From assembly GCA_965223845.1 (NCBI GenBank), contig CBDCXR010000004.1:288001-352000 (forward strand): a stretch of DNA of 64,000 nucleotides. Direction: 5' to 3'. Shown here one piece after another: positions 1 to 64,000 of the stretch; the stretch's first letter is position 1, and each line of letters begins with the position of its first letter. The notes beneath the pieces were generated by a model, which saw nothing but the letters and a program-made list of their open reading frames with translations, searched no databases and was not told the origin of the DNA. The stretch comes from Planctomycetota bacterium. Its GTDB lineage: Bacteria > Planctomycetota > UBA8108 > SXIK01. The position numbers and the translations under genes are program-made.

Positions 1-924
1 GACGGCGAGCTCGCGGGGCCGGATGATCTCGCGAGCATCGCCGATGCCGAGGCGGAGGCCGAGGGCGACGAGGAAGACGCGGACACGCTCGGGCTCGAGG
101 CCGTCGGGCTCGAGTCGGCCGGCGAAGGGCCGCGAACGCGAACTGGCGAGGACGGGTTCCCCGAGCGCGCGGACGACGCAGCGACGGCGGGGTCGTCTGG
201 GTCGCGACGGCAGACCGAGCCGGACACGCTGGAGGATCCCGCTGAGATCAAGCGGGTCGTCGAAGCGGTGCTCTTTTCGCTCGCAGATCCGATGAGCATT
301 CGCCACCTCAGTGAGATCGTTGGCGTGGGAGTTCACGAGACCCGGCAGGCGGTCGAGGATCTTCGCTTCGAGTACGTCGACACCGAGCGCGCGTTTCGAC
401 TCGAGGAAATCGCGGGCGGCGTCCAGATCCTTACCCGAAGCGACTACGACCCGTGGCTCCGGCGCCTCCGGCAAAAGCAAAAGGAGTCGAAGCTCTCCGC
501 GGCGGCGCTCGAGACGCTGTCGATCGTCGCGTACAAGCAGCCGATCACGAAGGCTGAGCTCGAAGGAATCCGCGGGGTCGATTGCACCCAGATCCTGAAG
601 ACGCTCGTCGATCGCGGCCTCGTTTGCATCGCGGGGCGGGACGAAGGAATCGGAAAGGCTCTTCTCTACGGGACGACCGAGCGATTCCTCGAGAGCTTCG
701 GACTCGAGTCGGTGAAGGAGCTTCCGCAGCCGGAAGACCTCATCGCGAAGTCGGGCGGGGGAGGCCCGAGTTCGCCTTCGCGCAGCCGCGCGAGCGCAGA
801 CGCGGAGCAGGACATGGAGAGCGACCTCGACGCCGAGCCGCCGGACGAGGCGGCCGAAGGGGAGGCCACCGCGGACGTGGGGGAGAGCGAGGCCGATGAC
901 CGCGCGCCGGCGGAGGGATCCTAG
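1..924 (+). CDS. scpB: SMC-Scp complex subunit ScpB (5' end outside window; long acidic N- and C-terminal extensions)
   Basis: Frame is open from position 1. It contains IKRVVEAVLF, LSAAALETLSIVAYKQPITKAELEGIRGV and LYGTTERFLESFGL, all typical ScpB motifs. Confidence 0.93.
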   Translation, partial: DGELAGPDDLASIADAEAEAEGDEEDADTLGLEAVGLESAGEGPRTRTGEDGFPERADDAATAGSSGSRRQTEPDTLEDPAEIKRVVEAVLFSLADPMSIRHLSEIVGVGVHETRQAVEDLRFEYVDTERAFRLEEIAGGVQILTRSDYDPWLRRLRQKQKESKLSAAALETLSIVAYKQPITKAELEGIRGVDCTQILKTLVDRGLVCIAGRDEGIGKALLYGTTERFLESFGLESVKELPQPEDLIAKSGGGGPSSPSRSRASADAEQDMESDLDAEPPDEAAEGEATADVGESEADDRAPAEGS

Positions 925-984
925 TCCCCTTCTGCGCCCGGCGAAGCGAGATTCGGCGCGAACGAACACGCGTTGATTTCTCGC

Positions 985-1013
985 TTGAAACCCCCAGGGG
1001 GCACTCCTAAGAT
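985..1013 (+). promoter_or_regulatory. Putative sigma70 promoter upstream of tRNA-Arg
   Basis: TTGAAA (985-990), 17-bp spacer, TAAGAT (1008-1013). Confidence 0.5.
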
Positions 1014-1155
1014 CACTGGCCGCTTCGCACGCAAAACGCGATGGCAGGGGGGCTTGCCGAAATCCACGGCGGGCCGCGAATGCGGGGATGGCGAGCGCGG
1101 AAGATCATTGCATCGATCTCCCTCCCCGCCCCGCTTCGGTCGTGCGGAGACCAGC

Positions 1156-1232
<77 letters not shown>

Positions 1233-1250
1233 ATTTTGAACAACGAATTG

Positions 1251-1274
1251 CGGGGGCCGCGAGAGCGGCCCCCG
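1251..1274 (+). terminator. Hairpin downstream of tRNA-Arg
   Basis: CGGGGGCCGC-GAGA-GCGGCCCCCG is a perfect 10-bp stem with a GNRA loop; there is no clear U tract. Confidence 0.5.
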
Positions 1275-1518
1275 ACCGTGCGGAATGGATGCGGGATGCG
1301 TGCGTCCTCCGCGGCGGCGCCCGAGCTTTCGGCGCATCGGACTCATCGTCCTCGGAGCGCTCGACTTCGCAGTTCAAGCCGCTGGACTCGACTGAATCCG
1401 CGGAAGAGTAGCGAACGGAGAACGTCGAGACTACGGATCCGGCGGTTTTTCGTCCGCCGTTTCTCGGGATGTCCCGACCGCGGCTCGTCGCTTCCTCGCG
1501 CGGTCTAATCGTCGCTTT

Positions 1519-1743
1519 TCATTCGTCGCCGACGATCGCGCCGATGATCGCGAGAACGATCAAGATGGCCCAGCCGCCGAGTATCACGAAGAAGAGCACG
1601 GCGACCCACGCCCCCTCGAGCCCCCGCACTTCTTCGCCGAACGCCCGGATTCCGTTGAGTCCGCCGACGAGCGCGACGATCAGAAGGATGATCACGACGG
1701 GCGCCAACGCCCCTTTGAGGGCGCCTTTCGTCACGCGGTGCAT
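1519..1743 (-). CDS. Small two-TM membrane protein
   Basis: 74-aa ORF with two long hydrophobic segments. Confidence 0.6.
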   Translation of the reverse strand: MHRVTKGALKGALAPVVIILLIVALVGGLNGIRAFGEEVRGLEGAWVAVLFFVILGGWAILIVLAIIGAIVGDE

Positions 1744-1839
1744 TCTGAGTACCCGGGTAGGAAACGGTGCTCGAGCTCGCGTTCTGAGCCCGCTCGAGCT
1801 CGTGCGCTCTCGACTCGCCTATGAATCGATCTGGGCCCA

Positions 1840-3900
1840 TCACCGCGGCGGATTCGCGGCGACGGTCGGGGGTCGACGCGCTGCGGCGGCTCGCAGTGCT
1901 TGAACACACCTTGCCGCCCGGCGGCCGAGTTTTGTATCCCCTCGTTGTTGTACGATCCACTCGAGTTCTGAAACAGCACACGACGGCACGTCGGCCCCGC
2001 TTTCCGCCCAGCCGCTGAGAACAAAATGGATCGCCGGCCGCTCGGTGCGCCAGCCTCTCGAATCGTCCTCCGGCTTCTCGCGCCAATGGTTCATGTAGGG
2101 CGCCAGCGCGAGACGAGATCTCTCGTTCTCCCTGCGCAGGAGCTCGCATGCGATCTCGGCTCGGGAAATGAGCGGGAAGAGCGCACGACCCTCCCATTCG
2201 CGAAAGCCTAGCTCGAGCAGCGAGAACAGGTGTTCTCGTGCGCCGGGCTCCGCCCGCGCGGCAAGTACCGCCGCCGCGTGAATGGCGAGTACGCGGGACC
2301 TACACTTCGTCCACCGCCGGAGGAGCGGGATCAGCTCCGGGGGGCAACGAGTTCGCGTCTCGGAGGCGAGTGCTCGAAGAAGTTCCGTGATCGGGAACGG
2401 ATTCTGCAGTCGATTCATCGGAACTTCCTGATCCGCGAGGATCCGCTCGGCGACGACCGCGACTGCTTCCGGTGCGCCCAATCGCGCGAGAGTGATGATC
2501 ACAGCATCGCGCACCGGTCCGTTCGGAGTCGACTGGACGAGAGCGAGCAGGCGTGGCATTTCGCCGGTGAGGTGGTTGAGGTCGAACACCGGGAGACCAG
2601 ACTGCGCGAGATGGAAAGCCGGGGAATCGTAGTCCTGAGACAGCCCCGCCGGTAGATCGTCCTCCAGCCACTCGAGGAATGCTCGCACGGCTGCTCCCGA
2701 GCTTCGTTCGGGCCGAATCAACTCGATGGCGCGTGGCTCTCGCGCGCGAAGGAGCGCGGTCAGGCAGCTTCGACGTTCGGAATCCGAACGACTCGACGCG
2801 GTGAGATGAAAACGCGCGGAGTTTCGAATCTCAGCTTCCGAGTCGCGGGTGAAAGCGCGCACGATTTCGTCCGCAGACCTCATATCGGAATCGATGGCGA
2901 CGGTGAGCGCGCTGAACCGTACCCGTGCATCGGGATCGAGAGCGGCGCCGAGGAGCTCGTCTTTCGTCGCCAGCGAAGGGCCGAGCATCGCGTACGCGAT
3001 CGCCCGGACCAACGCGCTCCGGTGACCGAGGTGCCTTCGTGCTCGGTGTCGCTCGCGCCCGGATTTTCCGATCGCACTTAGTCCGCGAAGGACGTCGCCC
3101 GTACTCAGCGAATCGAGGAAGCCGATCGTCTCGGGGTCGAGCTCGGACGCGCCCTCAACGAGTCCGTCGGTAAGCTCGGCGAAGTACGGCGTCGAGTAGT
3201 GGTCTTGAGCGACGGGGCCGAGGTCGACGAATCCACGCTCGTCGATCGTGGCGAGCGCGATATCGTCCCACTCGGATCCAGTGTACGCGAGGGCCGAGAC
3301 TCCGCTCCGGGGGAGCGGCTCGTGCCCTCGGTCTTCGGTGCAGCCGAAGAATATGTAGGAATCGAGCGCGTCGTCGGACAGAAACGGTTCGATTTCGACG
3401 AGCCGTCCCGCAGCGTCGAGCAAGCGATGCACTCCGGCGTACGTCAGCTTTCTGCGATTCGGCCCAGGCCCGAGAGATTCGCCCGAAGTCTGGAAGCAGA
3501 CGAGCCAATACTCGCTGCCGTCGAGTGCGTCTATCCTCTGGACGAACTGGACTACCGGTTCGGCATCGGCACGTTCAAAGTCGAACGGGTCGGCCGCGGC
3601 CAACGCCAAATGCGAGATGAGCGCCGCGGAGAATCGGCTTTCCGCGACGTAATCGTCGACGTCTTCGACGAGGATATCCGCTCGAGCGTAGAGCGCCGAC
3701 TGCAGCCACCCCGAGATCTCATCGTCCTCTCCGAATCGGCCGAGTCTCGCCACTTCACGCCACGACGCCGGAAGGACGAAGAGCTCGATCCGGTTCGAGT
3801 AGAGGATCGTTGAGACGCCTGCGGCGAGCGCGAGAGTCGCGGTGATGAGGCCGGCGACGACCGGAGCGCCGCGCGGACGTCGAGGAGAGAAACGGAGCAT
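1840..3900 (-). CDS. Membrane-anchored protein with HEAT-like repeats
   Basis: 686 aa with an N-terminal hydrophobic anchor and repeats such as LGHRSALVRAIA, DPDARVRFSAL and DSEAEIRNSA. Confidence 0.65.
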   Translation of the reverse strand: MLRFSPRRPRGAPVVAGLITATLALAAGVSTILYSNRIELFVLPASWREVARLGRFGEDDEISGWLQSALYARADILVEDVDDYVAESRFSAALISHLALAAADPFDFERADAEPVVQFVQRIDALDGSEYWLVCFQTSGESLGPGPNRRKLTYAGVHRLLDAAGRLVEIEPFLSDDALDSYIFFGCTEDRGHEPLPRSGVSALAYTGSEWDDIALATIDERGFVDLGPVAQDHYSTPYFAELTDGLVEGASELDPETIGFLDSLSTGDVLRGLSAIGKSGRERHRARRHLGHRSALVRAIAYAMLGPSLATKDELLGAALDPDARVRFSALTVAIDSDMRSADEIVRAFTRDSEAEIRNSARFHLTASSRSDSERRSCLTALLRAREPRAIELIRPERSSGAAVRAFLEWLEDDLPAGLSQDYDSPAFHLAQSGLPVFDLNHLTGEMPRLLALVQSTPNGPVRDAVIITLARLGAPEAVAVVAERILADQEVPMNRLQNPFPITELLRALASETRTRCPPELIPLLRRWTKCRSRVLAIHAAAVLAARAEPGAREHLFSLLELGFREWEGRALFPLISRAEIACELLRRENERSRLALAPYMNHWREKPEDDSRGWRTERPAIHFVLSGWAESGADVPSCAVSELEWIVQQRGDTKLGRRAARCVQALRAAAARRPPTVAANPPR

Positions 3901-4026
3901 GAAGCTGACCTGCGCTGGGGTGCGCCGCGCGGGTGGCTCTCGAGTCTTCTCTCTTCGCTTAGCCTACAACCGCCCCGGAGGATCGCCGTAGATTCTCCAT
4001 CGAAGCGATCCTGTCGAGTCCGGGCC

Positions 4027-4257
4027 TCAGCGAACCCAGCGGAGCTTGTCGTCCTCGAGAACGAGGACGCGCGATCCGCCGCGGTAGATCCAGATCTCTT
4101 CCGCGCTGCCGGTCTGCGTCGCGACGCGTTTCGCCGGCGGGCCGAGCCGAGCGACGATCTCCGTTCGATCCATGCCGAGCCGAACGTGGCCGGTGCGCGG
4201 AAGGGAGCAGCCGGTGGCGATGAAGAGAGTGACGATTGCGGTGAGAAGTGCTCGCAT
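4027..4257 (-). CDS. Small lipoprotein, SmpA/OmlA(BamE)-like
   Basis: Lipobox IATGC; VRLGMDRTEIVARLGPP...EEIWIY pattern; GGAGG RBS upstream. Confidence 0.65.
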   Translation of the reverse strand: MRALLTAIVTLFIATGCSLPRTGHVRLGMDRTEIVARLGPPAKRVATQTGSAEEIWIYRGGSRVLVLEDDKLRWVR

Positions 4258-4562
4258 CGGAGGGGCTCCAATTCGGGGTTGGCGGGCGATACGGCGGAAG
4301 CCATTCTTCCGTCCACGCCCTTCCAGGGCCGATTCGAGCTCACGCCGTAACCGCGGATTCTCCTCCGTCGAACGGGAGACGCTGTAAGTTGTTTTGAAAG
4401 TGTATGTTGCGCGGTTTTCCGCAGTGGTTCGGGAAATGGCCCAGAGGTCCGCGCGTCTATTGGTTGGGGCCGAGTTGGACGACCGCCGTGCGGTCGAGTG
4501 GCGCCCGGCCCCCGATTGTAGAGGTCACCGACAAGTCAGCGGTCGCGGAGGACACACGACTG

Positions 4563-4973
4563 ATGAATAGCCTTGCTCTCTTTTTGGGCGGCACTCTCGC
4601 CCTCGCGGGAACGAGCTGCGGTGTTGAACGCGGTCGCTCAGGCGCTCCGCAGTCGGACATCCTCGACTCTCTCGTCGGTTCGGTAGCGGAGGTGATGCTG
4701 CGTTCCGAGCTCATCGACGGCGGCCGCGCTCTAACCCCGCCGAACACGTCGGGGAGTCTCGAGCGGTCCGAGACTTCGATCACGGGAACGATCGTGTCGA
4801 GTGACGAGGACTGGATCGTCGTCGAGGTCGAGCACATTCGAGTCGATCGACTTCCCGGAGGGGCCGTGAAAACCTACGGAGACTCCGGAGTGCGGGCACG
4901 AACGCGGTATCTTGTCCCGCGGGAGAACATTCTCGCCGTTCGCGTACCGAACCCGAGCGGGGAGTCTGCCTGA
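4563..4973 (+). CDS. Putative lipoprotein
   Basis: MNSLALFLGGTLALAGTSC signal peptide/lipobox followed by a small beta-rich domain. Confidence 0.55.
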   Translation: MNSLALFLGGTLALAGTSCGVERGRSGAPQSDILDSLVGSVAEVMLRSELIDGGRALTPPNTSGSLERSETSITGTIVSSDEDWIVVEVEHIRVDRLPGGAVKTYGDSGVRARTRYLVPRENILAVRVPNPSGESA

Positions 4974-5045
4974 GCCCGCGCCGCGACGCGCGAGTCGAGA
5001 GAGTGTAAGTGCAGTTTTGGCCGTCCGGGGTAAGAGGAGACAGAA

Positions 5046-5942
5046 ATGAACGCGACCGCAGAAAAGTCGATCGAAGTGAGATCGGGCTGGACGATGATCT
5101 GGACGGCGCTCGGTGTTCTCCTCGGAGGAATCCTCGCAACGGCCATCTTCGTCATTCTTCTCGACGAGACCGACGAGATGATGTGGGGATTCGGGCTCAT
5201 CGCCTCTGTTCCCATGATTCCGGTGGGTCTGCTCCTCCTCGCCGGTCACTTCACTCTCCAACCGAACGAAGCGCGTGTGCTCGTCCTCTTCGGCGAGTAC
5301 CGCGGCACCGTGCGAACGAGCGGTTTCTACTGGACGAATCCGTTTTACACGAAGAAGAAGATCTCGACGCGATCGCGAAACCTCGACGGAGAGAAGCTCA
5401 AGGTGAACGACAAGCGCGGAAATCCGATCGAAATCTCCGCGGTGGTCGTTTGGCATGTGAGCGACACGGCGAAGGCCGCGTTCGACGTCGACGACTACGA
5501 GCAGTTCGTGCGCATTCAAAGCGAGTCGGCCGTACGCATGCTCGCTAACGACTACGCGTACGATCACGGGGAGGGAAACGAAGTGACTCTGCGAAGCGGA
5601 GTCGACGAGGTGTCGGAAGCGCTCCAAGATCACATCCAGCAGCGACTCGATAAGGCCGGTGTGACGGTCGAAGAAGCGCGGCTCAACCATCTCGCCTACG
5701 CCCCCGAGATCGCCGGAACCATGCTCCGGCGTCAGCAGGCCGAAGCGATCATCGACGCCCGACAGAAGATCGTTCAGGGCGCGGTAAGCATGGTCGAAAT
5801 GGCACTCGACGGATTGCAGCAGAAGCAAATCGTCGAGCTCGACGCCGCGCAGCGAGCGACGATGGTGAGTAACCTCCTCGTCGTCCTTTGCGGCGAGTCG
5901 GAGGCGACTCCGGTGATCAATACGGGAGCGGTCTCCAAGTAG
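5046..5942 (+). CDS. SPFH/band 7 domain membrane protein
   Basis: Two TM helices, then LQPNEARVLVLFGEYRGT, KVNDKRGNPIEI and HLAYAPEIAGTMLRRQQA; AGGAG RBS. Confidence 0.92.
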   Translation: MNATAEKSIEVRSGWTMIWTALGVLLGGILATAIFVILLDETDEMMWGFGLIASVPMIPVGLLLLAGHFTLQPNEARVLVLFGEYRGTVRTSGFYWTNPFYTKKKISTRSRNLDGEKLKVNDKRGNPIEISAVVVWHVSDTAKAAFDVDDYEQFVRIQSESAVRMLANDYAYDHGEGNEVTLRSGVDEVSEALQDHIQQRLDKAGVTVEEARLNHLAYAPEIAGTMLRRQQAEAIIDARQKIVQGAVSMVEMALDGLQQKQIVELDAAQRATMVSNLLVVLCGESEATPVINTGAVSK

Positions 5943-6038
5943 CGTTCGCGCAGCAGTCGATCTCCGCGGACGATCGTCGCGCCAAACCACGCCGGCCGGC
6001 GAGAGCCTCGCCCGGATCGAGTCGAGCGGGCCATGACC

Positions 6039-6067
6039 TTGCAAGCCGAGATGCTGCGAGCGAGAAT
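6039..6067 (+). promoter_or_regulatory. Putative promoter of tRNA-Ser
   Basis: TTGCAA, 17 bp, GAGAAT, ending 13 bp before the tRNA. Confidence 0.4.
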
Positions 6068-6080
6068 GCCCGGCCGATGC

Positions 6081-6170
6081 GGAGAGGTGCCGGAGCGGCC
6101 GAACGGGGTGGTTTTGAAAACCACTGTCCTCGCAAGGGGACCCAGGGTTCGAATCCCTGCCTCTCCGCCA
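6081..6170 (+). tRNA. tRNA-Ser(TGA), integration target
   Basis: GGAGAGG/CCTCTCC acceptor stem, anticodon arm GTGGT-TTTGAAA-ACCAC, long variable arm, GGTTCGAATCC, GCCA end; 90 nt. Confidence 0.96.
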
Positions 6171-6362
6171 TAAACGCCGGCGTGTGCGGCGGTTGGGTGG
6201 ACGGGTGACGGGGCGGTCGGGCGCGTATCGAGGCCGGAGAGGGCTCGAGTGTCCCCGAAGTTGCCCTCTTTTGATGTGAGGACAGTTCGTGGCGAGGCGT
6301 GGAAACTCGTGACGAGGCGGTGCTCCTCGAGGAGTCTTGTGGGACAGCGTCTCGCCAGGCAA

Positions 6363-8120
6363 TTAACGGTTGCCGGACGTCCGGGACGCTCCCAACGGTT
6401 TCAGAGGACGGCCCCGCGGCACGAGTCGACCCGTCGACGGATCGACCCTGCAACTCTCCCGCGAATACTGATACTCGATCGCGCAGCATTGGTAGGCAGT
6501 CCAGATTACGCGCTCGATGATTCGGGCGTCCTCTTCAGCGGGATCACCCCGCGGGTGCTCGGTCGCGTACTCGAGCAATCGCTTGCCCCATCTTGCGCCC
6601 TTCTCGATTCGATAGTTCGTCGGACGAAGAGCGGCGAACATTTCGGCACCCGTGGTGCAGGATTCGGTCGCCTGTTCGATTCTGCCGATCGTGTCGGGGG
6701 TTTCGGCTTCGAGCATTCGGGCAACAATTCGGCAGAGTTCGGCTCGAGTAAAGTTCGCAAACTCGAAATCCGGATCACACATGAAGAACAGTCCGCAGAT
6801 TTGATCCCTTTCAACGGCCTGGCGAACTACGCGGAGATTGTCCGCTCGGTCGCTATCCAAGACAATCAAGCTAAAAACCCTGGACTCAAGATCCGTTCGA
6901 AGGCTTTCGGAAAAGGAAAGATCGCCACGGTCGACGAAACGACCTCGGAGGTCGACGACCGAAACGGAGCCGTGGTTCGCGAACTCCGATCGGAAACAAC
7001 CGTACTCGGTCGCTCCTTCGACGTAGATCTTCACCCGCAGCCCGTAGTCAAGGCCGAGGTATCGTAGGTATTGGTTTGAGGCCTGACGGTCACCATCCAG
7101 AATGCGAGGTGTCTCGTCGGTGAGGCATTCACGGTCCCGATAACCGGACGGCGAGAACTCGCACTCACCTGATTCGCGTGTTCGGTTCGCTGCAGATCGC
7201 TCCTGCGTCCGGCGAAGTGCTTCTCCCATGTGAAACAGAAGCATCGCACCGGAGATGTGTCCCTTCAGGCGTTTCCGAAACGCGGAGTTCGCGAGGCGGA
7301 TCAAAAGGTGCAAGTCCGTATTTGGGTCTAGGATCTTAGATTCGTGACGAATCTCACGCCTGTACTCGTTCAACGAAGAATGGTCGATTGCCGACATCAA
7401 ACGCCGGACGTCGGCGTCGAGTGAAGCGAGTTCCCGCTCCGTGGTTTCGAAAGTCGTAAGACCCTTGCGACGAACGGTCTGAAATATATCGATGTGGCTC
7501 GGCGGCTCCCCGATCACGCAAAGTGATACCAAGTCGTTCCAGTTCTGGATTCGACGTTCATGGATGTCGGCGCGTTCGATCCACTCAGCTAAGACGGTGA
7601 AACGACCGTTGAGAATCGTCGAGTGGAGTTTCTCGATCCGGGGTGTTTGCAGCGAAGGACTTCGACATCCCGTGAGCAGCCGAGATATTTTCCACAATAC
7701 GAAACATCGAAAAGGGTGGAACCACACCAGGTTTGTTGCACGAGGGTCTTGAGGCTCGGCAAGCTTCGCCTGCAGAGCGTCGAGAGATTTGGGGTACGGG
7801 CATGTGAGTCGAATTGTAGGCGTTCGAGCAGATTCTTCTCGGTTCAGCTCACGAATCGCGTCCGCGTGAAGGAACCCAATTCTCCACAGATCAAGAATCG
7901 CATCCGCGCAGTAATCGGCTGTTCGATTGTCTCTCGCCAGGCTACTCAGGTCCCAGGCGTTCAACAGACCCATCTGCCAAAGTTCGTTCGTCTCGATGGT
8001 CTCGCGGATCGCTGCGATTCCGGACCGTGTGGTCGCGGAAAACCAGATCGGGTCGGTGCTCTCCGAGCGAGCGCGTGTCGGGTCGTTGATCACGTTGACT
8101 TCACTGCCGTTCGATTCCAA
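6363..8120 (-). CDS. Hypothetical protein with C-terminal TOPRIM (OLD-like) domain
   Basis: 585 aa; VKIYVEGATE and LIVLDSD match the TOPRIM E and DxD motifs; no Walker A motif seen; lower GC than flanks. Confidence 0.7.
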   Translation of the reverse strand: MESNGSEVNVINDPTRARSESTDPIWFSATTRSGIAAIRETIETNELWQMGLLNAWDLSSLARDNRTADYCADAILDLWRIGFLHADAIRELNREESARTPTIRLTCPYPKSLDALQAKLAEPQDPRATNLVWFHPFRCFVLWKISRLLTGCRSPSLQTPRIEKLHSTILNGRFTVLAEWIERADIHERRIQNWNDLVSLCVIGEPPSHIDIFQTVRRKGLTTFETTERELASLDADVRRLMSAIDHSSLNEYRREIRHESKILDPNTDLHLLIRLANSAFRKRLKGHISGAMLLFHMGEALRRTQERSAANRTRESGECEFSPSGYRDRECLTDETPRILDGDRQASNQYLRYLGLDYGLRVKIYVEGATEYGCFRSEFANHGSVSVVDLRGRFVDRGDLSFSESLRTDLESRVFSLIVLDSDRADNLRVVRQAVERDQICGLFFMCDPDFEFANFTRAELCRIVARMLEAETPDTIGRIEQATESCTTGAEMFAALRPTNYRIEKGARWGKRLLEYATEHPRGDPAEEDARIIERVIWTAYQCCAIEYQYSRESCRVDPSTGRLVPRGRPLKPLGASRTSGNR

Positions 8121-8395
8121 TCCGCGTGAGTACTGGACAACGATTGAGAGTCAATCCGGTTCGAGGGTTGACGACGTTTTCATGCGGTCGTACCGTCGCC
8201 CATCAAAATCCCCCGCCGGGGTCGGATCTCCGACGGGGGAAGGGATTCCCTCGCCGTACGAGGTAGGCGAGGGATTGTGGGGCTAATTGATCGAGCGGGT
8301 ACCGAACGCGTTAGCGCGTTCAGTTGATCGCCCACGCTGCTTCGGCAGACCAGGCTCGAAGATCTACTCAGAGTAGACGCATGATCCGAGCGGCG

Positions 8396-9402
8396 TCAAT
8401 GTTTCAACTGGCGCGTCGCGCTTGTCCCGCCCGGCCGCGTTCCGAGATAGGCGCCGAGCTTTCCCAGCCCCTCGGCCACGTCCCGCTCGTTCACGATCGC
8501 GTAGCGTCGGTACACGGATTCTGTCTTGTGGCCGGTGATCTTCATCGCGATCGAACGCGGAACACCCGCGCGTTCGAGATTCCGTACGGCGGTACGGCGG
8601 AGGTCGTGGAACAGACGACCGGGGCAGCCGGCCTCCCGGCAGGCCTTTCGCCGCGCGGAGTAGATCGAGCGGATTTCCCGTCCCCGGCGATGGAATACCC
8701 AGGGGATGACGCACTTACGCTCGCGCTCGAGCCGAAGCGTCCGCTCCCGCTGCACACGAATCAGCTCCCGGAGTTCAGGGAGCGCCCCGAACGGGAGAAC
8801 TCGACCGTCGTCGTTCTTCGTCGATCCTACTTCGAGGCGGATCACCTCGGCATGAAGGTCGACCTGGCTCCACCGGAGCGGAAGGATCTCTCCGAGACGC
8901 CAGCCCGTCAGGTAACCGAACTCGGCGACGGCCCGCAGCCCCTCGGGGAGGTCTCGGGCGACTCGCTCGAATTCGTCGCGCTCGAAGAATCCCGTACGGG
9001 TGTTCTTTACCTCGATCGCCGGGAAGTGAGGAACGGCCCCGATCTTTCCCCCTCGGTGAGCGAGGCGAAACGCGCGCCGGAGCGCGATCAACTCGTTTCG
9101 AACGGTCGCTGGCGCCATTCCGTCTCGAAGCCGCCGGGAGGCGTAGCGCTCAATCCGGTCGGTGGTGATGTCGATCGCGAGCGTACGGCCAAATGATTCG
9201 CGAAGGTTGTTGATCGAGATCTGGACTCGCCGAGTGGACTTCCGCCGATTCAGCTCGTAGTCGGCGAGCAATACTTCGCAGAGATCTTCAAAGGTCGCGC
9301 GCTCGGCAGCAGGCCCTACGGGGCGCTGACCGGCGCCGATCTCAGCGATCCTCTTTTTGAGGAGCTTCACAGCGTCGCCGCGTCGGTGCGAATGAGAGGA
9401 CT
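8396..9402 (-). pseudogene. Tyrosine recombinase/integrase, N-terminus truncated
   Basis: Catalytic set intact: GWRLGE (R), TKN (K), FHDLRR (HxxR), TGH, YRRY. Integrase-like sequence starts abruptly at SSHSHRRGDAVKLLKKR (~9402). A GTG at 9370 could give a shortened product. Confidence 0.85.
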
Positions 9403-11067
9403 GCGGGAGCAACGTTCGACGAGTCGGCCGCGCGCTGGGCACCGTCGCTTCGAGCAGGGGTCGCTCGCGCGGAAGTCGCCGCCGCGGCGGCCGAGTTCGC
9501 GGGGGCGGCCGATTGGCAGTCGCTCTCCCCGCTTCGCATCGCGAAGTTAGCGCGATTCCTCGAAGACGACTCGGTCGATCGACACCGATTCTCACTTCGC
9601 TGGACGGCAGATCTCACCGCGCCGGTCTCGGACGACTTCGTGTTCTCGATCGAGCGACGGGGAGGAACGGCGCGCGTCTGGATCGGGGGAACACTGGTTC
9701 TGGATTCAGCGGACGAAGCGGATCCGACGGGCGAAGGCGGCCCAGACATCTCCGAAGAGAGCGCTCCGGTCACACTGACCGCGGGCACGGCGATCCCGCT
9801 TCGCGTCGAGTATGTCTTCGATGCCGACATCGCCCGGGCGGAGAGCGAGGATCTCGAGTGGCAGAAGGAGCTCGAGCACGGCTGGTGCCACCTCTTCCTC
9901 CGGTGGCGAGGAAGCACCGGTGAGGCCGCAGTTGTCGCCGGGGATGTTCTTTCCGCGGCGGGAGAGTCCGGCGCGGTCCGTAGTTGCTACGGGAACCTCG
10001 AGCTCGAGGGCGATGCGGCGACGAGCCGGGCGAGCGAGATCGGGTTCCTCCTCGGGGGCGGCGCACCCGAATCGGCGCGGCGTCCACTCCAGCGGCAAAT
10101 GGCCGAGCGCGCACTCGCTCGAGCCGAGAGCGCGGAGTTCCTTGCGAGCGACGACCTCTCCGATCTCTTCTGGCTCTCGCGCGAGGCCGCGGAGTACACG
10201 ACGGTCTCGGAGAAGGCGTCGATCCTGAAGACACTCGCGCGCAATCCCGGCGCAATGGCGGATATCCCAGCCGGCGAGATCGACCACCTGCTCAACGCTC
10301 ACCGGTACATGCTCGGTGCGGAGACAACGGACGTGGTGGCGCAGTGGTGCACGCTCGATCCTGCGGTGGGAATCGAGTTCGGCATCTATCCGAGTTGGTC
10401 GCTCGAGCAGCCGAGCTACCTTCACCAGAACTTCGGTGGCTACTGGCACATGGCGCCGAAGCTCACGGGTGACGACGAGCTGAACCAAATCGTCGCCGCG
10501 ACGGAAGAGCCGGACGGAAGCTGCAATCTCAGGGCTGCGCGAATCGCGGCCTTCGCCCATCGCGCCGGCGATCGATTGACCGGCTGGACGCAGTACCTCG
10601 ACGGAGTTCTCGCGCGTGAGGGGCTGAGCGGAAACACGCGCGTGAGTTGGCTCCTCGCGCGAGCGTACGCAGAAGAGCTCGCCGAGCGAGAGACGCCGAT
10701 CGTGCTGGCGGGCCGAACGTGGCTCGAGGAAGCCCTCGAAAACGCGGAATCGGAACCGGTGAAGGTGCGCGTGATCGGCGAGATCACAGCGAGAGAAGCT
10801 GCCCTGGGGCGTGGGGATGCCGCGCGGGCGCTGCTGGACGAGCACGCGCAGTCGGTGTCGGCCGAATCGCGCGGGCGATTCGCGAGCTGGCGAGGACGGG
10901 TCGAAGGGATCGAAGCCTACTACGCGGCGCAGGTGAAGCGGCAGGAGCGGGAGCAGCGCGAGGCGTACGTCGCGGAGCTCGAAGATCGGCTCGCTCGGGC
11001 CGAGCGGGATGGGGATCCCGTGCGGATCGAGCGGTATCGGCGTCGGCTTGAGGGGGTGGGGCGATGA
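9403..11067 (+). pseudogene. PA14-domain/helical-repeat protein, 5' truncated
   Basis: The frame of ORF 9640-11067 is open back to 9361 and reads FSLRWTADLTAPVSDDFVFS...RVWIGGTLVLD...VTLTAGTAIPLRVEY (PA14-like). No credible start before the integrase junction. Confidence 0.7.
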
Positions 11068-14000
11068 GAGCGGTGACGAGATTCGAGCGGGTGGTGGCGA
11101 GCTGCGAGATTCGGCTTCGAAATGAAGGCACGTGTGAGGGACCGAGCGAGATGAACCTAAGGAAGACGAGTTCTGCGGGGCGGGGGAGTTGCCGGGCTCG
11201 AAAGTGCGTGGCGTGGTTCGGTGTTGGGTTGATCGTGTTTGTCGTGGTCGCTCCGATGGCGAGGGCGAGTACGACGCTCGAGGGCAATCAGTTTCCGTTC
11301 TGTGCTCCCGTGTGCGGCTCGTGTGACGAGTGCGAAGATTCGACCGAAGACTGCGCCGGAGGGGTCGCTGGACCGGAAGCCACACCGGCTCCGATTTTCC
11401 TCTACCGCGGGTCTGCGATCGAGAAGGTCACCGACCTCGCCATGGGAGATGTCGCGATCCCGTGGTCGCACACGCGTACCTACGACAGTCTCCTCGCGGC
11501 CACCTCTGGCAGTTATCCCGCGCCAAACGGAGAAAAGTGGTTCATGGGTCTATCGCAAACCTACATCAACCAGGAAAGCGGTGACATCGTTCTTTACGAA
11601 AGTGCATCCAACAAACACGTATTCGCATCTAACGGTTCCGGTTGGGATGCTCCAGCGTACCTAAACGCCACCATCGTAAAAAGCGGATCGGGAACGTCGG
11701 AAATCTACACGGTCACATATCCTTCAAGCGGAAAGGTTCTAATCTTTCACGGATTCTCATCGAGTCCGTCCATTTTGAATGGAAAACTGAAAGAGCGGAC
11801 AAGTCAGAATCTCCAAGCGGCGAGTGAGGACGGTCATACCTACACGTACCACACGGCAAGTTCGAGCGATCCGTATTATGGAAACGTAAAACAGGTCATG
11901 CTGACCAGTGGGCTAAAAGTGGCGTACACATATCTCAGTTCCGGATCAGAGGCGGGGTTTCTTGACAAGGTCGAAGTCAAGGATCCAACCAACACCGACG
12001 TGATTAAGAAGGTCGAGTACACTTACTTCTCTGAGGTGGGCAGCGCCCACTCCGATGTTGGATCGACTGGAGACCTGGTGCAGGTGAAAACGTCGCATCT
12101 GGCCTCGGACGAGACCACCTGGATTTCAAGATACACGCAGTACCGATACTACAAAAGCACGTCGTCCGACGGGGACGTCCATCAGCTAAAGGCGGTCTAC
12201 GACTCGGGAGCGATCGAGCGAATCATCGACTCGAATTCGAACATCTCGAATGCCGACGCCATTCTTGGTAAGGCGGACACGTACTCGACGGGCGGGCCGG
12301 CCGCGATTTCCGCGTACGCGATCAGAAGCTTTACCTACTACACGTCGAATCTAAGCACGAGTTCGTCGGTGACGACTCCGTGGGGTTCGCATAATCTAAA
12401 TACTAGGTACGAAGCGAGCGATCTGGCGGAGGACGGGTTCGTAAAGACGGAAGCTATCGGAGCCGGCTGCGGTAGCTGCGGTGCGGCTGAAGGTGGAACC
12501 ACGCGAACCTACTTCTACCTTGAGAACAACACGCTCTCTGGCATCCATCGGGTCCGACGAATCGTAGTCGAAGACGTGGAGGACGGGGCGTCAACGCCAA
12601 CTGCGGTGTACCGAAGAATCTACGGACTAAACGAAAAAGGAGTCGCGTTAAGGAAGGCGTTCATAGAAGACCCTGACACCGACGAAAACGACCCCTCAGA
12701 AGTACTCACGGCGTGGTGCCAGTCAATAACCGTCGGGACGTCCACTTCGTCTCCGAACGACTATGCGCGCGTGCTTGAGGCGCGATCGCCGTCAGCGCAT
12801 GTACTTGTCAATACCGAACTTGATCTTAGAGACTTCTTCGATCCTTCAGACACGGGAAACGACTCCGCGACACTCGAAGGAAGCGCCGGAGTCATTTATG
12901 TATATGAGTACAACTCGGACGGCTACCGAACAGGATCGCGAGTCAAGAAAGGGAGTTCCGGAACGTCTCACTACGTAGATGCTGTCGATTGGGGAGACGG
13001 GACCAACGATAAGCCAGAACATTTGACGGTGGCAACATACGCATACCACACGCGCACGACCACCAGGTCTGGAGGCGAAAAGACGTCGTTTGTGTATACG
13101 TTTTGGGATGCCGGCGACTCTGCTATTAAGACGGTCGAAACGACGCTTCCAGTGGTCCCGACTACGAGAAAAGGGTCCGGAGTCGCGACAAAGATGAGTC
13201 GCTACTACGACGATAGAGGGAGGCTTCGGTGGACGCGGGATGGAGAAGATCGAGTTTCCTACCGGTCTTATCACCCGGATAATGGTCGGCTGGCGTACGA
13301 AATGAGAGACGTCAACGCGGACGACACTCTTCCTTCCGAAATTCAGAACGGACTTAGCGGAAAGTTCGATGGATGGGGGAGTGCTGACGCTCCGACGGGT
13401 TTTGATCCCGTCACGTCGGACAATCTCGAGCTGGTCACGAAGACGGAATACGATGATCTTGGCCGGACTGAAAAGACCGTCCGACCGGGAGGATCAGAAC
13501 ACTACACGATTTATAACGATGGTGAAGTGATCAGCGTGCCGTATTGGAGATCGACGGTTTCGGAGCGACTGTCCGCGGCAACAGTGCGTCGATCGGATCA
13601 CGGCGGTGATCGTACAGAGGTGTTTTCCGTGCCTCCAGCGGAGATAACAAGCTCCGGCGGAGTTCCGACTGGGCTCAGCGCAGGACAAGACGACTATCTA
13701 TCCTGGATTCGCTGGACTCACGACGACGTCACCGGGCGGGAAGAGTACGTGGACCGGTACCACCTCATTCCCGCGACCGGTGATGGTTCCGTTTCGACCA
13801 ATTTCTACCGTACGGTTCGACAATACGACGACTTGGGTCGCGAGCAGTATCTAATCCAAGTCGTAAGCGGAGAACTCACGACCGGTGTGGAGCAGGTAAC
13901 AAAGACGACGTACGATGTCCTAGGGCGCGTCACCAAGGTAGAAAGAGGAGTTAGTGCCAGCGGATCGGGCAACTCTATGGGATCGGATTACAGCTCGAAG

Positions 14001-17000
14001 CCGACTCTGGCGATCGTCTCTGAAACCGAGTTCGATGGTGGAAACGTGGGCGATGGACACATTTCGAAAGTAGTTTCCTACCATGGAACGGATACCGCCG
14101 AAGACAAAACATGGGTCGAGTTCCACCGGACTTTTCGCGGTCACTTGAGAGGCGAGGAACGTTACCATCGTGAAAACTCTACGGACACGACCGTCGCTCC
14201 ACACCTTGTCCACGACATTGATTGGAAGGGCGCGATCACCGCGACCGCAACGTTCAAAGCGAACCCGTCCTGGTCGACGATTTTGTCGGGTGACGACGGT
14301 TACGACGACTACGCCGACTACTCCGGCGTGCGAACAAACCGAGTCTCGCTGGTTGCCGTCTTTCGAGACGACTTGCATCGTGTCTATCGGAAGCGAGTTT
14401 ACGAGGTGGATTCTTCTGGAGATCGGGGGAGCTCGGTTCGAAACGACATCTACTACGACCGAAACTCCCGAGTCGCGATCGAGCACGAGTACAATGGGAG
14501 CAGTGTAGAGCACGCCTACGACGGAGTGGGAAGGCGGTACCAGACTCGAACCGTAGCGGATTCGACCGGAACTGGGTACAACACCACAACGGGCGCTGTT
14601 GACTACCACTCGCCGGAACCGAAAGCAGATCTTTCGGACATGACCGGCGGGGATGACAAGATCGTCGAGATCGTGCACCGAGAGTTTGACGACGCTGGAA
14701 ACGTCACCGGTGTTCACCGGTTCGAGATGAACCACGACGACTCGACGGCCGGAGTGGATTTCACCGCAGACGACGACTACGTGCGAACTACGGAGTACTT
14801 CTGGTACGACCGAGCCGATCGGCGCACGACGGCTGCGAGCTACGGATCGGGCGGGTCGACCTGGGACTACCACGCCGTGCCGACTCGTGGAACGGCTCCG
14901 ACGGCGAGCAGCGCTACCGTTTTGGTCAGCGAGTTTTCCTACACGCTGGAAGGCCAGTTGGAATCGGTTACCGATGCGGAGGACACCGTTACGTCTTATC
15001 TGTACGACGACCTTGGGCGAGCTACGCAGGAAGAGCGAGACGACGATGGAACGGACGAGGTGATTCTGGAGATCGCGTACGACGGCCTCGATAATGTCGT
15101 CGAGCGGGAAGATGGCGCGAACAACGCGACCACGTATCTCTTTGAGGATGTCTACGATGCGGCCAGAGTCACGAACGTAATCCATCCGGACTCGACGGAT
15201 ACCACGTCAGCGGGCACGGACCAGGAGAAGCTTACATACAATCTTGATGGCACAGTCAAGGACAGGACGGACCAGCGAGGAGTCAAGCTCGAGTTCGAAT
15301 ACAACGGGCAACGACGAGTAGAACTTCAAAAAGCGACGATTCCGTCTGGAAGCGACGTAGACGATGCGGTGAAATCTCTCAAGTACGAGTACGATGGTAT
15401 CGGACGTCTCGAAACCTCAAGCTCGTACCAGAGCGCGGATGGAACCGGGACACCGCTTAACCAAGTGAAATTTGAATACAACGACCTTGGACAACTGTCG
15501 AAGTCGTACCAAGAACACGACGGCAACGTCTACACTTCGACGAGTCCCGTGGTGGAATACTCATACGCCGCACTCTCGGACAGGGCCCGCCTTGCGCACG
15601 TTAAGTATCCTGCCGGTCGAGAGATCCACCTCGATTACGGCGGATCCAATTCTGTGACTGACCGTTTGCATCGGTTCCGGGGGTTTGAGTCGGATACGGG
15701 AACCGAGTACGTCACGTATGAGTACAATGGGCTGCGTCGGCTCGTTGAGGCAGATTACGTTGGTCCCGGAGTTTCCCTCGACTACGACCATGGCTCTGCG
15801 GATGAGTACGAGGGATTCGATCGTTTCGGTCGCGTCGTAGATCACTATTGGAAGGGTACGACAGACATCGACCGCTTTCGGTACGATTACGACTACGCGG
15901 GAAATCCGAATTATCGAGATATCGATCTGCCTACGTCTGTCTTCTCGGCAGACGATAAGGATCAAGATTTCGAATACGACGCGCTCCATCGCTTGACGTC
16001 GTACGATCGCGGCACATTGTCTGGTTCGTCGATCGGCTCGCCGAACTTTGCGCAGGACTGGACGCTCGACGATCTCGGAAACTGGGATCCGTTCAAGTGG
16101 GATCCCGACGGGAGTGGTGCCGCTTCGCTGATAACTCAGAGCCGGGACCACAACGACGCGAACGAAATCGATACCACGAACGACCATTCGGATGCGGCCG
16201 GGAACAGCATCAGCGGAACCGGGGCCGATTGGGTGGATCCTGTGTATGATGCGTCCGGGAATTTGGTCGAGGGGCCGCGGGCGGGCGACGAAACTACACG
16301 AAACACGTATGTGTACGACGCGTGGAATCGATTGGTCGAAGTAAAAGACGGATCGACGACTCTCGCGGAGTACGAGCACGACGCGCTCTTTCGGCGAATT
16401 GCGAGCGAGGATCAGGGATCAAGCGGAAATCCGACGAAGCACTATTTCTACAACGCCGCGTGGCAGGTTGTTGAAGTACGGCTTGAGACTTCATCGGTGA
16501 TCGATCCGGATCCTCTCGAGCAGTTTGTTTGGCATCCGTATTATATCGACGCGGCTGCGGTGCGTTTTTACGACTCTGATGTGAACGGTAGTTCGGTTAC
16601 TCACTACTACACGAACGACACGAACGCGAACGTTACGGCGCTCGTGAACTCTAGCGGGAGCGCCATCGAGCGGTACGAGTACGAGCCGTATGGGCAGGTG
16701 ACGGTCCTAGATGCTGATTTCACTGACGATTCTGACTCTCCGGTTGGGGAGACGGACTACGACAACTTTGTGTTGTACACTGGTCAGTGGTGGGATGGGG
16801 AGCTTGCGGGGTATTGGTATCGGTTTCGGAATTATGCTCCGACGCTTGGGCGGTTTCTGCAGCGGGATCCGATTGGGGTTTGGGGGGATGGTGGGGCTTT
16901 GGGGAATGGGTATTCTTATGTTGGGGGGCGGGCGACCAGTTTTCGGGACCCTTCGGGCGCAGAGGGAGATCCAAGCTCTGTGACTATTAGCGGTGAGGTT

Positions 17001-17612
17001 GTGTTCAAGAAGAGATTCTCGATCAAATTCGAGACAACGGTTCGGTGTGAAGGTCCCAAAGTGATCCACAGCGGTGTTGACCAAGCGTACCAAGTAGATT
17101 TCGACACTTCGGACGGCGGGATGGAGCGGTCGTGGGTCGAGTCGGATATAGATTGCGGAGAGGGGCATCCTCCAGGAATTATCATACATTTTGTAGGGTC
17201 CCGTTACGACGGGTACGAGGGATACATCGAAAAGTTCGGGATACCTGGTGCGGCCGTGGGGGCGGTTGCCTATGGCGCTCCAGTGCTGTTTAGTGGAGCT
17301 GGCGCCGCAGCGACTGGCGAGGCCGCTGCGAAGGGTTCCGCCATCGTAGGCGCGATTACTTCAGTGTTTGGGGCTTTGGTTACCATGGCTTTCGATGAAT
17401 CGTGGGAGTTGAGCTGGCGTATGCAATGGTCTGTGTGTTGTAAGTGTATAACACAAGGTCCTACGCAGGACGGGGGTGATTTAGATGACGTGTGGTGGCC
17501 GGTCGTTAAGTATATGAAAGATGAGCCCGCTCATCAATTTTCGGTGGGTAACGAACCTGCATTCAATCGTGGGGCGAACCCAAGAAACGTGACATCAACC
17601 CACAGTCCGTGA
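11064..17612 (+). CDS. Rhs/YD-repeat polymorphic toxin with signal-peptide-like N-terminus (start 11064 or 11151)
   Basis: Many YD repeats; Rhs core LYTGQWWDGELAGYWYRFRNYAPTLGRFLQRDPIG...YSYVGG...DPSG (16947-16958), then a ~215-aa tip. Confidence 0.93.
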   Translation: MRAVTRFERVVASCEIRLRNEGTCEGPSEMNLRKTSSAGRGSCRARKCVAWFGVGLIVFVVVAPMARASTTLEGNQFPFCAPVCGSCDECEDSTEDCAGGVAGPEATPAPIFLYRGSAIEKVTDLAMGDVAIPWSHTRTYDSLLAATSGSYPAPNGEKWFMGLSQTYINQESGDIVLYESASNKHVFASNGSGWDAPAYLNATIVKSGSGTSEIYTVTYPSSGKVLIFHGFSSSPSILNGKLKERTSQNLQAASEDGHTYTYHTASSSDPYYGNVKQVMLTSGLKVAYTYLSSGSEAGFLDKVEVKDPTNTDVIKKVEYTYFSEVGSAHSDVGSTGDLVQVKTSHLASDETTWISRYTQYRYYKSTSSDGDVHQLKAVYDSGAIERIIDSNSNISNADAILGKADTYSTGGPAAISAYAIRSFTYYTSNLSTSSSVTTPWGSHNLNTRYEASDLAEDGFVKTEAIGAGCGSCGAAEGGTTRTYFYLENNTLSGIHRVRRIVVEDVEDGASTPTAVYRRIYGLNEKGVALRKAFIEDPDTDENDPSEVLTAWCQSITVGTSTSSPNDYARVLEARSPSAHVLVNTELDLRDFFDPSDTGNDSATLEGSAGVIYVYEYNSDGYRTGSRVKKGSSGTSHYVDAVDWGDGTNDKPEHLTVATYAYHTRTTTRSGGEKTSFVYTFWDAGDSAIKTVETTLPVVPTTRKGSGVATKMSRYYDDRGRLRWTRDGEDRVSYRSYHPDNGRLAYEMRDVNADDTLPSEIQNGLSGKFDGWGSADAPTGFDPVTSDNLELVTKTEYDDLGRTEKTVRPGGSEHYTIYNDGEVISVPYWRSTVSERLSAATVRRSDHGGDRTEVFSVPPAEITSSGGVPTGLSAGQDDYLSWIRWTHDDVTGREEYVDRYHLIPATGDGSVSTNFYRTVRQYDDLGREQYLIQVVSGELTTGVEQVTKTTYDVLGRVTKVERGVSASGSGNSMGSDYSSKPTLAIVSETEFDGGNVGDGHISKVVSYHGTDTAEDKTWVEFHRTFRGHLRGEERYHRENSTDTTVAPHLVHDIDWKGAITATATFKANPSWSTILSGDDGYDDYADYSGVRTNRVSLVAVFRDDLHRVYRKRVYEVDSSGDRGSSVRNDIYYDRNSRVAIEHEYNGSSVEHAYDGVGRRYQTRTVADSTGTGYNTTTGAVDYHSPEPKADLSDMTGGDDKIVEIVHREFDDAGNVTGVHRFEMNHDDSTAGVDFTADDDYVRTTEYFWYDRADRRTTAASYGSGGSTWDYHAVPTRGTAPTASSATVLVSEFSYTLEGQLESVTDAEDTVTSYLYDDLGRATQEERDDDGTDEVILEIAYDGLDNVVEREDGANNATTYLFEDVYDAARVTNVIHPDSTDTTSAGTDQEKLTYNLDGTVKDRTDQRGVKLEFEYNGQRRVELQKATIPSGSDVDDAVKSLKYEYDGIGRLETSSSYQSADGTGTPLNQVKFEYNDLGQLSKSYQEHDGNVYTSTSPVVEYSYAALSDRARLAHVKYPAGREIHLDYGGSNSVTDRLHRFRGFESDTGTEYVTYEYNGLRRLVEADYVGPGVSLDYDHGSADEYEGFDRFGRVVDHYWKGTTDIDRFRYDYDYAGNPNYRDIDLPTSVFSADDKDQDFEYDALHRLTSYDRGTLSGSSIGSPNFAQDWTLDDLGNWDPFKWDPDGSGAASLITQSRDHNDANEIDTTNDHSDAAGNSISGTGADWVDPVYDASGNLVEGPRAGDETTRNTYVYDAWNRLVEVKDGSTTLAEYEHDALFRRIASEDQGSSGNPTKHYFYNAAWQVVEVRLETSSVIDPDPLEQFVWHPYYIDAAAVRFYDSDVNGSSVTHYYTNDTNANVTALVNSSGSAIERYEYEPYGQVTVLDADFTDDSDSPVGETDYDNFVLYTGQWWDGELAGYWYRFRNYAPTLGRFLQRDPIGVWGDGGALGNGYSYVGGRATSFRDPSGAEGDPSSVTISGEVVFKKRFSIKFETTVRCEGPKVIHSGVDQAYQVDFDTSDGGMERSWVESDIDCGEGHPPGIIIHFVGSRYDGYEGYIEKFGIPGAAVGAVAYGAPVLFSGAGAAATGEAAAKGSAIVGAITSVFGALVTMAFDESWELSWRMQWSVCCKCITQGPTQDGGDLDDVWWPVVKYMKDEPAHQFSVGNEPAFNRGANPRNVTSTHSP

Positions 17613-17739
17613 CTTGCTTGGAGAGTTGCGGTGGATTTTTGCCTCGTGACTTTGTGAGGCACGGAAAAAAGGCTTGCCTTGGCGGGCCGACTTTGCGGGC
17701 GGTGACGTGCACTCAGTGCGTTCGGAATCCTTGTGATTT

Positions 17740-18315
17740 ATGAGAATGGAGGGATCGGTTTTGAATGGTGTGCGAGAGAGATATTTTAAGCGAGATGTAT
17801 CGTGTCGGTGTAGCCGGAGGTTCGGGCGAGGGAGAGTTTTTGTAGTTTTTGCGTTCGCGTTTTGGTCGGCGATGCAGTTTTCTGGCTGTGGTGATGCCAC
17901 GGGGGCTCGAGCTGTGGGCGTCACAGAATTTAACGGTCGTTCGGTTTTCTATGCCTTTTCCGGAGGGTGTTGGAAGTTTCTGGTCATAGTGGATGCAGTT
18001 CCAAGGTTTTCGTATCCGGTCACGCGGGAGTCGGACCGCTCGCGAACGTTTTTGAACTATGGTTATTCGGAAAGTGAGTTTCGGATTACCATCGAATCTA
18101 TAGGTGATCGTGTTGTTGTGAATGGATCAGAGTTTCAAGGGGCCGAGGGAGTAGTCTTTGCAGTTTCGAATGAATCCGGGAAGATAGAGCAGGTGTCTGT
18201 TCGCGCGGACGAGATCGACAGTTGGAGGGCGCCGGAGGCGATCGGTCCAGCTGTGCGTGCGCGCGTGCAAGCGCTATCGAGGGAGGGGGGTGCGTTGGCG
18301 GATGCTCTTCGGTAG
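17740..18315 (+). CDS. Candidate immunity lipoprotein for the Rhs toxin
   Basis: Directly downstream of Rhs, low GC, hydrophobic stretch ending in FSGC lipobox; start uncertain. Confidence 0.6.
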   Translation: MRMEGSVLNGVRERYFKRDVSCRCSRRFGRGRVFVVFAFAFWSAMQFSGCGDATGARAVGVTEFNGRSVFYAFSGGCWKFLVIVDAVPRFSYPVTRESDRSRTFLNYGYSESEFRITIESIGDRVVVNGSEFQGAEGVVFAVSNESGKIEQVSVRADEIDSWRAPEAIGPAVRARVQALSREGGALADALR

Positions 18316-18330
18316 AGGGAGCCCTTCACA

Positions 18331-18452
18331 AGAGCCCCGGAACCCGGTGTCCGTCCGCGCCCCCTCCCCGCGCCCCCGCGCGCGCCCGCCCCGCCCGCCC
18401 CCGGAACCCGGTGCCCGTGAGGACTAACCGGGTTCAACTGGAAATGCGTACG
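18331..18452. repeat. REP-like (GAG)CCCCGGAACCCGGTG repeats and hairpin, set 1
   Basis: Copies at 18331-18357 and ~18399-18418; perfect 9-bp inverted repeat GAACCCGGT (18404-18412)/ACCGGGTTC (18427-18435). Confidence 0.8.
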
Positions 18453-18647
18453 CATAAATAGTTATCTTGGCAAGGGCGAGACGCTCCTCCGTCGCCTCAA
18501 TTGCGCCGGAGCACGACCGAATCAACACAAGTTCACAGCGGACGCCAAGTTCTCAATCGAGAACCGACTTGCTGAAGCGAGTCCTTCCCCACCCAGCCGC
18601 CGGATCTTGGCGCACTCGGAGGCCCGAACGAGCTTGTTCGGTGGCCG

Positions 18648-19095
18648 CTACGGAGCGGCTGGAACCGCCCCTGAGAGCATCGGCTCACACTTCTGCCGGT
18701 GAAACGCCCGCATCCAGTACGTCCCGGCGGGGAAGACGACGTTCTCGACACCGGCGCGATACAGCTCGAGTGCCGCTCGATAGCAGTCGCGGAACGTGAC
18801 CAGCTCCTTGAGCTCTTCGATCCTCGGTCCCGGTCGCCTCGCCTGGATGGTCGGCGACAGCTTCCACTTCTTCTCGTAGCTCTGCGGGCAGTCGGTCGGA
18901 CTTTCGCTCCGGGCCCTCTTTTCTCCGAGAAACCCCGGCCCCTCCTTTTCGATTTCGGCGCGGCACTCCGCTTCTCGCTCGGCGACTTTCTGTTCGAGCT
19001 CTCGGACGAGCTCTTCGCGATCGTGCTCGGCGAAGCAGGGAGGCGGGGTGATCTCGAGCGGAACTTCGTCCGGCATCTGATCGGAGAAGAACCAG
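18648..19095 (-). pseudogene. 3' fragment of a probable REP-associated tyrosine (HUH/Y1) transposase
   Basis: FFSDQMPDEVPLEITPPP...FRDCYRAALELYRAG.ENVVFPAGTYWMR resembles the C-terminal region of long RAYT-like transposases. The catalytic N-terminus is absent, so the call rests on motif recall. Confidence 0.65.
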
Positions 19096-19204
19096 CCGCT
19101 CTGGCAGAGAGTCTCGGAGGAGTAGACAAGCGGGACTGGCGAAATCGAGTCGACTCACGCGGGACGTTGTGGGGCGGCGAGCGCGCGATGGACTCACTCC
19201 AGGA

Positions 19205-19298
19205 TCATTCTGCGAGGGCGGCGTGGACACGTTCGGCGTTGGTTTCAGCGGCTCGAACCCAAAGCTCGAGATCTTTCGTGAATCTCGGCTCGGCATGA
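19205..19298 (-). pseudogene. Fragment of a nucleotidyltransferase-like gene
   Basis: FHAEPRFTKDLELWV...NAERVHAALAE matches the PRxTxDxD motif of small NTase-fold proteins; no start and an early stop. Confidence 0.5.
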
Positions 19299-19498
19299 AA
19301 CTCTCGAATCCGAGTCCATGTACATTCGAGATCTTCGCACACGGTGTTCGGCCAGGGAGAGTGTCCCTCGAGTGTCCCCGAACGAACCGTCGCGGGGCGT
19401 GAAACCTGGGTATTCGACTGGGAGGCGTGAGTCCGTATCTTACGTCGATTTCGCGACTTGTGTCGTTTTGCGCCGCTCCGGAGAGCCCCTCCCTCGAG

Positions 19499-19559
19499 TT
19501 TGAAAACCACTGTCCTCGCAAGGGGACCCAGGGTTCGAATCCCTGCCTCTCCGCCATAA
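19499..19559 (+). repeat. att direct repeat (3' half of tRNA-Ser) between islands 1 and 2
   Basis: Identical to 6113-6173, beginning in the anticodon loop. Confidence 0.97.
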
Positions 19560-19933
19560 GTTTTGGCGAGTGGGGCGGTTCGGGGCTTGGACGACCGGGC
19601 GTCAGAGCGGGCGAACGGGGTGAAATGCGGGCGAGTGTCCCTCAGGTTGCCCTCTTCTATTGGGGGGACTATCCGACGCGGGGTGTGCAAACTCGTGACG
19701 AGGCGCCATTCGCTTGGAGTAAACGTCTCGAAGTGGGATTCGCGGTGCGGTTGACTCGAACCTGGGAAGCTACCCAACGACCTGGGATCCGTACGCGGAC
19801 GCCACGAAAGACGGAGAGGCGCGAGTGAATCGCCGCGAATTGAATTAGTGGGAACGAACGGCCCGACGAATTCGCATTCGGGTTCTCCCCGGAATGTCGA
19901 TCGGGCCGTCGCGTGCGGTTTTCGGAGGTGAAG

Positions 19934-20473
19934 ATGAGCGGAGTCGATCTCGTCGCCGAGGAATATCAATGCTCCGACGTTGCTGCCAGTGTCATCAGAA
20001 TCCTTGTCACCCGATCTGAGGACGGGCGCAGGGCGGACCCGACGATTCAGATTTCTGAAGCGGCATCCCTGCTAGACACGGATGCGGAGCGGGTCGTAGA
20101 CGCAGCGGCTGAACTCAACGGGCGCGTCGAATTGCGGCGGCAAGATGGTCAGCCAGGCGGCTGGGATCTTCTTCCGACGCCGGCGTGTTTCGCGGAATTC
20201 GATGGATTCTTCAAGGACTGGGATCCGCGGCAAGACGCGGAACGCGTCGTTCGCGAGCTCACGCGCGACGGCAGACAGAGCGCGAGTAGCACACAGATCG
20301 CAGAGCAACTCGAATGGCCCCCTCGTCGCGTGAACCCGGCCCTTTCGTATCTGATCGAGAACGGTCTTGTGGACTGGAGTCGCTCGATCAGCGCGGTCCC
20401 TTACATCACGTCGGGGCTGATCGCGACGCCAGAGACACGGAACTTTGTCCCCCACGCCGAAATCTTTGCCTGA
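19934..20473 (+). CDS. Hypothetical protein with winged-HTH-like segments
   Basis: GGAGGT RBS; STQIAEQLEWPPRRVNPALSYLIENGLVD is HTH-like. Confidence 0.65.
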   Translation: MSGVDLVAEEYQCSDVAASVIRILVTRSEDGRRADPTIQISEAASLLDTDAERVVDAAAELNGRVELRRQDGQPGGWDLLPTPACFAEFDGFFKDWDPRQDAERVVRELTRDGRQSASSTQIAEQLEWPPRRVNPALSYLIENGLVDWSRSISAVPYITSGLIATPETRNFVPHAEIFA

Positions 20474-20543
20474 TGATCGAGAGATCCAAGTAGAGGAATT
20501 CGCCGGACCGTAGTGGCGGCCGAGCCGCCAGAAAGGACCGGAG

Positions 20544-20995
20544 ATGGTCGGCGAGTTTGAGGATTGCGGAGAGCGGGAACGTGAGCGGGACTCGGGCGGT
20601 TGCAGTGACCGAGAGGACGCCTGGGACCCTGCGGCGCGAGAGGGCGAGGGTCTCGAGGAGACGCTCGTCGAAAGCGGCTATGAGGAGACGGAAATCGAGT
20701 ACGTGTGTTCTTGTCCGAGAACGCGGGATCCCAGACGCAGGAGACCGATTTTGAGAATTCTGGAGTTTTACACTACGAGGAGCAGCAAAGAGGGTGCGAT
20801 GAAGTTTGTATCACGGTGCGGGTTGGGCTCGCCGTGACCTCCGGCGACAGTGGCGGCATTAGCGTGAAGACTTCTCCGAAGGGCGGGCCGGATGTGTCGT
20901 TCAGTTTTTCAAATCCGACAGGAACATTGGGGAGTTTTACGAAAACGTTGGGGACGTGGTGTTGGAGTTGCAAGGAGGTGGTTGATCTGCAATAG
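20544..20995 (+). pseudogene. Probable orphan polymorphic-toxin C-terminal fragment, frameshifted
   Basis: ORFs 20544-20837 and 20705-20995 join into one Cys-rich acidic peptide if one base is restored at ~20717 (CSCP-ENAGSQ). It precedes an immunity-like gene and has a G/T skew like the Rhs tip. Confidence 0.45.
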
Positions 20996-21306
20996 CGATT
21001 ATCGGGACCGGGAGGAGATTAACAGTTTCCTCGGTCCCGAACCCTCGCTTTGGAGTGCGCTTGCGGCGACCAGGGCGGAGTGCAGGTCGATTTTCGTTAA
21101 GCGGAAGCGGGCGATTCGGGGGTCGAGGAAAGCGAAGGGCGGGCGCTTGCGTCGTCGGGAGACAGGGCGTGAGAGTTTTGATCCTTGGTCGAGTCAGGCG
21201 TTGTGGCTATCAAGCTGATCTGCGGCGGCTCGTTCGCGTCGCCGCTGCTGGGGCGTGGTTAGGGTAGTTCTCCGTGTTTTGAGTATGTCTTGAATCCTAC
21301 TGGGAA

Positions 21307-21819
21307 TTGATCGGAACGCGTGTTTTGATTCGTGACCAAGCAGGGGCGACCCGTCGTTTTCCAATACGCGCGGTTCTCGGAGTCGTGATGATTCCGTGGA
21401 TTGCTTTGATCATATTCTTCGGGTTGCGTTACTGTAAGACGGTTGATCAATCACGTACTTCTATTCTCTATGGTATTTCGACTTCTTCTCACGAATCCAG
21501 AGAAGCGGAAGTGGTCAAGGTGGCAGTGGCGTGCGAGCAGTTTTTGACTGCGGCGGGTTTTTCGCCGAGGGTGGGTTCTACTTTTACGACGTGGGAGCGG
21601 CGGTCGCGCGGGGGCGCTTTGGCGATTACGGTTATAGTTGGGGAGAATTCCCTTCGTGGCAGCTGGACAGTAAAGGTCCGGTGGCGGTTTCGGGGACCGC
21701 ATTATCGTTATTTGCGGTGTACGCGTGAAATGCGTCTTGTGGTTGATGGTTTGAACCGGGCAATTGCTTCTGGGGTCGAGAAAGGTGCAAGGATCCTAAA
21801 GACGACGATTTCAGAATAG
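21307..21819 (+). CDS. Membrane-anchored hypothetical protein, candidate immunity
   Basis: 170 aa with an N-terminal TM helix, low GC, and the same position relative to the repeats as 17740-18315. Confidence 0.55.
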   Translation: MIGTRVLIRDQAGATRRFPIRAVLGVVMIPWIALIIFFGLRYCKTVDQSRTSILYGISTSSHESREAEVVKVAVACEQFLTAAGFSPRVGSTFTTWERRSRGGALAITVIVGENSLRGSWTVKVRWRFRGPHYRYLRCTREMRLVVDGLNRAIASGVEKGARILKTTISE

Positions 21820-21821
21820 AC

Positions 21822-22033
21822 AAGAGTCCAGAAGAGTCCAGAAGCGTGAAGAGCCCCGGAACCCGGCATTCGGCATCGGTACGCGTGAAATGCGTCTTGT
21901 GGTTGATGGTTTAGAAGAGTCCCGGAACCCGGTGCCCGTCCGAATTGACCGGGTGCATTTCGAAATGCGTACGACCGAGCCCCGGAACCCGGTGCCCCTC
22001 CGAATCGACTGGGTTCATTTGCAGATGCGTACG
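21822..22033. repeat. REP-like repeat cluster, set 2
   Basis: AAGAGTCCAG x2 (21822-21841). GAGYCCCGGAACCCGG occurs at 21851, 21917 and 21977; the last two start tandem ~60-bp units ending in ATGCGTACG. Confidence 0.8.
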
Positions 22034-22227
22034 TAATAAAGCTTATATTCACGAGGGGGGCGCCGTCCCGTCGTCGCCTCGATCGCACGCCGTCACGACG
22101 GAATCAACGGAGGTTCAGAGGGGACGCCAAGTTCTCGATCGGGAACCGTCGAACTGAAGGCAGTCGTTCCCCACCCAGCCGCCGGCTCTTGGCGCGCGCG
22201 AGACCTGAACGAGCTGGTTCGGCCGTC

Positions 22228-22435
22228 CTACGGGGCGGCTGGAACCGCCCCTGAGAGCATCGGGTCACACTTCTGGCGGTGGAAGACCCGCATCCAGTAC
22301 GTCCCGGGGGGAAAGACGAGGTTTTCGACGCCGGCGCGATACAGCTCGAGCGCAGCTCGATAGCGATCGCGCCGAGAAACCCGGGTCCCTCCATTTCGAT
22401 TTCGGCGCGGCACTCCGCTTCTCGCTCGGCGACTC
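22228..22435 (-). pseudogene. Second, internally deleted 3' fragment of the same transposase family
   Basis: YRAALELYRAGVENLVFPPGTYWMRVFHRQKCDPMLSGAVPAAP is nearly identical to the end of 18648-19095. Confidence 0.7.
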
Positions 22436-22449
22436 GTCCTCAAGACGAT

Positions 22450-22585
22450 CTACTCGATCAGGTCGCGAAGGTGCGCCTCGGGATTGATCCGGAGCCGACG
22501 GTCTCTGCGAGGGAGAATGCGTCGCCGCTCGAGGTCCTGCGTCCGGATGCCCGACCACCAGCCAGTTCTTCTGACCGATCACGAA
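22450..22585 (-). pseudogene. IS66-family transposase (TnpC) C-terminal remnant
   Basis: IGQKNWLVVGHPDAGPRAA, then frameshifted FSLAET..INPEAHLRDLIE; resembles IS66 IGRKNWLF...YSLIET...P.AYL.D. Confidence 0.65.
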
Positions 22586-22703
22586 TCCACGAAGTATGGT
22601 CGATGCCGCGGTGATCGCGCCCGCCTCACCATCAAGAGCGCGCGGACCTCAGAGGAAGGCTTTGTCGGCTGATCATGGAATCCTTCAGGTTCTTCGGACT
22701 CAA

Positions 22704-24242
22704 TCACGGGAACCGCACCGTGGCGACGACGTCATTCACCGCGCCGAGGTGCGAGACCGTCATACCGACGTCCGAGAAGGCGAAGATATAATCGTCGATG
22801 AAAGCGGATCGACGGAGGCCATCGGCCATGCGCACCCAAAAGGTGATGTGGGGTTCCCCGTCGAGTCTCGCGAAGCCATCTCGCGGACTCACCTTGTAGA
22901 CAAGGATACCCGAGAGCCCATCCCGTTCGTTTCGTGCCTCGAGAGCCACGGGAAACGCGAGGAGATCGTGGCTCGAATAGAACGTAAGCGCTCGATGATC
23001 GCGCTCCGCTCGAGACGAGAAGGCCGCGGGAAGTCGCGCATCGTGCCTCAGTGTCGGATTCGCTGGATCCGACACATCGAACATCTGAACCTGGAGACCA
23101 CCGACCCGCCCGAGATCGTCTCCGTCGCTGCCGGTACGACCCAAACCGACAAGATGATCGTCACCGAACGGATGGAGGTAGGTGGAGAACCCCGTGATGT
23201 GTAGCTCACCCATCACTCGCGGTGTCGCGGAATCCGACAGATCGATGGTAAAGAAGGGATCGCGAATGCCCTTCCGGGTAACCAGGTAGCCTCGATCCCC
23301 TGCGTACCGAATAGCGGAAAGACACTCTTCCGGCGCGAGCCCTCGCAGTTCTCCCACGCTCGAGAGCTCGCTACCATTCCTCTCGAGCACAAACACGTTG
23401 TTCGCTTCGACCGTACCCTCCACGGTTCCCGACGACCGGTCCGTGGTGGCGACGCGGAGAAACCCATCGTGTTCCGACATGGAGAACTGTGAAAGAATCC
23501 TCCCGCGAACCACGCCAGAAGCCTCGTAGACCGGAGAGCCGCCGTTCAGGTCGAACCGGTGAATCCGAGTTGCGGCAACGCGCAAACCGGTTCGCAGCCA
23601 CGTTCGCGTGTCCTGCGCGATGTAGATCGAGCTTCGGGAACCGTAAACCGTCCAACCGCGAGCGAGAAGATCAACGTCCGCGAGCACTTCGCTCTGGCGG
23701 ACGGCCAGACTGGACGGGTCGATTCCCAAGACGCTCAGCACACCGCGGTCGCCGGGGTTACCGTCTCGCGGGTAGCGAATCGTCGCGAGATAGACGACAC
23801 CGTCGACCGAGCGTCCACCGATGAACGATCCCTCGAGGTCGAAACGGGATTCGATCCGCGGCCGAGCCGGGTCACTCATATCGAGCACGGTGATCCGGGT
23901 GGCGGAGAACGTCGCCGCATCGGAGTCCTGGAGGACCATCGTCAGCGCTATGAGCCGGTCGCCGACCAGGAACATCGAGTCGCCGCGTCCTTCGAGCTCC
24001 GCGGTTGCCGCTAGCTCGCTTCGCGGGGGTGGCCACGCATCGGTGACATAGAGGGTCGAGTCCGCGATGTAGAAGACGTATTCACCGTTCGTCTTCAGTA
24101 GATCCGGCTCGTCCACGCCTGCTTCCTGCACGTTGGTCGTCGTAAAGCTCGACGGACCCGCGGGTTCGTCTGACGCAAAGTGGCCGCGGCCCGTCGCGAT
24201 CAAAACGAGCAGAGTGAGAGCGCAGGATCTTCGATACAACAT
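22704..24242 (-). CDS. Secreted beta-propeller domain protein (Beta_propel family)
   Basis: Signal peptide; TTNVQEAGVDEPDLLKTNG, SQFSMSEHDGFLRVATT, GELHITGFSTYLHP. Confidence 0.88.
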   Translation of the reverse strand: MLYRRSCALTLLVLIATGRGHFASDEPAGPSSFTTTNVQEAGVDEPDLLKTNGEYVFYIADSTLYVTDAWPPPRSELAATAELEGRGDSMFLVGDRLIALTMVLQDSDAATFSATRITVLDMSDPARPRIESRFDLEGSFIGGRSVDGVVYLATIRYPRDGNPGDRGVLSVLGIDPSSLAVRQSEVLADVDLLARGWTVYGSRSSIYIAQDTRTWLRTGLRVAATRIHRFDLNGGSPVYEASGVVRGRILSQFSMSEHDGFLRVATTDRSSGTVEGTVEANNVFVLERNGSELSSVGELRGLAPEECLSAIRYAGDRGYLVTRKGIRDPFFTIDLSDSATPRVMGELHITGFSTYLHPFGDDHLVGLGRTGSDGDDLGRVGGLQVQMFDVSDPANPTLRHDARLPAAFSSRAERDHRALTFYSSHDLLAFPVALEARNERDGLSGILVYKVSPRDGFARLDGEPHITFWVRMADGLRRSAFIDDYIFAFSDVGMTVSHLGAVNDVVATVRFP

Positions 24243-24266
24243 TTCACTCTCCTTTTGGCGACGTTC

Positions 24267-25433
24267 TCATGTTCTGGAGAACAGTTCGGTAATTGCCGAG
24301 TCGTCCCCGAATCCGTAACGAGCGCCATCGATACCGAAGGCCCACAGAACCGTATTTAGGACCTGACGGCTCGAGAAAACCTGACCTCTCGTCGGCTCCC
24401 AGGAATCCGGATCGACGTCTCCGACTACGGTGCCTGGACGAATGGCTCCACCGCCGACGGGAAAGGTCTGGTAGCGGCACGCGTTGGTGCCCCGGTGGTC
24501 GCTGCCGCCGGTTCGATTGAAGCCCGTGCGCGGCGATGTGTTGTCCCGCCCGAACTCGGACACGCCCAGGACCATGGTGTGGTCCCAGAACGTTCCCCCG
24601 AGTGGGTGAAGGCTGTTTGTCAGCGCGAAGTGGAGGCCCTGAAGAGCCCGACCGTACGAGCGCATGAGGCGTTCGAACGTCGCCTGCTCTCCCTCGTGCG
24701 TGTCGTACCCGGGCACTCCGACGGCGACCGCGGGACTCCCACGTTCGATCAGCTTGGCAGCGAGCGCGACGCGCGGTCCCCAGAGTTCGTCGTCGGCGAA
24801 GATCTCACGCGCCAGCGGGCTCGCACGGATTTCGCTGTGCCCGGTACGCTCGAAGAAGTCGCGTCCCGAGAGGACCTTGGGCTCTGCAATGCGCCATCTT
24901 CCCGGTGCAGCCCCGAACACCCACGCGGTCTCACCGACGATGAATGCCGGGATGCCCCGATCCAGACCGATTTCCCAGTTGATGATCGTGTGAAGTCCGA
25001 CTCCTCCAGTGGGATCGCCGGTACCCATGCGGAGGTACCCCGTTCCGTGTCCACCGTCACCACGCGGCGCCCCGGGTGTGTGATCGACACTACCGAGGAC
25101 CGAGTACGTGTCGGAGAGTTCGGCGAGGCTCGGAATCGTGCGGCCCAGGCTGGGGATCGGGACGCGTGCGTCGTCGAAGATGGCTCCGACGCGCCAACCG
25201 CGGCTTCCCGGACTCACGCCGTAGGGATTGAATTGACGGTGCGTGGCTGCGTGAAACGCCGCGCTCGAGCGCAGGCCGCCTCCCGCGTACATGAGGATCA
25301 GGTGCTTGACCGGTGCGTCCGGTCGAGTCTGCGCCCAACCACGTCGAGTCCAGGGGCCGGGCCAGGTGATCGCGCCCGCCGTCGCCAACGCGGCGCCGAC
25401 GAATTGCCTGCGCGTCGCGGTTCTCTTTCGCAT
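24267..25433 (-). CDS. Tat-exported DUF1501-like protein
   Basis: TRRQFV twin-arginine signal; LILMYAGGG, GYDTH, VSEFGR and GSDH motifs. Confidence 0.82.
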   Translation of the reverse strand: MRKRTATRRQFVGAALATAGAITWPGPWTRRGWAQTRPDAPVKHLILMYAGGGLRSSAAFHAATHRQFNPYGVSPGSRGWRVGAIFDDARVPIPSLGRTIPSLAELSDTYSVLGSVDHTPGAPRGDGGHGTGYLRMGTGDPTGGVGLHTIINWEIGLDRGIPAFIVGETAWVFGAAPGRWRIAEPKVLSGRDFFERTGHSEIRASPLAREIFADDELWGPRVALAAKLIERGSPAVAVGVPGYDTHEGEQATFERLMRSYGRALQGLHFALTNSLHPLGGTFWDHTMVLGVSEFGRDNTSPRTGFNRTGGSDHRGTNACRYQTFPVGGGAIRPGTVVGDVDPDSWEPTRGQVFSSRQVLNTVLWAFGIDGARYGFGDDSAITELFSRT

Positions 25434-25569
25434 GGAGACGTGTCCAGTTCGGGTGATGGGTCGGGATCCACTCCATTTGGAAGGGTAGAAGCGCTCGCCG
25501 CGTGGCCCTTCGATCTCTAACGATTCTTCTTTCGTTCCATCTGAAGGCGACGTGGCCCCACGATTCGGC

Positions 25570-27129
25570 TCAGCGGTAATGGCATCGCTCTGACAGGCAC
25601 CGCCTCGCCAACTCGACCGCGCGCTGCGCGCATACAGCCGCGGATCCACCCTCTTTGAGGCACATAAGGAAACGGTGTCGAACGAGGCGAGCACAACGTT
25701 CCTCGCAATGCGGTGAGGGAGGCTGTTCGCACGGCCCTTCGAACAGCACATCGGCGCCGCTGCAGCGAGCCTCGCAGCGGTTGTCGTAGGTCACTCCGTC
25801 CGACCCGCACACCGGGTCGTAGATATCGGGGCAAACACAGTCCTCGCACTCACCCTCGTGGGCGATGTCGACACCGGCACAGCGAGCGAAGCATGCGTTG
25901 GCATAGGTGATTCCGTCGACGCCACAGACTGGATCGTAGATCTCGGGGCAAACACAGTCCTCGCACTCACCCTCGTGGGCGATGTCGACACCGGCACAGC
26001 GAGCGAAGCAGGCGTTGGCGTAGGTGACTCCGTCGACGCCACAGACTGGGTCGTAGATCTCGGGGCAGACACAGTCCCCGCACTCACCCTCGTGCGCGAT
26101 GTCGACACCGGCACAGCGAGCGAAGCAGGCGTTGGCGTAGGTGACTCCGTCGACGCCACAGACTGGGTCGTAGATCTCGGGGCAGACACAGTCCCCGCAC
26201 TCACCCTCGTGCGCGATGTCGACACCGGCACATTGAGCGAAGCAGGCGTTGGCGTAAGTGATTCCGTCGACGCCACAGACTGGGTCGTAGATCTCGGGGC
26301 AGACACAGTCCTCGCATTCACCTTCGTGAGCGATGTCGACACCGGCACATTGAGCGAAGCAGGCGTTGGCGTAAGTGACTCCGTCGACGCCACAGACTGG
26401 GTCGTAGATCTCAGGGCAGACACAGTCCCCGCACTCACCCTCGTGCGCGATGTCGACACCGGCACATTGAGCGAAGCAGGCGTTGGCGTAAGTGACTCCG
26501 TCGACGCCACAGACTGGGTCGTAGATCTCAGGGCAGACACAGTCCTCGCATTCACCTTCGTGCGCGATGTCGACATCGGCACATTGAGCGAAGCAGGCGT
26601 TGGCGTAGGTGATTCCGTCAACGCCACAGACTGGGTCGTAGATTTCTGGGCAAACACAGTCCTCGCACTCCCCCTCGTGCGCGATGTCGACACCGGCACA
26701 GCGAGCGAAGCAGGCGTTGTCGTAGGTGATTCCGTCAACGCCACAGACTGGGTCGTAGATTTCTGGGCAAACACAGTCCTCGCATTCACCCTCGTGGGCG
26801 ATGTCGACCCCTGCACATTGAGCGAAGCAAGCGTTGTCGTAGGTGATTCCGTCAACGCCACAGACTGGATCGTAGACGAGGGGACAGACGCAGGGTTCGT
26901 TGCACTCGCAGGTTGGACAGCCGTCGGGTCCGAGCTCGTGGCCGAACTCGCAGAAAACACCGCAGGGCAGCGGTTCGCAGTCACCAGTGTCGTACGCGTC
27001 ATTCCCAACGATCTGCTCGTGTGCGTGCCCCTGTGGCCGCTGCACCCCGAAACCGGCGGCGAGCGCAACCATCAGCATCCCGAGAGTGATCCACCTGAAT
27101 CGAGCTGGTCTTGTCAGTTCTGCTAACAT
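25570..27129 (-). CDS. Secreted antistasin-like + 10x Kazal-type protease inhibitor protein
   Basis: GGAGG RBS and signal/TM segment; [26 protein letters not shown]; ten CVCPxxYDPVCGxDGxTYxNxCxAxC...GxC units. Confidence 0.92.
25723..26892 (-). repeat. Coding tandem repeat, 10 x 117 bp
   Basis: Near-identical 39-codon Kazal units. Confidence 0.93.
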
Positions 27130-27631
27130 TGGACGTCCTCCGGAGATTTCGACGTGGGCAGGACGGACAGGGAGTCGAACCCAGCGCCAGACGTCGCCCG
27201 CCGGGAGAGAGCCCCTCCGAGGACGGACGTTGCTTCCTCGATAGTTTACTTCCGCCATCGGGCGCGCGGCGACCTCAGGGTTTCTCGCGACTTTTTCGGC
27301 CTCCTCTCTCGGCTTCCTCTCGAACGTGGTCTGCCGCGAGCGCGCTCTTCTGCGCGCGGGCGGCCGAGGAGGACTCGGGCGGGTCAGGACGGACACCTGA
27401 GGTGGGGGCGGCTCCAGCACGACATCCGTACCGTCGGAACACTGGGCGTCCAGCGAACGGCGGAGTGTTCAGCGGGAGTCAGTCCCGCCGCAGTACGAGC
27501 CAGAAACCGCGTAGCCAGGATAGCGCCGGCAAGAAAGCGTGCCACTCGCTACGAGCCAGCCTTCGCCCTGCGCAACCGGTCACGAAGAGGTGATCGCTCA
27601 GAGCCTCGTGCGCTTGGCGGATCGGTCGGAC

Positions 27632-27972
27632 TTACTCGATGGTAACGAGGTGCGAGCGGATCCATGCGGACAGTTCATCCTCAGACACCTTTCCCTTCGC
27701 GAGAAACTCCCGAAACTTCTCCGCGGGCGCTGCTTCGAGATCGGCCGAATTCAAGAGCAGAAATGTGCGAGTGACGACGAACGACGTTCGCTTGTTCCCG
27801 TCGACGAAAGGGTGGCCGGTCGAGATACCGAACGCGTAGGCGGCTGCGAGTGCGGCGAGATAGACTTCGCCGCTTTCCGCAAACGCGCGGCGATTCCTGG
27901 GGAGCGCGAGAGCGGCATCGAGTGCGCCACGATCACAGACTCCGGGGTGTCCTCCGTGCTCCGCGATATCGA
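27632..27972 (-). pseudogene. doc: Fic/Doc (death-on-curing) toxin, 5' truncated
   Basis: IAEHGGHPGVCDRGALDAALALP and HPFVDGNKRT. The normal N-terminus is replaced by island-end sequence, and there is no phd gene. Confidence 0.8.
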
Positions 27973-28024
27973 AAAAAAACGTGTTGTGCGTTTTCGTGCT
28001 CTCCCGGAGAGCTCGTCGCTCGAG

Positions 28025-28073
28025 TTGGAAAATCACCGCTCTCGCAAAGGGACCCAGGGTTCGAATCTTTGCC
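28025..28073 (+). repeat. Degenerate att repeat (tRNA-Ser 3' half)
   Basis: 41 of 49 bases match 6113-6161, including GGGACCCAGGGTTCGAATC. Confidence 0.85.
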
Positions 28074-28283
28074 GTGTCACGTCAAGACGCAGACTGCGCA
28101 AGGAGTCGCGAAGAATGGACGGCCGTGAGTGGCACTCGGAAGATCTCGCACGCGCGCGGCAGCCAACCTTGTCCGCCCTAATGAGTCTCGGGAGGGTGGT
28201 GCCGTCCGGGCAGACCGTCGGAGCGCGACGCGGTTCAATTCGCGGCGTCGAGAGCGTCAGTGAAAAACGCGCGTGCTCCCAGG

Positions 28284-29387
28284 TCACCTTCGGCTGGACG
28301 ATTCTCTCCTCGTCTTCACCCACGCCTCGTAGAGCTTGAGGACGTCCTCGCGGCTCGTGAAGGGGGCGATCACGAGCCGGGCGCGATAGCTGTACTTCTT
28401 TCCCTTGACCGGTTCACGAATGACAAACTGCCAGTCCCAAGCGGGGCGGTGTGGATCGGCCTTGCCTTCCGCATTCTTCACAAAGTTCCACATGGCGAAG
28501 CGAATGGTCGATTTCTGATCGAACATCATGACGTAGGCCAGCGGATCCTTTTTCGTTTCGAGGTCGTGGTCACCGTCGAGGATGCCGTAGTAGAACGGTT
28601 TTAGAAACTGCTTCGAGGGATGCTCGATGATGTTGAGGGTTTGGCTCCCCTTCTCGTAGGGCAAGGGACTCGTTCCCTGGTACGAAACCGTTCCGGTTTC
28701 GAATCCACTCTCTCGATCTTCCCCGAAGGCGACCCAACCCTCGCGATCGCCGTCGAGGCCGTAGAAGTGGATTCTCCGATCCCGGGCGCACGCCATGTAG
28801 CTCGCCCACATGAACGCCGCATATCCCTTCCCGAAGCGATCCTGGGTCGGCGTCGCCTCGAATTCGATGTCGATGGAGTTTCGCCCCGACAGGGCGTAAG
28901 TCATCCGGCACTCCATCCCCCAAGACGAGTGTTTGGCCGGCCAATGAAGCGAAACGGACTTGGGGGAAACCTGGACCAGTTCCACTCGATCGCGACGCGG
29001 CGTGAACATGGAGATCGATCTGTCCGCCGCGACGCCACTAAAAATGTGTTCGAAATTGAGTCCCGTCGCCGCGGTCGAAAAGATCGGCTTCCCCGGATAG
29101 GGCCGGTAGACGAGTGGGTTGAACCCGCTTTCCGAGCGACCCGCGTTCGCGACGTTATCGAGCACGCGGCCCAAGAGGGAATCGCTCTCGACGTATCCGA
29201 TCTTGCCGCCGGTGCCGACGGGCATCAGTGGCATCCCGAATCGGGCGCTAGGGCGCTTCTCTTCGTCAGAGCCACTCGCTATCTGGACGACTAAGAAGAG
29301 GGCGAGGAGCGCGCTCCAGCGAACGGCTCGGGTCCGGGATCGAGCTAGCCGCGCAACTAACGGTGAGGATCGGCTGAATCCGCTCAT
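28284..29387 (-). CDS. Secreted hypothetical protein, possibly mutarotase-like beta-sandwich
   Basis: Signal-like WSALLALFLVVQIA; GLNFEHIF, FMWASY, PAWDWQF; start chosen at MSGFSRS. Confidence 0.7.
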   Translation of the reverse strand: MSGFSRSSPLVARLARSRTRAVRWSALLALFLVVQIASGSDEEKRPSARFGMPLMPVGTGGKIGYVESDSLLGRVLDNVANAGRSESGFNPLVYRPYPGKPIFSTAATGLNFEHIFSGVAADRSISMFTPRRDRVELVQVSPKSVSLHWPAKHSSWGMECRMTYALSGRNSIDIEFEATPTQDRFGKGYAAFMWASYMACARDRRIHFYGLDGDREGWVAFGEDRESGFETGTVSYQGTSPLPYEKGSQTLNIIEHPSKQFLKPFYYGILDGDHDLETKKDPLAYVMMFDQKSTIRFAMWNFVKNAEGKADPHRPAWDWQFVIREPVKGKKYSYRARLVIAPFTSREDVLKLYEAWVKTRRESSSRR

Positions 29388-29436
29388 ACGGCCCCTCGTT
29401 CGAATTCGAAAGCCACGGAGAGGATCCGCGGTCGGG

Positions 29437-31770
29437 CTACATAGGGCAGACAAACTCCCAGCAGCCCAGATTACCCTCTTCGCCCGCACGCTCTACGTCT
29501 TGTCCGCAAATCGGATACGGCGTGTGCGGAGGTGCTCCGCTCCCGAAGAGATAATTGAGCAATCGAATCGGGTCGGTGATCGAAATCCCCCCGCTGTTGT
29601 CGACGTCGAGCGGGTTCGGGCACTGCGGGATCGGGAGATCGCCCCCGAAGAGATAGGTGAGCGTCGCGATCGCGTCCGCGATGTTCACCGATCCGTCCTG
29701 GTTGCTGTCCCCGCGGATGAACGGTGTGTCGGTGAACAGCTTGCCGATGGTGGCGGTGTAGATCTCGTCCGCTCCCGGGGAGCCGTTCGTGGGGTCGAGA
29801 TCTCCGCCGAGGTGGGGGAGGTCGTCGAGGAGAAGAAGAACTTCCGGAAGGGCGTCGATCCCGAAGAACGTGAGTCTCTCCTCATCGACCGAGCGCCTCG
29901 CGGCGAGCAGCAAGAACGTGAGGCTGACCGCCCGGTTCACGCCGGGGGCGTCGGGTCCCTCGTCGAACGCTTGAAACAGTCGCCAGAGGAGATCGCCGAC
30001 GATCTCACGGTCCCGGTCTCGGAGGCCGGTCGTTTCGTCGAGGCAGAAGGCTGCTGCGTGGGGCGCAGCCGCCGGCGCGCCGACGCCGGCCGTCGCTTCG
30101 TATCCGACGCGGCAGTCGCGGTTCGTCATCGCGATCAGCGCGTCGCAGATTCCCTCGAACAGCCAGCGGAACCCGAGCCGCGTTTGACTTCTTTGTGAGA
30201 GATTCGCGACGAGATAGTGAGCGAACTCGTGCTGGAAGACAGTGGGAACCACATTCCAGCGTGGTAAGCCGTTGGGCCGGCCGTCGAGGTTGTAGACCAC
30301 CGACGATTGAATGGTCGAACAGCCGGTATTGGCGGGTTCGTAGCTTTGATACGCAATCAGGTGCTGCGGCCGTATCGTCAGACACTGGAACGGCAAGAAA
30401 GGATCGCGTTCGAGAAGATTCGCTTCGAGAGCCCGGCGCGCGAACGTGAGCATGTCGGCGGCGTGTTTGTAGGTCTGAACGCTCCAGCGAAAGAGGGCTC
30501 GTTCCTCCGGCTCTTGTGAATCGATGAGTTCCGGGTCGACTAGAAACGAGAACGGTTCGTTCGGATTCTGCCGGAGCATCGCGTCTGGAACGCCGTCCTG
30601 GTTGGCGTCGAATTCGATCGGGAGGTTGGGTTCGAAGCCAAACTCGCGAAACTCGGGCCGGATCGAAAAGATCGCGCCGTTTTCGTCGCGCCCGTATCGT
30701 TCTGGTACGACGTGCTCGAGTGAGGCGAGAAGGCGAACGCGACCTTCGGCGTCGATGTGTTCCTCCGCGATCGTTCCTTCAAACGTGCCGTCCGGCTCGG
30801 TGGTCGCGATCAACTCGCCGGCGAATTCGCGGATCGAGCATCCGTCGAGGGGGACTTCCGTCAGTCGGGCGGCGAACGGTGACGTGTGGAGGTTCTCCGC
30901 CGAGGGGATGGCTCCGTGCGCGGATCCGCTCACGTCGCCCTCGAAGAAGAAGACATCGCGCCGACGAGCGAGGAGCGCGCCGTCGTCCGCCGCGCGGATG
31001 TTCTCGCACGGAGATTCTGCTGAAGTTTCGACCTGAAGACTCCAGATGAATTCTGGCTTCGCGTCCGGGTCGAACCCGAGATAGAGCTTGGCGCCCGTCA
31101 CGCTTCGTCCTTCCGCCTCCTCGATACTCGTGACGTGGGTCGCGGGGACGAGAGCTCCGCTGAGAACCTCGAGATCCTTTGCGCGCACGAGGTGGGCATT
31201 CAGCCAGTAGAGCCTTCCGTCCGGAGCGAGCACAACTCGGAGCGACGCGCCCCGGACGGGGATCCGACCGTCACCGCCGCTCGGGTGAGGCACTGCTTGA
31301 CCGAATAGGAAAACACGAAGCTGAGCGACGGAATAGACGTACGGTTCGGTGAGAGCCGACGAAGAAACTCCGAAGAATTCGGAGTGCTCGTCGACGAACG
31401 CGCGGATCGCCTCCTCTGCATGCGCCGAGTCGGGATCGTCGTCGGTCAGTGGCGGCGCAATGGGTGCGCTCGCCGTCGGTAAGACGAATTGAGGGGTCTC
31501 GAGCTCGGCGTCCCAGAACACCCTCCACTCATACCCTTCGCGCTGCCAAAACTGGCCGACGGGCGCGGGCACGCTCGCGCCGAACCGGTACGCCTCGCGC
31601 GCGTCCCCGATCGGAATGCTCCAGTCGTGCCCGTTGATCTCGACGGGCGCGGGGTCCGTCGGAACCTCGCTCTCTCGCTCGCCATCCGCTGCGAGCGCCG
31701 CTTGCGAAGAAGTCGCGAGCGACGCCGCGAGGAGCCCCATGACGATCAAGTGGTACCGAGAAGCGTCCAT
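29437..31770 (-). CDS. Secreted zinc metallopeptidase-like protein with C-terminal dockerin-like domain
   Basis: Signal peptide, propeptide-like region, HEFAH...EGICD gluzincin pattern, FIRGDSNQDGSVNIAD tail. Confidence 0.75.
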   Translation of the reverse strand: MDASRYHLIVMGLLAASLATSSQAALAADGERESEVPTDPAPVEINGHDWSIPIGDAREAYRFGASVPAPVGQFWQREGYEWRVFWDAELETPQFVLPTASAPIAPPLTDDDPDSAHAEEAIRAFVDEHSEFFGVSSSALTEPYVYSVAQLRVFLFGQAVPHPSGGDGRIPVRGASLRVVLAPDGRLYWLNAHLVRAKDLEVLSGALVPATHVTSIEEAEGRSVTGAKLYLGFDPDAKPEFIWSLQVETSAESPCENIRAADDGALLARRRDVFFFEGDVSGSAHGAIPSAENLHTSPFAARLTEVPLDGCSIREFAGELIATTEPDGTFEGTIAEEHIDAEGRVRLLASLEHVVPERYGRDENGAIFSIRPEFREFGFEPNLPIEFDANQDGVPDAMLRQNPNEPFSFLVDPELIDSQEPEERALFRWSVQTYKHAADMLTFARRALEANLLERDPFLPFQCLTIRPQHLIAYQSYEPANTGCSTIQSSVVYNLDGRPNGLPRWNVVPTVFQHEFAHYLVANLSQRSQTRLGFRWLFEGICDALIAMTNRDCRVGYEATAGVGAPAAAPHAAAFCLDETTGLRDRDREIVGDLLWRLFQAFDEGPDAPGVNRAVSLTFLLLAARRSVDEERLTFFGIDALPEVLLLLDDLPHLGGDLDPTNGSPGADEIYTATIGKLFTDTPFIRGDSNQDGSVNIADAIATLTYLFGGDLPIPQCPNPLDVDNSGGISITDPIRLLNYLFGSGAPPHTPYPICGQDVERAGEEGNLGCWEFVCPM

Positions 31771-31959
31771 CCTCGATCCTCCTCGTCTCCTGTGCGTAGC
31801 GCAGAAAGTGCAGAGGCACGGTATTGAGCGAGTTAAGTTTTGTCAATATTGTTCCTGGGAGAAGGTGGGCGCGGCGCGCGATTCGGAGTATGGTGGCGCC
31901 TGGAGATCGTTCGTAGCAGCGGGGCGCGTCATCGTCGACTCAAGGTGAGAGAGCTCAGC

Positions 31960-34782
31960 ATGATTCGCGCGCGACGGAATCCTATCGGGGCTTGGCTCGT
32001 CGCCATTGTCTGCGCCCTCGCTACGGGAACAACGCTCCGTGCGCTCGACTGCAATCGAAACGGCCGTCACGATGCGCTCGATCTCGCGCACGGCTATAGC
32101 TTCGACTGCAACCGCAACGGCATTCCCGACGAATGCGATGAGTCGGAGGCCTTCGCGGATGGAACGCGTCTCGACTGCAACCGAAACGGCATCGAGGACT
32201 GGTGCGACATCGCCCCGAGATTCCGCTTCGGTCGCGAAGAGGAGATGTTCCACTTTGGGTTTTCGCCGACCGATCTAGTCGCGGTCGATCTCGATGGCGA
32301 AGCCGGCGAGGAGCTCATCGGGCTCGGGAACGGCCGAATTGTCGTCCTGGGATTCGACGCGGCGGGGCGAGTCGTCCGCCGGGGCGAGTACCCCGATTGT
32401 GGAGGAAATTCGCGCCTCGCGACTGGGGATGTAAACGGCGACGGGCGAACGGATCTCGTGACGTACCGGCTGCCCTACGGCGACGCCGAGGAAGCACCCG
32501 AAGCGGGGAATCTCGGCGTTCGGTTCGGTCGCGCCGACGGCTTTTCAGATTGTGTATCGGTCGCCGTTCCGGGAGGTCCAGAGAGTCTCACGATCGCCGA
32601 TGCCGACGCAGACGGCATTCAGGACGTGTGCTGCGGAACTCGCTCGGGGACGATCGAGATTCTCTGGGGAGCGGGAGACGACGGCGGCGGCGAGGCGTTC
32701 ACCGTGCGGTCGACCATCGAGACGACGTACGCGGCGACCGCGCTCTTCGTCGAGGACTTCGACCGAGACGGATTCCCCGATCTTCTCGTCGGTGAGCGGG
32801 AGCTCAAGGAGGATCGGTTTCGCCTGTTCGCTTCGCGGGTCGACGTGCGGTGGGGCGATGCTTCGCGCTCGTTCGAGGAACGGACGCTTTTTTCCGCGCG
32901 AACCGGACTCGGCGGCCTCGCCGTGGCGGACTTGAACGGGGACGCGAGACTCGATGTGGCGCTCGTCCAGTCGAACACGGCGCTTCGCTTCCTCGAGCCT
33001 CGCACTTCTCTCTACTCGTTCCTCAACGAGGGCGATCGGATTTTTCGGCTGCTTCCTCCACTCGACGTCTGGATGACGCACGACGATCGACTTCTGCGTA
33101 TACCCCGAGCCGACAGAGACGGAGATGAGGTGCTTTACCATTCGCTTCATCCCGACATCGGCCGACGTCCGAATGACTCGGGACGCCTCTACCGGTTTTC
33201 GTGGAGGAGCGGAGAGCTCCATCGGTCGGAGCCTATCGGAACCGCGAAGCCGCTTCTCGCCTCCGCCGTATTCGACGTCGATCGCGACGGCGACCCGGAC
33301 ATTGTCTATTCCGACGGCGATCGCACGCACGTCCTGCGAGCGAACGAAGGACTGGGAGCCTCCGCGCTCTTTGGATGGTACGAGCGAATTCAGGGGCACC
33401 TCACGCTTCCCACCGGCGTGGCCTCGCGCGACTGGGATGGAGACGGCCACCTCGACCTCGCGGCGGGAGTCGATGTTCAGACGTACATCCGCTTCCTCTG
33501 GGGCGGTGCGGACGACCTCGGCGCCGCGACGACCGTCGAGCTCGAGCACGAATCGCGAAAGCTCAATCCCGTCGATTTCGATCGAGATGGCGACCTCGAC
33601 ATCGCAGTGACGATCCATCCCAACCCCAGTGCCAAGAACCGGAATCGGCTCCAGATCCTTTGGAACGAGGGAAACCGCGAGTGGCGCACCGAGCTCGTCG
33701 CTGGATCCGACCTCGGCTACAGCAGCCGCGCCGTATTCGCGGCGGACTTTGACGGGGACGGATGGGAAGACCTCATTTGGCATTCAACTCCCACTACCGT
33801 GGGCTACTTCCCCAACGACCACGGGTCGTTTCCGCATCAGCGGCATTTCAAAGTCGGTTTGACGAACGATGAGCTACAGCCGATCGATATCGATGGCGAA
33901 GGCCCTCTTGAGCTCGCGATTCCACTTGCGGACGATTTCATCGCGATCTACAGCCTTGCAGATTGGGAGCCCCGACTTCTTTACCGCATTCCGTTTTCGC
34001 CTCTCGATTCCTTTGGCCCCTTCTCGACCGGCGATTTCAATCTGGATGGGCATGAAGATCTGATCGTTACGCAAGAAGCCGCGGAAGATATCTACCTCCT
34101 CCTCAACGACGGCTCGGGGAAGCTCGAGATCCATCAGCGCATTCCCTTCAGCAAGATCTACGCGAATCTCGACGACAGCATCCCGCGCCTTCACCTGAAC
34201 GCGCTCATCTCCCGCGATATGGACGGCGATTTGTATCCGGATCTTCTCATCTTTCATCTGAACGGTTCCGAGATCGCATGGAATCGCGGCGACGGCTATC
34301 TCGACGAGCCGCAGTACATCGAGAATTGGGGCGTCTGGTTTGCGGAGGCGAACGATATGGACGGCGACGGTCTCGCCGACCTCGTTCTGTCGGAGTGGTC
34401 GAATCGGAATGTTCTCATCGCCCTCAACCGCACGCTCCCGGCGCGCAGCGTCGACGAGAATCTCGATGGGGTCCCCGACGAGTGTGATCTTCCTCCGCGA
34501 CCGCGATTCATCCGTGGCGACGTCGATGACGGTGGTTCTGTCGCCCTCAACGACGCGATCGTCGTCCTCAGCTATCTCTTCTCCGACGCCAGTGCTCCGC
34601 ATTGCCTCTCCGCTGCGGACGCGAACGACGACCGCAGGGTGAACCTCGCCGACGGAGTCGCGATCTTGAACATGCTCTTCCGCGGAGAGGGACCGCTTCC
34701 GCCGCCGAGCGGCGAGTGCGGAACGGACAGAACACAGGACGCGCTCACGTGTGAAGAAAGCGCGTGTCCGGCCGGGGAATAG
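31960..34782 (+). CDS. Secreted FG-GAP/VCBS repeat protein with DCNxNG repeats and dockerin-like domain
   Basis: Signal peptide, three DCNRNG repeats, many DxDGDGxxD repeats, FIRGDVDDGG tail. Confidence 0.88.
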   Translation: MIRARRNPIGAWLVAIVCALATGTTLRALDCNRNGRHDALDLAHGYSFDCNRNGIPDECDESEAFADGTRLDCNRNGIEDWCDIAPRFRFGREEEMFHFGFSPTDLVAVDLDGEAGEELIGLGNGRIVVLGFDAAGRVVRRGEYPDCGGNSRLATGDVNGDGRTDLVTYRLPYGDAEEAPEAGNLGVRFGRADGFSDCVSVAVPGGPESLTIADADADGIQDVCCGTRSGTIEILWGAGDDGGGEAFTVRSTIETTYAATALFVEDFDRDGFPDLLVGERELKEDRFRLFASRVDVRWGDASRSFEERTLFSARTGLGGLAVADLNGDARLDVALVQSNTALRFLEPRTSLYSFLNEGDRIFRLLPPLDVWMTHDDRLLRIPRADRDGDEVLYHSLHPDIGRRPNDSGRLYRFSWRSGELHRSEPIGTAKPLLASAVFDVDRDGDPDIVYSDGDRTHVLRANEGLGASALFGWYERIQGHLTLPTGVASRDWDGDGHLDLAAGVDVQTYIRFLWGGADDLGAATTVELEHESRKLNPVDFDRDGDLDIAVTIHPNPSAKNRNRLQILWNEGNREWRTELVAGSDLGYSSRAVFAADFDGDGWEDLIWHSTPTTVGYFPNDHGSFPHQRHFKVGLTNDELQPIDIDGEGPLELAIPLADDFIAIYSLADWEPRLLYRIPFSPLDSFGPFSTGDFNLDGHEDLIVTQEAAEDIYLLLNDGSGKLEIHQRIPFSKIYANLDDSIPRLHLNALISRDMDGDLYPDLLIFHLNGSEIAWNRGDGYLDEPQYIENWGVWFAEANDMDGDGLADLVLSEWSNRNVLIALNRTLPARSVDENLDGVPDECDLPPRPRFIRGDVDDGGSVALNDAIVVLSYLFSDASAPHCLSAADANDDRRVNLADGVAILNMLFRGEGPLPPPSGECGTDRTQDALTCEESACPAGE

Positions 34783-35090
34783 ATTGTCTTCGCAAGACGG
34801 TGGGGGGCGTTTGAGCGAAGCGGAGATTCGCGACTCGACGCGGCAGCTCAGTTCGCGTGGAGATTTTCAGCTAACTCGGAGTCCGGACGTCGATCGAGCG
34901 AACGAGCCGCCGCCGTTGCTCGAGTGGATTCCCGAGCGTCGTTCATCCGTCCCTCGATCCGAAACGCGGCGCCGACGTGTTCGAACTTTCCCGGCGACGG
35001 TTCGGCGCGGCCTGTTGACCGGATCCCGGCCGGCGGCGACGATTCCGGCGGGATCAGTAGACCAAACCGGGAATCGTGCTCGGAGAGATC

Positions 35091-35879
35091 ATGGGCGAAA
35101 GAAGCTCGCATACACCAGGGACGTTCTGTTGGGTCGATCTCGCAACATCGGATTCGGCCGGTGCGAAGGAATTCTACGGCGAGCTCTTCGGGTGGGAGAC
35201 AGTCGACAAGCCCACCGAAGCCGGCGGGGTCTACACGATGTTCGAGCTCGGCGGCAAGGACGTGTGTGGTGCGTTCGAGCTCGACGAAACGATGCGTAGC
35301 CACGGAGTCCCGCCGCACTGGCAAAGCTACGTGTCGGTGGCGAGCGCGGACGTCTCGGCGGCGAGAGCGAAGGAGCTCGGCGGCAGCGTTCTCATGGATC
35401 CGTTCGACGTCATGGAGGCCGGCCGGATGGCGGCGATCCGAGACCCTCTCGGCGCCGTTTTCTCGATCTGGGAGGCGCGCGAACGCTGCGGCGCTCAGCT
35501 CGTGAACCAGCCGAGCTGCCTCTGCTGGAACGAGCTCCGCACGACCGACACCGCGGCGGCGCAGGAGTTCTATCACGGTCCGTTCGGCTGGACGACGCGC
35601 GCCGACTCCGGATCCCCGCAGTACTTCGAGTTCGAGCACGACGGTCGCGCGGCGGGCGGCATGATCGCGATTCAGCCGGAGTGGGGGAGTGTGCCGCCGA
35701 ACTGGGCCGTCTACTTCTCCGTCGCCGATTTCGATGCGTCGTTCGAGACGGCGAAACGCCTCGGCGCGAGCGCGTTCATGCCTCCGATAGACGTCGAAGA
35801 AGTCGGTCGGTTCGCCATGGTCGGAGACCCACAGGGCGCCTTCTTTTCGATGATTCAGCTCACGCGCGTCGACGAGTGA
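35091..35879 (+). CDS. VOC/glyoxalase double-domain protein (CFP32-like)
   Basis: PGTFCWVDL..FYGELFGW; second domain CWNELRT; GRFAMVGDPQGA. Confidence 0.92.
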   Translation: MGERSSHTPGTFCWVDLATSDSAGAKEFYGELFGWETVDKPTEAGGVYTMFELGGKDVCGAFELDETMRSHGVPPHWQSYVSVASADVSAARAKELGGSVLMDPFDVMEAGRMAAIRDPLGAVFSIWEARERCGAQLVNQPSCLCWNELRTTDTAAAQEFYHGPFGWTTRADSGSPQYFEFEHDGRAAGGMIAIQPEWGSVPPNWAVYFSVADFDASFETAKRLGASAFMPPIDVEEVGRFAMVGDPQGAFFSMIQLTRVDE

Positions 35880-36082
35880 CGATCGTGTCCTGAGGTGAGA
35901 CGCACTGAAAACTCGCGGCACGAACGGGACGGTCTGCACGTGCTGCGAGAGCGGCAGCACTCGCCGCAGCGATCGGGTAGACTCGATCGCCGAAGCCTTT
36001 CGCGCCCCGTACCGGGGACCTCGCCGGTCGAGTGATCTTCGTTTTAGTTCTGAACGTTCTCGAGTTCGACGGAGGGACAATC

Positions 36083-36613
36083 GTGATCGTCAACCCGACT
36101 CGTGTCTATCGCTTCGGTCTCTTCATCGTCCTTCTGCTCTCGCTCGGAGCTTGCGAGTCGAAACCCCGGGACCCGAATCGCCACTACGAAGACGGCGGCG
36201 GATTTTCGCTCGTCGCGCCCGACGGATGGAACGTCACGGAGTTCCCCGGATTCAAGTACAGGGTATTCCTCGGAACGCCGGTCGATGAGTTCGCTCCGAA
36301 CCTCAACGTCGTCGACGAGGTGTTTCAGGGGACGATCGATCGGTACGTCGAGCAGTCACTCACGACGATGGAGAAGCTGTTTCCGGAGTTTGAGAAGCTC
36401 TCTCAGGAAGACTTCACTCTCGACTCGGGTGCCCGTGCCGTCAGAATCGTCACGCAGAACGTGCAGTTCGGGAAGAAGCTCACGCAGACGTTCTACATGG
36501 TCGGCGATGGCTCGACGAAGTACGTCTTGACGGCGTCGAAATTGGCGACAGACACGCGCGACCTCGACCCGCTCTTTGACGCGAGCGCTCGATCCTTTCG
36601 CTTTGACGACTGA
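36083..36613 (+). CDS. PsbP/DcrB-like lipoprotein
   Basis: Lipobox LGAC; FSLVAPDGW, FAPNLNV, FDASARSFRF. Confidence 0.7.
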   Translation: MIVNPTRVYRFGLFIVLLLSLGACESKPRDPNRHYEDGGGFSLVAPDGWNVTEFPGFKYRVFLGTPVDEFAPNLNVVDEVFQGTIDRYVEQSLTTMEKLFPEFEKLSQEDFTLDSGARAVRIVTQNVQFGKKLTQTFYMVGDGSTKYVLTASKLATDTRDLDPLFDASARSFRFDD

Positions 36614-36637
36614 TCCGCGGCACGCGGTCGGAGCGCC

Positions 36638-37984
36638 TCACTCCACGAGCTCGACCGACACCTCGTCTCGCTTTCCGTTCCGGATGACCGTGAACCGAAG
36701 CTTGTCGCCGACCTCGTGAGCGAACTTGATCCCGTAGATGAACGCCCGGTGGGTAATCTTGGGATCGATGGACTTCCCGTTGAGCGCCACGACGATATCC
36801 CCCTCGCGAAGACCCGCGCGGAGTGCGGCCTGTCCCGATGGTGACTGTCGGTTGATCCATCGGACGTCGAGCGCGCCCGCTCCCTTTGGCAAGCGGAGCC
36901 GCGCGAGCTTCTTTTTTTCGACGGGCGGAAAGTACACCTTGAGTCGCGGCGAGAGACTCCACATCGAGCCTCGCCAGGAGATGTCGCTCTCCTTCCAGCC
37001 CTTCTTGAGCTCGACGGTCCGCTTCCCGCTTTTCGATCCGGTGACGTCGACGGTCGTATCGGCGTTCGGGAGGGCGTGGAGAACCCACTGCATATCGGCG
37101 ATCGAAGTCATCGGCTGTCCGTTCATCGACAGGATCTCCTCGCCGTGACGGAGTCCCGCTTTCGCCGCCGGCTCACCGCGAGCGACCTTGCGTACGCGCG
37201 TGCCGTGATCGGCGTCGATCAAAAGTCCGATGTTGTCGGGAAGCGGGTACCGCCAAAGGAGATCGCGGTTGAACTCACCGCGGTCGCGCGCCGCCTTCTG
37301 CTCCGCGTCGTGGATGTTGTGGCAGTGGATGCAGTTGTTCCGCGCGGTGGCCTTGGCGAATCTCGCTCGTCCCTCGAGCCCGGGCATATCGAGCGCAGTT
37401 TTGTACGGCTTCTTCGGTGGACGCTTCCCCGCGAGGGCGCTCGCATTCGCGGGGTAGTTCTTGTGCAGCTCGAGCACGCGGCGCATCGTTTTCTCGAGTC
37501 CGGTCATCGAATTGTAGGCGTCCGGACCGGCGTCGCCCTGCGTTCCGTAGCGAGCGTAGATCGTGCCGTCTGCGTTCAGAAACACGGCCGCCCAGTTGAG
37601 ATCGAAGTCGAACTGAAAGATCGACAGATCGACGCCCTTCATTTCCACCTGGCGCACGGAGATGAACTCCTTCCGCGCCAGCTTCTGAACGCGGCCGTTT
37701 CCTCCGGCGACGGAGGCGTCGAATCCGGCGCAGGCATCGCACGGAACACAACGAAACGTGACGAAGAGGGGCTTCTTCTCTTTTCGCGCTTCCTCCATCG
37801 CCTGACCGATGTCGTTGTAGATCCAGAGATCGCTTCCCCGAGGGTTCTTGTCCTTCAGGATCTCCGCGAGATCCCCCGCGTCGCCGGCCTGTGCCGGGCC
37901 GGTGGCCAGGGCGGCGAGGAATCCGATCACAAGGAGCGGACTCGGGTGCACGCGAGTCCCGCGAGAGTTCGGTCGAGATGGCAT
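36638..37984 (-). CDS. Secreted thioredoxin-like/PDZ domain protein (Cys form)
   Basis: KPLFVTFRCVPCDAC, CIHCH and two PDZ-like domains (AAKAGLRHGE, ALRAGLREGD). Confidence 0.88.
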   Translation of the reverse strand: MPSRPNSRGTRVHPSPLLVIGFLAALATGPAQAGDAGDLAEILKDKNPRGSDLWIYNDIGQAMEEARKEKKPLFVTFRCVPCDACAGFDASVAGGNGRVQKLARKEFISVRQVEMKGVDLSIFQFDFDLNWAAVFLNADGTIYARYGTQGDAGPDAYNSMTGLEKTMRRVLELHKNYPANASALAGKRPPKKPYKTALDMPGLEGRARFAKATARNNCIHCHNIHDAEQKAARDRGEFNRDLLWRYPLPDNIGLLIDADHGTRVRKVARGEPAAKAGLRHGEEILSMNGQPMTSIADMQWVLHALPNADTTVDVTGSKSGKRTVELKKGWKESDISWRGSMWSLSPRLKVYFPPVEKKKLARLRLPKGAGALDVRWINRQSPSGQAALRAGLREGDIVVALNGKSIDPKITHRAFIYGIKFAHEVGDKLRFTVIRNGKRDEVSVELVE

Positions 37985-38386
37985 GGGAGTCTCCTGGGTA
38001 TTCGCCGAGGAGGGAGGAGTCCCTCCGCTACAGACGGAGCCGCTTCGGGGTTCCGCGTCTCGGAGTAGCACGCGGGCTTCCGTCGGCGCCGATCATCCTC
38101 CCGGTCGCCGGAGATCCCACCGAGCAACTCCAAGTTCCCGCTACGTAAGACGAGAGAAACGCGTCTCGGTTGCACCGGGTCGCTCCGGGATGGAGCAAAA
38201 CTGGGGAGCTCTCGCGGTTTTCGGGCCGGGAGAGGGGCGGATCGGGCCGTCCTCGACCCCGGTCCCGCCCCATCTCCAGGATTTTCGAGGATTCGTGAGC
38301 TCCTTTCGCGACCGTTGTCGCCGTGAGGGCAAGTGAGGCGCGCGGGCGCTTCGAAGGCTCGGGAACTTGTCCCCAGGAGGATTCCG

Positions 38387-40030
38387 ATGGAACCGCTCAA
38401 AACTACCACCGTTTCGTTTTGGAGTGCCCTTTTCATCGTGCTGGTCGCCGGGAGGCCTCACGCGGCCGAGGTCTGCGGATTCACCGCGGGCGTTGCGACG
38501 CGAGACATCGTTTCGATCAGCCCGGAGCCGGCGGTCGACATGCTCGTGCTTCGCGACGGGCGCACCATTACGCTGAGTTACATCGGTGAAGGTGAACAGA
38601 TGGATTTCGCGATCAGCGCCTACCTTCCCGACGGCACGGTCGACTGGGAGTTCGGTACCGCCGGCACCCGCGTCGTCGACTTCGACGGCGGGGAGGACTT
38701 TCCGGTTCGCATTCTCTTCGACCCTCGGCGTTCCTCGATCTACGCCGCCGGCTCGGTGTACCACGACGGCGACCGGGACATCGGAATCGTCAAGATCGAC
38801 CTTCGCGGCGGGATCAATTCGAGCTTCGGCGACAACGGACGCGTGGTCGTCGGCTGGGGAGAGCGGGAGCGACTCCACGATGCACTCGTGACCGACGACG
38901 CCAAGATCGTGCTCGTCGGCTCTACGGAGGAGTGCGGCGTTTTCGATTGCGGTGGATTCCTCGGGGTCGGATTCGGCGAATTCCGCATGGCGGTCGCGCG
39001 CATTCTCTCGAATGGAGAGCTCGACGACACATTCAGCGGCGACGGCAAGGACCGGCCGATCTTCGGCACCGAGGCCGAGCCCGGCGCGGCCGTCCTGACG
39101 CCGACGGGAGGCTTGATGATCGCGGGGAACCGTCGAGGCGCCGGTCCTCGCCGAGTCCTCTTCGTTCACTACACCCGCGAAGGCGAGCGGACGCAGGGAG
39201 AAGCCGATCACGATCGAATTTCGCCCGCGGTCGTGCGCGATCTCGTTCCGGTCGGCGGAGGCAAGTACCTCCTCCTCACCGAAGACGGGATCTACCGCCT
39301 CGCCAATCACTTCGGCCGGTTCGATCCGAGCTTCGCGAGCGGGCGGGGATTCAGTCTTGCGCCCTCCTCCGCCCACTCGATGGCCGTGTGGGACGGCAAG
39401 ATCTATGCATTCGGATACGAGAGCCCGACCGACGTCCACCGCTACGACGCGAATGGAATCGTCGACACCTCCTGGGCGCGCGACGGCGTCCGATCCTGTC
39501 CGTTCGACACCGTGGAGCGAAACGCCGCGATTCACTCGATTCTCGCGACGTCGCGCGGAGTGCTTCTCGGAGGCGAAGTCAGAAACGACGCCGGTCGCGT
39601 CTGGCAGGCGCTCGGTTTTCTCGGCGAGCGCGGCGAGTTCGTCGCCGGCTGTGGCGATCCGGAGCCGGAGCCCGAGCCGGAACCCGAGCCCGAGCCGGAA
39701 CCCGAGCCTGAACCCGAGCCTGAACCCGAGCCTGAACCCGAGCCTGAACCGAGCGGCTCCTACTTCCTCCGCGGCGACGCGAACCTGTCGGGCGCAGTGG
39801 ATATCAGCGACGCGGTTGCGGGCCTCAACTATCTCTTCAGCAGCGACGGAGAGCCGGCGTGCCCGCAGGCGCTCAACGTGAACGGCGACAATCGCATCGA
39901 CGTATCGGATCCGATCGCGCTCCTCGGTTACCTCTTCAGCGGCACGAACACCGCGCAGATCACCGGCGAGTGCGAGCCAGATCTGCAGGAAGAGTTCCCG
40001 GTTTGCGAAGTGAATTCGGCGTGCAGCTAA
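38387..40030 (+). CDS. Secreted delta-60-like repeat protein with PE linker and dockerin-like domain
   Basis: AGGAGG RBS; DGTVDWEFG, NGELDDTFSGDG repeats; FLRGDAN tail. Confidence 0.82.
   Translation: MEPLKTTTVSFWSALFIVLVAGRPHAAEVCGFTAGVATRDIVSISPEPAVDMLVLRDGRTITLSYIGEGEQMDFAISAYLPDGTVDWEFGTAGTRVVDFDGGEDFPVRILFDPRRSSIYAAGSVYHDGDRDIGIVKIDLRGGINSSFGDNGRVVVGWGERERLHDALVTDDAKIVLVGSTEECGVFDCGGFLGVGFGEFRMAVARILSNGELDDTFSGDGKDRPIFGTEAEPGAAVLTPTGGLMIAGNRRGAGPRRVLFVHYTREGERTQGEADHDRISPAVVRDLVPVGGGKYLLLTEDGIYRLANHFGRFDPSFASGRGFSLAPSSAHSMAVWDGKIYAFGYESPTDVHRYDANGIVDTSWARDGVRSCPFDTVERNAAIHSILATSRGVLLGGEVRNDAGRVWQALGFLGERGEFVAGCGDPEPEPEPEPEPEPEPEPEPEPEPEPEPEPEPSGSYFLRGDANLSGAVDISDAVAGLNYLFSSDGEPACPQALNVNGDNRIDVSDPIALLGYLFSGTNTAQITGECEPDLQEEFPVCEVNSACS
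39659..39751 (+). repeat. Coding (Pro-Glu)15 linker repeat
   Basis: CCNGAR hexamer repeats. Confidence 0.9.
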
Positions 40031-40150
40031 TGCGCCAATGAATTCAGGCTGAGCCCCCTGACGATCGCGAACGACATTCGTTCACCCAGCACAAAGGCCG
40101 CTTCGATCTCACTCCCGAGGTCGAAGCGGCCTTTGGCCCATCGGGAGCCG

Positions 40151-42934
40151 CTACGAAGTCGCGCTGCCCTGCGCGAGTCCGCGGCCGCCGCCGACCGAAG
40201 TCCAGCCGGAGGAGAGCGCGATCGCGACGACGAACGCCGTACCGACGACTCCGGTAGAGAAGTACCAGCTCGACGCGTCGAGCGTGATCGGCCAGTGGAG
40301 CATTCGTTCGACGAAGAGAGTTACGATCAGCGACGTGAGGCCGAAGCGCATCAGCACGAACGCATGGACGACTACGACCGAAGTGAGGAATACAGCGTCC
40401 ACCGCCCCCCAGCCGCCGATCCGGCTGAGCGCGCTCGCCCAGACGACGACGAACGCGAGCGCAGCGAGGATGGGCTTTCGAGCGATGAATTTGAGCACGA
40501 CGAAGCTGAGGAGATACGAGAAGCCGAACTGTACGGCGAGTACCAGGTTGACGGTCGTCCTCGCAAGCGAATAGGCCGTGCCGTGGAGAGGCCACGTACT
40601 CACCGCATACGAGACGCTGGGGATCTCGCCGAGCGCGTCGGACGTGTAGGTCTGCAGCACGTCGAGGAGCCGCACGAGGATCGCGGCCACCGTGCCGTAG
40701 AGGACGCTTTGACCGACCAATCGATCGCGAAAACGTCCCTCGAGAATGCGGTACCACGAAATCAGATTGTGCGGCCAGAGGCGGCGCACGAAGGGCTCGA
40801 TCGCTAGGTAGAAGAGCCAGATCTCGAACGCACCGAACAAACTGAGAGCGACGCCGCCTTGAATCTGCCCGACCACCGCCGAGAGATCCGAGGAGTGCTC
40901 CCCGACGAAAACGAAGGCCATGAAGAGGCCGCAGAACATGAACTGCGCGATTCGGCGCGCTCCGACGCGGTCTCCTCTTCCGGTCGCCAGATGGAACCAG
41001 GCGAGGAACGCCGATCCGACGAGCAGCGAGAGGTAGATCACGAAGAAGAGATTCGGCGCGCTCGTGGAGAACGCCGAGGGCGGCTCGCGGCGGGAGACTT
41101 GGTAGCGCACGATCCTCCCGCGGAAGCTCGCGACCTCGATGGCGACGGGGGTGCCGATCGTCGTCACCGCGTGCCAGCGGGCGCGCGCGTCGAACGGAAC
41201 GGCCGGAGTCACCAGGGGTTCCGTTTCGACCGCGGAATCGGGGGCGAGCTCGAATGTGAGCTCGAGCGCGTCGCGCAGGTCCTCGATCGAGCTTCGTGGT
41301 ACCGGCGCCTCGGCACTGTTCGAGGGATCGGGCGGCGGAGAGCCTTCGAATGAGAGCAGATGCCCCGACGCATCCAGTCGAAGACGGACCATGCCTGGGA
41401 GGTCGATCGGCGGATCGCGAAAGGTGACGTGGCCGAGGTTCCGCTTGCTCCGCGTACGAATCGACCGCGGCACCATCACGCGCGGACTCTCGCGGTACCA
41501 GAAGCTCACGCGTCGTTGGCGCGCCTCTCGGCGCGCTTCGGCTTCGGCGGCGGTCTCACCGGAGGGATCGGGCCGCGCTACCCGCCTCGGGTCGAGCACG
41601 AGTCTCCATTTCGAGTCGACCGGCGCTTCGGCGTATCCGAACAACTCGACGATCTCCCGCGCGCGGTCGACGAGAATCTGGGGGTGAGTCTCGAGCTGGG
41701 ATCGATTGACGACGCTCGCACCCGAGGAGAGCCAGACGAGCGCGATCCCGGTGAGCGCGGCGGCGACGAGAAGAGTCGCTCGGCGAATCTCGAGCCCACC
41801 CCTCCCGCCAGCGGCGGCGACCATTCCCGGGGAAGGCGTCTCGCCGGCGGCCAGCGCGGCCGCGAGCGGCTCGCCACCTGGAAGGGCAGCCGCGACTTCG
41901 CGCGCCGAAGCGGGACGGTTCGCGGGATCTTTTTCGAGGCACCATTCGATCGCGCGGGCGATGCGCGGATCGAGCGGACCCGCCGCACTGCTGGATGAAA
42001 TTCGCCGCGAGTCTTCGTGCAGTCGGCGCAGTTCGACCGGCGACCCCGTCTTGTAAACGGACTCGCCGGTGAACAGCTCGTGGAGAATCAGGCCGAGCGA
42101 GTAGATGTCGCTCCGGACGTTGGTCGTTCCGTCGGATAGTTGTTCCGGCGCCATGTACGCCGGCGTGCCGGCGATCTCTGCGCCGCGCCCGTCATCGATC
42201 GTTCGGGCGAGTCCGAAGTCGGTGATGCGAACGCGACCGCTGCCGTCGATCATGATGTTCGCCGGCTTGAGATCGCGATGGATCACGCCCTGGTCGTGCG
42301 CCGCTGCGAGGCCGGCGCAGAGCTCCTGCGAGATTTCGACCCCCTTGTCCGGGGGGAGTCGGCCGATCCGGCGGAGGAGCGCTTTCAGATCTTCTCCGTC
42401 GACGAACTCCATCGAGAGGAAGTGCTCGTCGCCGATCTCGCCGATGTCGTAGATCCGACACACGTTTGGGTGGCTGATCTGACGCGTGAGGCGCACCTCG
42501 CTGTGAAAGAGCTCGAGCCGCCGCGGGTCGCCGGCGATCTCCCGCGGGAGAAACTTGAGTGCCACCGTGTGACCGAGCTTGAGGTCGTCGGCGCGAAAGA
42601 CCTCGCCCATGCCACCCCGGCCTGCGAGAAGGACTACGCGATAGCGTCCCGCGATCTTGGTTCCGGGGAGGAATCGACCGTGATGCGAGCTGTCCGAGGA
42701 GGGCGAGGGGTTCGCTCGCTCGGCGGGCGAATCGAGATCGCCGTTCAGGCGAACCTCGGCCGTCGCTTCTCCGAAGAGCCCTTCGGGGTCTCGGTGCGCC
42801 TCGAGAAGATCTTCGACGGCACTGCGCAGCTCGCGATCGTCACCGCACTCCCGATCGAGAAACTCGCGGGCGAGCTCGGGCGATAGGTCGAGTGCCTGCT
42901 CGAAGAGCTCGATCGCGCGGCGGTCCGAATTCAT
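40151..42934 (-). CDS. Membrane Ser/Thr protein kinase
   Basis: GRGGMGEV, VALK, HRDLKPAN, DFG and GTPAYMAPE; multi-TM C-terminus. Confidence 0.95.
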   Translation of the reverse strand: MNSDRRAIELFEQALDLSPELAREFLDRECGDDRELRSAVEDLLEAHRDPEGLFGEATAEVRLNGDLDSPAERANPSPSSDSSHHGRFLPGTKIAGRYRVVLLAGRGGMGEVFRADDLKLGHTVALKFLPREIAGDPRRLELFHSEVRLTRQISHPNVCRIYDIGEIGDEHFLSMEFVDGEDLKALLRRIGRLPPDKGVEISQELCAGLAAAHDQGVIHRDLKPANIMIDGSGRVRITDFGLARTIDDGRGAEIAGTPAYMAPEQLSDGTTNVRSDIYSLGLILHELFTGESVYKTGSPVELRRLHEDSRRISSSSAAGPLDPRIARAIEWCLEKDPANRPASAREVAAALPGGEPLAAALAAGETPSPGMVAAAGGRGGLEIRRATLLVAAALTGIALVWLSSGASVVNRSQLETHPQILVDRAREIVELFGYAEAPVDSKWRLVLDPRRVARPDPSGETAAEAEARREARQRRVSFWYRESPRVMVPRSIRTRSKRNLGHVTFRDPPIDLPGMVRLRLDASGHLLSFEGSPPPDPSNSAEAPVPRSSIEDLRDALELTFELAPDSAVETEPLVTPAVPFDARARWHAVTTIGTPVAIEVASFRGRIVRYQVSRREPPSAFSTSAPNLFFVIYLSLLVGSAFLAWFHLATGRGDRVGARRIAQFMFCGLFMAFVFVGEHSSDLSAVVGQIQGGVALSLFGAFEIWLFYLAIEPFVRRLWPHNLISWYRILEGRFRDRLVGQSVLYGTVAAILVRLLDVLQTYTSDALGEIPSVSYAVSTWPLHGTAYSLARTTVNLVLAVQFGFSYLLSFVVLKFIARKPILAALAFVVVWASALSRIGGWGAVDAVFLTSVVVVHAFVLMRFGLTSLIVTLFVERMLHWPITLDASSWYFSTGVVGTAFVVAIALSSGWTSVGGGRGLAQGSATS

Positions 42935-43215
42935 GCGTCGCTGTCAACTCGCTTCGGTGAAGCTGCGCATGGTAACAGGCACGGGGGGGAGCGACGACCG
43001 GAGAATCGGTCGTGTGTTCGAGCTAAACGAGACTCGCCGTTACGGTCCACGGTCGGCGCGACCGCGCCGAAGCACACGCGAACCCGAAACAACGAACGTC
43101 GAAGCTCCTCGATTCTTCTCCCGCTCGCGCGATCGGGTCCGCTCGCGACACCACGCGAAGCTGAGTAGAATGCCGCGGAGGCAAGCTGGCGTGTTCTGCG
43201 CGCCGCGGAGGAATC

Positions 43216-43770
43216 GTGGATCTGACGAGAATCTTGGAGTCCGCTCGATCGGGAGACCCTTCCGCTCGGGCAGAGATCGTCCGCGCCGCGTACGAGGACC
43301 TGCGCAAGATCGCGAAGGTCAAGATGGCGAACGAGCGAGACGGTCACACTCTCAGCGCGACTGCCCTCGCGAACGAGCTCGCGATCAAGCTGATGGGCGA
43401 CAGCCAGATTCCGGTGGCGGGCCGTCCGCAATTCATGGCGTACGTGTCGAAGGCGATGCGTCACTTCCTCATCGACTACGCTCGCACGCGGGGCCGGCAG
43501 AAGCGCGGCGGCGATCGCGAGAGGCTGACGTTCGACGACGCACTCGTCGCGAGTCGCGAGCAGAGCGAGGATTTGCTCCGACTTCACGAAGCGCTCGAGC
43601 GATTCGCCGCGATCGACGCACGCAAGGCGAGCGTCGTCGAGATGCGGTTCTTCGGTGGAATGAATCTCGAAGAGACGGCCTACTCGCTCGGCGTCTCGCC
43701 CGCGACGGTCAAGCGGGACTGGGACGTCGCGAAGGCGTGGCTGAAGCGGGAGCTCGCGGGGGAGGAGTGA
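43216..43770 (+). CDS. ECF sigma factor, TIGR02999-like (kinase-associated)
   Basis: HTLSATALANE, LIDYARTRGRQKRGG, VEMRFFGG, TVKRDW. Confidence 0.92.
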   Translation: MDLTRILESARSGDPSARAEIVRAAYEDLRKIAKVKMANERDGHTLSATALANELAIKLMGDSQIPVAGRPQFMAYVSKAMRHFLIDYARTRGRQKRGGDRERLTFDDALVASREQSEDLLRLHEALERFAAIDARKASVVEMRFFGGMNLEETAYSLGVSPATVKRDWDVAKAWLKRELAGEE

Positions 43771-43901
43771 GCCTTCGAGAATAGCGGTGTCCACGATACC
43801 GCGAAGATCGCTGAACCACACGACCTCGACTTGACTCGACTCTTCGCGCGCGCGGTACGCGGTGGGAATGGAGTCGCCGGTCGAGCTCAGGAAACGATCT
43901 C

Positions 43902-44300
43902 GTGAAATCGACGCTCGTTTGTCTGATTGGCATCCTGTCGTTCTCGACCGTTTTTGTGCTTCTCATCATCGAAGACGACGTCGACTCGCGCCGGAAGTTT
44001 TCGATCGTCGAACCTCCTCCGATTCGACACGAGTTTACCATGCGACTCGAATCGGCGATGGTCGCGTACGTTCGCGGCCGCATCGACATTCGCGAACTGA
44101 CGGAGAGAGGCAAGGCGTCCTGCCTCGACGCCATCGATTCGCTCTGCACTTGTCGTCGGACGCGCGATCCGGACGCGTACACGCACGCCGAGACTTGCGG
44201 CTGGGCCGAATTCTATCCGCAGGTCAAGCCGTGGATTCGGCGCTTCGAACGGCGCGTCCGAGAAGAGCAAGAAGCTCGGGAGCGAGAGCGGAGCGACTGA
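43902..44300 (+). CDS. Hypothetical membrane-anchored protein
   Basis: 132 aa with a hydrophobic N-terminus and host-like codon usage. Confidence 0.5.
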   Translation: MKSTLVCLIGILSFSTVFVLLIIEDDVDSRRKFSIVEPPPIRHEFTMRLESAMVAYVRGRIDIRELTERGKASCLDAIDSLCTCRRTRDPDAYTHAETCGWAEFYPQVKPWIRRFERRVREEQEARERERSD

Positions 44301-44357
44301 CGAGACGAGCCTCTCCCGCCTCCGACCGAGCTCGCTGCCGGGACCTCCGAGCGCGGC

Positions 44358-45215
44358 TCAGTCGCTTTTCTCGCTGCTCTTCCCTTCGATCTTCGCGATC
44401 GACCGCTCGAGGATTCCGCGAAACTCCTTGTCATCCGTATCGCTCGCGAGCTGACGCAATTCGGGCACGGCTGCCGCGGCCTCCGTTCGGAGATCCCCGA
44501 TGAGCCGCGCCGCCGCGTAGCGGGCCATGCGGAGGGGACGCTTTAGACTGGCGGTGAGCGCGGGGACTGCGGAACCACCGAGCGGCGAGACGATGCAGAC
44601 GGGGTCGTTCGGCTCCGCCGCGCGCATGTCGATCTCGTCGAGAGGAAGAAGCGCGCGTTCGTCTCCATCGACCTTTTTGATGGACTCGCGAAAGCGTTTG
44701 AACGAGAGGAAGCCCATCTTCAGGTGCGCGAGCTCAGGTATCGCGATGGCCTCGTCGGGAAACTCGGGGAGGTATTTCCGCAGTGCGCGGTAGTGCGCGG
44801 GACGGAAGAGTGAGTCAACGGAGTCGTGCTGGTGACCCATTTTCCCCGCGACCGTGCTCGTTCCCATCCAGACATTCGATTCACCGAGCACCACGATGAC
44901 CCGTGCGACTTCACGGCTTTCGCCGAACTTGATGCGGTAAACATTCATTTTGCCGAAGTCGCGGCGCAGCCACTCGGCGAAGAGACCCGCGAGCGCGATC
45001 TTTCCCGCTCGCGTTTCGAGAAACTCAGCGGTAACTCGTTGCTCGATCGAACCCTCAGGCGCGTCGAGATACTCACCGAGTGCATCCGGCGACGACCCGA
45101 GTCGCCACAGGTGATAGTGACGCGCGAAATCTTCGTGGTAGACGAGCGCCGCGAGGACGAGTGCGAGTGCGGCGCCGCCGAGGACCCAGGTGAGGACGCG
45201 ACGCTTGCGAGGCAT
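44358..45215 (-). CDS. Membrane-anchored protein with C-terminal HEAT repeat
   Basis: N-terminal TM; AVPALTASL...RYAAARLIGDL..AAVPEL. Confidence 0.65.
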   Translation of the reverse strand: MPRKRRVLTWVLGGAALALVLAALVYHEDFARHYHLWRLGSSPDALGEYLDAPEGSIEQRVTAEFLETRAGKIALAGLFAEWLRRDFGKMNVYRIKFGESREVARVIVVLGESNVWMGTSTVAGKMGHQHDSVDSLFRPAHYRALRKYLPEFPDEAIAIPELAHLKMGFLSFKRFRESIKKVDGDERALLPLDEIDMRAAEPNDPVCIVSPLGGSAVPALTASLKRPLRMARYAAARLIGDLRTEAAAAVPELRQLASDTDDKEFRGILERSIAKIEGKSSEKSD

Positions 45216-45501
45216 GTCGGAGACTCTCGAGTTCGAGTTTGAACGGTCCGTCACGATAACCGAGGGGATCAGCCGGATTCCGCGGCTACCGGTGATTCTA
45301 CGTTCTCCTCGGTGCGGGTCGATCTCTTCTCGCACTCTTCGCGTCGAAGTTACCGGCCGTCGCTTCGCCGAGACCGGGCCGGGATTCGGTTGGCGTGCGC
45401 GACCCTCAAGCTTCCGCGCAGTGGACGTCGAACTCATGGGAGAACCTCCGTCGAGTCCTCGATGGAAACGAATCGGCAGACGAGAGATCAAGGATACGGA
45501 C

Positions 45502-46416
45502 ATGCGACGATTGGCAGGCGCGAAATTGCTAGCGATTTTTGGCCTTCTGCCGCTCTCGGCGACCGGGTGTTACGATGTCGGCGCCCTTGCCGAGGCCGGT
45601 GCGGCGTCCCGACCTGGGCAAATCGGAGCGTCCGCTGGAAGCCCGATTCCCCGCGCTCTCATCGACGGCCGTGATCTCGCCGGAATCGAAGCCGCTCTCG
45701 ACGGCGGAGCGGACATCGACGCCGCGTCCTCGCACGGAGTGACGCCGCTCATGATCGCGATCGCGATGCGACGGACCTCCGTCGTCGATCTCCTTCTCCG
45801 CCGCGGAGCGGACGTGAGAGCGGCATCGAGCCACGGGGAAACTCCTCTTCATAGCGCGCTCTTGATGAACGACCTCGCACTCGCAAAGCGACTCGTGGAT
45901 CTGGGAGCCGATGTGAACGCGGCGACGAAGGACGGAACAACGGTCCTCGCGAACGCTGCCCACCTCGGGCGGAACAACTGGATCGAGTTCCTGCTCGAGC
46001 GCGGCGCGGAGCTCGAGACGAAGAATCGGCTCGACGAGACTCCGCTCTTTCGCGCGATCTCTGAGCGCGAAGTCGAAACCGTCCGTCTCCTCCTCGAGCG
46101 GGGAGCACGCGCCGGCGAACTCACGAAGGAGAAGAGATCGACCGTGGCGTACGCCGCGGCGCGGGGCTCCGTCGAGTGCGTCGAATTGCTCGTCGCAGCC
46201 GGCGTGGCGGTCAACACTGTCGATATGTACGGAGCGACTCCGCTGATCGATGCTTCACTCCACGAACGGCCCGAGGTCGTGAAGCTGTTGCTCGAGCACG
46301 GCGCCGATCCGAGCGTCAAGGATCGGCACGGACGGACGGCGCTCGACATCGCGCGTGCGAAGGAAAACGCCGAGATCGAAGAGCTGCTCGCGGGCGGAAA
46401 CCCCGAGGCGCGATGA
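45502..46416 (+). CDS. Ankyrin repeat lipoprotein
   Basis: Lipobox ATGC; repeated GxTPL..A...LL..GADVN units. Confidence 0.92.
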   Translation: MRRLAGAKLLAIFGLLPLSATGCYDVGALAEAGAASRPGQIGASAGSPIPRALIDGRDLAGIEAALDGGADIDAASSHGVTPLMIAIAMRRTSVVDLLLRRGADVRAASSHGETPLHSALLMNDLALAKRLVDLGADVNAATKDGTTVLANAAHLGRNNWIEFLLERGAELETKNRLDETPLFRAISEREVETVRLLLERGARAGELTKEKRSTVAYAAARGSVECVELLVAAGVAVNTVDMYGATPLIDASLHERPEVVKLLLEHGADPSVKDRHGRTALDIARAKENAEIEELLAGGNPEAR

Positions 46417-46597
46417 TCGACGGTCCTGATCTGAATCGACCCGCTCTCGATGCGGCTTGGGAGGGGCGACCCGAAAGCTCCCGTCAGTCGTCGAACGAAG
46501 GACGATGGCGCGGTGCGCGCGGAAGATTCAAGGGGAGCGGAGGAAGGGAACGTCAGAGTAGAGCGTCGCGAATGGAAACCGGCGGGATCACGCGGCG

Positions 46598-47215
46598 CTA
46601 GATCTTCGAGACTCTCAGGCGTCGATATTCCCCGTGCTCGCCGATGCCGTCACCGCCGCACTCCCAGAACCCGATCGCGCCCCGGGCGTGGTGTGCGTGT
46701 GGGTCGGTCCACTCGGCGCAAGGATCGAGCTCACCGTTCGGAGGTCCCAAGAAGACGCGAATCGTCGAGCCTTCGATCTCGACGCGCATGCGGTACCACT
46801 CGCCGAGGACGGGCACTCGCGCGCTCGCGATGAGCTCGCGGAACATCCTGCCGCCGTTCTCGTCCGCGGACTCGTCCTGTTCGCTCAACCGAGGACCGAC
46901 GAACGCGTGGAACCACACCTTGTCGGCGTTCGGCCCGGGACCGCCCGCGTCTCCGATGTCGAACTGCGCGAGATAGTAGTCGCGGTTCGATGTGTGGCGG
47001 AGCACGAATCCGGCGGCGCCCGAGACGATGCGGACGTCGGCCTCCATCGAGACGTCGACGAAGTCATCGCGCTTCGTAGTCACGATTGCGAACTCGCAAG
47101 TCTTCGGCGCGAAATCGAGGATCCCGTTCCGCACCGTCGCGGCTCGGTGAGGAGTCCAAGCGCTCGAGAGCGCGTCGCCGGCGAAGTCGTCTTCGAAAAG
47201 TAACGTGGCGCTCAT
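46598..47215 (-). CDS. DUF1080-like (concanavalin-fold) protein
   Basis: LFEDDF, AGFVLR, GEWYRMRVEIEGSTI, GAIGFW; overlaps the stop of the upstream gene. Confidence 0.7.
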   Translation of the reverse strand: MSATLLFEDDFAGDALSSAWTPHRAATVRNGILDFAPKTCEFAIVTTKRDDFVDVSMEADVRIVSGAAGFVLRHTSNRDYYLAQFDIGDAGGPGPNADKVWFHAFVGPRLSEQDESADENGGRMFRELIASARVPVLGEWYRMRVEIEGSTIRVFLGPPNGELDPCAEWTDPHAHHARGAIGFWECGGDGIGEHGEYRRLRVSKI

Positions 47216-48366
47216 TCGAGGCGATCGGCTCGTGGGTCTAGTTTGTGCGCCGGACCCACTTCCCACTCGACCAGAGCGTCGAATGGAACAATTCGGTCGG
47301 GTGCTTCCTCCGGCCAGCGAAAACGACCCGATCCGAGGAGCCGCAGCGACGTCAGTTTGGTGGTCGAGATGTCGTAGACGCCGCGCCCTTCGAGTGCGAG
47401 CCGCTGCTCGGATAGGATCTTCCCCCGGCGAATCACGCGCTCCGACGCGAGCGCTCCTTCGTACCGAATTTCCGCAATCGATCCGCTGACCCGCGCAACG
47501 GTCGCACGGAGGCGGATCTCCGTCACCCAGTCGGGTTGGGGCGCGTGCTGGTAGCACATCGGCGAGGCGATCCGGCAAAGTCTTTTCGCGACGCTCGCCG
47601 GCACCTCCCACGAATCACCGGCGGCGATGTCTTCGCCCGTCTTCGCGAGCGGCGCAAAGGCGGCGAACTCGGGCGGCGTAAGATCGACACTCGAGATGAC
47701 CGGCGTCCGGATCTTGTCGCGATCCCGGCGCCGGACGTACTCGGCGAGCGTGACGCTCCCGTCCGGCCGAACGCCCTTCCCGCGAAAGGGCTGTGTGTCG
47801 ACGACCGACCTCTTCGCGGGCGTCACCGGTCCGTGTTTCTCCAGCGCCTCGTCGACAAGTCGAAGCGTTTTCCGAACCATGTCGCCGAATCCAGAGAGCG
47901 GCCCGGCGAGGACCTCGCCGTCGGGGGAGAGGATCCAAACGCCCTGCTTGTCCCCACGCTTCCGGATGTACGGACGAAGAAGGCGCGACTCTTTCGACTT
48001 GCGCCGTTGGAACTTTTCGTAGTCGACCGCGAGCGGAACGAGCGTGCCCGCGATGCGGCGAATCACCTTTTCGTTGACGAGCACGTTCTCACGGAACATG
48101 CGTGCGAACGTTCAGCAATCGTCGAGCGGGTCACCGGTGACGAGGTAGAGGAAGATCGGGCGCTTCTCTTTCGTCGCCGCGAGAAATGCATCTGAAACGT
48201 CCGTCAACCACGGGATTTCGAGGAAGCGCAACTCGGCCGCGGTCGCGCGGATCGCATCTGCCTTCGTCTCGAGATCCGGTGCATCCTCGCCGCGAGCCGG
48301 CGCGGCGAGAAGCGCGGCACTCAAAAAGAAGCAGCCGATCGTCTCTCGACGAAAACGAGGGTTCAT
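47212..48366 (-). CDS. Secreted thioredoxin-fold protein, probable selenoprotein (UGA at 48112-48114)
   Basis: ORFs 48112-48441 and 47212-48099 are in frame and separated only by TGA plus 4 codons: KRPIFLYLVTGDPLDDC-U-TFARMFR. A SECIS-like hairpin follows. Confidence 0.75.
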
Positions 48367-48712
48367 CGAACGTCCTCCGCACCGGCGATTGCGAAATTCA
48401 AGACTCGTCTCGATTGGACTTCGGGAATCGGGCTCGATCAAGTGCGATCCGTCTCAACCTGCCGCGCGTGCGCTCCCGCACGCTAAACGAGTGCGCTCCC
48501 GTCCAAAACATCTCCTCGAAGAACCTCGAGATCAAGGGCAACCCTAACTGAGCGCGCCTCCCCTGCTTAGGATTCTCGTTCTCCCTTCCCCTTCGTCTTC
48601 CTGCGCGAACTTCGTGTGCACCTCTTCCTCCTTTTCTTCCCTTTCGTCGGAAAGATCCACCGCGCAGCGATCGACTCTAATCTGAGCCCCCGCGCAGAGA
48701 GAGGATTCGAAC

Positions 48713-49195
48713 GTGACCGACTGGGACGAACTCGTGCGCACGCACGGCCCGAGCGCCTACGGCGTCGCCTGGCGGATTCTCGGCCACGCCGAGGACGTCG
48801 AGGATGTCGTTCAGGAGCTCTTCGTCGAGTGCTACCGCGTCGCCCGGTCGCGACGCGTCGAGCACTGGCGCTCGTTCATCGTTCGACTCGCCACCTTTCG
48901 CGCGCTCGACAAGCTGCGGCAGCGTCGGCCCGCGCTCGGGCTCGATTCCTTCTCGGTGATCGACCCCCAATCGGGGCCGGAGGACGAAGCCGCCGCGAGG
49001 GAGTCGGTTGCACAGCTCCGGGTCGCGGTCGCGGCACTTCCCGAGCGCCAGGCCACGGTCTTCTGCCTTCGCTATTTCGAGGAGCTGACGCCGAGCGAGA
49101 TCGCGCGCACGCTCGCGATCTCGCCGAACGCCGTCTCGCTCGCGCTCCACAAAGCCCGCGAGCATCTCCGGGATCGGTTTGCTGAGGTCAACTAG
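48713..49195 (+). CDS. ECF RNA polymerase sigma factor
   Basis: AEDVEDVVQE, region 4 LPERQATVFCLRYFEELTPSEIA. Confidence 0.9.
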   Translation: MTDWDELVRTHGPSAYGVAWRILGHAEDVEDVVQELFVECYRVARSRRVEHWRSFIVRLATFRALDKLRQRRPALGLDSFSVIDPQSGPEDEAAARESVAQLRVAVAALPERQATVFCLRYFEELTPSEIARTLAISPNAVSLALHKAREHLRDRFAEVN

Positions 49196-49241
49196 ACTGC
49201 GATGAAGGAATTCACACGATCGAGCACCGGGAGAGTTTGCA

Positions 49242-51020
49242 ATGAGTCGTGATTCGGTCAGCGGCAATCCACTCGAAGGAAGACTCCGCGAAGCGGTTCG
49301 GCGGGTCCGGAGCTCGCCCATTCCCGACGCGTCGCTCTCACGCGCGCTCGATCGAGCCGCCGCCATCGCGGCTAACGCGAAAGTCGACGAAGCAGCGCCC
49401 GGGCCGGATTCGACTCGGCCCCGAGCGGTGGACATTCGAGCGATCGGCTGGTTCGCCGCGATCGCGGCATCGATCCTAGCAGTCGTGCTTCTCTTCTTCG
49501 CGTCCGCCTCACCGCGCGAGGGGCTCGCCGAGGTCGTTCGCGCCTTCGCCGAGAAGGATTGGGTTCATGTGAAGTCGCGCGACGTCGAGCGCGGCGAAGT
49601 TCCGCGCGAGGCAGAGATTTGGTTTTCCACTCGGAACCGCATTCACTTTCGTCGCGATGCCGAGTGGATCGAGATGCACGACCACCAGAGTGAGGTTTCG
49701 CTGTCGTACAATCGGCGCGAGAACCGGCTCGTGCGCGTTCCTTACGGAGAGATCGCGACTCCGTTCTATTCGAGCGTGTTCGACGTGATGCGCGCACTTT
49801 TCGAGGTGAACGAAGACGTCGAGAACCCGCTCGCCCTCGTTGCGGAGCTCGACGATGATCTCGCCGGTATCGAGTTTGTCGCCGGCGGGCGCACGACGGT
49901 CGAGGAAGAGGGTCGCACACTCACGGAGTTTCGCATCGAGGCGCGACACCCGCGGGTTTCGGGTCCGCTCTCGATCGTCGTTCGCGCGGACGCGACGTCT
50001 CTCCTCCCTGAGTCCGTCGACCTGTCCGGCTCGCTCGACGGGTCCGCCTTTCGATCGTCCGCGTTCTTCTCCTACCCGGATCCAGGGCCGAGCGACGTCT
50101 ACTCGGTTGGCGTCCCGCGTGGTACTCCGGTCGCAGAACGGCGACCCGAAGTCGACGTGTCGGCCGTCGCCGAGGGAATGCGGCGAGCTAGGCGAGAGTT
50201 CGACGACCACCTCACGATCTCGGTCTCGCGGCTCGTCACGCCGGGATCCGCGAACGCCTGGTGGTTGGGCCACCCGGTGATCTTCTACCGAAAAGGAGAC
50301 CTGTTCCGCGTCGATTTCGTGCGCTTGTCGGCGAGTGGCACTCCGAGGCTGGAGCGGCCCCCGAACGACGCGGATCCTGAATCGTGGTGGAGAGAGCGCG
50401 TTCGCGCCCTCAGCTTTGCGCCGAAGGTCATCCTCTCGGACGACAAAGCCTACTGGCTTCGCGACGTCGACCCGCGGTCGCCCGAACCGAAGGTCCGGGT
50501 CGAGCACGTCGATGAGAAGTACCCGTTTTCGTTCCGTTCCGAGTTTTTCCTCCCGCCCTACTGCGGTTGGGCGCCCGAGTTCATTGCCCGTCCCTCGCTC
50601 GGCATTCCGGATCGAACGCGCGCGCTCTTCCTTCGACCCTCGCCTCTGGAGGTCGCTCCTCGGGCGCTCCAAATGCGCCTCGAGCCGCGGCCGCGATTGC
50701 GCGAAGCGAGGAGCGAGGGACGAGAGAAGCACCGTTCGCTCGCGGTAGGGGATTTTTGGGTCGATCCCACTCGCGGCTTTGCGGTGGTGAAGAGTGATTG
50801 GCTGGTTGTCGAGGAGTTCGCTGAGACACCTGCCGGTGGATGGTATCCGCGCGTCGTCCGTGAGCCGCGCACCGCCCGGTCAAGATCGGGCTCGCCGCGC
50901 GAAGAAACCGATTTCGACTCTCTGCGGACGTTCTATGTCGACTTCGACACGAAACTTCCGGACGAGCTCTTCGACCCGAACGCGCCGCTTGTTGGCGCAG
51001 AGGCGTTTTCGACCAATTGA
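49242..51020 (+). CDS. Probable anti-sigma factor with a large extracytoplasmic domain
   Basis: Follows the ECF gene; single TM WFAAIAASILAVVLLFF. Confidence 0.7.
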   Translation: MSRDSVSGNPLEGRLREAVRRVRSSPIPDASLSRALDRAAAIAANAKVDEAAPGPDSTRPRAVDIRAIGWFAAIAASILAVVLLFFASASPREGLAEVVRAFAEKDWVHVKSRDVERGEVPREAEIWFSTRNRIHFRRDAEWIEMHDHQSEVSLSYNRRENRLVRVPYGEIATPFYSSVFDVMRALFEVNEDVENPLALVAELDDDLAGIEFVAGGRTTVEEEGRTLTEFRIEARHPRVSGPLSIVVRADATSLLPESVDLSGSLDGSAFRSSAFFSYPDPGPSDVYSVGVPRGTPVAERRPEVDVSAVAEGMRRARREFDDHLTISVSRLVTPGSANAWWLGHPVIFYRKGDLFRVDFVRLSASGTPRLERPPNDADPESWWRERVRALSFAPKVILSDDKAYWLRDVDPRSPEPKVRVEHVDEKYPFSFRSEFFLPPYCGWAPEFIARPSLGIPDRTRALFLRPSPLEVAPRALQMRLEPRPRLREARSEGREKHRSLAVGDFWVDPTRGFAVVKSDWLVVEEFAETPAGGWYPRVVREPRTARSRSGSPREETDFDSLRTFYVDFDTKLPDELFDPNAPLVGAEAFSTN

Positions 51021-51029
51021 AGCTAGTGA

Positions 51030-52235
51030 GTGAGTATCACCATGCTGAGACCTTTCCCGCGCGTGCTCGTGTTGGCGGCGTTGATTACCTCGAGCGTCAG
51101 CTCCGAAGAGACCGCGGCCGCGGATCCCGAGGAGATCTTTCGCGAGTTGAAGAGCGAGTGGGACGAACGCGGACGCAAAGAAACGGAGCCCCTTCGCCGC
51201 GCCGAAGGAGACGAACGCCTGCGGATCCGAGACGAGCTCTTTCGACGCTACCGGGCGTCGGCGCCGCGCTACGCGAGCAAGTTCTTGCGTCTCGCTGAGG
51301 ACGCACCGAATCACCCGATCGCCGTCGATGCACTTCTTTGGGTCGTATCGAACTTGAACTCGATGCCGGAAGCGGATCGAGCGGTCGAAGTGCTCACCGA
51401 GCGCTACATCGACGATCCGAAGGTGGTCTCTTACATCCTCCGTCTCGGACACTGGGTCTATCCCGCCGATGAGCCGCTTCTTCGCGCGCTCGCCAGTGCG
51501 ACCGACCGCCGCGAAGTTCGCGGCGTGGCGATGTTTCGTCTCGGCGAGACGCTCGCCACGAAATCGGTCTGGGCGCGGCAGCTGAAGCTCGATCCGTCGG
51601 GAACACTGGACGACTTCATCGCGAAGCCGCGCGCACTCGGACCGGGCGTTCTCGCGCATCTCGAGTCACTCGACGCCGACGCGCTCGAAACCGAAGCGGC
51701 GAGTCTGTTCGAAGAGATCGCTGAGAAGTTCGCGGACGTCACGCACGGTGCCGCGACGCTCGGCGTCGCTGCTACCCGCGAACTCGACGAGATGAGGCGT
51801 CTCGCGATCGGAAAACCCGCGCCTGAGGTCAGTGGGGAAGACATCGATGGTGTGAGATTCAAGCTGAGTGACTACCGCGGAAAAGTCGTCGTTCTTTCCT
51901 TTTGGGGGCACTGGTGAGGACCGTGCCGGGTCAAGTACCCCGCCGAGCGGTCGCTCGTCACTCGCCTCAAAGATCGACCCTTTGCCCTCCTCGGAGTGAA
52001 CAGCGATGAAGATCGCGAGAAGCTCAAAAAGACGATTCGGACCGAGAAGATCACCTGGCGGTCGTGGTGGGACGGTGGAAGCACTCGAGGGCCGATCGCC
52101 CGCGCTTGGAACGTCACCGGGTGGCCGACGACGTACGTGATCGACGCGCGCGGGGTGATCCGGTTCAAGTTCGTGTTCACGGACTCGGTGGGACCGATCG
52201 TGGATGCGTTGCTTGAGGAGGTGAAGGAACGGTGA
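51030..52235 (+). CDS. Exported TlpA/redoxin-family protein, probable selenoprotein (UGA at 51915-51917)
   Basis: GKPAPE..LSDYRGKVVVLSFWGHW-TGA-GPCRVKY continues in frame into ORF 51996-52235 (WNVTGWPTTYVID); UxxC active site. Confidence 0.85.
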
Positions 52236-52299
52236 CGAGCGGGAGCGGGAACGGGAACGGGAACGCGGCACGAAAGATCCTTCGCCACGGGAGAGATTC

Positions 52300-53439
52300 A
52301 TGGACATTTCGGCTCAGACGATCGCAGGTCGGTCAGCTCAACACCAGATCGAACGCGCGATTCGTGCTTCGATCGTTGCCGTCGTCCTCGTCGTCGCTGG
52401 TCGCGCACTCGGGGGCGACTCACCGAGCTCGCGATGGACTCGGTCGACCGTCTTTCGCGGGAGTGAGTTTCCGTTCGTCGGCGTCGCATTCAGCGCAGAC
52501 TCGAAAACGCTCGTCGCGAGCGACCGTGCGTCCGTGCGCGTCTGGGACGTTGGTGCGCCGGAGCCCAGGATCGTACTGCCGGGGAAACAGCAGACGAAGA
52601 GTGGGCTCGACGCGCCGCCTCGCGGGCGACCGCGGGAGGTGCCGTCGAGATTCGGCACGATTGCAATCTCTCCGGACGGCCGACGGATCGCGACGGGGGG
52701 ACTCCCCGCGCGAGTCACTCTTTGGAACGTCGAGACGGGGATGATCTCAAGGCAGCTCGAAGCCGAGGGCTCGATTCGGTCGTTCGCGTTTTCTCCGAAC
52801 GGCGAGCAGCTCGCCGCAGGTGTCGACCTCGGCGCGGCCGGAAACTACGTCCAGGTGTGGAACACGGCCGACTGGTCGGAGCGAGGAGTGTTGAAGGGAC
52901 ACCGCGGCCGCGAGAGTCCGCTCCGCGGCGGAACGATCGAGAGTCTCGCGTACTCGGGAGACGGGAATCTCCTCGTTTCGGGGAGCTGGGACGGCACGGT
53001 CAAGCTTTGGGATACGCAAGCGATGCGCGAGCTGAAGGCGATCCCGCACGAACACCCGGTCGTCCGGGTCGATCTTTCGTCCGACGGAAAGACTCTCGTT
53101 TCGTCTCAGTGGAAGCGAGTCCCATCGAAGCCGGGTCGATACGAAGCGTGCTTCACCAAGATCTGGGATCTCGATTCGGGGCGAGCGGATCGCACGCTCG
53201 AAGACACGAAACTCGTCTATGGAGTGAAGTTCTTCCCGGACGCGACGAAAGTCGCGACGGGAACGCAGGATCGCCTTCTGCGAATCTGGGACACCCGGTC
53301 GGGCCGTGAGCTCGAAGCGCTGCGTCACGACGCGATGATACGGGCGTTCGCGATCGCGCCAAACGGTCGATCGATCGCGGTGGCTTCTCACGATCGCACG
53401 GTGGTCTTGTGGACTCGGACGCGAAACGGTGGGCCGTGA
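52300..53439 (+). CDS. WD40 repeat protein
   Basis: Repeated AFSPDG, SGSWDGTVKLWD and LRIWD motifs. Confidence 0.92.
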   Translation: MDISAQTIAGRSAQHQIERAIRASIVAVVLVVAGRALGGDSPSSRWTRSTVFRGSEFPFVGVAFSADSKTLVASDRASVRVWDVGAPEPRIVLPGKQQTKSGLDAPPRGRPREVPSRFGTIAISPDGRRIATGGLPARVTLWNVETGMISRQLEAEGSIRSFAFSPNGEQLAAGVDLGAAGNYVQVWNTADWSERGVLKGHRGRESPLRGGTIESLAYSGDGNLLVSGSWDGTVKLWDTQAMRELKAIPHEHPVVRVDLSSDGKTLVSSQWKRVPSKPGRYEACFTKIWDLDSGRADRTLEDTKLVYGVKFFPDATKVATGTQDRLLRIWDTRSGRELEALRHDAMIRAFAIAPNGRSIAVASHDRTVVLWTRTRNGGP

Positions 53440-53554
53440 TCGTACTGTGACGGTGAGGTTGTATCGTAACGATGATCGAAACCGGGGACTGTGACACGGT
53501 GTCGCGCGGGTTCAACGAATCCCGTAGGGTGAACCGAGGAGTCAGGTTGATTCC

Positions 53555-54022
53555 ATGGCTCAACGCTTTTTTGATCGCCGCACTCTCGTCCTCGGACTAA
53601 CCGCCGCGGTGTGCGCCTACGGAATCGGCGAGGGGATCGTGGCTCCGGACGATCCCACGGGCGACCCCGTCGACCGATCCTTAGGCGCCGTCTGGGCGGA
53701 AGTGGTTCACCGGGTCGAGTCCGTCTCCCGCGACGACGTTTTTTCCGTCTACCGAGACGCGATCGCCCATCTGGAGCTCGTGTCGGACGAAGGGGCGGTG
53801 GAGTTTTTTTTCGACCGCATCGAAGCCGGCGGCGATGACTGCTTGACCGCAGGTAAGCTGCTCTGTTGGGTGAACGAGTTGTGTTCGTACCGGCCTCGAA
53901 TCGGGCTCCCTGCCCACGTTCGATTCGGATGGGACGGCGTGGAGGGTGAGTGCGGCGAGTATCTCTACGAGGTCCTACCTCGTCGAACCCCGGACGTGTT
54001 ACGTCGGAGAACCGAGCGATGA
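53555..54022 (+). CDS. Hypothetical exported protein
   Basis: 155 aa with an RRTLVL signal-like N-terminus; ATGA overlap with the next gene. Confidence 0.55.
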   Translation: MAQRFFDRRTLVLGLTAAVCAYGIGEGIVAPDDPTGDPVDRSLGAVWAEVVHRVESVSRDDVFSVYRDAIAHLELVSDEGAVEFFFDRIEAGGDDCLTAGKLLCWVNELCSYRPRIGLPAHVRFGWDGVEGECGEYLYEVLPRRTPDVLRRRTER

Positions 54023-54510
54023 CCACCGATTCGCCAGTTCGCCGATCGTTGAGCGCGATCTTGCTGGGGGTGCTCGTTGGCGGAGGTGTCTTCGCCGCAC
54101 TCCGCTGGGAGCGCTGCGTCGAGCGCTGGAATCTGCGTGCGCTCGAATCGCCGGAGCTCTCCGTGAAAGCACTGGCCGCGCTTCGACTCTCGCGAATCGG
54201 ATCGGAAAGCGCGATTCGCGGACTGGTGCGCGCCATTCGTTCCGATCCGACCGAACGGGCGTGTTTGTCCTTCCTTCCGCTCAACGCCCCAAACGTCCAA
54301 ACCTGCGGCGGCCATTGGCTATCGCTTCCTCCGATGACGTACGCACTCTATCTCGCCGGTCCCGCGATGGATTCCGTCCTCGCGGAAGAGATCCGAGCGA
54401 TTCCCTATGGCGAGGGCGCTCCGACTTTGAACCTCGTGCGCCGCAGCTGGGAGTTCGACTGGACGGTCGACCTCCAGGATCCGTCGAAGTGGGATGATTG
54501 GGGTGACTGA
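54019..54510 (+). CDS. Hypothetical membrane-anchored protein with HEAT-like segment
   Basis: TM helix, then AALRLSRIGSESAIRGLVRAI. Confidence 0.55.
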   Translation: MTTDSPVRRSLSAILLGVLVGGGVFAALRWERCVERWNLRALESPELSVKALAALRLSRIGSESAIRGLVRAIRSDPTERACLSFLPLNAPNVQTCGGHWLSLPPMTYALYLAGPAMDSVLAEEIRAIPYGEGAPTLNLVRRSWEFDWTVDLQDPSKWDDWGD

Positions 54511-54571
54511 TTCGTAGTCTTGAGCACCGCCCAGTCCCTCGGCATTCGAGCTCGGAACTGCCCCATCCCCA

Positions 54572-54946
54572 TCATCGCCGCCGCCCGCGCCGCGGCTTCG
54601 CCGCCACCTGCCAGCCATCGCAGTACACCACGATTCCCGGGTCCGCGCAGGTGTGCATACGAACCGGCACGCCGTGTTCCCGAAGCAGGGCCGCGACGCT
54701 TCGCGTCTTCGCCATCGGCCGCGTTGCGTGCGGGCGAAACCAGCAGATCGCTCGGCGATTCTCCCAGTCGTCGAGACACGCCGGGACCTTGAGGTGCATG
54801 TTGAGCCAAGCGAGATCCTCACGAAACCAGTCGATCTCGTAAGCCTCGAGGGCTCCGGCGTTCTCCAGTATCCCGGCGGCGTGGATCACTCCGAGGAGTG
54901 ATCCCGAATCGCGATCGATCTCTTGTGTGGTGAAGCGAACGTACAC
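54572..54946 (-). CDS. Hypothetical protein
   Basis: GTG start YVRF...WLNMHLKVP...AICWF...PGIVVYCDGWQVAA; protein-like composition. Confidence 0.6.
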   Translation of the reverse strand: MYVRFTTQEIDRDSGSLLGVIHAAGILENAGALEAYEIDWFREDLAWLNMHLKVPACLDDWENRRAICWFRPHATRPMAKTRSVAALLREHGVPVRMHTCADPGIVVYCDGWQVAAKPRRGRRR

Positions 54947-55221
54947 GGTTCTTTCCCGCGGGCGAACCCATCGAACGAGACTTTGAAGCGGCTCCGCACG
55001 GCGCGAAGAAATGAACGAGACGGCGCTCCTTCGGGAGATCTTGCGGAAAAAAGTCGTGTTCTCTTCGTTCGCTCGCAATTCTGGTCGGAGCCACGCGCCT
55101 CCTCGAGGGCTCTCTTTTTCTCGTGGTCTCGGATACGCTTGACCGAAACGCGCTGCGCCCGGATCGAGAAGATCCGGGGCCGCCGAACTGCGCACCTCCG
55201 AGCTCGAGGAGAGAGACGACC

Positions 55222-58200
55222 ATGCCACCGCGTCGATCGTTCGCTCGTTTGCTTCTCTCGTGCGTACTCGTCTCGAGCGCGTCGCTCGCAGGCACGAGCC
55301 TCGTCCGCGCCGCCGACTGCAACGGCAACGGCGTCGACGATGCGAGCGATGTCGAATCAGGAACGAGCGACGACTGCAATCTCGATGGCGTTCCGGATGA
55401 GTGCGAGGTCGCCGCGCTCCGCTTCGGCGCGACGGATGCGGTCGTCCCGCTCGATCAGCGTGCGCGCGTCCTTCGATCCGTGGACGTCGACGGCGATGGC
55501 GACATGGATCTCGTCACCGGGAACCGCCAGTCGCGACAGCTTTCGACTGTGTCGGTACTGCGGAATCGCGGCGACGGAACGTTCGAAAGCGCCGCGTACT
55601 CAGCGGCGATCGATGACGAGACGGACAGCCTCTACGCACTCGAGATCCTCGACCTCGATGGCGACGGCGATCCGGATCTCGTCTCGGCGAACGAGGCCGC
55701 GCTCCTTCTTCTTTTCAACGAGGACGGGCGCGGCGAGTTTTCCCCGCCCGTGTCCGTTCCGCTCCCGGTGGAGAGCCGCATCATCGCGAGCGGCGATGTC
55801 GACGGCGACGGGCACAAGGATGTCGCCGTCGCTCACCGAGGAGGCGGGGCGGTCACGATCCTCCGGAGCGACGGTGCAGGCGGACTCTCTCCGGCGGGCG
55901 AGCTCGAGCTCCCCGAGGAGGCGCGATCTCTCCGCCTCGCTGACTTCGATGGCGACGGCCGGACGGATCTCGCGAGCGCCGGACGATCTGCGGACGGAAT
56001 CTTCTTCCTCGGTGACGGCGCCGGGGGATTCGGTCCGGCGGCGACGGTTTCGCTCGGGGCTCGAAGCGCCGAGCTCGCCATCGCGGCCGACCTCAACGCC
56101 GACGGACGCGCGGATCTCGTCGCGCGCACGTCCCGCTCTCTCTTCGTGGTGTTCGCCGGTGACGAAGGCGGTTTCGCCCCGCCGGTCGCGATTCCCGGCG
56201 TTCCGCGGTCGGCGCTCGCCGCCGACGCGGACGTCGACGGAGACTTCGACCTCGTCATCGGACAGATCGGCAAAGTGACCGTGCGGACGAACGACGGCGC
56301 CGGCCGCTTCGGAATCTCCTTCGACTCCGTTCTCCCGACGAATCCGATCGCGCTCGCTGCCGGTGACTTCGATGGCGATCATGTGCCTGATCTCGCCCTC
56401 GCGGCGGTTGCGGGCTCGACGTCGGAAGTGATCGTCCTCCGCGGCGGAGCCGAGAGCGCCGCGAGTGTCGTGTCCGACCCAGTCCCGCTCACCGGCTGCG
56501 CCGACCCACGCGGTTGCCGGCCGCATTCCGGTACATCGGGCGACTTCGATGGCGACGGCAAGCTCGAGGTCCTCGCGTCGATCACGCACCCGGGATCGTT
56601 CGCGATCACGACCACGAAGTCGGGCGATCTCGAATTCGAAGGAATCCATGTGTTCGGCGGTGAGCATCCACAATCGGTCGCGGCCGGCGACATCGACGGC
56701 GACGGCGACACGGACGCAGTGACGGTCGACAACCTCGACCACAATCTCTACGTGCACGTCAACGACGGCTCCGGCTCGTTCGGTCGTTCGCCGAGCCGGT
56801 ATCGCGTCGGCAACGCGCCGATCAACGTCGCGCTCTTCGACATCGACGGCGACGGCGCACTCGACGCCGCGAGCGCCGACGAGAGCGGCGGAACGGTGAC
56901 GGTCCTCTTCTCCGATGGGGCGGGTGATTTTTCGGACGGGAAGCAAACTCTCCGCGTCGGCGGCAACCCGAAGGCCGTCGCGGCCGGTGATCTCGACGGC
57001 GACGGCGACGGCGATGTCGCGGTTGCGATTCCCTCACGCGGACGGGTGAGCGTCCTTCTCAACATCGGCGAACGCAGGTTCGGCGAGGAGTCGAGCTACC
57101 AGACGAGCGGCCAACCGAATCACGTGACCATGGGAGATTTCGACGGGGACGGAGATCTCGATCTCGCGACGGCGAACAGCTCGCAGACCTCGTCGATTTT
57201 CCTCAACGCCGGCGATGGAACGTTCGGAGAGGCGACCCAGGTCGCGATCGGACAGCGGCCGTACTCCGTGATGGCGGTCGACTTCGACGGCGACGGCTGG
57301 CTCGACCTCGTGACGGGAAATGAAGCTTCGAGCAACGTCTCGATTCTCCCCGGCCGCGGCGATGGCACATTCGACGCGCCGACCCACGTCGAGGGCGGAA
57401 ACGGGCTTCGATTCGTCGCGCCGGGCGACTGGGACGAGGATGGCGACCTCGATCTCGCGACGATCGATCGCGAAGGGCACAGCATTACGATCCTCCGGAA
57501 CGAGTCGCCGGCGTCGCTTCCCGATTACCTCGAGCGCCTGTGCACGCCCCGAGAGTACGAGTTGCTCTCGGCTCGGTCGACGACTCGGGGCGGAGCGGAT
57601 CGCTTTCTCAAGTTTACGATTGCCGCGGACGACGACGACGCGCTCCTCCCCGCGGCGTTTCAGAACACCGATCGCTACGAGCTTCACCTCGATTTTCTCG
57701 AGCAGGTGTTCCCCGAGCGCTTCGGCGGGCTGACGCCGGCGGAGTACGCGCAGCTCGTCGAGAAGCGGTCGACTCGGCGCTACTTCGCCGGAGTGGTCTC
57801 GCGCATCCGGCGCCCGACGGGAACCCTCTACGGATTCTCGGTCGTCGCGGACTTCGGCGATCCGGTGGAGCGACTCGACGCAGCAGAGATGAAGGACGTC
57901 TACGAGAGGCTGCGGCGTCACGTTCACCTCGAGCCCCTCGCGTACGCGCCGGCGACGCGCGACGCGATCGCGGTGGCGGAGGGGTGGGAGGATCCCGGGT
58001 TTCCCGTCGAGCTGGGCGACGCCGACGCGGGGCTCGCGTACGAGTCGTACACTTCCGGCATCGCTTACGGGCGAGTGCGCGTCCTCGATGGCGACGCGTT
58101 CGACGAAGCAAACGAGTCCGGGCGCCTCAGCGCACGGGACATCCTCGTCCTCGAGCGGGCGCCGCGGGATATCGAGGGAGTCGTTGGCGGAGTGATCACG

Positions 58201-60687
58201 GCGGAGCGGCAGAGCGACGATTTTAGCCATCTCCGGGTGCGAACGGCGCGGCGAGGGACGCCAAACGCGTACGTTCGGGACGCGCTCGAGCGATTCACGG
58301 AGAGCGAGCTCGTCCGCCTCGAGGTGAACGCGACGGGTTTCGACGTCACTCCTGTGAGTGCGGACGAGGTCGCGCGCTGGCACGAAGCGAATCGGCGAGA
58401 GCTGTCCGAGCCGCCGCGCGTCGATCGCGAGTTTGACGAGCTTCTCACCCTCGCCGAAATCGCCGAGCTCGACGGGGCGGCCGGCGCTCCGCCGAGCGAG
58501 GCGCGCTTCGGCGGGAAGGCGTCTCACCTCGCGAGGCTTCAGGAGACGCTCACCGGCGAGTTCGAGCGCTATCGGAGGAGCGGCTTTGCGATACCGATCG
58601 CCCACTACTTCGAGTTCCTGAGCTCGAATACGATTCCCTCGCTCGGCGATCCCGACACTGAAGTGACGTACGCGGAGTACCTCGAGGAGCTGCGCGGAAG
58701 CGACGAGTTCGTGAGCGATTCTGCGCGGCGCTTCGAGCTGCTCGCCGCATTCCGTGAGCACATCGAGGATCACGGTGAGGTTTCCGCGGCACTTGTTCGT
58801 CGCGTCGCGCTCAAGGTGGCGGCGGTATTCGGGAGCGCGTCGACTCCGATTCGGCTGCGCTCGTCGTCGAACCTCGAGGATGCCCTCGAGTTCAACGGCG
58901 CCGGTCTCTACGACTCGACGTCGGCGTGCGCCGCCGATGATCTCGACGCGGATTCGGGCGGACCGTCGCGCTGCGATGCCGCGCGAACCGAGGAGCGTGG
59001 CATCGCGCGCGGTCTCAAGCGGGTTTGGGGGAGCCTCTGGAACTTCCGCGCGTACGAGGAACGCGCGTTCTACGGTGTCGACGAGACCGAGGTTGCGATG
59101 GCGGTTCTCGTCACCGGGGCGTTCACCGACGAGCGCGCGAACGGCGTCGCGTTCACCGGCGACCCGTCGGGGGCGGACGACCGCTTCGTCATCGTCGCGC
59201 AGGTGGGGGAGAACAGTGTCGTGAGCCCCGAGCCGGGCGTCGCCGCGGAGCGGAGCCTTCTCGAGGTCGTGGACGGCGAGGTCGTCTCGATCGTCCGCGC
59301 TCGCGCGTCGTCTCTCGTCGAGAACGGCGAGTCGGTGCTCGACGACGACGCGCTCCGCGAGCTCGGTACCGTACTCTGGCATCTCGCGGAGACGTATCCC
59401 GTCGATCTCGGCGGGCACGCTCAGAGCGACGTTCTCCTCGACGTCGAGTTCAAGCTCGACGCGGACGGAAAGGTCGCACTCAAGCAGGTGCGGCCGTTCC
59501 TCCGGACTCAGTCGTCGCAACCCGAGCCCGTCTTCGAGCTCGTCATACCTCCGGGGACGCTCGCCTGCGGTAAGTTCGACATCGCGCGAGATCTGCGCGA
59601 GGAGTATCGACACCAGAGCGTGCTTCGCTTCGTGCCCGGACGCGTCGCGCTCGCGGCCGGAGCGGAACGCTTCGCCGCGAGCATCGTCGAGGACATCGAG
59701 TTCGGGCCTGAGCGCCAACTCGCGACTCCGAGCGGACCCGGGGAGTTTACCGTAACGAAGAGCCGCACGGTCGACGGCGACGATCGGTACCGGTTCGATT
59801 ACGAGCAGGAATTCGCGCTTGCGGACGATTCCCGGGCGAAGCTCGAGATCTTCGGGCTCGAGTTTTTCGCGCGCGACGGGATCGCGTTCGAGCTTTCGCG
59901 TACGGTCGACGACGAACTCCTCACCGACGCCTTGGCCGCGGAATTGACGCCCGCTGACGGCGGCAATTTCACCCGGATCGAGTATTCATCCTGCGCGTAC
60001 GGGCAGCTTCCTCTTTGGATCGTCCACGCGGAGATCGCCGACGGCACGGTACTTCGTCTCGAGGAGAGATTCCGGCGTGAGCCGGAGGAAGAGACCGGAC
60101 CCGCCGCGCTCGTCCGCGCGGATGTCGAATTCGGTGAGACGGTGGGCGGAGGTGCGCAGACGATCACCGACTACTGGAAGCTCGTCTACACGGCGGTGCG
60201 TCACAATCGCGAAGTGAACTACCTCGTTCTCCTCGAGACCCCTGTCGAGCTTGCGGGCCTCGACGCACCGGTTCACGCGATCGAGCTCGTCCCCCCCGAC
60301 CCGTTCCACGAAGTCGACGTCGGCGCGCGCTACCTCGGCGCGGGGCTCGAGCTTCTCACTCGCGCCGAGCTCGTCGAGTTCGATCGCTCGCCCGCCGACG
60401 ACCCGGAGAATCGGCCGTTCCGCCGCGGCGATGCGACCGGAAACGGCAGCCTCGAAGTGAGTGACGCGCTCGCCGTGCTCCGGTATCTCTTTGCGCGCGG
60501 CGACGTTCCCGGCTGTCTCAAGGCGATCGACGCGAACGACGACGGCCGACTGAACGTCACCGATGCGGTGAAGATCCTCCTTCGCCTCTTCGGAGAAGAC
60601 GAGGGGCTGCCCGAACCCTTCGACCGTTGCGGACTCGACCCGACGCCCGACGAGCTCGGGTGTGAGTCGTCCGGCGCGTGCGCGTGA
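55222..60687 (+). CDS. Secreted FG-GAP repeat + phospho-His/PEP-pyruvate-binding (dikinase-like) + dockerin-like protein
   Basis: Signal peptide, DCNGNG repeats, many GDxDGDG repeats, FSHLRVRTARRG, FGGKA, RSSSNLED...GAGLYDS, DVEFK..KQVRP and FRRGD tail. Confidence 0.85.
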   Translation: MPPRRSFARLLLSCVLVSSASLAGTSLVRAADCNGNGVDDASDVESGTSDDCNLDGVPDECEVAALRFGATDAVVPLDQRARVLRSVDVDGDGDMDLVTGNRQSRQLSTVSVLRNRGDGTFESAAYSAAIDDETDSLYALEILDLDGDGDPDLVSANEAALLLLFNEDGRGEFSPPVSVPLPVESRIIASGDVDGDGHKDVAVAHRGGGAVTILRSDGAGGLSPAGELELPEEARSLRLADFDGDGRTDLASAGRSADGIFFLGDGAGGFGPAATVSLGARSAELAIAADLNADGRADLVARTSRSLFVVFAGDEGGFAPPVAIPGVPRSALAADADVDGDFDLVIGQIGKVTVRTNDGAGRFGISFDSVLPTNPIALAAGDFDGDHVPDLALAAVAGSTSEVIVLRGGAESAASVVSDPVPLTGCADPRGCRPHSGTSGDFDGDGKLEVLASITHPGSFAITTTKSGDLEFEGIHVFGGEHPQSVAAGDIDGDGDTDAVTVDNLDHNLYVHVNDGSGSFGRSPSRYRVGNAPINVALFDIDGDGALDAASADESGGTVTVLFSDGAGDFSDGKQTLRVGGNPKAVAAGDLDGDGDGDVAVAIPSRGRVSVLLNIGERRFGEESSYQTSGQPNHVTMGDFDGDGDLDLATANSSQTSSIFLNAGDGTFGEATQVAIGQRPYSVMAVDFDGDGWLDLVTGNEASSNVSILPGRGDGTFDAPTHVEGGNGLRFVAPGDWDEDGDLDLATIDREGHSITILRNESPASLPDYLERLCTPREYELLSARSTTRGGADRFLKFTIAADDDDALLPAAFQNTDRYELHLDFLEQVFPERFGGLTPAEYAQLVEKRSTRRYFAGVVSRIRRPTGTLYGFSVVADFGDPVERLDAAEMKDVYERLRRHVHLEPLAYAPATRDAIAVAEGWEDPGFPVELGDADAGLAYESYTSGIAYGRVRVLDGDAFDEANESGRLSARDILVLERAPRDIEGVVGGVITAERQSDDFSHLRVRTARRGTPNAYVRDALERFTESELVRLEVNATGFDVTPVSADEVARWHEANRRELSEPPRVDREFDELLTLAEIAELDGAAGAPPSEARFGGKASHLARLQETLTGEFERYRRSGFAIPIAHYFEFLSSNTIPSLGDPDTEVTYAEYLEELRGSDEFVSDSARRFELLAAFREHIEDHGEVSAALVRRVALKVAAVFGSASTPIRLRSSSNLEDALEFNGAGLYDSTSACAADDLDADSGGPSRCDAARTEERGIARGLKRVWGSLWNFRAYEERAFYGVDETEVAMAVLVTGAFTDERANGVAFTGDPSGADDRFVIVAQVGENSVVSPEPGVAAERSLLEVVDGEVVSIVRARASSLVENGESVLDDDALRELGTVLWHLAETYPVDLGGHAQSDVLLDVEFKLDADGKVALKQVRPFLRTQSSQPEPVFELVIPPGTLACGKFDIARDLREEYRHQSVLRFVPGRVALAAGAERFAASIVEDIEFGPERQLATPSGPGEFTVTKSRTVDGDDRYRFDYEQEFALADDSRAKLEIFGLEFFARDGIAFELSRTVDDELLTDALAAELTPADGGNFTRIEYSSCAYGQLPLWIVHAEIADGTVLRLEERFRREPEEETGPAALVRADVEFGETVGGGAQTITDYWKLVYTAVRHNREVNYLVLLETPVELAGLDAPVHAIELVPPDPFHEVDVGARYLGAGLELLTRAELVEFDRSPADDPENRPFRRGDATGNGSLEVSDALAVLRYLFARGDVPGCLKAIDANDDGRLNVTDAVKILLRLFGEDEGLPEPFDRCGLDPTPDELGCESSGACA

Positions 60688-60821
60688 TCGCCGCCGGGCG
60701 AAGCGATGCTGGACCGGCGTCCGGAGCGAGCGAGTTTCCGCTCCCGTGGGCCTCGGCCATCCGCTATCGTTGCTGAGAGCGGTATTGCCGGTGTTCGAAG
60801 GTCGGTCGGACGGAAGCGGAC

Positions 60822-63662
60822 ATGAGTTTTGCTAAGCGATTCTGCGTCGTCGCCTTTCTCGTTTTTGGGTTGGGACTGAGAGCGGACGCCGACATTCTGA
60901 CGCCGGCCGAAGTCCGCGCGACGAGCCAGTTCGGACTCGGGATCGAGATCGACAATCTCGTCAACGGCTCGGGGCTCGACGGCGAGGGTCCGATCGAGGG
61001 ACAGCTCCACAACAACGATCCAAATCATATGTGGTTCGCGGGCTGTGCGGACGCCGGCATCGAGGGCGGGACGCCCGACGGCGGGTGCGACGACCCGTTC
61101 GCGCTCGCGCCGGTTGACGAGCAGATCGTCGAGTTCGAGCTCGACGCGACCTACGCGCTGAGCTCGGCTCTCGTGTGGCAGTACAACGAGCTCAATCCGA
61201 ACGGTGGTCCGTTTCCCGGGCGAGGCGTGAAGAAGTTCGAGCTGCAGATCTCGCCGACCCTCACGGATCCGTTCACGATTCTCGGCGAGGTCGAGCTCGA
61301 GATCGCGGAGCCCGACCCGACGCCGGGTGTGTTCTCCGAAGCCGCGCAGATCGTTCTGTTCGCGGGCGACCCCCTCGTAAGGCGGGTGCGTTTTCGGCTT
61401 CTTGAAGCACACAGCGGCGACTCGCCCGAGTTCATCGGGCTCTCCGAAGTGAGGTTCGACGGGGTGCCGACGTTCGGTCCGTTGCCGCCTCGCGTGACGC
61501 GGTTCCTCTCGCGGAGTACCTTCACGGACTCGTCGACGCCGGTGAGCGTAAGACTCGACGTCACCGTCGAGCCCGACACCGGGCCGTTCGAGATCGCCCT
61601 TGTCGAGAACTTGCGGGACGGCTGGACGGCGACCGACATCTCGGACGGCGGAAGCGTCGCGGAAGGGACCGTGAGCTGGATGCTCTCCGCAGTCGCTGAG
61701 AGCACGACTCTCTCGTACACGCTCGTACCCGACGACGTGACGATGACGCCAGTCGAGCTGTCGGGATCGTTCATCGTCGACGGCGGCGACTTCACGGGCG
61801 ACGTCGCCGGGGATCGACATCTCACTTGGTCGGAGAGCGCGCCCGCAATCACGGCGCAGCCCCAAGGCGGGAGGGTGATCGTGGGAGGCTCGTTCACGTT
61901 CTCCGTTGAAGTGACGGGGTCGGAGCCGATCAGCTTTCAATGGGAGAAGGACGAGGAGGCGATCGATGGTGCGACGGAGCGCGAGCTCGTCCTCACCGAT
62001 GTCGCCTTCGAGGACGCCGGCGAGTACTCGGTCGTGGTGAGCAACGCCGAGGACGTCATCGTGAGCGATTTCGCGCTCCTCGAAGTCACACCGCCGAATC
62101 TCGCGCTCTGCGGAATCGCGACTCAGTCGACGACGCTTTTCGACAGCGTCGCGTCGCGCGCGATCGACGGCAGCACGGACGGCAGTACCGATGCCGTGAC
62201 GCACACGACGTTCGGGGATCCCGTTCCGTGGTGGGAAGTGAGACTCGGCGCGAGCGCGACGATCGACACGATCGTCTTGTGGAACCGAAACGAGCTTCCC
62301 GAGCGCCTCTCGAACTTCACGGTCTCCGTGCTCACCGTCGATCGTGAGGTCGTGTGGAGCGACGAGTTCTTCCCCGAGGGGGCGAACCCGCCGTTTCCCG
62401 ATCCCGCGAGCGGCGGATTCGCGATCGACATCGGCGTCGAGGGGCGGATCGTTCGCGTCGAGAAGGGCGAGAGCGTCAACCTAACGCAAATCGGCCAGTT
62501 CCTTTCGCTCGCGGAAGTCGAGGTGTTCGGAACGGAGGCGTGCACCCCCGAGCCGGATCCCGAGTGTCCGGCAGACGGTGATCCCGACTTCGGCGATACG
62601 CACTGCGGCTCGATTGCGATCGAGGGACCGGACGGAAACGCTGTCGGCGACTATCTCGTCACGGCGCAGGGCACCGACGACAGCGGCGACACGGTCCATT
62701 ACACGTTTACGGCGGTCCACCAGGTCTACGGAACGACGCACACGCGCGGTCCGCACGCGGTTCCTTGGGCTTATCTCCCGCTCACGTACGGAGCGTGGGA
62801 CGTCACGGTCACCGCTGACGACTTCTCTTCGTGCGACGATGAGGCCGTCGACGCAACGTGCACGGACACCGTGACGGTGACCGATCCGACTTGCGTCGAG
62901 GGCGAGCTCTGCAACGTCGCGATCCGCGGTCTCGCGAGTCAGTCGTCTATCTTTCTCTATGAGGCACGGCTCGCGATCGATGGGAACACGGACGGAAACC
63001 TCAACAACAACACCGTGACCCACACCGGCTTCGACGACCCCGCGCCCACGTGGGAAGTCGAGCTCGATCGGGACTACGCGATCGAGAGAATCGTCCTTTG
63101 GAACCGGACGGATTGCTGCTCCGAGCGCCTGACGAACTTCGCCGTGACGCTTTTCGACGCGAACGGCGACGAGGTCTGTCGAGAGGAGTTTTTCACGGAC
63201 GGCACGGAGTTCCCGGACACCATGGTCGAGGGCTTCGCCGTCGAGCTCGAGGGGGAAGTGGGGCGCACCGTGCAAGTGGCGCTACAGAACACGCATCCGG
63301 GATTCAATCAAAGCCAGTTCTTTCTCTCGCTCGCTGAGGTTCAGATCTTCGCCGAGGACGAGGGGATGCCGCCGGTCGAGTTCCGTCGCGGCGACGTCAA
63401 CGACGACGCCGGCGTGAACATCGCGGACGCGATTTTCGTCCTCAACGATCTCTTCGGTGACGGCCGATCCTCGACTTGCGCGGAGACTCAGGACGTGAAC
63501 GGCGATGCGGCGGTGAACATCGCCGACGCGGTGTTTCTTCTCAACAACCTCTTCGGGACGGGGCCGTCTCCGATCGACGGCGCGGGCGAGAAGGGGACGG
63601 ATTGCGGACCCGATCCGAATCCGGCCAACTCGCTCGGCTGCGAGACGTACACGAGCTGCTGA
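60822..63662 (+). CDS. Secreted protein with Ig-like, two F-type lectin/discoidin and dockerin-like domains
   Basis: PAITAQP..FQW..DAGEYSV; AIDG..THT..WWEV..WNR; NRTDCCSERL; FRRGDVNDD tail. Confidence 0.85.
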   Translation: MSFAKRFCVVAFLVFGLGLRADADILTPAEVRATSQFGLGIEIDNLVNGSGLDGEGPIEGQLHNNDPNHMWFAGCADAGIEGGTPDGGCDDPFALAPVDEQIVEFELDATYALSSALVWQYNELNPNGGPFPGRGVKKFELQISPTLTDPFTILGEVELEIAEPDPTPGVFSEAAQIVLFAGDPLVRRVRFRLLEAHSGDSPEFIGLSEVRFDGVPTFGPLPPRVTRFLSRSTFTDSSTPVSVRLDVTVEPDTGPFEIALVENLRDGWTATDISDGGSVAEGTVSWMLSAVAESTTLSYTLVPDDVTMTPVELSGSFIVDGGDFTGDVAGDRHLTWSESAPAITAQPQGGRVIVGGSFTFSVEVTGSEPISFQWEKDEEAIDGATERELVLTDVAFEDAGEYSVVVSNAEDVIVSDFALLEVTPPNLALCGIATQSTTLFDSVASRAIDGSTDGSTDAVTHTTFGDPVPWWEVRLGASATIDTIVLWNRNELPERLSNFTVSVLTVDREVVWSDEFFPEGANPPFPDPASGGFAIDIGVEGRIVRVEKGESVNLTQIGQFLSLAEVEVFGTEACTPEPDPECPADGDPDFGDTHCGSIAIEGPDGNAVGDYLVTAQGTDDSGDTVHYTFTAVHQVYGTTHTRGPHAVPWAYLPLTYGAWDVTVTADDFSSCDDEAVDATCTDTVTVTDPTCVEGELCNVAIRGLASQSSIFLYEARLAIDGNTDGNLNNNTVTHTGFDDPAPTWEVELDRDYAIERIVLWNRTDCCSERLTNFAVTLFDANGDEVCREEFFTDGTEFPDTMVEGFAVELEGEVGRTVQVALQNTHPGFNQSQFFLSLAEVQIFAEDEGMPPVEFRRGDVNDDAGVNIADAIFVLNDLFGDGRSSTCAETQDVNGDAAVNIADAVFLLNNLFGTGPSPIDGAGEKGTDCGPDPNPANSLGCETYTSC

Positions 63663-63668
63663 TTCGCG

Positions 63669-64000
63669 TCAGCGCGGAGGTTTCGCGGGAAGCGCCATCC
63701 TCTCGACGAGGTCGCGGAAGCGCGTATCGTCGCGGAGCTCATCGAACCACGGCTCCTCGCGAACGAAGACGAGCTCCCAAGCGCGCTCGCGGTAGGCTTC
63801 CTCGAGGAGCTCGTACGCGCGTTGCTTCTCGCGGAGACCGACGCAGATATAGGCGCGCTGAACGGGCGGAACGTGCCAGCGTTCGGCGGCGCGTTCGAGC
63901 TCCTCGAGAACCGCGCGCGCTTCGGTTTCGCGACCGGCTTCCGCGTAGGCGTGACCGAGTCCCGCGTACACTTCTGCCGTCTTGTCCGAAAGGCGAGCGG
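63669..64000 (-). CDS. 3' end of a TPR-containing protein (starts outside window)
   Basis: LGHAYAEAGRETEARAVLEEL...LEEAYRER...PWFDELRDDTRF. Confidence 0.75.
   Translation of the reverse strand, partial: ARLSDKTAEVYAGLGHAYAEAGRETEARAVLEELERAAERWHVPPVQRAYICVGLREKQRAYELLEEAYRERAWELVFVREEPWFDELRDDTRFRDLVERMALPAKPPR

Follow-up and report, generated by a model that had tools for sequence, protein, structure and literature searches.

H-rpt, an IS-like element of Escherichia coli, encodes an ISAs1-type DDE transposase and not an HUH enzyme, and to our knowledge no role for it in the exchange of Rhs tips has been established. H-rpt recurs just downstream of E. coli Rhs tips (PMC3032704). In picocyanobacteria, TnpA_REP is co-localised with hypervariable prochlorosin genes and was proposed as their diversifier; a post-submission note by the same authors states that there is strong evidence neither for nor against causation (bioRxiv 10.1101/2020.03.09.984088). 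By published description, RAYTs usually occur in single copy (PMC5581495), and among the TnpA_Y1 proteins, subclasses 2.1 and 2.3 of class 2 are described as having large C-terminal domains (PMC6006769).

The locus considered here lies in a 64-kb stretch of DNA, referred to as the window. A preliminary description had recognised in it a module occurring twice, composed of a toxin tip, an immunity gene, hairpin repeats, conserved non-coding DNA and a convergent transposase end, and had attributed it to transposase-driven exchange of toxin cassettes. The homology and layout of this module are borne out, but the second tip and the immunity labels are not confirmed. The modules are probably explained by the decayed right ends of a Y1 mobile unit of approximately 1.3 kb, which are its generic footprint, and swapping of cassettes by this unit is not supported.

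The repeated right-hand block

Comparison of the window with itself (blastn and repeat search) revealed that positions 18399-18791 and 21980-22371 are 80.3% identical over 396 nt, and that 18925-18987 and 22372-22434 are 95% identical. No DNA similarity was detected by blastn between the left-hand parts of the two modules. The preliminary description was therefore correct on both counts, namely that the right-hand part is shared and that the left-hand DNA differs between its islands 1 and 2.

The shared blocks contain two minus-strand remnants of a 304-aa transposase family. Copy 1 (18648..19094) retains residues 157-304, comprising the C-terminal domain only; by tblastn, it is 75% identical to P0003 over residues 157-298 and 63-77% identical to eight paralogues on the same source contig. 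An open 142-aa ORF within it (18648-19076) starts at a conserved and, in the alignment, nearly invariant internal Met163. Copy 2 (22228..22434) retains residues 255-304 and a frameshifted piece (about residues 193-213), some 70 residues in total. It has a 133-nt internal deletion, the equivalent of 18792-18924, and contains no intact ORF. The closest known relative of copy 1 is copy 2 (89% over 46 aa, versus 61-80% to the eight paralogues). In tblastn searches with family proteins, the catalytic domain was missing entirely from both window copies.

From the Y1 stop codon to the terminal array runs a spacer on the minus strand (18453..18647 in copy 1; 22034..22227 in copy 2; repeat search and blastn), 77% identical between the copies, and this spacer belongs to the element. 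The conserved non-coding segment had been put at 250 nt; it is indeed conserved, but its strictly non-coding stretch is about 195 nt, and approximately 250 nt is reached if the terminal hairpin unit is included. P0002, which lies outside the window and belongs to the same sub-lineage, reads through a third copy of the spacer (81% over 59 aa to 22286-22110).

Beyond each spacer lies a plus-strand array of terminal motifs. Array 1 (18325..18452; repeat search, motif search and folding) comprises a half unit at 18333-18357, GC-rich filler at 18358-18397 and a full hairpin unit at 18399-18452. Array 2 (21844..22033; repeat search, blastn and folding) comprises a half unit from 21855 and two full units, 21917-21973 and 21977-22033, that are 86% alike; its segment 21879-21912 is a 34-nt exact copy of 21719-21752. 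With one mismatch allowed, CCGGAACCCGGT occurs five times in 64 kb, at 18337, 18401, 21856, 21922 and 21982, always on the plus strand and only beside the two remnants. The expectation is 0.64 per 64 kb, and five copies were reached in one of 100 shuffles. The hairpin repeats previously noted are thus present at both sites, but true hairpins (7-9 bp stem, 14-nt loop) are formed by three of the five motif copies, the other two being left arms only, and the three stems do not exceed shuffles in stability (z -1.4, -0.1 and -0.2; array 1 folds at -9.7 kcal/mol, z -1.4). No T run follows the hairpins in the window arrays. As had been observed, the repeats start just past the stop codons of small ORFs, 10-16 nt after ORF 17740-18315 in island 1 and 25-36 nt after ORF 21307-21819 in island 2.

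A RAYT-like Y1/HUH family and its mobile unit

The eight paralogues on the source contig measure 270-304 aa. Full-length paralogues carry the motifs SNHYHL and YTxCNPV, and residues H59, H61, Y119, N123 and W136 are invariant among 59 sequences. The NCBIfam model REP_Tyr_transpos matches five of five proteins (E 2.9e-18 to 3.1e-9), although the family scores under the NCBIfam and Pfam cut-offs. By profile, the best PDB match is 4er8 (E 1e-4); similarly, a Foldseek search with the AF2 model (pLDDT 95.7) returned 4er8_A as the best match (E 6e-6, TM 0.69 on target), followed by the ISDra2 and IS608 TnpA proteins. The C-terminal domain of about 160 aa had no PDB match by Foldseek. Full-length family members have a RAYT-like Y1/HUH domain; the assignment initially made from the fragment FPAGTYWMR is upheld by the paralogue motifs, REP_Tyr_transpos and the match to 4er8 by profile and fold, and the proposed inspection of full-length homologues recovered the domain.

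The architecture of the unit was read from 80 related loci in other genomes, in which the complete gene unit measures about 1.26-1.3 kb. JAULAX has four copies with 99% identity across 9864-11124 (about 1.26 kb) and a fifth that ends where the gene ends, and these copies show no evident target duplication; L055 contains two copies of 1283 bp that are 99% identical. The unit is bounded by inverted motifs of 14-17 nt. On the upstream side, the inverted terminal motif is found some 130 nt ahead of the gene, and a spacer of approximately 200-250 nt past the stop codon is followed by tandem motif copies. Repeats of at least 12 nt were found 100-450 nt past the stop in 37 of 76 loci, versus 5/65 and 8/66 in far-flank controls, and an upstream inverted motif at -190 to -90 was found in 34 of 73 loci, versus 6-14 of 65-72 in four control windows. 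The first repeat begins at a family median of 207 nt after the stop, and at 234 and 230 nt in window copies 1 and 2. Because related loci share this architecture, the hairpin repeats, conserved spacer and transposase end are a single object, and the conserved right-hand part is the right end of the element, decayed here. The window motif GAACCCGGT is only loosely like the family right-end motif, the closest being CAACCTGGGTC / CGAACCTGGGTC of L061 and L034. Each hairpin unit in the window is the motif paired with its own inverse, a pattern matched by none of the 80 related loci; these units appear to correspond to the terminal motif of the family.

In 53 of 74 loci, the transposase gene and its downstream neighbour converge (tail-to-tail). 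The convergent gap, as read from the gap list, is 215-442 nt in 37 of these 53 (median 295), compared with 333 and 409 nt in the window. Given this habitual tail-to-tail position, the succession of gene stop, repeats, spacer and transposase 3′ end is the generic footprint of the family. Downstream neighbours are mostly housekeeping genes, including FtsK, SmpB, TruB, peptidases, kinases and others.

An Rhs-family gene lies convergently downstream in four of the 80 loci (L008, L061, L031 and L003) and at no other position in any of them. It is directly behind a small ORF in L008, L061 and L031, and 3.8 kb away in L003; in L008, an orphan Rhs C-terminus and a small ORF lie between two Y1 copies. 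All four genes fall within 4 kb downstream, a zone that makes up 22% of the flank DNA (0.0024 by position alone), which suggests that pure chance explains the Rhs link of the family poorly. The convergent association with Rhs genes is suggestive, but genes of other mobile elements (rve, IstB, Mu-type, DUF772) occur about as often among the scanned downstream genes, in four loci (L003, L008, L014 and L067), which counts against a link particular to Rhs. L003 and L008 are Rhs loci that also carry other mobile-element genes downstream.

tRNA-Ser islands, their cargo and the origin of the modules

A tRNA-Ser(TGA) gene on the plus strand (6081..6170; ARAGORN; Rfam tRNA 53 bits, E 1e-10) contains most of the left member of a perfect direct repeat of 61 nt (6113-6173), formed by the 3′ 58 nt of the tRNA and the next 3 nt. 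The second copy (19499..19559, plus strand, by alignment) is the right border of island A, and the resemblance continues approximately 150 nt to the right of the repeat (6113-6319 versus 19499-19705, 77% over 208 nt). Island A encodes a tyrosine recombinase, or integrase, on the minus strand (8396..9595; Pfam Phage_integrase E 4.9e-18, Int_N 4e-4). A third copy, which has decayed (28025..28073, plus strand, 84% to the tRNA-Ser 3′ part by alignment), is likely the old right border of island B; the 21 nt to its left resemble the 21 nt left of 19499. Islands A and B are related and were inserted in tandem at tRNA-Ser. Tandem integration accounts for there being two islands, and leaves the Y1 remnants unexplained.

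All cargo described here is on the plus strand. The Rhs/YD-repeat protein (11064..17612, 2182 aa; Pfam RHS_repeat E 2.9e-6) has a core ending at a DPSG motif at nt 16947, and its C-terminal tip (16947-17612) matches no Pfam family and gave no Atlas lead. Directly after the tip, a 191-aa ORF (17740..18315) has no Pfam or NCBIfam family, and only its position makes it a candidate immunity gene. The GC content is flat over core, tip and small ORF (0.56, 0.54 and 0.54), so a compositional seam is absent. Further right, a 186-aa ORF (19913..20473) has weak winged-helix/HTH matches (best in Pfam Sigma70_r3, E 9e-4, below cut-off). An open frame at 20687..20995 is a candidate for the tip fragment assigned to island 2, but that assignment was not confirmed: no plus-strand frame there holds an Rhs core remnant, Pfam and NCBIfam searches of the fragment were empty, and no homologue of 180-2000 aa was found for the ORF, which is weak evidence. 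The 170-aa ORF at 21307..21819, with one hydrophobic helix, has no Pfam or NCBIfam family and no Atlas match. The two immunity-like ORFs are where they had been placed, but both carry that label by position only.

A complete mobile unit of about 1.3 kb, coding for the 304-aa RAYT-like Y1 (HUH) transposase with its extra C-terminal domain, consists of an inverted terminal motif, the gene, the spacer and one or several tandem terminal motifs, the motif apparently taking the form of a 55-60-nt hairpin unit in the source genome. It is proposed that two copies of one sub-lineage landed downstream of the final toxin-type cargo ORF of each tandem island, most likely by two ordinary insertions, and later lost their 5′ halves; with these lost, neither window copy can cut DNA. 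Their persistence beside a candidate immunity gene may mean that accessory DNA tolerates insertions immediately downstream of a stop codon. Given that copy 1 and copy 2 are closer to one another than to any other known relative and that the island borders are related, a single insertion may instead have been inherited twice: an ancestral tRNA-Ser island would have held cargo, array and Y1 gene, and its left cargo would later have been replaced by ordinary recombination. Truncation of both copies on the 5′ side is consistent with such inheritance, which is nonetheless somewhat doubtful: the two copies are cut back to different points and do not share their internal deletions, the distance from remnant to right border is 420 nt in island A but 5.6 kb in island B, and blastn detects no homology outside the element. 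Moreover, the P0002 spacer is 81% identical to copy 2, against 80% between the DNA of copies 1 and 2, although the former value, from 59 aa in another frame, is not directly comparable with the latter. Under inheritance, the replacement of cargo must also have broken precisely at the edge of the array in one island or both. Two separate insertions thus appear the better account.

Exchange of tip and immunity genes between the hairpin and the Rhs core, with full-length paralogues acting in trans on the hairpins, is unlikely. The genome encodes at least eight such paralogues whose HUH and Tyr motifs are intact, the Rhs genes of the related loci are close and convergent, L008 has its Rhs C-terminus flanked by Y1 copies, and homology in the window ends 10-36 nt from both small-ORF stop codons. 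However, such a boundary is expected of any element end, the identical layout adjoins ordinary genes in most loci, 76 of 80 loci contain no Rhs-family gene at all, and the GC profile is flat. Furthermore, the DNA upstream of each cassette is free of motif copies, and an Rhs core is missing from island 2; with nothing of either kind on the far side, there is no second breakpoint, and the pairing of hairpin and Rhs core as downstream and upstream breakpoints is not borne out. With dead local copies, a generic element end, related tandem islands and other mobile genes about as frequent, transposase-driven exchange of toxin cassettes is not supported. The remnants could also have been co-opted: the array might terminate or stabilise transcripts of the converging operon, or the 142-aa ORF might regulate transposition of the family. 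The ORF is unbroken from its Met163 start and the arrays adjoin stop codons, but the ordinary stability of the hairpins, the missing T run and the broken frame of copy 2 make co-option very improbable.

Relation to described systems

Under the preferred reading of decayed Y1 units, the closest described system is RAYT/TnpA_REP (REPtron; E. coli 4er8, the best sequence and fold match), with which the family shares an N-terminal Y1 HUH fold, the HuH motif, a Tyr in a Yxx(x)NP helix followed by WP, and a gene flanked by inverted short-motif copies with tandem clusters. In contrast to RAYTs, the protein is twice as long owing to its additional C-terminal domain of approximately 160 aa, falls below the family cut-offs, and is multi-copy, with whole units 99% identical in some genomes. 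The motif is also undispersed in the window, unlike REP sequences, with all five copies beside the remnants. IS200/IS605 elements (IS608, ISDra2) share the Y1 HUH fold (Foldseek ranks 2-25) and resemble the unit as small, multi-copy elements with structured ends and, as at the JAULAX copies, no evident target duplication. However, the ends here are inverted motifs instead of same-strand subterminal hairpins, the unit has no tnpB, and its Y motif has the NP form of RAYTs and not Y---Q (Table 1, PMC6006769). TnpA_Y1 subclasses 2.1 and 2.3, compared by description only, likewise have an NH[YF]H HuH motif and a long tail domain and occur several times in a genome, but are listed in that source without REP and with other host ranges (PMC6006769).

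The islands themselves, with a tRNA-Ser border, 61-nt 3′ repeat, internal integrase and tandem accretion, resemble other tRNA islands with Rhs cargo and show no unusual difference from them. Prochlorosin TnpA_REP likewise places a RAYT-type gene beside a variable cassette family, although cargo and phylum differ. The nearest precedent for an insertion element beside an Rhs tip is H-rpt, adjacent to Rhs C-terminal tips (PMC3032704).

The transposase family and its remnants in the window

Taken alone, the 142-aa ORF on the minus strand at 18648–19076 matches no Pfam or NCBIfam family, and among proteins of similar length its matches were itself and one other protein. Against longer proteins, it aligns over its whole length (63–77%) with eight proteins of 270–304 aa encoded on the same 7,869,199-bp source contig; one metagenomic protein also matched, at 38% identity. 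Because these longer proteins match the entire ORF, it represents the C-terminal half of a 304-aa protein. The full-length paralogues contain a Y1/HUH domain with the motifs SNHYHL and (L/V)YTxCNPV.

The preliminary description guessed at an HUH/RAYT-like enzyme, and for the family this guess is right, as judged from the motifs, the NCBIfam model and both profile and fold comparisons. All five proteins compared matched NCBIfam REP_Tyr_transpos (NF047646) with E-values of 2.9e-18 to 3.1e-9, at scores (36.9–66.1 bits) that in no case reached the 80-bit cut-off. Similarly, all five fell below the threshold of 23 bits for Pfam Y1_Tnp (PF01797), scoring 15.1–21.4 bits. A profile of eight members retrieved the REP-associated tyrosine transposase of E. 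coli (PDB 4er8; E 1e-4) in an alignment that matches up the HuH and Tyr motifs, and 59 aligned members show no variation at residues H59, H61, Y119, N123 and W136. Correspondingly, the best PDB match of an AlphaFold2 model of a family protein (mean pLDDT 95.7) in Foldseek was 4er8_A (E 6e-6; TM 0.69 normalised to the target, 138 columns), followed by the ISDra2 and IS608 transposases. Residues ~150–304 form a further domain, for which Foldseek found no PDB match with the same model. The family comprises 13,208 cluster representatives at E ≤ 0.001 and 1,184 at E ≤ 1e-30, and the source genome carries at least nine paralogues plus the two remnants in the window. A tblastn search of 72,556 plasmids with P0003, a paralogue encoded outside the window, gave no match.

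Both window copies are truncated. When full-length paralogues were used in tblastn, copy 1 was found to consist of residues 157–304 only (19094–18648), and copy 2 of residues 255–304 and a frameshifted piece of residues ~193–213, with a 133-nt internal deletion between the two pieces. No trace of the N-terminal catalytic domain was detected by this search anywhere in the window. With starts at residues 157 and ~193, both copies lack the HuH motif and the catalytic Tyr; judged from sequence, DNA cutting would be beyond either of them. The start of the 142-aa ORF in copy 1 is the nearly invariant internal Met163 of the family, and the ORF spans the whole of the C-terminal domain that is without a PDB match. 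It is conceivable that a stand-alone product is made from it.

The repeated block as the right end of a mobile unit

The preliminary description reported two modules that share their right-hand part, and this similarity is real. In a blastn comparison of the window with itself, 18399–18791 aligns with 21980–22371 (80.3% over 396 nt) and 18925–18987 with 22372–22434 (95%), and there is no detectable similarity in the DNA to the left of the two repeated blocks. The motif CCGGAACCCGGT, with one mismatch allowed, occurs five times in the 64 kb, against 0.64 expected, and five copies were reached in one of 100 shuffles. All five lie on the plus strand at the two remnant sites, where the motif survives only on the 3′ side of the transposase remnants. 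The first repeat begins 10–16 nt after the stop codon of the ORF at 17740–18315 and 25–36 nt after that of the ORF at 21307–21819. The motif described as a hairpin repeat is thus present at both sites, but only three of the five copies are able to form a hairpin (stem 7–9 bp, 14-nt loop), the other two being left arms only, and the stems are no more stable than shuffled sequence (z −1.4, −0.1 and −0.2).

Between the two copies of a perfect 34-nt direct repeat (21719–21752 and 21879–21912, at a distance of 160 nt) lie the stop codon of the ORF at 21307–21819 and the array's first half unit; the repeat could be the footprint of a local duplication. An origin of the 3′ end of this ORF from the array was rejected, as the local alignments were matched by 39 and 42 of 300 shuffles; of the likeness between the two, the exact 34-nt repeat alone stands.

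The origin of the shared block became apparent in other genomes. Among the genomes searched, which did not include the source genome, 374 relatives were found (best 46% identical), and 80 of these loci from 47 assemblies were studied, mostly from Anaeromyxobacteraceae, other Myxococcota and Planctomycetota. In assembly JAULAX, four copies are 99% identical over ~1.26 kb (9864–11124) and a fifth ends at the gene end; locus L055 contains two copies of 1283 bp, also 99% identical. These units are bounded by inverted motifs of 14–17 nt. Repeats of at least 12 nt occur 100–450 nt past the transposase stop codon in 37 of 76 loci, compared with 5/65 and 8/66 far-flank controls, and the first repeat lies at a median of 207 nt past the stop, compared with 234 and 230 nt in the window. 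Within the arrays, copies of the right-terminal motif follow one another in tandem and are often nested. In 34 of 73 loci, an inverted copy of the motif is found between positions −190 and −90 relative to the gene (6–14 of 65–72 in four control windows); this position-restricted count replaced a raw count of inverted 10-mers common to both flanks, which was uninformative (49/72 against 30/63 in the control). Furthermore, the spacer of the window copies is read through by P0002 (81% over 59 aa, against 22286–22110), a frameshifted paralogue encoded at another site of the source genome.

Since inverted motifs, arrays and spacer are family-wide, the hairpin repeats, the conserved non-coding segment and the transposase 3′ end, which had been described as parts of a recurrent toxin module, form one object: the right end of the element. 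Their order is real, but it is a generic footprint of the element and is not toxin-specific. The window motif GAACCCGGT may be equated with the family terminal motif by resemblance; the forms closest to it, CAACCTGGGTC and CGAACCTGGGTC, occur in L061 and L034, and the exact hairpin pattern of the window was found in none of the 80 loci. Nested partial tandem copies of the right-terminal motif have a stutter-like appearance in L022 (5400–5500), L012 (11100–11360) and L055 (7950–8010 and 12300–12395), and repeats are also present upstream of the transposase gene in 28 of 76 loci (8/66 in the control).

The surroundings of the family are similarly generic. With genes called crudely, as the longest ORFs with raised GC3, the first gene past the transposase stop is convergent in 53 of 74 loci, and the first gene ahead of the transposase is co-directional in 45 of 76. 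As read from the neighbour list, the convergent gap measures 215–442 nt in 37 of the 53 cases (median 295), and the window gaps are 333 and 409 nt. A Pfam scan of the downstream genes (74 first, 67 second) identified mostly ordinary chromosomal functions, including diacylglycerol kinase, asparagine synthase, FtsK, SmpB, TruB, peptidases, kinases and regulators. The order of gene stop, repeats, spacer and transposase stop is therefore the generic footprint of the family and not particular to toxin loci.

Toxin-type genes and the tRNA-Ser islands

The two remnants lie in neighbouring insertions at a tRNA-Ser(TGA) gene (6081–6170), which was identified by ARAGORN and scores 53 bits in Rfam. The last 58 nt of this gene and the following 3 nt recur as a perfect 61-nt copy at 19499–19559, and ~150 nt past 19559 resemble 6174–6319, giving 77% over 208 nt overall. 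A decayed third copy is located at 28025–28073, and the 21 nt preceding the second and third copies are alike. These tRNA-Ser repeats and the similar island ends show the islands to be tandem, related integrative elements. Island A (6171–19559) contains a tyrosine integrase (8396–9595; Pfam E 4.9e-18), the Rhs operon and remnant 1, which is 420 nt from the right border; border tRNA, a repeat of its 3′ part at the opposite border and internal integrase are features of a tRNA-integrated island. Island B (19560 to ~28073) is without an integrase, and remnant 2 is 5.6 kb from the old border. An ARAGORN ‘tmRNA’ of 520 nt at 19037–19556 is an artefact of the tRNA-Ser 3′ fragment (Rfam beta_tmRNA, 16.4 bits against 84), and a tRNA-Pro(GGG) called by ARAGORN at 30027–30117 is, at 91 nt, unusually long for its type and is not listed by Rfam at the gathering threshold. 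A minus-strand ORF at 25570–27420 encodes ten Kazal-type inhibitor domains and is built of a 117-nt tandem repeat in ten copies, 85–90% alike; it adjoins a DUF1501 gene (24267–25751) and a beta-propeller gene (22704–24242).

The Rhs protein of island A matches RHS_repeat (E 2.9e-6), and its core ends at DPSG (residue 1962), in keeping with the Rhs core-end motif DPxG. The tip (16947–17612) has no Pfam family and no Atlas lead. The ORF at 17740–18315 starts 128 nt past the Rhs stop codon and is an immunity candidate by placement, with no Pfam or NCBIfam family. From core (0.56) to tip (0.54) and small ORF (0.54) the GC content stays level, and composition thus shows no seam of the kind that a recent swap of tips would leave. 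Immediately upstream, a plus-strand ORF of 475 aa (9640–11067) with a weak PA14 match overlaps the Rhs start codon by 4 nt and may belong to the Rhs operon. In island B, the supposed tip fragment of an Rhs protein was not borne out: 19558–21320 contains no Rhs core remnant in any plus-strand frame and no DNA similarity to the core, and the ORF at 20687–20995 has no Pfam or NCBIfam match and no homologue of 180–2000 aa, the latter being weak evidence. Pfam, NCBIfam and the Atlas yielded nothing usable for the ORF at 21307–21819.

Rhs genes were sought in the other loci by tblastn with the window Rhs protein, by phmmer with four Rhs-family proteins against 4,243 ORFs of at least 150 aa, and by Pfam. 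They are present in four of the 80 loci and absent from 76. In L061, an Rhs gene (2146 aa) is followed by a 206-aa ORF and then, across ~300 nt, by the facing transposase gene. L031 contains a 3127-aa protein with SpvB, TcdB and RHS domains and a small ORF. In L008, an orphan Rhs C-terminus of 543 aa and a 161-aa ORF are interrupted by a Mu-like transposon of 4 kb, beyond which is a second transposase copy, and in L003 the Rhs gene lies at a distance of 3.8 kb, with a further transposase gene and a thioredoxin-like gene in between. All four Rhs genes are downstream and convergent; none is upstream or otherwise oriented. The zone within 4 kb downstream makes up 22% of the 1.27 Mb of flanking DNA, and the probability of four out of four inside it is 0.0024 by position alone and ~0.02 given the neighbour bias of the family (0.5 × 0.72 per locus), for a small sample from three assemblies in which L003 and L008 come from one genome.

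The convergent placement downstream that had been anticipated for homologues near Rhs genes was therefore found, but mobile-element genes (rve, IstB, Mu-type or DUF772) likewise occur downstream in four loci among the genes scanned (L003, L008, L014 and L067), two of which, L003 and L008, are also Rhs loci. The Rhs link is suggestive, though no stronger than a general preference for accessory DNA. The link is position-specific and small (4/80 loci), and merits a genome-wide count. The L008 arrangement spans 10001–20879 of that locus, which is from the Planctomycetota chromosome OZ244999.1; its Mu-like transposon is 99.98% identical to 5004–9068 of L060, and past the arrays of the locus's second transposase copy are two further convergent ORFs without a family (19833–20282 and 20195–20878). 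The Rhs tips of the window (16947–17612) and of L008 (11593–13224) each include a long hydrophobic stretch rich in Gly and Ala, like that of membrane-inserting toxins, and neither gave a family or Atlas lead.

The layout probably arose when one sub-lineage of the family inserted twice and the copies decayed afterwards. A single insertion inherited by both islands is less favoured. It would fit the finding that copies 1 and 2 resemble one another (89% over 46 aa) more than they do any of the eight paralogues (61–80%), but the truncation points and deletions differ between the copies, nothing outside the element is common to the islands, and P0002, encoded outside the window, belongs to the same sub-lineage; these observations favour two insertions with decay. 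That just the right end survives next to these small ORFs may be due to selection against deletions extending into an immunity gene. The hairpin had been proposed as a fixed downstream breakpoint for transposase-driven exchange of toxin-tip and immunity cassettes. A homology boundary at the array edge is, however, what an element end gives, and no special breakpoint is needed. A further reading, in which the units of several phyla dock preferentially tail-to-tail behind polymorphic-toxin/immunity operons and trans-acting full-length copies use the arrays as a 3′ junction for cassette capture or shuffling, is improbable.

Comparison with known systems

Rhs tips can be displaced via homologous recombination at the core. 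Were cassette exchange by the transposase true, it would constitute a new site-specific, enzyme-driven route to toxin-tip diversity, and docking and capture, if true, would make the units an HUH-based equivalent of the H-rpt/Rhs association, with a genuine part in the mechanism. One-ended capture by IS91/ISCR elements mobilises DNA past the end upstream of the transposase gene; capture of this type was set aside, as the cassettes here are on the 3′ side of the transposase gene. The evidence supports a humbler reading, in which a widespread RAYT-like element left the ‘module’ as its footprint. Where a conserved block adjoins variable toxin cassettes, the first thing to test is whether it is an element end. 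The generic layout of this family, with spacer and terminal arrays placed tail-to-tail with a neighbouring gene, can be mistaken for a dedicated module.

An IS-like H-repeat is described as adjoining Rhs C-terminal tips in E. coli (PMC3032704), and a RAYT-type gene, once proposed to diversify adjacent prochlorosin genes, was later said by its authors to lack strong evidence for or against causation (bioRxiv 10.1101/2020.03.09.984088). No literature joining REP-associated tyrosine transposases with polymorphic toxins was found, and in a paper that mentions both RAYTs and Rhs each is dealt with on its own.

The family differs from IS200/IS605 in its 304-aa protein with an extra domain and in its inverted ends of 14–17 nt, in place of same-strand subterminal hairpins. 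TnpA_Y1 subclasses 2.1 and 2.3 are listed with NH[YF]H/NHYH motifs, long C-terminal domains and several copies without REP (PMC6006769); the family is compared with them by description. RAYTs are characterised as usually present in one copy and associated with dispersed REP/REPIN sequences (PMC5581495). With RAYT/TnpA_REP, the family shares the HuH motif and catalytic Tyr, the HUH fold and the inverted-repeat flanks of a REPtron. In contrast to the dispersed repeats of RAYTs, all five motif copies in the 64-kb window, for which dispersion was assessed, adjoin remnants. The family is also multi-copy, with near-identical whole units in JAULAX and L055: unlike classical RAYTs, the element travels as a whole unit.
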